Assembly (NCBI GenBank): GCA_003488005.1
Contig: DNND01000024.1
Span: 1-24,000 of the forward strand
DNA: 24,000 bases
Direction of reading: 5' to 3'
Source: Blastocatellia bacterium
Lineage (GTDB): Bacteria > Acidobacteriota > Blastocatellia > Pyrinomonadales > Pyrinomonadaceae
Part shown: piece after piece, positions 1 to 24,000 of the stretch
How the letters are laid out: each line of letters opens with the position of its first letter
How positions within the stretch are numbered: position 1 is the stretch's first letter
Program-made: the position numbers and the translations under genes
Notes under the pieces: model-generated
What the model was told of the DNA's origin: nothing
Database searches by the model: none
The model's input: the letters and a program-made list of their open reading frames with translations, nothing else

Positions 1-147
1 CCGCTGGCAGGCATTCCAGTAGTGGGCAATGAGGTCAGTACCGCCTGCGGTAGCGGGTGGGTTCTTACGCCAGTTTCCGCTGGCAGGCACTCCAGCAGCG
101 CGCAATGAGGTCAGTACCGCCTGCGGTAGCGGGTGGGTTCTTACGCC
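1..147 (+). repeat. REP-like element family A, two tandem ~76-bp copies
   Basis: Units 1-76 and 77-147 are near-identical (ccgctggcaggcaYtccag...caatgaggtcagtaccgcctgcggtagcgggtgggttcttacgcc). The core holds a small palindrome, taccgc-ct-gcggta. The same core recurs at 1650-1681 and 16265-16299, and inverted at 16380-16412. Confidence 0.85.
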
Positions 148-196
148 GGGACTCCCCGAAAGGCCGACACAAACGTCTACCGGGGATTACCCAAAC

Positions 197-1522
197 ATGA
201 TCACATTCTCTCGAAAACAACTTCTCCTTTGTCTCCCCTTGTTGCTGACCGCCGCCTGTCACCGGACCGTTCCCGCCCCCGCAAAACCTCCCGCTGAACA
301 GTCCAAACCCTTTCAACCGCGCGCGCTGCGTGACGTTGTTTTCGAGCGCACACCGGCGCGGCTCGAGCGCGGCAGGTATCTGACCGAGGGCCTGCTCCAA
401 TGCTTCATCTGCCATTCGGATCGTGATTGGACCAAGCCCGGCGCGCCGCCAGTCGCCAACAAAAAAGGCGCCGGCCACATTTGGGAAGATCGTCCCTGGC
501 TAGTAGCGCCCAACCTCACGCCCGACAAAGAAACCGGCGCCGGTGACTGGACCGATGACATGTTTGCCCGCGCCATTCGCGAAGGTGTTGGTCACGACGG
601 GCGCTTGCTCCATCCGCAAATGTGGTCCGGCTCATTCCGCAGTTTGTCTGATGAAGACCTCGCTTCAGTTATCGTCTACCTGCGCGCGCTGGCGCCTGTG
701 CTCAATCCTTTGCCGAAAACAAATATTCCTGAAGAACGGAAGAAAACTCTTCCCACACTCGAGCCACTTGTCGATCCTGTTCCGCAACCTGACCTGTCGG
801 ACGCAGTTAAGCGCGGCACCTATCTCGCGCGCATCGCCGACTGTGCCGGCTGTCACACTGCCTGGGAAGCGCCCATCGTTCCTGGATTTTATGCGGGAGG
901 AAATTTTATCGAGCGCGGCAAGGAAAAGATTTTCAGCGCCAATCTCACGCCCGACTCTACCGGCATCGGCTATTACGACGATGCGCTTTTCCGTAGCACG
1001 ATTCGCACTGGACACGTGAAGGCACGCAAGCTGAGTTCGCTCATGCCCTGGATCGTCTTTCGTAATTTGAATGACGACGATCTGAAGGATTTGTTTGCCT
1101 ACTTGCGCGCGCGCCGCCCGGTGCATCACGTGGTTGATAACACTGAGCCGCCCACCGAATGTCCCGCGTGCGGACAGAAACACGGCTACGGCGATCGCAA
1201 CAGCAAGAAAACCGTCGTCGCCGTCAGCATCGATACCAATGCTTACGCTGACTATGTCGGTCGCTACCGCTTCGACGATGGCTTCATGATTACGATCAGC
1301 ACAGAAGGCAACAATTCCTACGGCGGCAACAATCTCAACGGCGGCAACAAACTCTTCATTCAATTCGCCAACGACCCTCGCAAGATCGAATTGATTCCCA
1401 TCTCGGCCACCGAATTCACCGCCGCTGACATTCCCGACGTGATCACCTTCGAGCGCAACGCGCAAGGGCACGTCACCCACCTGCTCTCCAACGTCGACGA
1501 AGTTGGTAAGAAGATTGAGTGA
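197..1522 (+). CDS. Di-haem c-type cytochrome, lipoprotein, with a C-terminal DUF3471-like domain
   Basis: Two CxxCH haem motifs (CFICH, CAGCH). The ATG at 197 gives the signal/lipobox MITFSRKQLLLCLPLLLTAAC. The ORF-track start at 29 lies inside the REP-like repeats. The C-terminus (YADYVGRYRF...ITFERNAQGHVTHLL) resembles a domain often appended to secreted enzymes. Confidence 0.85.
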   Translation: MITFSRKQLLLCLPLLLTAACHRTVPAPAKPPAEQSKPFQPRALRDVVFERTPARLERGRYLTEGLLQCFICHSDRDWTKPGAPPVANKKGAGHIWEDRPWLVAPNLTPDKETGAGDWTDDMFARAIREGVGHDGRLLHPQMWSGSFRSLSDEDLASVIVYLRALAPVLNPLPKTNIPEERKKTLPTLEPLVDPVPQPDLSDAVKRGTYLARIADCAGCHTAWEAPIVPGFYAGGNFIERGKEKIFSANLTPDSTGIGYYDDALFRSTIRTGHVKARKLSSLMPWIVFRNLNDDDLKDLFAYLRARRPVHHVVDNTEPPTECPACGQKHGYGDRNSKKTVVAVSIDTNAYADYVGRYRFDDGFMITISTEGNNSYGGNNLNGGNKLFIQFANDPRKIELIPISATEFTAADIPDVITFERNAQGHVTHLLSNVDEVGKKIE

Positions 1523-1608
1523 GCAGTGAGCAGTGGGCAGTGGGCAGGGCAGCGAGTGATGAGTGATGAGTGGTGAGTACCGAGTACTGAGTACTGAGTA
1601 CTGAGGCA
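1518..1608. repeat. Heptamer tandem array, 13 in-phase 7-nt units
   Basis: AGTGAGC AGTGAGC AGTGGGC AGTGGGC AGGGCAG CGAGTGA TGAGTGA TGAGTGG TGAGTAC CGAGTAC TGAGTAC TGAGTAC TGAGGCA. The first unit contains the cytochrome c stop codon (TGA 1520-1522). Confidence 0.9.
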
Positions 1609-1636
1609 AGAAGTAGGTCTTGCGTTCGCAGCCGTT

Positions 1637-1684
1637 CCGCTAGCGGTCGATGAGGTCAGTACCGCCTGCGGTAGCGGGTGGATG
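1637..1684 (+). repeat. REP-like element family A, single copy
   Basis: ccgctagcggtcgatgaggtcagtaccgcctgcggtagcgggtgg matches the core of the copies at 1-147. Confidence 0.85.
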
Positions 1685-1733
1685 TATTATCCTTTTTCGC
1701 CAAGCCCTAACTCCCGAGCAAAAGCGCCCAAGC

Positions 1734-1859
1734 ATTCACGATTCACGGCTCTATCATCTGTGTAATCCGCGTAATCTGCGGATGTTTCCGGCTGTTTACT
1801 GTTTGCCGTTTGCTCTTTGCTTTTCCATTTTACCATTCACCATTTACCATTCACCTCGC
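1734..1859. repeat. 7-nt periodic leader region, about 18 in-phase units
   Basis: ATTCACG ATTCACG ... GTAATCC GCGTAAT CTGCGGA TGTTTCC GGCTGTT TACTGTT TGCCGTT TGCTCTT TGCTTTT CCATTTT ACCATTC ACCATTT ACCATTC ACCTCGC. The array ends exactly at the ATG at 1860. Confidence 0.75.
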
Positions 1860-2636
1860 ATGTCTTCCACCTTTCAAGCAGACTTTGATCGCATCGCACT
1901 CGCTTCACCCGAAGGTGGGATTCAAAACGAGCACTACCACAACTTTCTTCTCAAACAAGTTCCTTCGCGCTGCGACCAGGTTCTGGAAATTGGCTGCGGC
2001 ACCGGAACCTTCGCCCGCGCGCTGGCCGCGCGTTCGAATCATGTGCTCGGCATTGATCTCTCGCCGGAAATGATTCGTCTCGCGCGCGAAAACTCAACTC
2101 AGTCAAGCAAGGCCCGAGGTCAGCAAGCTCGAGGTCAGCAGGCTCGAGGTCAGCAGGCTGGAGTTCAGGAGGCTCGAGGTCAGGAAGGGGGCGTGCCCCC
2201 GCTTTGGTTTTCTAACCTTGAATTTCAGGTGGGCGATATTCTTCAGTTCGATCTACCGTCGGAGCACTTCGACTGCATTGCCAGCATCGCGACCCTTCAT
2301 CACCTGCCATTTCGTGAAGTGTTGTTGAAAATGAAAGCAGCGCTCAAGCCTGGCGGCGTATTGCTGATCCTCGATTTGTTCGAACCACAAGGCGTGTCGG
2401 ACTGGCTACTAAATTTCCCTGCCCTCTCCGTAAGCACCATACTGCGTTTGATTAGTCATCACCGGCTGCGCCCCCGCCGCGAAGTGCGCGCCGCCTGGGC
2501 CGCCCACGAAGCCCACGACCTCTACCCAACGATGACCGACATGCGCTCCATCTGCGCCGACCTCCTCCCCGGTGCCAAAGTCAGAAAACATCTCCTTTGG
2601 CGCTACTCAATTGTTTGGTATAACTCAAACTCATGA
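1860..2636 (+). CDS. Class I SAM-dependent methyltransferase (small-molecule type, not a DNA MTase)
   Basis: SAM-binding motif I VLEIGCGTGTFARAL, followed by VLGIDLSPEMIRLAREN. No (D/N/S)PP(Y/F) DNA-MTase motif. The ATG at 1860 (MSSTFQADF) is preferred over the track start at 1650, which is repeat-derived. Confidence 0.8.
   Translation: MSSTFQADFDRIALASPEGGIQNEHYHNFLLKQVPSRCDQVLEIGCGTGTFARALAARSNHVLGIDLSPEMIRLARENSTQSSKARGQQARGQQARGQQAGVQEARGQEGGVPPLWFSNLEFQVGDILQFDLPSEHFDCIASIATLHHLPFREVLLKMKAALKPGGVLLILDLFEPQGVSDWLLNFPALSVSTILRLISHHRLRPRREVRAAWAAHEAHDLYPTMTDMRSICADLLPGAKVRKHLLWRYSIVWYNSNS
2112..2186 (+). repeat. In-frame 15-nt x5 tandem repeat inside the methyltransferase CDS
   Basis: gcccgaggtcagcaa / gctcgaggtcagcag / gctcgaggtcagcag / gctggagttcaggag / gctcgaggtcaggaa, encoding ARGQQARGQQARGQQAGVQEARGQE. 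Confidence 0.9.
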
Positions 2637-3835
2637 ACCTTTCCTCCATCTTTTCCCATGTCGCTCACAAACAACTTGTTCGCGTTGATCTTCCAAAATT
2701 GGGTTCAAACCAACACGAACTTAACGGTGTAACAGCACTCAAGGAATTCTTTGGATCTACAGAACCTTCACGCGGAAAGATAAGTTGGCATTACTTCGCT
2801 GACGATCAGGATCCGATCCAGGATGAGGGCGAGTTCACGTTCTACGATGCACGCGCCAAAAGCGCGGAAACCACTGGACGCAGCGAGTGGCGTTTTTACT
2901 ACTACGGGAATTTTCTCTCATGCGCGACGATAGGTGATTGGTTCTTTCTGGTGCGCTCCCAATCGGGACGCTTGTTCGGATTGGTGTTCCAGCAGGATTC
3001 AGCATGGCTTCGGGCAGCCCAAGCGTTGTTCGGAGTTGAAGCGTCGGATCCATCATTCTATCTGGTGACCCGCGAGATTCTCGACAACCAACAGGTTGAA
3101 TTACTTCGCCGACAAATTCTGACTGAACTCGACTTGGAAGTTACGCTTCCGGCACGTCCAAGCGATGAAGAGCTGATGCTTAAGAAATACAACCGAACGT
3201 TTCCAACAACTAAAGAGATGGCAGCGTTAGCGCGCTCCCAAGTAGAAGTAGACTTGCAAAAGCCCGACGAAGTGCTGGTTCGTTGGCTTGATAGAGAGGA
3301 AGAACTATTCAGGGCCTTGGAGAATGTCATTATCGGAGAACGCCTGAAGGCTGGGTTTGAATCAGTCGACGATTTCATTGCATATTCACTCTCCGTGCAA
3401 AACCGACGGAAATCCCGAATGGGCTTAGCTCTTCAAAACCACCTCGCCGAATTGTTTACCCAACAGGGCTTGAAATTCACCGCGCAGGCTCACACAGAAG
3501 CAAACAATCGACCCGATTTCATCTTTCCCGGCGAACGGCAATATCATGATGCAGCGTTCGAGGTAGCGCTGCTGGTAATGCTTGGCGTGAAGTCGACGAG
3601 TAAGGACCGATGGCGACAGGTTCTAACAGAGGCCGATAAAATCCGTCGAAAACATCTTTGCACGCTTGAACCGGGCATCTCGACTAAACAGACCGATGAG
3701 ATGGTCCGGCAAGAGTTGACGCTTGTTGTTCCCGCTACATTGCATGAAACCTATACTAGAGCTCAGCGCGAGTGGTTATTAAGTGTCGGGGCGTTTATCG
3801 AATTCGCACGTGGCAAACAGAGTCAGGAACCCTAA
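2633..3835 (+). CDS. Type II restriction endonuclease, EcoRII family (EcoRII-C catalytic domain)
   Basis: The C-terminal half aligns, from my memory of EcoRII, over GFESVDDFIAYSLSVQNRRKSRMG...NNRPDFIFPG...LGVKSTSKDRWRQVLTEADKI...LVVPATLHETY...LSVGAFIEF. Vsr and a C5-MTase are adjacent. The start overlaps the upstream stop (ATGA). Confidence 0.85.
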   Translation: MNLSSIFSHVAHKQLVRVDLPKLGSNQHELNGVTALKEFFGSTEPSRGKISWHYFADDQDPIQDEGEFTFYDARAKSAETTGRSEWRFYYYGNFLSCATIGDWFFLVRSQSGRLFGLVFQQDSAWLRAAQALFGVEASDPSFYLVTREILDNQQVELLRRQILTELDLEVTLPARPSDEELMLKKYNRTFPTTKEMAALARSQVEVDLQKPDEVLVRWLDREEELFRALENVIIGERLKAGFESVDDFIAYSLSVQNRRKSRMGLALQNHLAELFTQQGLKFTAQAHTEANNRPDFIFPGERQYHDAAFEVALLVMLGVKSTSKDRWRQVLTEADKIRRKHLCTLEPGISTKQTDEMVRQELTLVVPATLHETYTRAQREWLLSVGAFIEFARGKQSQEP

Positions 3836-3910
3836 ATAGGCCGCATCGAAACTACTCATTAACTACCGCTCACTATCTCGCCACTGAGTCATTAGAATAC
3901 CCCACAAAAA

Positions 3911-4318
3911 ATGGCAGACGTATTAACGCCAGCACAACGTAGCTTCAATATGTCGCGTATCAAGAATCGGAATACGCGGCCTGAGATGATCGTGCGCTCT
4001 ATTGTTCATCGGCTGGGTTATCGATATCGACTCCACAAGAAAAATCTTCCAGGCAAACCGGACGTGGTTCTTGTGCGCCATCGAAAGATCATCGATGTGC
4101 ATGGATGCTTCTTTCACATGCACACCTGCAAGTATGGGAAGGTAGTACCCGCGACGAACGCTGAGTTTTGGAAAGCAAAGCGGTTGTCGAACGTGGAGAG
4201 GGATCGTCGGAACTTGCGAGCATTGAAGCGGGAAGGTTGGCGCGTGATGACTGTCTGGGAATGCGAAACCAGAAACGCCAAACAGCTTGCAAAACGGCTG
4301 GAAAGATTTCTGAAATAG
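3911..4318 (+). CDS. vsr: Very short patch repair endonuclease
   Basis: MADV...RSFNMSRIK..NTRPE...LPGKPDVVL...IDVHGCFFH.H.C...PATNAEFW.AK...NVERDRRN...L...GWRV..VWECE is collinear with E. coli Vsr as I recall it. It lies next to a C5-MTase. Confidence 0.93.
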   Translation: MADVLTPAQRSFNMSRIKNRNTRPEMIVRSIVHRLGYRYRLHKKNLPGKPDVVLVRHRKIIDVHGCFFHMHTCKYGKVVPATNAEFWKAKRLSNVERDRRNLRALKREGWRVMTVWECETRNAKQLAKRLERFLK

Positions 4319-4327
4319 TAACGTCTC

Positions 4328-5338
4328 TTAGGCAGATGATGCATGAGAGAGAGATAGCTGCCGTGCTTTTCGGTATACCCGACGTGTCGATTTTTGTCCT
4401 TCGAATAGACACTTAACCATTTCGCCCGCTATGTGCTCGACCACAGGGACAACCACCGAATTACCAAACTGTTTGTATGCCCTGGTATCGCTAACTTCGA
4501 TTTGGAAATCCTCGGGAAATCCCATTAGCCTTGCGCATTCGCGGGGCGTTAAGCGGCGCGGGTTTTTACCCTTTTGTTGGATCAGTATTTCGCTACCGTC
4601 CTTGTAATAGCGTGCACTTAGCGTCCGTGCGATTCCTTTAGGATCAGTCAACCCGAAGCCAAACCCATTTCCTTTTGCGCGATGCTTATCAGCATAATCC
4701 CTAAGATATTTCCAGAGATGGTTAGTTAAGGTGTAACGATCCTCAACTTGGGGTTCAAGGATTTTCCCAAAGCGGGGTTTCAGGTCTGGGAGTTTTGGCA
4801 ACTGGAAGCTAACAGGGTCTCTGAAGCCAATTAAATATATTCGTTCCCTATGTTGAGGTACGACGGAACGTGCATCGAGCAGCTCAGGATACACGTGGTA
4901 GCCAAGTTCGTCTTCGAGAGTATGCAAGATAGTCTCATAAGTGTGCCCTGTGTCGTGTCTCATGAGGTTCTTTACGTTTTCAAGGAGGAAGGCTTTTGGC
5001 TTCTTTGCTTTGATGATCCGAGCCACGTCAAAAAACAAAGTGCCTTGTGTAGCATGTTCGAATCCATGGGCATTACCCAGGGCGTTGTTTTTTGTGACGC
5101 CGGCGATTGAGAACGGCTGGCATGGAAAGCCGGCAGTGAGAATGTCATGATCGGGAATGTCCTCTGCCTCTATCTTAGTGATATCCCCGGCGGGTTTTTC
5201 ATGAAAATTTGCTTCGTAGGTTTGGGTCGCATACTTGTCCCACTCGGAAGCGAATAAGCAAGTTCCTCCGACGTTCTGGAACGCTATTCGAAAGCCGCCA
5301 ATGCCGGCAAACAATTCAATGAAAGTAAACGAGGCCAT
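4328..5338 (-). CDS. dcm: DNA (cytosine-5)-methyltransferase
   Basis: All canonical C5-MTase motifs are present: FAGIGGF (I), GFPCQPFS (IV), ENVKNL (VI), [11 protein letters not shown] (VIII), [12 protein letters not shown] (IX), FGNSVVVPV (X). At 336 aa the target-recognition domain is short. Confidence 0.95.
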
Positions 5339-5574
5339 ATGTTCAGGTAACTTTTCGATATCTCTGAAATGTTGTGGCGTATGTTAAGACCGTCCTGCAG
5401 GATTAACAAGAACGTTTTGCCGGAGGGCGTAGTCTACTCTATGAAAGAATTCTTGCTGCACGACCGCAGCCTCGAGATTTGATATTGCTCACCGGACATC
5501 TTGGTATTGAACACTAAGCGTCTTCATCATCTACTTCTTTCATCAGTCGATTTATAGTTCCTAATCAAGTGAAA

Positions 5575-6300
5575 TCATTTCTGCGCCGGGAGGAACTTAC
5601 TAAACTCTTGCGGCATCATGCCCATCAAATCCAATGCCTCCATCATATAAAGGTTCCACGTTACGTCAAATTGCTGTAAGACGTCAGCGAGTCGCCGTGC
5701 GCTGCCGGGTCCCTTGCCTGCCGCTCCGCGTCGCGGCCGCCGCGTGGATCGATCTATATATAGATTCGTAGCTAGTTCAACCACAGCCCGATTTGTGACA
5801 AGCTCTTGCCGTGCGGAAATCTGCTCAGCAATCTCGCCAGGTTTACTTAGAGGCCCGCTAAGCAAAGCAAGAGCTCGGTCAGGATTGTCGCGATGCGTTC
5901 TATAAATCCGGAATGGACCTGCAAGTAAGTGGCGATAATACTTTCTAAAATTCGAAGTTGCTGGTATCCATCGCGCCCGGTCGCCAGGTTTTCTCTTGCC
6001 TGACTTATCAACTGGGCAGAGCTGGTCAAAGAAATACAATGAAAGCCAAGCCCAAATACCTCGATCCCTATCAAGTTCAGGTATCCCGGAGTCTGCCAAG
6101 AGATCGTAGAGGTATCTAGCAGCCTCTAATCGGCTGGCAAATGTTTGCATCTTGATCTCGATTGCGTTGGGGAGATCTTCGGTGGTGTGCGGATCTTCCA
6201 AAATCGGGGACGGAACTGGTAAAGGCTCCTCGCCTGTCAGAGAGTCTAAGAAATCATTAAACCTTTCTAGCCCCAGTTTATTGAACCTCTTGATGATCAC
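5575..6300 (-). CDS. Hypothetical protein, gene E (last) of the GHKL operon
   Basis: 241-aa ORF. The GTG start at 6300 overlaps the upstream stop by 1 nt (TAGTG), with GGAG 8 nt upstream. I recognise no family motif. Confidence 0.7.
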   Translation of the reverse strand: MIIKRFNKLGLERFNDFLDSLTGEEPLPVPSPILEDPHTTEDLPNAIEIKMQTFASRLEAARYLYDLLADSGIPELDRDRGIWAWLSLYFFDQLCPVDKSGKRKPGDRARWIPATSNFRKYYRHLLAGPFRIYRTHRDNPDRALALLSGPLSKPGEIAEQISARQELVTNRAVVELATNLYIDRSTRRPRRGAAGKGPGSARRLADVLQQFDVTWNLYMMEALDLMGMMPQEFSKFLPAQK

Positions 6301-7061
6301 TACGACTGCTCCTCCTTCCAGTATGTGCGAAACTGTTCCAACATTCCGTGCGATTTTGAAAAGGCTGCAACAGCGTTGTCCACCCAGTCGTCATATTCCG
6401 AAAAGCCCTTCTCCTCCGGAGGAGCGGACACACCCGGAAGTCGAGTAGCATATCGTAGCCATTCAGCCCTCCAATCTTCGACATCGTCCACCTCATGATA
6501 TTTTTCGACCCACAAGATTCTAGTTAGTATTTGTCGCAGAACCTGCGGATAAACCAGCGAAACAAAGACCGGTAGTTTAGCTACCGTGCGCCAGTCACCC
6601 AAGGATGAATTAACCAGTAAAAGAGGACGGTCAGCGAAGTCCATCTTAGTAATTTCGAAGTCGAGGTCCTCGGAAGCAACAGGTAGAAGGGGCGCTCGTT
6701 TCTCCTCCTGTTCTTCAGATAACTGAAAGGGAATTTGGTCTGCCTCAGCCAATAACTTTCCAGGAGTAGGCTCACCGGATGTAACCCTCACACGGAATCG
6801 CACGCCTTCGGGCGAATCGAATTCTGTCAATTCTCGGTTCTCAGAAGGAATAAGCTCATAAACAGTTCCGAAGTCAAACCGCATCCAACCAGTCTGCCGA
6901 TACGCTTCGACTGAAACGGTGGCCTCCTTTGGTAAAGAGTAATCCTCGAGTTCAACCTTCGCATCGAACCTTGCCGGCCCGCTTGGGTTACTGTGGACTA
7001 CAACACTAACGTGGTCCCTTGTTATTCGTTTGCGCCCGGTGTAGTTAATTCGTCGAATCAT
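6300..7061 (-). CDS. Hypothetical protein, gene D of the GHKL operon
   Basis: 253-aa ORF. The ATG at 7061 is preceded by a strong SD (GGGAGGA, 5-nt spacer) and overlaps the GHKL gene end by 17 nt. The N-terminal half looks beta-rich and the C-terminal half helical. I recognise no family motif. Confidence 0.75.
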   Translation of the reverse strand: MIRRINYTGRKRITRDHVSVVVHSNPSGPARFDAKVELEDYSLPKEATVSVEAYRQTGWMRFDFGTVYELIPSENRELTEFDSPEGVRFRVRVTSGEPTPGKLLAEADQIPFQLSEEQEEKRAPLLPVASEDLDFEITKMDFADRPLLLVNSSLGDWRTVAKLPVFVSLVYPQVLRQILTRILWVEKYHEVDDVEDWRAEWLRYATRLPGVSAPPEEKGFSEYDDWVDNAVAAFSKSHGMLEQFRTYWKEEQS

Positions 7062-8943
7062 CGAAGTCCTCCCTCGCGTTCACTTTGACGTAAAGATCTC
7101 TACGGTCGTCAAATCCCTTTACACTAACCTTAAACTCGGGCGCTTTTACCGCAACGACGATATTGTTATGTATCAGTCGCTTACGCTCTACGCCTTCCTC
7201 GACAACGGAAAGTTGGGCTAGGTCGAAATCGACAGGCTCATACTTATTCAAAGGATTGCCTCGCCTGATATCATAAGCCACTCGGATGTCTAGGAAAGCA
7301 GGAATGCTTTCTGCCTTGGGACCTTGAGTCACCGAGAACCCTCCAGCAACTTTTTGAACAATAAAGCGTCGAGGCCTGGGGGGAGGAAACGTCGGCTTTA
7401 GCTTTCTAGAAGGCTCACTTTCTTTTTCTTCCGGCTCTTCTGGCTGCTCTTCTACCTCTGGCAGAAAAAACAAATCGAGAAGAAGCGTTGGATCGATCTG
7501 AGCCTCACCTTCAGACAGTATTTGAAGGATCTCATGGATGCTCCGCACTACGAATTGGATATAAGCCGGGCCGTAGAAATACTTGCCTTTATAATTTGAC
7601 GAGTCTCTTTGCCATTGCGTGTGAGCCGGATTTTCTGAATCACCGAGTAAAGTGGCCAAGGGTTCATCTTCTACAACCACGAGCGATGTGACGCCCCGGT
7701 TTCGCGGAGATCTTATGTCTGAAATGATGATCCCTTCCCGAATAAAAACCGGCCGACCGCCTTCGGATTGCATATCGCGGACAAGAAATACATCAAAAAA
7801 GGACGGTCTTGGATCCTCATTCTTTTTTCGAACGACTAATGGCACTCGTAAAGCAAGGCGTTCTCCCGCTTTGAGCAATGCACTAATCGTCTTTAGCTGT
7901 TCGTCCGAAATAAGTTCAGGAGACCATGCCGGGCCGCGATTGCTTGGAGGCGCTGAAAGGTGCAAGAGGTCATTCGGTCTTCGCTGAGTGGCCCAATCAG
8001 CCATCTCAAGCACAGCTGTAAAACCTTGGGGCAACCGATCCGCGATGCCGCGGCTTACTCCCAAAAGTGTCTCGTGATTTATCAATGTATCCGATTCGGG
8101 CGTCGACACTGTTACCTGAAGTGTGGCTGCAAGGATCGGGTAAAAGTAATCCCGACAAACGGCTTCAACTATCGCTTCCGCGTCTATTTCCGGATCGCAC
8201 CAAGGAACCACTACAGAAAGTCCAGGCTCCGATCCTCTCGTCAATCTAAAGTCTTCAATAAATCTTTCGATTGGCCTTGGTTCGTCAATGGGCAACGTGA
8301 GGTTATCGTCCGGTTTCACTCCGTAGTAACCGTCGGGAGAGTAATATGCATCAGCCGCATAGTGCGATTTCAATATGGATCCACCCATCAGCAGTCGCTT
8401 CCTATCATCTGCTCTTACGGTAAGGCCGAAGTATGAGCTTACCCGACTTGATCTTGGGAAAACTGTCTTGCCAACTCCCCACCGACCCCGATCATGTTCT
8501 CCCTTGTCGGACTGTCCCTCGGCCCTAAAGAAATAGTAGAAAGGATTCCTGGTGCCCGGCAGATCGTGCCATTGCCTGACGTCTCCAGTCAGACCTGAAG
8601 TGCCGAAATCTTCTATTGCCAGAAATGGGCAACTCTCATTTTTTGTGGGCGCGTCATGGAGACCGTTTCCGGTTGCGGAGATATGAGGCCAACTACCGGC
8701 CATGTAAGCCCCAACGATGTGAGGGGCCAGCGCGCCGCCATCCCCTGAAACATATATCCTCACGCCAACGGTCTTATCGTCTAGGGCCGCGTCAAGAGCG
8801 TTTTGAATCGATTCTCGGATCAATGCCTCTGCCGGGTTCTTTATGGCATCGGTAGCAAAAAACTCCCCTAAGACAGGTTCGCGGTTCTTGTCTCCAGGCT
8901 TTGGTTGGTTGAAGTACCATTGTGAAGTCATAGTCTTTCTCAA
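7045..8943 (-). CDS. GHKL (Bergerat-fold, Hsp90/MORC/MutL-like) ATPase with a large uncharacterised C-terminal region
   Basis: N-box E44-SIQ-N48-ALDA, motif II D112-F-G-T-S-G, motif III G153-RW-G-V-G-K, in the canonical order and spacing. An acidic linker EVEEQPEEPEEKESEP lies near residue 500. The start is TTG at 8943 (overlapping the upstream TGA) or ATG at 8931. Confidence 0.8.
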   Translation of the reverse strand: MRKTMTSQWYFNQPKPGDKNREPVLGEFFATDAIKNPAEALIRESIQNALDAALDDKTVGVRIYVSGDGGALAPHIVGAYMAGSWPHISATGNGLHDAPTKNESCPFLAIEDFGTSGLTGDVRQWHDLPGTRNPFYYFFRAEGQSDKGEHDRGRWGVGKTVFPRSSRVSSYFGLTVRADDRKRLLMGGSILKSHYAADAYYSPDGYYGVKPDDNLTLPIDEPRPIERFIEDFRLTRGSEPGLSVVVPWCDPEIDAEAIVEAVCRDYFYPILAATLQVTVSTPESDTLINHETLLGVSRGIADRLPQGFTAVLEMADWATQRRPNDLLHLSAPPSNRGPAWSPELISDEQLKTISALLKAGERLALRVPLVVRKKNEDPRPSFFDVFLVRDMQSEGGRPVFIREGIIISDIRSPRNRGVTSLVVVEDEPLATLLGDSENPAHTQWQRDSSNYKGKYFYGPAYIQFVVRSIHEILQILSEGEAQIDPTLLLDLFFLPEVEEQPEEPEEKESEPSRKLKPTFPPPRPRRFIVQKVAGGFSVTQGPKAESIPAFLDIRVAYDIRRGNPLNKYEPVDFDLAQLSVVEEGVERKRLIHNNIVVAVKAPEFKVSVKGFDDRRDLYVKVNAREDFDDSTN

Positions 8944-9350
8944 AAACCCTTTCCGCTTAAGTGAATTAAGCCTCGCTTGAAACCATTTCTCCGGCGCTCA
9001 ATGTCCTTTGCGAAACGCAAGCCCATCTTAGTAAGACGCCATCCGCCTTCCCAGTCACCAAGCGCATATTTCCACTCCGCCTCTGTTGCTTTGGCGAGAA
9101 CCAATTGGATAAGGGCAAGGTCAGGCACTTTCTTCCCGTCGACCCAAGTGAAGAAGTCGTCGGGATATGTAGCATTCGCCTGTGCAGCAATTCTTTCAAT
9201 TCGAACTTTACTCCGACTGGCGTTACAAAGGTAAAGGACAAAGGCCATTTCGGGAATTAACGATCCCCAACTGGTGCGGTGTTGCCGCTGTAGATTCTCG
9301 TAGTATTTCGGCGCCCAAGGGAAAGAATTAGATACTCTTGCTGTACTCAT
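8940..9350 (-). CDS. Hypothetical small protein, gene B of the GHKL operon
   Basis: 136-aa ORF. ATG at 9350 with AAGGA upstream; the stop overlaps or abuts the GHKL gene start. Possibly a winged-helix fold (weak impression only). Confidence 0.65.
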   Translation of the reverse strand: MSTARVSNSFPWAPKYYENLQRQHRTSWGSLIPEMAFVLYLCNASRSKVRIERIAAQANATYPDDFFTWVDGKKVPDLALIQLVLAKATEAEWKYALGDWEGGWRLTKMGLRFAKDIERRRNGFKRGLIHLSGKGF

Positions 9351-9401
9351 TTATTTGTTATTCCTTATCCAAGAAGTCCGACGATAGTTGGTTTCCAAGG
9401 C

Positions 9402-10043
9402 TTATCCTGCATATGGCGACAGTTCGTTCCAGTGCGTAGTCGCCGCCGCATTAAGACTTTCTCCGTTCACTACACTGTAGCCTTGCCTTCCATGGGCTTG
9501 GACCAATCCTTCGTGACGCAACCAAGCGAGGCAGAGGTAGCTCTGATAGTTTGGAACTGGTGAGCCCTCATCAGCACCGAGCGGGAATACATCGTCAGCT
9601 GTGAAGATTGTCCCACCAGAGCCTACGACTGTGAGCTTTGAGACCAGTTGCATCAAAACGGAATGGGGGGCTTTATGGTGATACTCAGCCCGTTCGCGCT
9701 TGGACCAGCCAATCTTCATAAGTTCTCCAGAGGTTCGAAAGAATTTTGGGTACCGACCTGCCAAACGCGCCTTTTGCGAACCCTTTGAAGGGAGGGAATC
9801 CGAGCCGGTCCGGCCGGTAATCGTTCGCTGGGGCGAAGCCTGAGAACCTCCCGGTATTTGTTTGGCGGGCGCTAGTTCAGCTTTTGCATCCTCGACCAAT
9901 CCTCCGAGAACTCTTGCCCATGAAGTGAGCTTGATTACAGCTCCGTAATCGCCCTCTGAAGCAGCAGTGCTGACTAATCGCTGGAGGCCTTTTTCACAAT
10001 CTTCCAAGAGTCTGACGGCGTTTATGCTATCCATGGCTACCAT
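9402..10043 (-). CDS. Hypothetical protein, gene A (first) of the GHKL operon; possible C-terminal winged-helix
   Basis: 213-aa ORF with a helical N-terminus, a disordered Ser/Gly/Gln linker and the C-terminal segment NYQSYLCLAWLRHEGLVQAHGRQGYSV (wHTH-like). The start is ambiguous. The ATG at 10043 overlaps a consensus -10 box, so the ATG at 10034 (MDSINAV) is preferred if the promoter is real. Confidence 0.65.
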   Translation of the reverse strand: MVAMDSINAVRLLEDCEKGLQRLVSTAASEGDYGAVIKLTSWARVLGGLVEDAKAELAPAKQIPGGSQASPQRTITGRTGSDSLPSKGSQKARLAGRYPKFFRTSGELMKIGWSKRERAEYHHKAPHSVLMQLVSKLTVVGSGGTIFTADDVFPLGADEGSPVPNYQSYLCLAWLRHEGLVQAHGRQGYSVVNGESLNAAATTHWNELSPYAG

Positions 10044-10069
10044 TATACCCGAAATACACCGAATGTCAA
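10042..10069 (-). promoter_or_regulatory. Consensus sigma70-type promoter of the GHKL operon, predicting a leaderless mRNA
   Basis: The minus strand reads TTGACA-(16 nt: ttcggtgtatttcggg)-TATAAT-ggtagcc-ATG. The -35 is at 10064-10069 and the -10 at 10042-10047. The second ATG (10034) sits 8 nt after the -10. Confidence 0.5.
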
Positions 10070-10290
10070 TTCCCTCTATGTTGTCGTATAGGCTATTATA
10101 GTCGCTAGGTTACCTACAGGCAATGACTCGATTTTCGTTTGCTGACTGTGTTCGGGTGGTTCCGCTGCATATCGTTAGCTTTTGCGTGGGCTTTCAGTCG
10201 CACCCAAGTCGTCGATTTGGATTAATCCTTCTTTACGAGCGCGGCTTTCAGCTAGGATGAGCGGATAAAGGAGTCAACGAAAGGAGCTGA

Positions 10291-10734
10291 GTGATGGGAA
10301 AAATTAATTACGGACGCTTGATTGCCGGGGCGCTGTTGGCGGCGGTGTTTTATTTTATCGCTGATGGGTTTATTCATGGCGCACTGCTGGGGCATTACCA
10401 CATGGAGGCGATATCGAGGGCGGGGTACCCGCTCACGGCTGACAACACTTCGTTTATTTACTTCGGGCTTTTCGATTTGGGTAAGGGACTGGTCGTGATG
10501 CTGATCTATGTGGCGGCCCGTTCGCGGTTTGGGGCTGGGGCGAAGACCGCGGTGTGGGCCGGGTTGGTGGCGTGGCTCGCAATTGCAGTGCTGCCGTCCA
10601 TTGAGTGGATGCCGTTTCCTTTTTACGGGAAGAGCTTTTGGGTGAAGGTGATGGTGCTGGAAATTTTGCCGATGTTGGTTGGCTCGATACTCGGTGCGTG
10701 GGTTTATCGGGAGCCAAAGGCGGAAGAAAATTAG
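10291..10734 (+). CDS. Small integral membrane protein (about 4 TM helices)
   Basis: Hydrophobic segments LIAGALLAAVFYFIADGFI, IYFGLFDLGKGLVVMLIYV, AVWAGLVAWLAIAVL and VKVMVLEILPMLVGSILGAWV. SD AAAGGAG lies 7 nt before the ATG at 10294 (GTG at 10291 in the track). Confidence 0.75.
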   Translation: MMGKINYGRLIAGALLAAVFYFIADGFIHGALLGHYHMEAISRAGYPLTADNTSFIYFGLFDLGKGLVVMLIYVAARSRFGAGAKTAVWAGLVAWLAIAVLPSIEWMPFPFYGKSFWVKVMVLEILPMLVGSILGAWVYREPKAEEN

Positions 10735-10746
10735 CCGCGGATTTTC

Positions 10747-10840
10747 GCGGAGTGACGCGGATTCAGAACGCAGACGGCAGGAGCAGTAGGCAGCAGGCAG
10801 CAGGCAGCAGGCAGCAGGCAGCAGGCAGCAGGCAGACAGC
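10747..10840. repeat. Heptamer tandem array including 6 perfect AGCAGGC units
   Basis: GCGGATT CAGAACG CAGACGG CAGGAGC AGTAGGC (AGCAGGC)x6 AGACAGC, all in one 7-nt phase. It begins 13 nt after the membrane-protein stop codon. Confidence 0.9.
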
Positions 10841-10911
10841 GAAAAGCCCAAAACATTATCCGCAGATTACGCCGATTACAAAGATCCGCGATAAAACTTC
10901 TATTTGCATTT

Positions 10912-11065
10912 CGGCTGTGCCGTCTGATGTGCGGTGGCGGCTCCGCCCCACCGGAAATGTCGCTCGTTCTTTTTGGGGGCTACGCCCTGGAGTGGGCATA
11001 GCCCAAGATCTTTTTCAGTGGTTTCGGAAGGTCAAAGACCTTCCGCACATCAGACGGCACAGCCG
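10912..11065. mobile_element. MITE-like / structured palindromic element (family C) with perfect 23-bp terminal inverted repeats
   Basis: cggctgtgccgtctgatgtgcgg (10912-10934) is the exact reverse complement of 11043-11065. The 108-bp interior contains further hairpins (gggctacgccc..gggcatagccc; cggaaggtc-aaa-gaccttccg). No ORF. Confidence 0.6.
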
Positions 11066-11233
11066 CTTCCCTAAGCAATCGCTGAGTTCTCTGTCCCTCA
11101 TTGTGAAACGGGCGTCAAGCAAAAACCCACCGCTGAGACACAGAAAGCACAAAGGCCGCATAGAGATATTGAAATTAGCCATTCTTATCAGGCGGTCTAG
11201 CTTCGGGTTTGCTAACTCGGATAGAATGCGTGG

Positions 11234-11324
11234 GCAAGTAAATCGTGAATCGTAAATCGTGAATCGATCAGCAAGAAGCTGAGAGCTATCGGCTGTTAGC
11301 GTTCAGCAATCAGCCAGCAGGCCG
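11234..11324. repeat. Heptamer tandem array upstream of the BNR gene
   Basis: GCAAGTA AATCGTG AATCGTA AATCGTG AATCGAT CAGCAAG AAGCTGA GAGCTAT CGGCTGT TAGCGTT CAGCAAT CAGCCAG CAGGCCG, all in phase. The AATCGTG unit is the same as in the arrays at 1734-1747 and 23605-23678. Confidence 0.75.
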
Positions 11325-11367
11325 AACCCCAAACCATACTCGTTCAATTGAGGAGATAGTTTTCTCT

Positions 11368-14300
11368 ATGCGCCGCTTTGTCATCGTTACTTCAAAACCG
11401 CGACGGTTCTTTTTTCAACTTGCTTCTCTTAGATCGGCTCTACTTCAAACTCCATTTCATCTGGCGCTCTTTCTTACCGTGACGCTTAGCCTGGCGGCGG
11501 TGTTATTCATGATGATGCCAAATTCTGCGTTCGCGCAGGAGGAGAAGCGCGCCGAACGCGAGGCGGCGCAGCGCGCCAAAGCGGAAGCCGCGGCCAAACA
11601 ACAGGCTTCGCCGGAAGCGAGCCCGCAATCGTCACCTGACGCTGCTGGAACAACGAAGGAGGAAAAGAAACCGGGCGAAGAAGACGACAACAAACCGAAG
11701 GACCCGATGGCTTCGGCGACATTCAATGGTTTGAAGTTTCGCGCCATTGGACCAGCATTCACTTCCGGTCGCGTAATCGGTTTCGCGATTGATCCAAATA
11801 ATGCCGCGCGCTACTTCGTCGCCTCCGCGTCGGGCGGCGTCTGGAAAACCATCAACAACGGCGCCACCTGGACGCCGGTGTTCGAGAAAGAAAGTTCTTA
11901 TTCCATCGGCGCGATCGCGCTCGATCCGAAAAATCCGCTGACCGTTTGGGTAGGCACGGGCGAGAACAACAGCCAGCGCAGCGTCTCGTACGGCAACGGC
12001 GTTTACCGTTCCGACGACGGCGGCAAGAGCTGGAAGAACATGGGGCTGAAGACTTCGGAACACATCGGCCGCATTGCGATCGATCCGCGAGATTCAGAAA
12101 CAGTATATGTTGCGGCGCAGGGACCGCTGTGGGGACCGGGCGGCGATCGCGGACTCTACAAGACAACTGACGGCGGTAAGAGCTGGAAAAAAATTCTTTC
12201 GATCAGCGACAACACCGGCGTCACTGAGATTGTTATCGACCAACAGAATCCTGACACGCTTTACGCGGCAGCCTATCAACGCCGCCGACACATGTGGACT
12301 TTGATTAACGGCGGACCGGAAAGTGCGATCTACAAATCAACCGACGCCGGCACGACCTGGAACAAGTTGAAAGCCGGATTGCCCACAACCGACTTAGGAC
12401 GCGTCGGTTTGGCGATTTCACCGGTTGATTCAAATGTGATTTACGCGACGGTGGAAGCGGCAGACAAAAAGGGCGGCATCTTTCGTTCAAGCGATCGCGG
12501 CGGCAGTTGGGAGCGCCGCAACGAGTTTGACGTGACCGCGATGTACTACGCGCGCATTGTTGCCGATCCGAAAATCGTGGATCGCCTTTACGTGATGAAT
12601 GTTTTTCTGATGGTGTCCGACGACGGCGGCAAAACTTTGCGACGGCTGGGCGAGAAATCAAAGCACGTCGACAACCACGACATCTGGATCGATCCCAACA
12701 ACAACGATCATTACCTGGTTGGCTGTGATGGCGGCGTCTATGAAAGCCTCGACCGCGGCGCGAACTGGGATTTCAAACGCAACCTGCCGATTACCCAGTT
12801 TTACGACGTGACGACAGACAATGCGACGCCGTTCTACAACGTCTTTGGTGGGGCGCAGGACAACTTTAGTGTCGGTGGTCCAGCGCGCACACGCAGCGCG
12901 TCAGGCATCACTAATGCGGATTGGTTTGTAACGTTGGGTGGCGATGGTTTTCGCACGCAAGTCGATCAGGAAGACCCAAACACAATCTATTCGGAGTATC
13001 AAAATGGCGGCCTGTCGCGTTTTGATAAGCGCACTGGCGAGCGCCTCGCGATTCAGCCGGCGCTCGGCCGCGGCGAAGATCCGCTGCGCTGGAACTGGGA
13101 CTCGCCTTTCATTCTCAGTCCGCACCTGCACACGCGCATCTACTTCGCCGCCGACAAACTTTTTCGCAGCGACGATCGCGGCGATAGCTGGACCGTAGTC
13201 AGCGGACAACTTTCGCGCGGGCTGGATCGCGACAAGCTGCCGGTGATGGGAAAAATCTGGGGCGTGGACGCGGTCGCGAAGAATGCGTCAACGGCGTTCT
13301 TTGGCAACGCTTCGGCGCTGGCTGAGTCGCCCAGGAAAGATGGGTTGATTTACGTCGGCACCGACGATGGTTTGATTCAGGTCACTGAAGACGGCGGCAA
13401 GAATTGGCGGCGGCTGGAAAAGTTTCCCGGCGTAGCCGATATGTCTTACGTGAGCCGCATTACCGCTTCGAATCACGGCGTGAACACTGTGTATGCCGCG
13501 TTTGACAATCATCAGAACGCAGACTTCAAACCGTATCTTTTGAAGAGCACGGACGCCGGGCGCAGCTGGATTTCCATTGCCGGCAACCTGCCCAAGAATG
13601 GACCAGTGTGGGCCATTGCGGAAGATCACGTGAATCCGAATCTGCTGTTTGCAGGCACTGAGTTTGGTTTGTACTTCTCGGTTGACGGTGGACAGAAATG
13701 GATTCAACTCAAGGGCGGCCTGCCGACGATCGCCGTGCGCGACATCAACATTCAGAAACGCGAAAACGATTTGGTGCTCGGCACGTTTGGCCGCGGCATT
13801 TACATTCTCGACGACTACACGCCGCTGCGATCACTGACGCCGGAGATGTTGAAGCAGGACGCGCTCACTTTTCCGGTCGAAGACGCGTTGATGTACATCC
13901 AGTCGCAGCCGTTGGGTGGTCGTGGCAAGAGTTTTCAGGGCGAATCTTTTTACACGGCTGAGAATCCGCCGTTCGGCGCGACTTTTACTTACTATTTGAA
14001 AGAAGAGTTGAAGACAGGCAAGGCCAGGCGTCAGGCGGCTGAAAAAGAAGCCGAGAAAAAAGGCGCGGTCGTCGTATTGCCGAACGCAGCGCAGCTAAGC
14101 GCGGAAGAAGAAGAAGAAGCGCCGGCGGTGATCATTACAATCAGCGATGCTGACGGCCAGGTGGTGCGGCGTCTGACTGGACCAGTGACGGCGGGCATGC
14201 AGCGCGTTTCGTGGGACCTTCGTTATCCGCCCGCGTCTTTGCCGCCGCCGCCAAATCCGGAAACAGAGAATCCGTTCGACGATCCGCCGGGTGGTCCATT

Positions 14301-14898
14301 GGTGATGCCGGGCAGCTACAAAGTTTCGTTTGCCCGGCGCGTTGCCGGAGTCATGACGCCGCTGGCGCAACCACAGGATTTTCGCATCGTGGTTGAAGGC
14401 CAGGAGAACATGACGCCGGCCGATCGCACGGCGCTGGTTGAGTTTCAGCGAAAGGCAGCAAGATTGCAGCGCGCGGTTAGTGGCGCGCTTGACGCTGCGA
14501 ATGCATTGAAGCCGCGGTTGGCACTGATAAAGCGCGCGCTGCTGGATACGCCGTCGGCGGGGGACCGCTTGTTGGACCAGGCCGCGGCGCTGGATAAACG
14601 CGCCAATGACATTCTGCGTTCACTGCGGGGCGACAACGCGCTGCGCGCGCGCAACATGAATGTGCCGCCGTCGATCGCGGATCGTGTTGGTGACATCGTT
14701 GGTTCGCAACGTACCTCGACGGCGCGGCCGACGCAGACGCAAATCAATCAATACAACTTGGCGGCGCAGGAGTTTGAGCAGACGCTCGCGCAACTGCGGC
14801 AACTAATTGAGGTGGATCTGGCGCGGTTGGAGAAAGAGATGGAAGCAGCCGGCGCGCCGTGGACGCCTGGTCGAGTGCCGGAGTGGCGGGACCAGTGA
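11368..14898 (+). CDS. Secreted BNR/Asp-box repeat protein (sortilin-Vps10 / GH74-like beta-propeller glycosidase family)
   Basis: At least 10 Asp-box motifs (SxDxGxxW): SDDGGKSW, TTDGGKSW, STDAGTTW, SSDRGGSW, SDDGGKTL, SLDRGANW, SDDRGDSW, TEDGGKNW, STDAGRSW, SVDGGQKW. N-terminal signal peptide ending AFA-QEE, then a low-complexity Ala/Glu/Pro linker. The C-terminus looks coiled-coil-like. Confidence 0.85.
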   Translation: MRRFVIVTSKPRRFFFQLASLRSALLQTPFHLALFLTVTLSLAAVLFMMMPNSAFAQEEKRAEREAAQRAKAEAAAKQQASPEASPQSSPDAAGTTKEEKKPGEEDDNKPKDPMASATFNGLKFRAIGPAFTSGRVIGFAIDPNNAARYFVASASGGVWKTINNGATWTPVFEKESSYSIGAIALDPKNPLTVWVGTGENNSQRSVSYGNGVYRSDDGGKSWKNMGLKTSEHIGRIAIDPRDSETVYVAAQGPLWGPGGDRGLYKTTDGGKSWKKILSISDNTGVTEIVIDQQNPDTLYAAAYQRRRHMWTLINGGPESAIYKSTDAGTTWNKLKAGLPTTDLGRVGLAISPVDSNVIYATVEAADKKGGIFRSSDRGGSWERRNEFDVTAMYYARIVADPKIVDRLYVMNVFLMVSDDGGKTLRRLGEKSKHVDNHDIWIDPNNNDHYLVGCDGGVYESLDRGANWDFKRNLPITQFYDVTTDNATPFYNVFGGAQDNFSVGGPARTRSASGITNADWFVTLGGDGFRTQVDQEDPNTIYSEYQNGGLSRFDKRTGERLAIQPALGRGEDPLRWNWDSPFILSPHLHTRIYFAADKLFRSDDRGDSWTVVSGQLSRGLDRDKLPVMGKIWGVDAVAKNASTAFFGNASALAESPRKDGLIYVGTDDGLIQVTEDGGKNWRRLEKFPGVADMSYVSRITASNHGVNTVYAAFDNHQNADFKPYLLKSTDAGRSWISIAGNLPKNGPVWAIAEDHVNPNLLFAGTEFGLYFSVDGGQKWIQLKGGLPTIAVRDINIQKRENDLVLGTFGRGIYILDDYTPLRSLTPEMLKQDALTFPVEDALMYIQSQPLGGRGKSFQGESFYTAENPPFGATFTYYLKEELKTGKARRQAAEKEAEKKGAVVVLPNAAQLSAEEEEEAPAVIITISDADGQVVRRLTGPVTAGMQRVSWDLRYPPASLPPPPNPETENPFDDPPGGPLVMPGSYKVSFARRVAGVMTPLAQPQDFRIVVEGQENMTPADRTALVEFQRKAARLQRAVSGALDAANALKPRLALIKRALLDTPSAGDRLLDQAAALDKRANDILRSLRGDNALRARNMNVPPSIADRVGDIVGSQRTSTARPTQTQINQYNLAAQEFEQTLAQLRQLIEVDLARLEKEMEAAGAPWTPGRVPEWRDQ

Positions 14899-15026
14899 GC
14901 AGGGAGCGGTGAGCAGAAGGCAGACGGCAGACGGCAGACGGCAGGAACCAAAAACAGCAGTGAGCGGCGAGCCGAGAGGAGCGCGCTGCCCACTGCGCAC
15001 TGCCCACAGCTCACCGCCCACTGATC
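14894..15026. repeat. 19 in-phase heptamers filling the whole convergent intergenic space; the two halves are inverted
   Basis: AGTGAGC AGGGAGC GGTGAGC AGAAGGC (AGACGGC)x3 AGGAACC AAAAACA GCAGTGA GCGGCGA GCCGAGA GGAGCGC GCTGCCC ACTGCGC ACTGCCC ACAGCTC ACCGCCC ACTGATC. The first unit holds the BNR gene stop (TGA 14896-14898). The right-hand units are reverse complements of GTGAGC/GGGCAGT-type units, giving an imperfect long hairpin that may act as a bidirectional terminator. Confidence 0.85.
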
Positions 15027-15029
15027 TCG

Positions 15030-16022
15030 TTAATTCCGGTGTGCGCCGATGCGTCTCTCCACCAGGCTCTCGACGTTAAGGGGCGCGCCGTCGGCTTTGG
15101 CTTTGCGAATAAAGTCGCTGTCGATCTTGAAGATTTTCATCTTCACCAACTCCTCCACCGAAGGGTTCGCAATTCCCTCGTTGCGGACTGAGGCGATGAA
15201 TTCCGGCGTCACTTTGAAAATGCGCATCTGCACCAGGTCTTCGAACGACTGATTCGCATAACCCAGCTGCATCACCTGCGTGACAAAGCCGGCATTGATT
15301 TTGAAGATGCGCGCTTTCACCAACTCCTCCATACCGAGGTTGGGGAAACCACTTGCCTTCATCTCACGCGCAAACTTTGAATCGACTTTGAAGATGGCCG
15401 CTTTGAAAAGATCGTCGACGTCGAGTTTGCCTAAACCTACTGCAAGCAGGTCGTCGGCCTGGGCAGTAGTTACGTTCAGGACTGCGGCCGAGAACAATTT
15501 GTTTTCGGAATCGCGCTCATCGCCCCAGGTTCTGTCGTTCCTTTCAAAGTCGAAGCCGCGGCTCTTCATTCCCGATATAAAACTTTGATTTGCAGTAAAG
15601 CGGAAAGTGCCAACGCCCTTGCTGTTTTGAAAAGTTCCTTCGCAAACAACCGTGCCGGCTTCGCGCACCAGACTGAATTTGACCGGGCCGCCGCGCTCCA
15701 CTTGCTCACGCGTCAGACCTTGCAACTCGGAAAACGAATAGGTCTGGCCCATCTGGCTATGATGGCCATTCCTGGTTGGCCGCTCGAAGTTGAGATAAAT
15801 CCGGTCGCCCTTTACTTGCGCCTCAGACTCCTGATCGTCTGCGATCGTTTCCGGTTCATTAGATTTTTGCCGGTGCACTGACTTGGATTTTTCTCCACCG
15901 AGCGAGGCAGTCCAGTCGCCCGTCACTTCAGTTTGTGCGGCGGCAGCGTTACAACCGACGATGAAAACGAGAACAGCCAGACTAACAACCGAGCGCATTA
16001 GTAAATTCAAAATCTTTGACAT
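15030..16022 (-). CDS. Lipoprotein with about five tandem ~29-aa helical repeats (xELVKxRIFKvxxxFxxxxxxxG)
   Basis: Signal/lipobox MSKILNLLMRSVVSLAVLVFIVGC. C-terminal repeats: DDLFKAAIFKVDSKFAREMKASGF / EELVKARIFKINAGFVTQVMQLGY / EDLVQMRIFKVTPEFIASVRNEGI / EELVKMKIFKIDSDFIRKAKADGA. GAGG lies upstream of the ATG. Confidence 0.8.
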   Translation of the reverse strand: MSKILNLLMRSVVSLAVLVFIVGCNAAAAQTEVTGDWTASLGGEKSKSVHRQKSNEPETIADDQESEAQVKGDRIYLNFERPTRNGHHSQMGQTYSFSELQGLTREQVERGGPVKFSLVREAGTVVCEGTFQNSKGVGTFRFTANQSFISGMKSRGFDFERNDRTWGDERDSENKLFSAAVLNVTTAQADDLLAVGLGKLDVDDLFKAAIFKVDSKFAREMKASGFPNLGMEELVKARIFKINAGFVTQVMQLGYANQSFEDLVQMRIFKVTPEFIASVRNEGIANPSVEELVKMKIFKIDSDFIRKAKADGAPLNVESLVERRIGAHRN

Positions 16023-16156
16023 GGGAGCCTCACTTAAAAGGAAAATTGTTCGACAAATCCCGTTTGCCTGAACTGGCGATCATATGTTGGTCTTACAAAC
16101 TGAAAACACCGCGCGGCGGATGGTTGTGGCAAGAAAAATTCTGCGTCCGCAGATTT

Positions 16157-16249
16157 AATCGTAAAGCAAACTGTTAGTTTGCGGGGGCACCTGGCCATTC
16201 AAGTTGAGGCTGGCAGAACGACCGCAAGCTAACAGTTTGCTTTACGATT
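16157..16249. repeat. Palindromic element family B (28-bp arms, 37-nt loop)
   Basis: aatcgtaaagcaaactgttagtttgcgg (16157-16184) pairs with ccgcaagctaacagtttgctttacgatt (16222-16249), 27 of 28 complementary. Confidence 0.8.
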
Positions 16250-16252
16250 GGG

Positions 16253-16420
16253 CGCCTCGGTGGCATGAAGTCAGTAACTGCCTGGGGTAGCGAGTGGGTC
16301 TGAACTCTTCATTGCCAGATATCGATCGTCAGTTGGCCGCTCGTCAGCGGATGATGGGCAATTTTGCAATACGAAGAATCCACCCGCTGCCGCAGGCGGT
16401 ACTGACTTCATGCCACGGCG
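16253..16420. repeat. Inverted pair of REP-like family A cores (BIME/MITE-like)
   Basis: Left arm ggtggcatgaagtcagtaactgcctggggtagcgagtgggt. Right arm atccacccgctgccgcaggcggtactgacttcatgccacggcg. They are reverse complements with a few mismatches. The ~77-nt spacer contains the hairpin ccgct-cgtc-agcgg. Confidence 0.8.
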
Positions 16421-16560
16421 ATGAGAGAGATAACCGGTGTCGAAACATCGTGAGATTGTTCAATCGCATCATTGTCAGCCAATGACCGAGATTGACTTCG
16501 GCGCGGCTGATCAACTAGAAGTCTTTCGCCTTTATTATTTGACTCTGACGGGAGGTCGAA

Positions 16561-17145
16561 TTGCGCCACACAATAATCGTAGCCATTCTTTTTCTGATTG
16601 CCGGTTCGCATGGATTTGCGGGCCAGCCTGACGCCAATGCGCAGGCAAATCGGAGCGACGCTGGCTCGGTACAAACTGAGACGGAGTGGATCAAATTTGT
16701 TTCGCCCGAGGGCCGGTTTTCACTGCTCTTGCCGCGCATGCCGAAGGTCGACGTGGTGACCGATCCCACCGACCCAAAGCTGACACACAATAGATTCTCT
16801 GAACTCGAGGATGGTTACGGGTTTGTCATTGAAGCTTTTGATAACGTTCTTATTAGTGTCCCGGAAACCTATCTTGATGGCGCCAGCAAAGGGATTGTCG
16901 ACACGATTCATGGAAGCTTGATACGGGAAAACAAGATCAGTTTGGACGGTTACCCAGGGCGTGAATTGGAATTTTCATTAACGGCAAACGACGAAACCAC
17001 CTTCGCCGGTCGAACTCGACTCTATGCAGTTGGTAATAGTTTTTATAGCATGTCTTTCGTATGGCGGACGGATATCGACAAGACGCAAGCTTCCAAAATC
17101 GGCGACAAATACTTCTCGTCGATAAAGATCCATCCGCCTAAATAA
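16561..17145 (+). CDS. Hypothetical secreted protein
   Basis: TTG start at 16561 with a strong SD (GGGAGG, 5-nt spacer). Signal peptide MRHTIIVAILFLIAGSHGFAG. No recognisable catalytic motif. Confidence 0.65.
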   Translation: MRHTIIVAILFLIAGSHGFAGQPDANAQANRSDAGSVQTETEWIKFVSPEGRFSLLLPRMPKVDVVTDPTDPKLTHNRFSELEDGYGFVIEAFDNVLISVPETYLDGASKGIVDTIHGSLIRENKISLDGYPGRELEFSLTANDETTFAGRTRLYAVGNSFYSMSFVWRTDIDKTQASKIGDKYFSSIKIHPPK

Positions 17146-17231
17146 CTATTGTTGGAAGTTTTGTTATCGTTTGACTTAAGGCCGGGTACAAAATTTGGGA
17201 TAACAGGATCGGCGGGAGGAAGTGAATTGCG

Positions 17232-17804
17232 ATGGCGCTGATTGGTGCCAACGAACTAAAACGGAAACTGTTAATTGCGGTTGAAGGACAGCCATACGTG
17301 GTGCTGGAAGTCTTTTTCGCTTCGCCGACCGCACGTGGCGCCGCCACCATGGTGCGGACCAAGCTGCGCCACCTGTTGACGGGCGCGGTGATGGAAAAAA
17401 ACTTTCGTTCGAGTGAAAAGTTTGATGAGCCGGATGTTGAGTTTGCGCCTGCGTCTTTTCTTTACAGCGATGCGAACGGTTATCACTTCATGGATGAGAA
17501 GAATTACGAGCAGTTTGTTTTTTCGGCGGAAGATGTCGGCAGCGATCGCGACTATCTGAAGGAAGGCGTATCGTTGCAGGTGTTGAAATATAACGGCGCG
17601 GCGGTGTCGCTGCGATTGCCGCAATACGTCGAGCTTGCAGTCGTTTCGACAGAGCTTGGGTTGCGCGGGGATACAGCATCAGGCGGAGCGACTAAGCAGG
17701 CGACGCTCGAAACAGGTTTAGTGGGACGGGTGCCGCTTTTCATCAAGGAAGGCGAGCTGGTGCGGGTGAATACGCAAACGGGCGAGGTGGCGGGGCGGGC
17801 GTGA
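17232..17804 (+). CDS. efpL: Elongation factor P-like protein (YeiP/EfpL subfamily)
   Basis: EF-P architecture of 190 aa. The loop sequence SPTARGAATMVRTKL matches the YeiP signature SPTARGAATLYKMRF (E. coli YeiP, from memory) rather than the KPGKGQA loop of canonical EF-P. Confidence 0.85.
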   Translation: MALIGANELKRKLLIAVEGQPYVVLEVFFASPTARGAATMVRTKLRHLLTGAVMEKNFRSSEKFDEPDVEFAPASFLYSDANGYHFMDEKNYEQFVFSAEDVGSDRDYLKEGVSLQVLKYNGAAVSLRLPQYVELAVVSTELGLRGDTASGGATKQATLETGLVGRVPLFIKEGELVRVNTQTGEVAGRA

Positions 17805-17813
17805 ATTTGGATT

Positions 17814-17837
17814 GCGCTGGCTTGACAGCGCTTTTCG
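17814..17837 (+). terminator. Candidate intrinsic terminator of efpL
   Basis: gcgctg-gcttga-cagcgc followed by ttttcg, 10 nt after the stop codon. The stem is short (6 bp). Confidence 0.45.
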
Positions 17838-17896
17838 CCAACGCTTAAGGACCTTTTAGAAATACAAGTCTACTGTTGGGTTGAATTGAGGATTGG

Positions 17897-17921
17897 CACA
17901 AAAGCGGCGTCAGGCCGCCGC
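17897..17921 (-). terminator. Candidate intrinsic terminator of the CBS gene
   Basis: The minus strand reads gcggcg-gcctga-cgccgc followed by ttttgtg, 9 nt after the stop codon. Confidence 0.55.
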
Positions 17922-17930
17922 ACTCCAAAA

Positions 17931-18614
17931 TTACCAGTCTTCTTTGGCGATGTAGTTGAGAACGGATTTGATTGAGGCGACGGCGTAGCTGCCGTCGCTT
18001 TTTCTTACGGGCAAATGACGATAGCGGCCTACTGACATCCTGTTTAGGGCCTCGGCCACGGAGTCTTTTTCGTGAAGCGTCTCAGGGTTGCCGCTCATCA
18101 GTTGTGCAATGGGCACCTCAAAGCCGGGAGGGACCCGAACGCCGGTGGCCACATTAGTCTCTTGAATTTGGGCAAATTCCATTTCGTCGGCGCGCAGCTC
18201 TTCGAGGGGAATTTCGGTGGCTGGGATTTGATTCGCGGGAAGCTCGTCGGGAAACGCTGTTCGCGCGTTGCGCTCATTTGCGGGCGAGACGCCCGCGATC
18301 CCAGTACCAGAAGTCAGGCGCAGCAGCACGTCGTGTTCGGTAAAGATGCCGACGAGCTTGCCGCCGTCGACTATCAACGCGCAACCGGTGTTGGCGTGCT
18401 TCATTTGGCGCGTAACATCGCTGGCCAACGTATTTGGCGCCACACAGACCGGCGGCTCGTATTCCAGCCGGCCCAAATTATCTTCCATTACGGATTGCGC
18501 AAAACTTTCGGAAGCCTCGATGCTGGGAATGTCGAGTTGGCGAAACGGTGCCAGACAATTTTCGCAACGGTCAATGCCGTCAATGTTTTCGTGGCCACAG
18601 GAAGGACAGTTCAT
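17931..18614 (-). CDS. Zinc-ribbon plus CBS-domain protein
   Basis: N-terminal CPSCGHENIDGIDRCENC (CxxC...CxxC). CBS-type segments LVGIFTEHDVLLRL and HLPVRKSDGSYAVASIKSVLNYI. Confidence 0.85.
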   Translation of the reverse strand: MNCPSCGHENIDGIDRCENCLAPFRQLDIPSIEASESFAQSVMEDNLGRLEYEPPVCVAPNTLASDVTRQMKHANTGCALIVDGGKLVGIFTEHDVLLRLTSGTGIAGVSPANERNARTAFPDELPANQIPATEIPLEELRADEMEFAQIQETNVATGVRVPPGFEVPIAQLMSGNPETLHEKDSVAEALNRMSVGRYRHLPVRKSDGSYAVASIKSVLNYIAKEDW

Positions 18615-18615
18615 A

Positions 18616-19008
18616 TCAATGGTGAAGTGCGGAATGCGGAGTGCGGATTGGTGCTAATTTATTTTGACGTGCTGTTCTGATTGAAGCGACAGTAATTGCG
18701 ACAATCTGATGTACCTCATCCAACAGATCGTCAACACGAGCCTTTTCGATCAAACCAGAATCCACGAGTAATTCTATCCAATAGATTATTTCGTCAGCCT
18801 CTTCTTCAACTATACCCATTTTGGCAATGAAGTCGGCCCGCGATTTAGCCCGGCATGAGGCCCTGTAGTTTGCGCCAACCGAAGTTCCGCAGCGCAACAG
18901 TTGTTTGCTGATTACATCGCATGCCTTACCAGAGGGAAGGGACTCAACGAGTCGAATGATTCTAAGAGCGAGTGCTCTCGTTCGCTGTTTCATCTCATCA
19001 GAGTTCAT
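18616..19008 (-). CDS. Four-helix-bundle protein (23S rRNA intervening-sequence protein family, PF05635-like)
   Basis: ALRIIRLVESLPSGKACDVISKQLLRCGTSVGANYRASCRAKSRADFIAKMGIVEEEADEIIYWIELL matches the family pattern. The ATG at 19008 (MNSDEMKQ) is preferred, because the track start at 19062 overlaps korB and reads through a heptamer array. The last ~12 codons are also encoded by a heptamer array. Confidence 0.85.
   Translation of the reverse strand: MNSDEMKQRTRALALRIIRLVESLPSGKACDVISKQLLRCGTSVGANYRASCRAKSRADFIAKMGIVEEEADEIIYWIELLVDSGLIEKARVDDLLDEVHQIVAITVASIRTARQNKLAPIRTPHSALHH
18622..18656. repeat. Heptamer array forming the left inverted repeat of the four-helix cassette
   Basis: GTGAAGT GCGGAAT GCGGAGT GCGGATT GGTGCTA. 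Confidence 0.85.
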
Positions 19009-19016
19009 TTGCTTGA

Positions 19017-19051
19017 AATCCGCAATCCGAAATCCGCATTCCGCAATTACT
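19017..19051. repeat. Heptamer array forming the right inverted repeat of the four-helix cassette
   Basis: AATCCGC AATCCGA AATCCGC ATTCCGC AATTACT. The reverse complement matches 18629-18649 at 19 of 21 positions. The korB stop codon (TAA 19047-19049, minus strand) lies in the last unit. Confidence 0.85.
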
Positions 19052-20168
19052 GCACGACCCAAGTATCGCCGCTGTTGATTAGTTTTTCCAAACTGCCTGG
19101 GCCAACTTTGGCAATCGCAGCCTCGATTTGATCGACCATCAACTCTTCATAGCTTGGCCGTTCGACGGCGCGAAAGATGCCGACCGGCTGCGGAAAGTCC
19201 GGCTGCTCCATGCGTGCCAGCATGAAAGCCACGGAAGGGTCTTGCAAATAGATGTCATGGACCAGCAGATCGTCTTCATTGATGCCGTTCTCGCCAATAG
19301 TCACCACTTCCGGATGCGCGCCGTTCATGCGAATGCCTTTGTTCCGATCCTTACCGTAAATCATCGGCTTGCCGTGTTCGAGATAAAGCACGCGATCGGT
19401 GCGCACGCTGCGTTCGGCAAATGAATCGAACGCATGATCGTTAAAGATGTTGCAGTTTTGATAGACCTCGATGAAAGAGATGCCCTTGTGTTTTGCCGCC
19501 GCCTCAACCACGGTGCCAAGATGTTTGACATCAATATCGATTGAGCGCGCCACAAAGGTCGATTCGCTGGCGATGGCCAGGGAAAGCGGATTGATAGGAT
19601 AGTCAACTGCCCCCATCGGACTCGACTTCGTTTTCTTGCCAAACTCGGAAGTCGGACTGTACTGGCCCTTAGTCAAACCATAGATGCGGTTGTTGAAAAG
19701 TATGTAATTGATGTCGAGGTTGCGGCGAATGGCGTGCATGAAATGGTTGCCGCCAATAGAAAGCGCATCGCCGTCGCCGGTGATTACCCAGACGCTCAAG
19801 TCGGGGTTCGCACACTTAATGCCGGTGGCAACCGCCGGGGCGCGGCCATGAATCGAGTGAAAGCCATAAGTGTTCATGTAATAAGGAAAGCGCGAAGAGC
19901 AACCGATGCCGGAAACGAAAACGATCTTTTCGCGCGGCACGCCGAGTTCGGGCATGACTTTCTGCACGTTGTTGAGGATTGCGTAATCGCCGCAGCCAGG
20001 GCACCAGCGCACTTCCTGATCGGAAACGAAGTCAGACTTTTTCAGTTGTCCCGGCGGCGGCGCAATCTTTCCTGATACCGCAGACCCGCCTTCGCTCTCG
20101 GCAGAGATGCTGGCTTCGACCGGCGTCGTGTTGCCGTTGCCACTAAGACCATTTCCGTTTGTGCTCAT
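19047..20168 (-). CDS. korB: 2-oxoglutarate:ferredoxin (2-oxoacid:acceptor) oxidoreductase, beta subunit
   Basis: RWCPGCGDYAIL, the TPP-binding region VITGDGDALSIGGNH, and YILFNNRIYGLTKGQ. The ATG at 20168 (MSTNGNG) with AGGAG upstream is preferred; the track start at 20288 overlaps the Uma2 gene. Confidence 0.92.
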   Translation of the reverse strand: MSTNGNGLSGNGNTTPVEASISAESEGGSAVSGKIAPPPGQLKKSDFVSDQEVRWCPGCGDYAILNNVQKVMPELGVPREKIVFVSGIGCSSRFPYYMNTYGFHSIHGRAPAVATGIKCANPDLSVWVITGDGDALSIGGNHFMHAIRRNLDINYILFNNRIYGLTKGQYSPTSEFGKKTKSSPMGAVDYPINPLSLAIASESTFVARSIDIDVKHLGTVVEAAAKHKGISFIEVYQNCNIFNDHAFDSFAERSVRTDRVLYLEHGKPMIYGKDRNKGIRMNGAHPEVVTIGENGINEDDLLVHDIYLQDPSVAFMLARMEQPDFPQPVGIFRAVERPSYEELMVDQIEAAIAKVGPGSLEKLINSGDTWVVQ

Positions 20169-20196
20169 GAATGCTCCTGTTTGTTCTTCTTGAAGA

Positions 20197-20748
20197 CTAA
20201 GCAAATATTTCTTCGATTTGTATCCGGAAACCTGGCAAAACATCTCCACCATCGAGCAGATCGTTTTCGGTAAACGCGGAAATATCATTTAACGAGCGGT
20301 AAACGGTCACGCTGCGCATGCTTGGACTAACGACCCACACCTGTTGGGTTCCAGCAGCCAACCACTCTGAAACCTTTTCTTCGACTTCGCCGACGGTGTC
20401 GTTCGGACTTAATACTTCCACGGCAAGATCGGGCGGGCCGGGCCAGTAACCTTTGGTTTTCCCAATCTCGTCAACTCGTTTTCGACGAACAAATGCGATG
20501 TCTGGTGCACGCACCGTATCGGGATTGGAACTGAGCTTGAAACCAGTTTCGGCTGCGTATACTTCTCCCAAATTATGTTTTTGCACATGCAGCGCAAGGG
20601 GCAGGGTTAGACGAATTATGATCCTGCCATGATTATGTCCCGCTGGTGACATCTTCTTTAGTTCTCCATTGACGAGTTCGTAACGAAACTCGCCTCGAGG
20701 TAAAGCCAGAAGCTCATCAGCGGTCATGAGTTGTACTTCGGTGCTCAT
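20197..20748 (-). CDS. Uma2 family (DUF820) restriction-endonuclease-fold protein
   Basis: MTADELLALP..FRYELVNGEL..MSPAGHNHGRI...APDIAFV......PPDLAVEVLSPND...KV.EWL.AG....WVV.P is the typical Uma2 pattern with a PD...(D/E)xL core. ATG at 20748. Confidence 0.85.
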   Translation of the reverse strand: MSTEVQLMTADELLALPRGEFRYELVNGELKKMSPAGHNHGRIIIRLTLPLALHVQKHNLGEVYAAETGFKLSSNPDTVRAPDIAFVRRKRVDEIGKTKGYWPGPPDLAVEVLSPNDTVGEVEEKVSEWLAAGTQQVWVVSPSMRSVTVYRSLNDISAFTENDLLDGGDVLPGFRIQIEEIFA

Positions 20749-20801
20749 ATTTCTTGAACGTACACCTCGCGGGGTAGGGTAACCCGCAATCATTCATCAA
20801 C

Positions 20802-21440
20802 TTAATCTTTCGGATTTTGCTTGACTGCGTCGTACAAGTCTAAAAACTTTGCCCTCACGTACGGGTCAAGTTGTTCGGCGAATTCAGCCGTCAATGCGCG
20901 AACCTTGATCAATTCCTGCACGTCGGCCAGATCTTTCAACCGGTCTGGCGCGGTCATGCCGGAAGCGAGTTTCAGTTCTATTAATTTCTCAAGCGTGACG
21001 AAACGCACGCCATCGATCTCAACAGCACCAGTCTGCGGGTCGGGCACGCTAACCGGTTTTGGTTTGCCGTCGCCGGGATATTCACCAGTCGTGATTACGT
21101 TAATCATGACACCCTGCTGAACAGACCGCACGCTTTTGTTAGAGCCGAAAACTGGATCGTAATTAGATAATGTTAGGGGCGCTTTTCCGCCGACAGGAGT
21201 GACGAATCGGTTTAATCCTTCAGCGGTCAACACAATATCGATGTTGTCAGTGACGCGTCGGAGGCCATGGGCGAACAATGCGACACCTCCAATCACGACA
21301 TAGTCGATGGCATGACTTTTCAAATCTGCCACTAGTTGCTCGAGAGTAATATGAAGGGGGCCCGTTCCCGCGAGGTATTGACATGCTTCGTCATAAGCTT
21401 CAGAAACAGATAGCGTAGATTTAGCTGCGGTAATCGTCAT
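20802..21440 (-). CDS. Nucleotidyltransferase-fold protein (minimal NTase, AbiEii/MNT-like)
   Basis: YVVIGGVALFAHGLRRVTDNIDIVL fits the GG-x-A...G-x-R-x-T-x-D-I-D NTase pattern. The C-terminal KDLADVQELI is typical of this group. The start is ATG at 21440 or TTG at 21458. Confidence 0.6.
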   Translation of the reverse strand: MTITAAKSTLSVSEAYDEACQYLAGTGPLHITLEQLVADLKSHAIDYVVIGGVALFAHGLRRVTDNIDIVLTAEGLNRFVTPVGGKAPLTLSNYDPVFGSNKSVRSVQQGVMINVITTGEYPGDGKPKPVSVPDPQTGAVEIDGVRFVTLEKLIELKLASGMTAPDRLKDLADVQELIKVRALTAEFAEQLDPYVRAKFLDLYDAVKQNPKD

Positions 21441-21480
21441 GAATGTTGTTTCGACCAACTGAAGGAACCTTTGATCAAGC

Positions 21481-21675
21481 TCTTCGACGCGTAGCGTCGG
21501 TAGAGTTTAGCCCGGCGTTTCAACGCCGGGTTCAATTCGAAATGTGTCCCCCGTCGCGTAGCGATGGCCGATAATACCGCTGATTTCGGGCGTCGCTACG
21601 CGACGCGAACGCCTCGTTGACTGCTCCCGGCCTTGAAAGGCCGGGCTAAATTCTACCGACGCTACGCGTCGAAGA
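21481..21675. mobile_element. Nested palindromic element (family D): ~35-bp outer inverted repeats enclosing three hairpins
   Basis: Outer arms tcttcgacgcgtagcgtcggtagagtttagcccgg and ccgggctaaattctaccgacgctacgcgtcgaaga. Inner hairpins: cccggcg-tttcaa-cgccggg (21511-21530), cgtcgcgtagcga...tcgctacgcgacg (21552-21605) and cccggcc-ttgaaa-ggccggg (21626-21645). Confidence 0.7.
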
Positions 21676-21709
21676 AATTAATCAGAGCTTCCTGAAGATT
21701 GCCGGACAT

Positions 21710-23572
21710 TTACAAATACTCTTCAACCTTGCGAACGATCTCGCGAATCTGGAACGGACGGCCTTTGACTTTCGAGAAGGCAATCGCATCAACCAGGTAC
21801 TTCGCACGAATCATGGTACACAGTTGGCCCAGGTTCATCTCCGGCACGATCACCGTTTCAAAACCGGCAAGCACTTCGCCCAAGTTCTTCGGGAATGGGT
21901 TCAAATAGCGCAAGTGTGCCGCGGAAACGCTCTTACCTTCGCTCTGAAGTTTCTCGACGGCCGTGCTAATCGAGCCATAAGTCGAACCCCAGCCCAGCAC
22001 CAGCACCTTGCCCGTCTTTTCTCCGAACACTTCGACGACCGGAATGTCATTGGCAACTCGATCGATTTTTTCCTGGCGCAGCTTGACCATCAGATGATGG
22101 TTTTCCGGGTCGTAGTTCACGTTGCCGGTGATGTGTTGTTTCTCGATGCCGCCGATGCGATGCTCGAGTCCCGGCGTTCCGGGAATTGCATAGGGCCGCG
22201 CCAGCGTTTCCGGATCGCGCGAGTAGGGCATGAAGTTCGCCGGATCGGACGCAAACTTAACTTCGATCTTCGGCAGGTCGCTGATTTCCGGAATGGCCCA
22301 CGGCTCGGCGCCATTCGCGAGATAACCATCAGATAGGTAAAAGACCGGGCTCATGTATTTGAACGCGAGACGCACTGCTTCAATTGCCATTGCGAAGCAG
22401 TCGGCCGGCGTCTGCGGCGCAATCACGATAGCGGGACATTCGCCGTTGCGTCCCCAGACTGCCTGGAAAAGATCAGCCTGCTCAGTTTTTGTCGGCAAGC
22501 CGGTTGATGGACCACCGCGCTGCACGTTGATAATGACCAACGGCAACTCAGTCATCACTGCTAAACCAATCGCTTCCTGTTTGAGAGCGACTCCGGGACC
22601 GGATGTTCCAGTCAAGCCAATTTGCCCGGCAAAGCTGGCGCCGATGGCTGCGCAAACCGCTGCGATTTCATCTTCCGCCTGAAAAGTTTTCACACCAAAA
22701 CTTTTGTGGCGTGCCAACTCATGCAGAATGTCCGAAGCTGGAGTGATCGGATACGAACCGTAGAACAGCGGGCGATTCGCGAGTTGTGACGCCGCAACAA
22801 AACCGATAGCAGTTGCTTCGTTGCCGGTAATTTTCCGGTACTTGCCGGGCGCAATCTTCGCCTTCTTGATCGTGTAATGCGTGGTAAAGATTTCGGTCGT
22901 GTCGGCAAAGTTGTAGCCGGTGCGCAACGCGATTTCGTTAGCTTTTGCGAGTTCCGGGTTCTTGCCAAATTTGCTGGTGATCCAGTGGAGCGTGTTCTCC
23001 ATCGGCCGGTCGTAAAGCCAATAGAGCACGCCGAGCGCGAAAAAGTTTTTGGAACGATCAATCTCTTTGCGCGAAAGGGTGACGTTGCCTTTAAGCGCAT
23101 TCATGTTGAGCGTGGTCACCGGTAACTTGTGCACGCGATAGCCGGCGAGAGAGCCATCTTCCAATGGATTGGAAGCATAGTTTGCATACTTCAGGTTCTC
23201 AGGCGTAAAGCCGTCAGTATTAATAATGAGCGTGCCGCCTTCTTCGAGGTCGGGCAGATTCACTTTCAAGGCTGCCGGGTTCATCGCCACCAAAACGCTC
23301 GGCTGATCGCCCGGCGTTTTGATGTCCTGGCTCGAGAAGTTCAACTGAAAACCGCTGACGCCGGGCAAGCTACCCGCAGGCGCGCGAATCTCGGCAGGGA
23401 AATCAGGCAACGTCGAGATATCGTTACCGACAACCGCCGACGTGTTTGTAAATTGGGTGCCCGTTAACTGCATGCCGTCGCCAGAGTCGCCGGCAAAGCG
23501 GATGGTAACGGCTTCGACTTCCTCGAGATTCTTTACCGTGTGTTCTACCGGGGGTTCGATAACAGTGCTCAT
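21710..23572 (-). CDS. korA: 2-oxoglutarate:ferredoxin (2-oxoacid:acceptor) oxidoreductase, alpha subunit
   Basis: 620 aa. The N-terminal gamma-like domain ([15 protein letters not shown]) is fused to the alpha domains ([29 protein letters not shown]), typical of KorA. The partner korB lies downstream on the same strand. Confidence 0.92.
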
Positions 23573-23604
23573 GTGTATTTAGCGAAGTTCCTTTCCAACT
23601 AGGG

Positions 23605-23678
23605 CGTAAATCGTCAATCGTAAATCGTGAATAGAAAAAGCGTACTGACTATTTACGATTCACGATTCACGATTCACG
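23605..23678. repeat. Inverted heptamer arrays forming a 28-bp-arm hairpin
   Basis: CGTAAAT CGTCAAT CGTAAAT CGTGAAT (23605-23632), an 18-nt loop, then ATTTACG ATTCACG ATTCACG ATTCACG (23651-23678). 24 of 28 positions are complementary. It lies between the CBS gene stop (23684) and the korA start (23572). Confidence 0.85.
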
Positions 23679-23683
23679 AAGGT

Positions 23684-24000
23684 TTACCCGCCATCAGTGC
23701 TATCCATCACCTGATTTGGATTCGGCGGCAGGTTCATCGTGGTTTTCGGGTAGCTCTCAGCGAGATAACGAATTACGTCAAATACCGAAATCGAGCCGAC
23801 CAGCTTGCCATCTTTCACCAGCGGAATATTGCGATAACCCTTGTCATTCATAATCGCCACGGCATCGCCGATCGTGGCGTCCGGCGTTAGCGTCGCGACT
23901 ACCGGCGACATCCAATTGCTCACCGGCGCGGTCTCGTCCACCGCTTGTCCTACCACCTTCGTCAGTAGATCACGTTCCGTAAAAATCCCCACCACCGAGC
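23684..24000 (-). CDS. CBS-domain protein, partial (5' end beyond the window)
   Basis: VGIFTERDLLTKV and IPLVKDGKLVGSISVFDVIRYL are CBS motifs. The frame stays open to position 24000, and the M in the track is a GTG inside the ORF. Confidence 0.8.
   Translation of the reverse strand, partial: SVVGIFTERDLLTKVVGQAVDETAPVSNWMSPVVATLTPDATIGDAVAIMNDKGYRNIPLVKDGKLVGSISVFDVIRYLAESYPKTTMNLPPNPNQVMDSTDGG

What the first reader, a model, noticed from the sequence alone, without database searches (positions are those of the whole stretch)
5575..10069. Five-gene operon built around a GHKL ATPase next to an R-M/Vsr module: candidate undescribed defence system
Five minus-strand ORFs (213, 136, 632, 253 and 241 aa) form one tightly packed unit. 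The junctions are a 51-nt gap, a stop/start overlap (TTGA) or 8-nt gap, a 17-nt overlap with a GGGAGGA SD, and a 1-nt overlap (TAGTG) with a GGAG SD. A consensus promoter sits upstream. The 632-aa protein carries all three Bergerat-fold ATP-binding motifs in canonical order (E44-xxx-N48-xx-DA; D112-F-G-T-S-G; G153-RW-G-V-G-K). It then has about 380 further residues, including an acidic linker and a C-terminal domain, that I cannot place. In the other four proteins I can find no Walker A, helicase, HNH, convincing PD-(D/E)xK, TIR/SIR2 or transmembrane signature. Genes A and B have wHTH-like C-termini. The operon abuts an EcoRII-type R-M plus Vsr, is co-oriented with dcm, and ends 236 bp upstream of it with no visible terminator. 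From memory, GHKL ATPases (MORC/paraMORC, MutL-like) are known components of R-M-linked conflict systems, often beside Dcm/Vsr. Their usual partners (Z1, AIPR, HNH or PD-(D/E)xK proteins) are absent here. The gene number and sizes match no named system I know (Mza, BREX, DISARM, Wadjet, Lamassu, Septu, Zorya and others). The effector is therefore unknown.
Basis: partly seen in the sequence, partly recalled or inferred. Interest (0 to 1): 0.88.

Follow-up and report, generated by a model that had tools for sequence, protein, structure and literature searches.

The report
GHKL ATPase trio tied to Dcm/Vsr
The ORFs are real, but the conserved unit is three genes (a GHKL ATPase and two unknown partners) that almost always sit beside a cytosine methylase and its Vsr repair nuclease, so this is probably an untested methylation-linked DNA-defence module.

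Summary
Every sequence-level observation checks out: the five ORFs, their junctions, the Shine-Dalgarno (SD) sites, the consensus promoter, the Bergerat ATP-binding motifs and the 236-bp gap before dcm.

The interpretation needs re-drawing. Across about 110 related loci from many phyla, only C (628 aa), D (253 aa) and E (241 aa) travel together, and their divergence is tightly correlated (r = 0.77-0.91). A occurs in about 10% of loci. B occurs only in the closest relative.

A C5 cytosine methylase lies within 3 kb in 40 of 48 fully flanked loci, and Vsr in 33. The trio is often spliced between dcm and vsr. An Xre-type controller-like helix-turn-helix (HTH) gene sometimes sits in front.

The AlphaFold model of C (pLDDT 88.7) is a GHKL ATPase plus transducer. 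Its best structural match is topoisomerase VI-B, followed by Hsp90, GyrB, SMCHD1 and MORC3. The model of E (pLDDT 93.7) matches nothing in PDB. D has no match in any library.

C is a distant relative of PDC-M33A, part of an untested PADLOC defence candidate. The general theme of GHKL ATPases with Dcm and Vsr was described in 2008.

My best reading is an ATP-driven surveillance or restriction arm of a Dcm-marked, restriction-modification (R-M)-like system. The effector is unknown; E is the leading candidate.

The parts
10042..10069 (-). Consensus sigma-70-type promoter (TTGACA-16-TATAAT) for the A-B-C-D-E transcription unit
   Evidence: 12 of 12 matches. The -10 box ends 7 nt before the ATG of Met4 of A. 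The scan as a whole is not enriched over shuffled sequence, so this is a consensus match and function is not shown.
9402..10043 (-). Gene A (213 aa as the longest ORF; probably 210 aa from the ATG at 10034). Lineage-specific accessory protein with an N-terminal helix, a low-complexity linker and a conserved C-terminal domain.
   Evidence: No hit in Pfam, NCBIfam, PADLOC or PHROGs. Homologues lie directly upstream of C in 9-10 of 82 loci. The alignment shows a conserved YPxF..WSK..Y.H...YQAYL.LAWL..GL...GR.GY block.
8940..9350 (-). Gene B (136 aa). Accessory protein private to this lineage.
   Evidence: No family hit. The only homologue among the 82 loci is in L004, the closest relative.
7045..8931 (-). 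Gene C (628 aa from the ATG). GHKL/Bergerat ATPase plus transducer (about residues 1-480), a disordered acidic/proline linker (489-511) and a C-terminal beta-sandwich (523-620).
   Evidence: AF2 model pLDDT 88.7, pTM 0.74. Foldseek against PDB: Topo VI-B 2e-11, then Hsp90, GyrB, Topo II ATPase, SMCHD1 and MORC3. Invariant E40/N44/D47, E107-D108..G113..G116 and G149..G152xG154-K155; LGDSENPAHTQWQ (429-441) strictly conserved within the family and recognisable but diverged at 25% identity. PADLOC PDC-M33A 6.5e-20.
6300..7061 (-). Gene D (253 aa). Obligate partner of C, with a beta-rich N-terminal half and a helical C-terminal half as judged by eye from the sequence (not modelled). Function unknown.
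   Evidence: Always follows C with overlapping or abutting codons. Divergence correlates with C at r = 0.91. At least 2000 clusters (50% identity) in the profile search, all stand-alone proteins of about 250 aa among the best 150. No hit in Pfam, PADLOC or PDB sequences.
5575..6300 (-). Gene E (241 aa). Obligate third partner, an all-alpha protein with no structural match in PDB. Candidate effector.
   Evidence: AF2 model pLDDT 93.7, pTM 0.90. Best Foldseek E-value is 3 against PDB and 2.6 against BFVD. Invariant R57, W83, W85, Y121-Y122-R123-H124, Q160, R202-R203 and Q210. A few homologues weakly hit DUF6339. Replaced by an HNH gene in one variant locus.
4328..5338 (-). dcm, a C5 cytosine DNA methyltransferase. 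Co-oriented with E and 236 nt downstream of it. Proposed self-marking component.
   Evidence: PF00145 3e-94. A Dcm homologue lies within 3 kb of C-D-E in 40 of 48 fully flanked loci, and within 300 bp on the same strand in 30.
3911..4318 (+). vsr, the very-short-patch T:G mismatch endonuclease. Convergent with dcm.
   Evidence: PF03852 5e-27. Vsr lies within 3 kb of C-D-E in 33 of 48 loci. In several loci it follows E directly, so C-D-E sits between dcm and vsr.
2633..3835 (+). EcoRII-type restriction endonuclease. An ordinary Type IIE restriction partner of the same Dcm.
   Evidence: EcoRII-C 2e-66. EcoRII-type or MvaI/BcnI-type nucleases accompany the Dcm/Vsr pair in only a minority of C-D-E loci.

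Best explanation
The conserved entity is a three-protein module. C is a GHKL ATPase with a transducer and a C-terminal beta-sandwich. D and E are two dedicated partners. The module works together with a C5 cytosine methyltransferase (Dcm) and, usually, Vsr. I read it as the ATP-dependent surveillance or restriction arm of a Dcm-marked, R-M-like defence system of the MORC/paraMORC type.

Proposed mechanism:
- Dcm methylates host DNA and so marks it as self (inferred).
- Vsr repairs the T:G mismatches that arise when 5-methylcytosine deaminates (established role of Vsr).
- C dimerises on ATP binding, as other GHKL clamps do, and engages DNA together with D and E (inferred).
- DNA that lacks the methyl mark is then attacked. 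E is the leading candidate for the effector, because an HNH nuclease gene takes its place in one variant (inferred, and weak).
- C-D-E pairs with many unrelated Dcm lineages. It therefore probably reads methylation status without relying on one recognition sequence (inferred).

In this window the same Dcm also serves a conventional EcoRII enzyme. A and B are lineage-specific add-ons, possibly regulators.
For: The trio is a unit.
- C, D and E are adjacent, co-oriented and overlapping in every complete locus among 82 + 29 examined.
- Their pairwise divergences correlate: C-D 0.91, D-E 0.82, C-E 0.77.
- The trio persists at 24% identity on a Rhizobium plasmid (hhalign 97.6% for D, 98.9% for E).

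Linkage to methylation.
- Dcm lies within 3 kb in 40 of 48 loci, and within 300 bp on the same strand in 30. Vsr lies within 3 kb in 33 of 48.
- Junctions of -4 to +25 nt suggest translational coupling.
- dcm-C-D-E-vsr operons, in which the trio splits the usual dcm-vsr pair, occur in several branches of the C tree.
- The linkage recurs in 27 further metagenome loci and beside the distant Rhizobium trio.

R-M-like regulation.
- An Xre-type HTH gene, resembling R-M controller proteins, abuts the upstream Dcm in at least 8 loci.

C looks like an active ATPase clamp.
- All catalytic motifs are invariant.
- The model matches Topo VI-B, Hsp90, GyrB, SMCHD1 and MORC3 across both the ATPase and transducer regions.

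Defence flavour.
- C hits PADLOC PDC-M33A.
- The E. faecalis plasmid version sits next to an AIPR gene.
- An HNH gene replaces E in one locus.
- HEPN, PIN/TA, Type ISP, HerA, Schlafen-helicase and recombinase genes occur in the neighbourhoods.
- The family is patchily spread across many phyla, in about 156 of 185,579 species genomes.
- It is absent from 2.9 million viral contigs.
- The window island has lower G+C (0.49-0.51) than its housekeeping flanks.

The general theme of GHKL ATPases in R-M operons with Dcm and Vsr is published (PMC2292703).
Against: - No nuclease or other effector domain was found in C or E by sequence or by structure. D was never modelled and has no sequence-level hit.
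- Dcm divergence barely tracks C divergence (r = 0.14). Dcm is therefore swapped often, which does not fit a sequence-specific restriction enzyme matched to its methylase.
- Seven of 48 well-flanked loci and one basal clade lack Dcm/Vsr within 3 kb.
- In L027 the methylase appears to have been lost to IS elements while C-D-E stays intact. Unmethylated self DNA may therefore be tolerated, unless another Dcm lies elsewhere in that genome.
- The HNH-for-E replacement is a single locus. It rests on weak precomputed Pfam hits, and no DNA was available to check it.
- No experiment exists. PDC-M33 itself is untested.
Confidence: 0.5

Rival explanations
1. C-D-E is a dedicated repair accessory for the mobile dcm-vsr cassette. 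C would be a MutL-like ATPase that, with D and E, stimulates or targets the Vsr nickase. This would limit C-to-T mutation at methylated sites in hosts whose own MutL does not cooperate with the incoming Vsr.
For: - C-D-E is embedded between dcm and vsr in several lineages. Vsr lies within 3 kb in 33 of 48 loci.
- E. coli MutL physically stimulates Vsr. This is established knowledge and is cited in PMC2292703.
- Weak co-divergence with Dcm (r = 0.14) is what a specificity-independent helper would show.
- No nuclease domain was found in C or E.
Against: - Seven of 48 loci and a whole basal clade have neither Dcm nor Vsr nearby.
- Distant versions sit with AIPR, with HEPN, or with an HNH gene replacing E.
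- PDC-M33 was defined by embedding inside BREX, DISARM or Type I R-M systems.
- C lacks any MutL C-terminal domain, and its best structural match is Topo VI-B, not MutL.
- Vsr is less constant than Dcm: 33 against 40 of 48 loci.
Confidence: 0.18
2. C-D-E is a self-contained defence or abortive-infection module that does not use 5-methylcytosine at all. It tends to nest inside or beside methylation operons for co-regulation or co-transfer. Other defence genes are embedded in BREX, DISARM and Type I R-M systems in the same way.
For: - PDC candidates, including the related PDC-M33, were found by exactly this kind of embedding.
- Dcm partners are swapped freely relative to C-D-E.
- Clades and plasmid versions without Dcm exist.
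- The position upstream of C is filled by various genes: PIN, A, a 380-aa protein, AIPR.
Against: - 83% adjacency to one particular enzyme family across the whole C tree is far more specific than general defence-island clustering. A Dcm also sits beside a relative of only 24% identity.
- Overlapping stop and start codons with dcm, and a controller-like HTH in front of dcm-C-D-E, indicate a single regulated operon.
Confidence: 0.2
3. One reading: a five-gene system A-B-C-D-E that works as one unit and is functionally independent of the neighbouring EcoRII/Dcm/Vsr module.
For: - In this window and in L004 the five genes are tightly packed behind one consensus promoter.
- The window's Dcm, Vsr and EcoRII form a complete conventional R-M set on their own.
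Against: - B is absent from 81 of 82 related loci, and A from about 90%.
- The slot occupied by A is filled by Dcm, PIN or other genes elsewhere.
- Dcm/Vsr linkage is the dominant conserved feature.
Confidence: 0.07

Closest known systems
PADLOC phage defence candidate PDC-M33, one of 145 untested 'guilt-by-embedding' candidates (bioRxiv 10.1101/2024.01.29.577857)
   Same: - C and all 26 tested homologues hit the PDC-M33A model, which is 627 positions long (best 9.5e-25).
- The E. faecalis plasmid cassette that matches PDC-M33A (5e-47) and PDC-M33B (2e-11) has the same layout: three overlapping genes of about 640, 290 and 260 aa.
   Different: - The match of the window's C covers only residues 100-295.
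- D does not hit PDC-M33B, and E hits nothing.
- Comparing the D and E profiles with the enterococcal second and third proteins finds no similarity.
- The enterococcal cassette pairs with AIPR, not with Dcm/Vsr.
Prokaryotic MORC and paraMORC1-5 GHKL ATPases of R-M operons (Iyer, Abhiman and Aravind 2008, PMC2292703)
   Same: - An N-terminal GHKL domain plus an S5-like transducer with intact ATP motifs.
- Gene neighbourhoods with cytosine methylases and Vsr-family endonucleases.
- Patchy, laterally mobile distribution.
   Different: - C does not hit HATPase_c_3 or any other Pfam GHKL model.
- There is no superfamily II helicase, restriction-endonuclease-fold, TIR or HNH partner in this window.
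- The partners D and E are not described in that paper.
- Which paraMORC family C belongs to, if any, could not be determined.
[not shown]
   Same: A GHKL ATPase in a multi-gene cassette linked to Dcm.
Topoisomerase VI subunit B (best structural match)
   Same: GHKL plus transducer architecture. Foldseek E-values 2e-11 to 8e-10 over the whole chain.
   Different: Sequence identity is only 9-13%. No Top6A/Spo11-like partner was found: E matches no solved structure, and D's acidic residues are not conserved in the Rhizobium homologue. There is no evidence of strand passage.
MutL-Vsr cooperation in E. coli very-short-patch repair
   Same: A MutL-class ATPase encoded together with Dcm and Vsr.
   Different: C has no MutL C-terminal dimerisation or endonuclease domain and no Pfam MutL hit. 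C-D-E also occurs without Vsr.
GHKL-nuclease fusions such as paraMORC3 / Shedu type I-D (VcSduA, PMC12137116)
   Same: A GHKL ATPase thought to control a DNA-targeting effector in a validated anti-phage protein.
   Different: VcSduA is a single protein carrying a DUF4263 PD-(D/E)xK nuclease domain. C has no nuclease domain and depends on two separate partner genes.

Membership tests
GHKL / Bergerat-fold ATPase superfamily | Motif I (N box): E-x3-N-x2-D, carrying the catalytic Glu and the Mg-binding Asn | tested here: met
   E40, N44 and D47 are invariant in 120 homologues and in relatives of 23-25% identity.
GHKL / Bergerat-fold ATPase superfamily | Motif II (D-x-G-x-G) and motif III (G-x-x-G-x-G) | tested here: met
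   E107-D108-F-G-T-x-G113-L-x-G116 and G149-R-W-G152-x-G154-K155 are invariant.
GHKL / Bergerat-fold ATPase superfamily | Bergerat fold followed by a transducer (S5-like) domain in three dimensions | tested here: met
   AF2 model pLDDT 88.7. 43 PDB matches at E <= 1e-3, all GHKL ATPases: Topo VI-B, Hsp90, GyrB, Topo II, SMCHD1 and MORC3. Alignments span 450-730 columns.
GHKL / Bergerat-fold ATPase superfamily | A basic residue of the transducer that contacts the ATP gamma-phosphate | tested here: inconclusive
   R398-x-G400 is invariant, even in distant relatives. No model coordinates were available to check its position.
MORC / paraMORC (Iyer et al. 2008) | Sequence membership (HATPase_c_3-type GHKL, family-specific motifs) | tested here: not met
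   No Pfam GHKL model hits C or any of 26 homologues, even at E <= 1. A profile search against PDB sequences finds no MORC or MutL.
MORC / paraMORC (Iyer et al. 2008) | Operon context with a DNA methylase and a Vsr-family endonuclease | tested here: met
   Dcm within 3 kb in 40 of 48 loci, Vsr in 33 of 48.
MORC / paraMORC (Iyer et al. 2008) | A superfamily II helicase or recognisable nuclease partner in the operon | tested here: not met
   None among A-E. EcoRII-type or MvaI/BcnI-type nucleases are present in only a minority of loci.
PADLOC PDC-M33 | Hit to the PDC-M33A model | tested here: met
   6.5e-20, but only residues 100-295 align to positions 102-279 of the 627-position model. 26 of 26 homologues hit.
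PADLOC PDC-M33 | Hit of the adjacent gene to the PDC-M33B model | tested here: not met
   D and 26 homologues give no PADLOC hit at E <= 1. The enterococcal second gene does hit (2.3e-11).
[not shown]
   The only PADLOC hit among A-E is PDC-M33A.
Type II R-M with Vsr (EcoRII/Dcm/Vsr), applied to the neighbouring genes only | C5 methylase, EcoRII catalytic domain and Vsr domain | tested here: met
   PF00145 3e-94, PF09019 2e-66, PF03852 5e-27.
Topoisomerase VI / Spo11-type enzyme | An A subunit with Toprim and 5Y-CAP domains partnering the B subunit | tested here: inconclusive
   E has no structural match in PDB. D was not modelled, but its candidate acidic residues (E52, E106, D108) are not conserved in the Rhizobium homologue. 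No Pfam Toprim hit.
MutL | MutL transducer (DNA_mis_repair) and C-terminal dimerisation/endonuclease domains | tested here: not met
   No Pfam or NCBIfam hit. The C-terminal part of C is a short beta-sandwich after a disordered linker.

The most novel reading that the evidence does not exclude
C-D-E is a new kind of methylation-reading restriction machine. A Topo VI-B-like GHKL clamp loads on DNA and, with D, senses whether 5-methylcytosine is present regardless of sequence context. That would explain why it works with any Dcm. It then licenses E, a nuclease with a fold not seen in any solved structure, to cut unmarked DNA. This would be a prokaryotic counterpart of the link between GHKL ATPases (MORC, SMCHD1) and cytosine methylation in eukaryotes.
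Probability: 0.15. Interest if true: 0.85.

Novelty: new variant of a known kind. Interest (0 to 1): 0.62.

Why it matters
If this reading is right, a widespread but uncultured-biased gene trio is an uncharacterised partner of Dcm/Vsr. The trio comprises thousands of protein clusters across Acidobacteriota, Verrucomicrobiota, Planctomycetota, Chloroflexota, Gemmatimonadota, Proteobacteria and other phyla.

Many Dcm/Vsr modules are currently annotated as orphan methylases. Some of them would instead be the modification half of an ATP-dependent defence system.

The trio would add two proteins of unknown function to the defence repertoire, and E has no structural relative in PDB. It would also give a tractable bacterial model for how GHKL clamps couple to cytosine methylation.

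In practice, annotation pipelines miss it completely. No Pfam, NCBIfam or PHROGs model hits it, and only a partial PADLOC candidate hit exists.

Tried and rejected
Library and sequence searches that found nothing
- Pfam, NCBIfam and PHROGs scans of A-E gave no hits.
- Scanning 79 homologues of C, D and E one by one gave only chance-level Pfam hits, plus weak DUF6339 hits for E.
- PDB sequence searches with C alone and with profiles of C, D and E gave nothing meaningful. The hits were N-box similarity to histidine kinases at E about 2, designed double-psi barrels at 0.05-0.09 for D, and an acetolactate synthase small subunit at 2e-4 for E. I regard that last hit as spurious for an all-alpha model.

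Ideas tested and dropped
- D + E as a split Top6A/Spo11. The idea came from 'VEAYRQ' and 'EAD' in D and 'RKYYRH' in E. It was dropped because E has no structural match, D's N-terminal half looks all-beta by eye, and D's acidic residues are lost in the Rhizobium homologue.
- D as an EcoRII-N-like DNA-binding barrel. hhalign against the window's own EcoRII gave 0.6% probability.
- B as a degenerate PIN, because PIN genes occupy the same slot elsewhere. There is no Pfam support and no PIN-like motif by eye.
- A related to the 380-aa protein that sits upstream of C in other loci. There was no hit.
- A phage origin. There were 0 relatives in 2.9 million viral contigs, and one weak partial hit among 50,697 phage records.

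Literature
- Searches for PDC-M33 and DUF6339 returned nothing. Searches on GHKL with Dcm/Vsr and defence returned only the 2008 paraMORC paper and unrelated systems.

Tool failures
- The first structure job was interrupted.
- As a result, D was never modelled. C's C-terminal domain and E were searched only with Foldseek against PDB, and E also against BFVD.
- I tried to recover DNA for the HNH variant through the metagenome scan. It returned only standard C-D-E loci.


Full report
**1. Observation**

The window carries five minus-strand ORFs exactly as reported: A 9402-10043, B 8940-9350, C 7045-8943, D 6300-7061 and E 5575-6300.

All four junctions are correct.
- A/B: a 51-nt gap.
- B/C: TTGA overlap, or an 8-nt gap to the ATG at 8931.
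- C/D: a 17-nt overlap, with GAGGGAGGA ahead of the ATG.
- D/E: TAGTG, with GGAGGAG upstream.

A perfect TTGACA-16-TATAAT promoter match lies at 10069-10042. Its -10 box overlaps the first ATG of A and ends 7 nt before Met4. A therefore probably starts at Met4 on a near-leaderless transcript.

E ends 236 nt before dcm, and no terminator-like site lies between them.

C should be read from the ATG, giving 628 aa. That matches the deposited protein from a Blastocatellia MAG (Acidobacteriota) and every homologue.

The segment from about 2.5 to 10 kb has lower G+C (0.49-0.51) than its flanks (0.53-0.62). The flanks encode housekeeping genes: EF-P, a 2-oxoacid:ferredoxin oxidoreductase and a BNR-repeat hydrolase. 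The segment therefore looks like an acquired island.

**2. What the proteins are**

None of A-E hits Pfam, NCBIfam or PHROGs.

C's only library hit is the PADLOC model PDC-M33A (6.5e-20, residues 100-295). All 26 aligned homologues hit the same model. PDC systems are 145 candidates proposed from genes embedded in BREX, DISARM or Type I R-M systems. Their authors describe them as untested.

The Bergerat motifs are invariant in 120 homologues. They persist in relatives of 23-25% identity from a Rhizobium megaplasmid and an Enterococcus faecalis plasmid.

An AlphaFold2 model of C built on 120 sequences is confident (pLDDT 88.7). It shows four parts:
- an ATPase domain;
- a transducer with invariant R398-x-G400;
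- a disordered acidic/proline linker (489-511);
- a C-terminal beta-sandwich (523-620).

Foldseek against PDB returns only GHKL enzymes. Topoisomerase VI-B comes first (2e-11), followed by Hsp90, GyrB, the Topo II ATPase, SMCHD1 and MORC3.

A strictly conserved LGDSENPAHTQWQ loop (429-441) remains unexplained.

E gives a very confident all-alpha model (pLDDT 93.7, pTM 0.90). It has no Foldseek match in PDB or in the viral structure set. Its invariant residues include Y121-Y122-R123-H124, R202-R203, Q160 and Q210. A few homologues weakly touch DUF6339.

By eye, its N-terminal half looks beta-rich and its C-terminal half helical. No polar residue that might be catalytic survives in the Rhizobium homologue.

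**3. What the unit is**

I collected four sets of related loci:
- 79 loci from one genome per species;
- several long metagenome contigs;
- 27 metagenome loci;
- two plasmid regions.

C, D and E are adjacent, co-oriented and overlapping in every locus that is not cut by a contig end. Their pairwise divergences are strongly correlated: C-D 0.91, D-E 0.82, C-E 0.77.

A is found directly upstream of C in only 9-10 of 82 loci. B is found only in the closest relative. Elsewhere the slot upstream of C holds a Dcm gene, a PIN toxin (13 loci, some with a MazE-like partner), an unknown 380-aa protein, or AIPR on the enterococcal plasmid.

The five-gene unit is therefore a local elaboration of a three-gene core.

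**4. The Dcm/Vsr link**

Among 48 loci with at least 2.5 kb on both sides:
- a C5 methylase lies within 300 bp in 32, on the same strand in 30;
- a C5 methylase lies within 3 kb in 40;
- Vsr lies within 3 kb in 33.

Several arrangements recur and are interleaved across the C tree:
- dcm-C-D-E-vsr, in which the trio is inserted into the usual dcm-vsr pair, with 4-nt overlaps at the junctions;
- (PIN-)C-D-E-dcm-vsr;
- C-D-E next to a convergent vsr-dcm pair;
- C-D-E next to full EcoRII-type or MvaI/BcnI-type R-M sets, as in this window.

An Xre-type HTH gene, of the kind that acts as controller protein in Type II R-M systems, abuts the upstream dcm in at least eight loci. Even the Rhizobium trio, at 24% identity, has a Dcm-like gene 2.7 kb away.

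Several observations point the other way.
- Dcm divergence hardly follows C divergence (r = 0.14; Mantel test, 6 of 2000 permutations reached it).
- At least three Dcm lineages are used.
- Seven of 48 loci and one basal clade have no Dcm or Vsr nearby.
- In L027 the methylase seems to have been replaced by IS elements while C-D-E remains intact.

**5. Context**

Neighbourhoods with precomputed or tested domains contain many conflict-type genes: TA pairs, HEPN proteins, a Type ISP enzyme, Fic, HerA/DUF87, a Schlafen-type helicase, STAND NTPases, serine recombinases and transposases.

The family occurs in about 156 of 185,579 species genomes, scattered over many phyla. It is absent from 2.9 million viral contigs.

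In one variant locus the third gene is a 172-aa HNH protein that starts at D's stop codon, exactly where E normally starts. This suggests that E occupies an effector slot. It is a single case, it rests on weak precomputed hits, and I could not obtain the DNA.

**6. Mechanism**

Shown:
- a co-diverging three-protein module;
- an intact GHKL ATPase with a transducer;
- operon-level integration with Dcm, Vsr and a controller-like HTH.

Inferred:
- C forms an ATP-operated dimeric clamp on DNA, with D and E as subunits;
- Dcm marks self DNA, and Vsr pays the mutational cost of 5-methylcytosine;
- unmarked DNA is attacked, with E as the best effector candidate;
- because Dcm partners are exchanged freely, the module probably senses methylation without depending on one recognition sequence.

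I put this reading at about 0.5. The rivals are:
- a MutL-like helper for Vsr repair (about 0.18);
- an autonomous defence module that merely nests in methylation operons (about 0.2);

**7. Comparison with known systems, and novelty**

GHKL ATPases in R-M-like operons with cytosine methylases and Vsr were described by Iyer, Abhiman and Aravind in 2008. C does not match their families at the sequence level, and it has none of their helicase or nuclease partners.

It is not Mza, because no PADLOC Mza model hits. It is only a distant relative of PDC-M33: D fails the PDC-M33B model.

I found no paper describing the C-D-E trio. The library searched does not cover subscription journals.

I rate it a new variant of a known kind.

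Noticed in passing
window 21485-21530 (-) and 21626-21671 (+): Two copies of the Acido-Lenti-1 RNA motif (Rfam RF01687; 45.7 and 43.8 bits against a gathering score of 37). They lie in inverted orientation about 95 nt apart, between an unknown 218-aa ORF and the oxidoreductase gene. This fits an acidobacterial origin.
   Followed up: no
window 10776-10835: A (GCAGCAG)n tandem repeat of 7.6 copies at 97% match. It lies in the poorly coding stretch between the island's promoter and the BNR-hydrolase gene, and it creates low-complexity ORFs on both strands.
   Followed up: no
window 1650-2636 (+): A class I SAM-dependent methyltransferase (Methyltransf_25/11) whose stop overlaps the EcoRII start by 4 nt, so it appears co-transcribed with EcoRII and vsr. 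It hits PADLOC mad2 at 2.3e-24. Homologues occur in L004 and L005 near the trio.
   Followed up: partly
window 10034-10069 (-): The consensus -10 box ends 7 nt before the ATG of Met4 of gene A. The A-B-C-D-E transcript is therefore probably leaderless or nearly so.
   Followed up: partly
window 18616-19062 (-) and 20197-20793 (-): A 23S rRNA intervening-sequence protein homologue and a Uma2-family putative restriction endonuclease lie among housekeeping genes, far from the island.
   Followed up: no
L001, L005, L021, L024, L029, L032, L035, L038, L047, L061, L070, L072, L081 (gene directly upstream of C, or one gene further upstream in two loci): A PIN-domain toxin of about 136 aa sits directly or nearly directly upstream of C in 13 loci. 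A MazE/AbrB-like gene lies in front of it in several. This looks like a recurrent TA module attached to the trio.
   Followed up: partly
JGI sample 3300047160, contig of 123,740 bp (P0038 locus; no DNA held): A variant cassette: C (637 aa), D (265 aa) and then an HNH protein (172 aa, weak Pfam hits) in the position of E. There is no Dcm or Vsr within 10 kb. A Schlafen-type helicase and a PLD-like gene are nearby.
   Followed up: partly
L088 8128-10004; also L010, L014, L016, L031, L049, L056, L069: A 76-aa Xre-type HTH gene abuts the 550-610-aa 'upstream-type' Dcm. That Dcm carries an uncharacterised C-terminal extension of about 170 aa beyond the methylase domain.
   Followed up: partly
L117 260-9405: A further arrangement: vsr, dcm, a 611-aa unknown protein, a HerA/DUF87 ATPase, then C-D-E, all on one strand.
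   Followed up: no
L039 and L043, downstream of E: A conserved three-gene set follows the trio: a HEPN_Swt1-Hsp70-like protein (about 980 aa), a UvrD-like helicase (about 400 aa) and an unknown protein (about 500 aa). It may be another defence cassette.
   Followed up: no

Follow-up and report, generated by a model that had tools for sequence, protein, structure and literature searches.

The tandem heptamers found in the 24,000-nt stretch of DNA analysed here (the window) belong to a repeat system that is specific to the Pyrinomonadaceae lineage, in which most arrays of 7-nt units are paired with an inverse-complementary partner and the resulting hairpins are anchored just behind stop codons. 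We propose, with a probability of roughly 0.55, that these arrays are STRR-like and IVS-like hairpins in transcripts, which would be shaped by slippage in 7-nt steps and be processed by RNase III and/or stabilise mRNA 3' ends. The spacer at 14893-15026 is one instance of the system. That inverted pairing is the general rule and is not confined to this spacer was not noticed in the preliminary description of this DNA, and neither was the stop-codon anchoring.

The focal spacer lies between a BNR/sortilin-like gene (11368-14898, + strand) and a convergent gene for a 330-aa protein (15030-16022, - strand), and it can be divided into three parts.

14893-14944, no strand assigned: left half, CAGTGAG x3.4 plus GCAGACG x4.6 (Tandem Repeats Finder, TRF; lag-7 identity 0.82)
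14945-14985, no strand assigned: middle, weakly periodic (lag-7 identity 0.56)
14986-15026, no strand assigned: right half, CTGCCCA x5.4 (TRF), inverse complement of the left half

The first bases of the left half overlap the stop codon of the BNR/sortilin-like gene and the right half stops 3 nt short of the stop codon of the 330-aa gene; the focal hairpin is the whole gap between the two convergent stop codons. Lag-7 identity is 0.67 over the entire spacer (0.74 in the right half) and 0.18-0.35 at all other lags from 3 to 12. The spacer had been read as 19 units in a single phase, which goes too far for the middle 41 nt, where periodicity is weak and a copy of AGTGAGC lies 2 nt out of phase with the left array. 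In the minimum-energy fold this middle part comprises an A-rich stretch and a small inner hairpin, AGTGAGCGGCGAGC.../...GCGCTGCCCACTGC. The statement that the right half is the inverse complement of the left is borne out by inverted repeat I2 (14897-14937 / 14986-15026), whose 41-nt arms are 73% complementary, and the RNA of the spacer folds at -61.9 kcal/mol on the + strand (z -3.5) and at -72.7 kcal/mol on the - strand (z -4.3). No orthologue of the spacer between the BNR and 330-aa genes was found among the fetched related loci, in which this synteny is not kept.

TRF detected 14 period-7 arrays of 2.9-7.6 copies each in the window, whereas 100 dinucleotide-shuffled versions of it together contained 10 (0.1 per shuffle). 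The window thus contains tandem 7-nt units of the STRR type, and by the same count its arrays fall into the class of long simple-sequence repeats of 5-11 nt, which are over-represented in many bacteria (Mrázek et al. 2007, as described in PMC4679880). Sliding autocorrelation in 35-nt windows over lags 1-24 revealed strong periodicity at lags 7, 14, 21 and 15 and at no others, the lag-15 signal agreeing with a separate period-15 array at 2106-2187. In addition to the focal arrays (14893-14916, 14913-14944 and 14986-15023), the following features were found.

1518-1605, + strand: AGTGAGC x4.3, GAGTGAT x3.6 and TGAGTAC x4.6, abutting (TRF arrays 1518-1547, 1554-1578, 1574-1605)
1734-1855, + strand: ATTCACG x2, then GCTGTTT x4.4 and TTTACCA x3.9 (TRF arrays 1791-1821, 1829-1855)
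10783-10835, + strand: GGCAGCA x7.6 (TRF, 97% matches)
11241-11266, + strand: AATCGTG/AATCGTA x3.7, solo (TRF)
18616-19008, - strand: PF05635 (23S_rRNA_IVP) four-helix-bundle gene (Pfam tag in the gene calls)
18625-18650, - strand: 3' arm of inverted repeat I7, (AATCCGC/ACTCCGC) x2.9 (TRF array 18628-18647)
19017-19048, - strand: 5' arm of I7, (TTGCGGA/TTTCGGA) x4.4 (TRF array 19017-19047)
23605-23679, - strand: hairpin of (CGTGAAT/CGTAAAT)x4 and (ATTCACG/ATTTACG)x4, inverted repeats I4/I5 (TRF arrays 23605-23632, 23651-23679)

A period-7 array was thus recovered at each locus listed previously, although parts of 1734-1859, 10747-10782 and 11267-11324 have no periodicity detectable by TRF. Unit families are indeed common to several loci (AGTGAGC at 1518 and 14893; AATCGTG/CACGATT at 11241, 23605 and 23651; GCGGAAT/ATTCCGC at 18628 and 19017). 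The view of the arrays as the dominant building block of intergenic DNA is an overstatement, as they make up 12-13% of the non-coding bases of the window and 6.3% in related genomes. Known RNA families (Rfam) did not match any of the arrays, the only matches being two Acido-Lenti-1 motifs elsewhere in the window.

The individual loci differ in their folding. The arrays at 1518-1605 begin at the stop codon of a cytochrome-c gene, lack a clear inverted partner and fold weakly (z -2.2). Those at 1734-1855 lie 5' of a methyltransferase gene, whose true start is probably the alternative start codon at 1860, and form no hairpin (z -0.06); likewise, the solo array at 11241-11266, ~100 nt 5' of the BNR gene start, forms none (z -0.6). 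The longest and cleanest array of the window (10783-10835) is located 3' of a 146-aa gene (10294-10734) and is flanked by degenerate inverted segments of the GCGGATT type (10747-10763 and 10861-10895). The hairpin at 23605-23679 lies between a CBS-domain gene (23684-24205, - strand) and the 2-oxoacid:ferredoxin oxidoreductase alpha gene (21710-23572, - strand); it can pair in two registers (I4/I5), and its sense strand folds at -38.8 kcal/mol (z -6.0).

Homologues of POR-alpha at 91-97% identity assign the host to Pyrinomonadaceae MAGs (Acidobacteriota, Blastocatellia), confirming a phylum other than the cyanobacteria; the closest genomes are Pyrinomonadaceae and not those of heterocystous cyanobacteria. 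We compared ~1.1 Mb from 80 related loci, in two independent sets (genome loci and metagenome loci), with outgroups from other phyla and other Acidobacteriota. In the Pyrinomonadaceae genome loci (523 kb), period-7 arrays cover 9.24 nt/kb vs 0.26 nt/kb in the corresponding outgroups (725 kb), and the metagenome-locus replicate gave 5.9 nt/kb vs 0.9-1.2 nt/kb. The absence of any excess beyond the window had been named as a refutation of the original idea; since the excess reaches well past the window in both sets, this test does not refute it. An assembly artefact is also excluded, as an independent Logan assembly from a different run contains the sequence at 100% identity and arrays of this type are present in dozens of independent MAGs. 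Among 151 arrays there are ~100 canonical unit types, of which the commonest, AGGGATG, is found in 10; arrays of period 8 and period 9 occur too. Arrays are nearly absent from some Pyrinomonadaceae sublineages (POR-alpha ~90% identical), in which no other hairpin takes their place, and the heptamer hairpins are therefore dispensable.

Pairing of the arrays is evident throughout the related loci. A reverse-complement partner within 400 nt was found for 102-124 of 153 arrays, as compared with 0-18 in reversed-only and complement-only controls, and 64 of 82 adjacent array pairs (78%) have inverse-complementary units, whereas same-strand units occur in none of the 82. About 20-30% of the arrays are solo. 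The two arms have copy numbers of 4.3 and 4.35 units, with a median difference of 0.45 unit, and are ~30 nt long (10th-90th percentile, 24-38 nt); an example of asymmetry is locus L086, with ~7 units vs ~2.5. Two such inverse-complementary arrays enable the DNA, and RNA made from it, to fold as a long, nearly perfect hairpin. The 91 hairpins in co-directional spacers have a median stem of 29 bp, a median loop of 21 nt and a mean energy of -44.8 kcal/mol. Inverted arrays that seemed to enclose genes in L011 and L019 turned out to belong to adjacent same-family hairpins and not to stems that span a gene.

The position of the hairpins relative to genes is equally regular. They begin at a median of 4 nt past the upstream stop codon and end just ahead of the ribosome-binding site of the next gene; 80 of the 91 are nearer to the stop than to the next start, and in spacers with >80 nt to spare 16 are nearer to the stop vs 3 nearer to the start. 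Arrays are present in 115 of 480 co-directional spacers (24%), 16 of 82 convergent ones and 8 of 99 divergent ones (Fisher p = 0.0008, genome set), divergent spacers being array-poor although they are longer. As in STRR, the location is intergenic and often within operons: 84-86% of the bases in arrays are not part of a called gene, and the conserved operons that carry hairpins include oxidoreductase alpha/beta, nifU/nifS and ybaB/recR. Stop triplets are not enriched in stop-proximal units (46%, vs 43±4% in shuffled units). Their frequency there is twice that on the complementary strand (23%).

Comparison of orthologous spacers revealed that the hairpin is kept while its sequence is replaced. 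In the spacer between the CBS-domain and oxidoreductase alpha genes, most of the 31 related loci examined have a heptamer hairpin, and these hairpins belong to at least three unit families that are mutually unalignable; in the oxidoreductase beta-to-CBS spacer the hairpin is likewise kept and the units have turned over. A single alignment of all orthologous spacers failed because MAFFT matched the 3' arm of one family to the 5' arm of another. Alignments within families gave consensus hairpins of 28 and 15 pairs, with modest compensatory covariation (3/28 and 5/15 pairs). The next-closest relatives, ~95% identical, already have different arrays. Polymorphism of unit number at the strain level was not seen, as the other contigs with the window's proteins (L002, L003 and L005) are all 100% identical. 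Judging from this pattern, units may be gained, lost and replaced in 7-nt steps through replication slippage, and selection for pairing, or template switching from one arm to the other, may keep the arms complementary. Together, the two processes would preserve a hairpin in orthologous spacers through changes of its sequence, and a few unit families would be reused in each genome.

The same turnover could, as a possible but tentative alternative, be a neutral by-product, with slippage-prone heptanucleotide repeats accumulating where they are harmless, hairpins arising by inverted duplication or template switching, and compact paired spacers being tolerated. Slippage has been invoked for other heptamer repeats (PMC4679880; PMC4692102), and neutrality would agree with the fast turnover between 95%-identical species, the ~100 unit types, the patchy distribution with array-free sublineages and the presence of periods 8 and 9. 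A search for a common unit motif gave only the weak xCGATTx / AATCGx (4.7 bits vs 3.4-3.9 in shuffled units), and no sign of selection on the RNA strand was obtained in the 91 oriented hairpins: G·U pairs on the sense strand numbered 112 vs 140 A·C (p = 0.09, in the wrong direction), and the more stable fold was that of the sense strand in 46 cases and that of the antisense strand in 45. The absent G·U bias fits symmetry at the DNA level or selection that is very weak on each pair of a ~30-bp stem. What a neutral origin does not readily accommodate is the narrow range of the symmetric arms, the orientation-aware placement behind stop codons even in roomy spacers, the depletion of the longer divergent spacers and, as described below, the constancy of arm length and sequence around PF05635 genes at two unrelated sites.

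The PF05635 gene links the arrays to rRNA intervening sequences (IVSs). It has at least 7,987 homologues at E<=1e-10, typically of 118 aa and named 'four helix bundle protein', and its last ~12 codons run into the 3' heptamer arm. The arrays given earlier as 18622-18656 and 19017-19051 are both present, but they are not separate: they are the two arms of one stem around this gene (I7, 18625-18650 / 19023-19048; 26-nt arms, 88% complementary, 372 nt apart), and the terminal stem forms in both the minimum-energy and centroid folds. The 5' arm begins directly past the stop codon of the oxidoreductase beta gene (19047-20168, - strand), the 3' arm ends ~10 nt ahead of the start of a CBS-domain gene (17931-18614, - strand), and the family of the 5' arm is also found in 7 other loci. 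In each of the 8 distinct PF05635 loci for which DNA was available, (GATTGCG/GATTTCG) x~4.6 lies on one side and (AATCCGC) x~4.6 on the other. All 8 genes are enclosed by a single hairpin family, (TTGCGGA)n...(AATCCGC)n, at two operon sites, oxidoreductase-beta/CBS and ybaB/recR. The stem in L166 has 33 bp (z -7.65), and arms in relatives are 32-33 nt long. L006 and L025 have this hairpin family at the oxidoreductase-beta/CBS site but lack the gene, and a jackhmmer search of 160 oxidoreductase-centred loci found no PF05635 genes besides the window copy and that in L026. A 77-aa ORF with two TM segments in the loop of the NifU-NifS hairpin was considered as another cargo gene with its own arms and rejected because its homologues occur in other contexts without arrays.

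In the 23S rRNA IVS of Coxiella burnetii, a 28-bp terminal stem is combined with an S23p ORF and with tandem heptamers; the heptamer copy number differs among strains, and RNase III excises the element, cutting at the first repeat (PMC4990558). The window element resembles 23S rRNA IVSs in having a PF05635/S23p four-helix-bundle ORF in its loop (18616-19048) and terminal inverted repeats that form an ORF-enclosing stem of ~28-33 bp, and it resembles the Coxiella IVS in having tandem heptamers at its 5' end. It differs in that the hairpins described here lie between protein-coding genes of mRNA operons, that heptamers make up both arms entirely and that most hairpins lack an ORF. Rfam found no rRNA in the window, and the PF05635 cassette does not lie in helix 25 or 45 of a 23S rRNA. 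A bolder, rather improbable version of this kinship is that the hairpins are genome-wide IVS-type elements that settled just past stop codons in mRNA operons of Pyrinomonadaceae, the PF05635 (Avd-like) copies being full-length and the ORF-less ones derivatives or relatives.

We also considered mobile, selfish hairpins of a MITE, REP or IVS type that spread to post-stop sites, with the PF05635 copies full-length, the ORF-less copies derived and slippage secondary. IVSs have been regarded as selfish elements whose origin is unknown (PMC4990558), and mobility would explain identical arms with a PF05635 gene at two operon sites in different genomes as well as the presence of one family at a single site in both gene-bearing and gene-free form. 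Within a locus, 11% of site pairs have identical units in common vs 2% between loci, a ~5-fold difference, and neighbouring sites match in 29%. However, loops differ between copies of one hairpin family, no target-site duplication is evident at the ends of the PF05635 cassette and an unsystematic look noticed no transposase or RAYT gene beside the arrays. In many species it is the same orthologous spacers that are occupied, in line with vertical descent and turnover in place, and we know of no recombinase activity of PF05635 proteins. Spread by mobility is thus rather unlikely.

Among the functions suggested in the preliminary description, RNA-processing stems combined with slippage is in our judgement the best. 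The stems are, by analogy, of the kind that RNase III cuts, and since one family encloses PF05635 genes as in IVSs, the likeliest action is on the transcript. A double-stranded stem between cistrons or at a 3' end would be processed by RNase III, would block 3' exonucleases, or both, and flanking mRNAs would as a consequence be uncoupled or stabilised. Such an action would differ from canonical intrinsic termination. Terminators had been put forward as well, and strong hairpins directly past stop codons, with one filling the gap between convergent stops, would suit Rho-independent ones, bidirectional in the focal convergent spacer; yet the stems are followed by a mean of 3.0 T in 10 nt (>=6 T in 5/91) and hence lack a U-tract, ~30-bp stems with ~21-nt loops are atypical and conserved operons harbour most of the hairpins. 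A scan for the terminator consensus, whose total equals the shuffle expectation, called no heptamer hairpin, and it did call a canonical GC-stem-plus-T-run terminator at 17921-17904 in the window, making termination very unlikely. Least probable of all are arrays read in 7-nt steps by a protein on ssRNA, DNA or duplex, e.g., one cold-shock-type OB-fold protein per heptamer, for which the weak motif and the discussion of CspB on heptamer repeats (PMC4679880) may speak, but against which stand the high diversity of units, the concealment of most arrays in duplex stems, periods 8 and 9 and the failure to find a candidate protein.

Cyanobacterial STRRs consist of few fixed units (STRR1-3, each with ~100 repeats per genome) and are used for strain fingerprinting, and to our knowledge no function has been established for them. 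Heptanucleotide repeats of this kind in heterocystous cyanobacteria are reportedly the subject of Mazel et al. 1990. The term STRR-like, used from the outset for tandem heptamers in intergenic DNA, remains appropriate. Unlike STRR, the system has ~100 unit types instead of few genome-wide consensus heptamers and resides in the phylum Acidobacteriota; pairing, ~30-nt arms and stop anchoring are the rule here, and no quantification of these for STRR was found in the literature. REP/BIME, ERIC and Correia/NEMIS elements are co-transcribed hairpins at gene 3' ends or between cistrons, in species-specific families; they either stabilise the mRNA upstream of them or serve as RNase III substrates. 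The REPs among them rely on RAYT transposases. The heptamer hairpins share the location at gene 3' ends and between cistrons. Those palindromes, in contrast, have one consensus per family, many near-identical copies and no tandem sub-repeats. In the ~20 kb covered per genome, unit families are shared within loci (11% vs 2% between loci), but loops differ. Heptameric intergenic repeats of Nostoc and Xanthomonas occur in spacers of co-transcribed operons, sometimes as inverted pairs (PMC4692102; PMC2408588). The tandem 7-nt units in intergenic operon spacers are like those of STRR and Nostoc, and the Nostoc unit ATTGCGA resembles the ATTGCGG/ATTGCCG families found here; unlike the units of STRR, Nostoc and Xanthomonas, those described here are neither G-rich nor quadruplex-forming. 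In marine Beggiatoaceae, TAACTGA repeats are of one unit, lie mostly just upstream of start codons and form 169 direct-repeat sets vs one inverted, with a post-transcriptional role proposed (PMC4679880). They too are abundant, lineage-restricted heptamer tandems in intergenic DNA; the present arrays differ in their many unit sequences, their location just downstream of stop codons and their mostly inverted arrangement. A literature search, which covers few subscription journals, found no prior report of such repeats in Acidobacteria or Pyrinomonadaceae.

One hairpin family is now tied to IVS-type genes at two sites outside rRNA. If the hairpins do form an IVS-type population, STRR and rRNA IVSs would be one class of RNase III-processed, slippage-evolving hairpin, which would suggest an origin for both. 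The system can be described by quantitative rules (inverted pairs, ~30-nt arms, a start ~4 nt past the stop, few in divergent spacers), and it has practical consequences: gene callers are misled where ORFs extend into arrays, as in the C-terminal tails of the PF05635 protein and NifU, and short-read assemblies are broken by these hairpins. RNase III processing of intercistronic stems is a concrete and cheaply testable hypothesis, for which orthologous spacers with different stems offer a natural series. Taken together, heptamer repeats of the STRR kind are now known to be abundant in a family of soil acidobacteria.

The preliminary description had reported tandem 7-nt units in intergenic DNA across the window, and Tandem Repeats Finder indeed recovered period-7 arrays at every position it listed. 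Sliding autocorrelation of the window over lags 1-24 revealed strongly periodic 35-nt stretches at lags 7, 14, 21 and 15 and none at the remaining lags; the lag-15 signal corresponds to a separate period-15 array at 2106-2187. The window carries 14 period-7 arrays, compared with 10 in total over 100 dinucleotide-preserving shuffles. In the focal spacer, between the convergent BNR gene (11368-14898, +) and a 330-aa gene (15030-16022, -), lag-7 identity is 0.67 overall (left 0.82, middle 0.56, right 0.74) and 0.18-0.35 at other lags. As had been proposed, its two halves are inverse complements, with 41-nt arms that are 73% complementary, and the spacer folds at -61.9 kcal/mol on the + strand (z -3.5) and -72.7 kcal/mol on the - strand (z -4.3). 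However, the claim of 19 units in one phase was overstated, since the middle 41 nt are weakly periodic and the AGTGAGC copy there is offset by 2 nt. To call the arrays the dominant building block of intergenic DNA also went too far, as they make up 12-13% of the non-coding bases in the window. The arrays do not come from faulty assembly: a different sequencing run, assembled independently, yielded a sequence that is 100% identical, and dozens of independent MAGs have similar arrays.

As had been suspected, the host is not cyanobacterial: its 2-oxoacid:ferredoxin oxidoreductase alpha is 91-97% identical to proteins of MAGs from Pyrinomonadaceae, a family within Acidobacteriota, class Blastocatellia. 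The window is also matched by a 41.6-kb soil-metagenome contig. We surveyed ~20 kb around the orthologous oxidoreductase alpha gene in 80 species-representative genomes and 80 metagenome contigs; among the outgroups are Terriglobia, other Blastocatellia and members of eight further phyla.

Density of period-7 arrays in the surveyed loci
Pyrinomonadaceae-like genome loci, 523 kb: 9.24 nt/kb
Outgroup genome loci, 725 kb: 0.26 nt/kb
Metagenome loci of at least 83% identity, 570 kb: 5.9 nt/kb
Metagenome loci of lower identity, 312 kb: 0.9-1.2 nt/kb

Period 7 predominates among periods 5-12; periods 8 and 9 form minor classes. Most array bases (84-86%) lie outside called genes, and arrays occupy 6.3% of non-coding DNA in related loci versus 0.04% in outgroups. 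Distribution is patchy: arrays are nearly missing from some sublineages at ~90% identity.

Long, symmetric heptamer hairpins at gene 3' ends are a lineage-specific and fast-evolving feature. A reverse-complement partner lies within 400 nt of 102-124 of the 153 arrays (controls, 0-18), and adjacent arrays have inverse-complementary units in 64 of 82 pairs and same-strand units in 0 of 82. The two arms are nearly equal (4.3 vs 4.35 units; median difference, 0.45 unit), their length is narrowly distributed (24-38 nt, 10th-90th percentile) and the gaps between them are mostly 15-90 nt. Solo arrays account for ~20-30% of the total, and in the window include 1518-1605, 10783-10835 and 11241-11266. 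In some relatives there are inverted arrays built on an 8-nt unit, so the hairpin-of-tandem-repeats design is not strictly tied to 7 nt; one related locus, L011, carries ACGGAGAC x11.9 opposite GTCTCCGT x10.4 at 20388-20623, with arms of ~90 nt, and two others (L089, L027) also have 8-nt inverted arrays.

Arrays were present in 115 of 480 co-directional, 16 of 82 convergent and 8 of 99 divergent spacers (Fisher p = 0.0008 within the genome set), although divergent spacers are the longest class. The 91 co-directional hairpins have a median stem of 29 bp, a loop of 21 nt and a mean energy of -44.8 kcal/mol. Their start lies at a median of 4 nt past the stop codon of the upstream gene (interquartile range, -5 to +10), and a median of 22 nt separates their end from the following ORF. 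The hairpins are nearer to the stop codon in 80 of 91 cases, and by 16 to 3 where the spacer leaves >80 nt to spare. The focal hairpin (14897-15026) runs from within the BNR stop codon to 3 nt short of that of the convergent gene. No U-tract follows the 91 co-directional hairpins (mean, 3.0 T in the next 10 nt), and a terminator scan that detects a canonical terminator at 17921-17904 called none of the heptamer hairpins. We infer that they are not intrinsic terminators.

Hairpins persist while their units change. Of the 31 related loci examined, most have a heptamer hairpin in the CBS-to-oxidoreductase-alpha spacer, built from mutually unalignable unit families (GTAAATC/GATTTAC, CGATTKC/GMAATCG, GATTTTT/AAAAATC) next to a conserved ribosome-binding region, and the oxidoreductase-beta-to-CBS spacer likewise keeps its hairpin while unit families differ. 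Compensatory changes were few in the two consensus hairpins that within-family alignments gave (3 of 28 pairs in one, 5 of 15 in the other). Units are highly diverse (~100 canonical types) and share only a weak motif, xCGATTx; two sites have identical units in 11% of cases when they lie in one locus and in 2% when they lie in different loci, and 29% of neighbouring sites match within one mismatch. This pattern fits turnover in place via 7-nt slippage in which the arms stay complementary, with a degree of copying from site to site. A closely similar pattern has been reported for Xanthomonas and Nostoc heptamers, whose intergenic positions are constant while length and sequence vary extensively (PMC4692102). 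In two relatives (L009, 9885-10000; L018, 9888-10000) the CBS-to-oxidoreductase-alpha spacer holds three alternating arrays of CGATTK-, AAATCGT- and ATTTACC-type, the middle one able to pair with either neighbour; dropping the first or the last would give the two hairpin families of other species.

One hairpin family is tied to an intervening-sequence (IVS)-type gene. A single stem, with the arrays 18625-18650 and 19017-19048 as its arms (26 nt, 88% complementary, 372 nt apart), encloses a gene (18616-19008) of PF05635, "23S rRNA intervening-sequence protein". In the window and seven further distinct Pyrinomonadaceae loci, four between the oxidoreductase beta and CBS genes as in the window and three between ybaB and recR, the same arm family flanks the gene (8/8), with ~4.6 units per arm; it starts at the upstream stop codon as TGA/TAA-TTGCGGAWTKCGG and finishes with AATCCGMAATCCGCAATC. 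The arms reach a 33-bp terminal stem in one locus (L166, z -7.65), and the hairpin family is present without the gene at the oxidoreductase-beta/CBS site of two others (L006, L025). This design is shared with the Coxiella burnetii IVS, which has an S23p (PF05635-type) ORF, a 28-bp terminal stem and tandem heptamers differing in copy number among strains, and is excised by RNase III with cleavage at the first repeat (PMC4990558). Another PF05635 member is Avd, a retroelement accessory protein (PMC10053308).

Intergenic DNA of the window is generally rich in several kinds of hairpin-forming elements. A large inverted repeat (21452-21704; 79-nt arms, 84% complementary) between a 212-aa gene and oxidoreductase alpha contains two Acido-Lenti-1 RNA motifs, inverted relative to each other, at 21485-21530(-) and 21626-21671(+) (Rfam RF01687; 45.7 and 43.8 bits against a gathering score of 37); similar segments occur in three related loci (L008, L116, L119). 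Two inserted genes at 20197-21440, encoding a Uma2-family endonuclease and the 212-aa protein (faint DUF2204/nucleotidyltransferase, AbiEii-like match), split oxidoreductase alpha from beta, and in relatives this position holds both genes, a single one or none. A dispersed non-heptamer repeat of 32-38 nt, AATGAGGTCAGTACCGCCTGCGGTAGCGGGTGGGTT, occurs at 29-66, 105-142, 1650-1681 and 16374-16411(-), forms a 76-nt tandem duplication near the window start and has a 24-26-nt match in the related locus L017; two mechanical ORF starts that fall in or at the repeat (29 and 1650) are probably spurious. The two longest spacers hold long, near-perfect non-heptamer inverted repeats at 10912-11065, 16157-16249 and 16260-16416, whose arm lengths are 23, 28 and 17 nt, with 100%, 96% and 100% complementarity. 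Past the window end on the same contig, nifU-nifS arrays (window-equivalent 26244-26626; L004 6947-7329) consist of 11 CGTGAAT/CGTAAAT units on one side and 3-4 inverse units on the other side of a conserved ORF of 77 aa, which has two predicted membrane helices and 8 homologues (60-90% identity). The orthologous site of L174, another related locus, has the same arrangement, and arrays are absent around homologues in two other gene contexts. A restriction-modification island (2633-5338) has coding-potential scores below those of surrounding genes:
2633-3835, EcoRII-C-domain endonuclease
3911-4318, Vsr very-short-patch repair endonuclease
4328-5338, - strand, C-5 cytosine methyltransferase

We propose that the heptamer hairpins act at the transcript level, where they would form double-stranded stems that may be cut by RNase III, block 3' exonucleases, or both, and cleavage or protection would separate or stabilise cistrons. 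Counting against an RNA-level role, the 91 hairpins show no sense-strand excess of G·U over A·C pairs (112 vs 140) and equal folding stability of sense and antisense (46 to 45), and some sublineages lack hairpins entirely. Because of this evidence, a purely neutral origin by slippage plus palindrome formation stays a serious rival, even if we consider it rather unlikely. That the hairpins derive from mobile elements is possible, at distinctly longer odds. Both alternatives address origin more than action and are compatible with transcript-level action.

The hairpin elements work like ORF-bearing IVSs and also like heptameric simple-sequence repeats such as STRR, but lack the fixed consensus units and cyanobacterial host of STRR proper and, unlike IVS proper, do not reside in rRNA. 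We found no earlier report of such elements in Acidobacteria in the searchable literature. New here are the quantitative rules and the association of PF05635 genes with heptamer hairpins at non-rRNA sites, which together open an old question to experiment.
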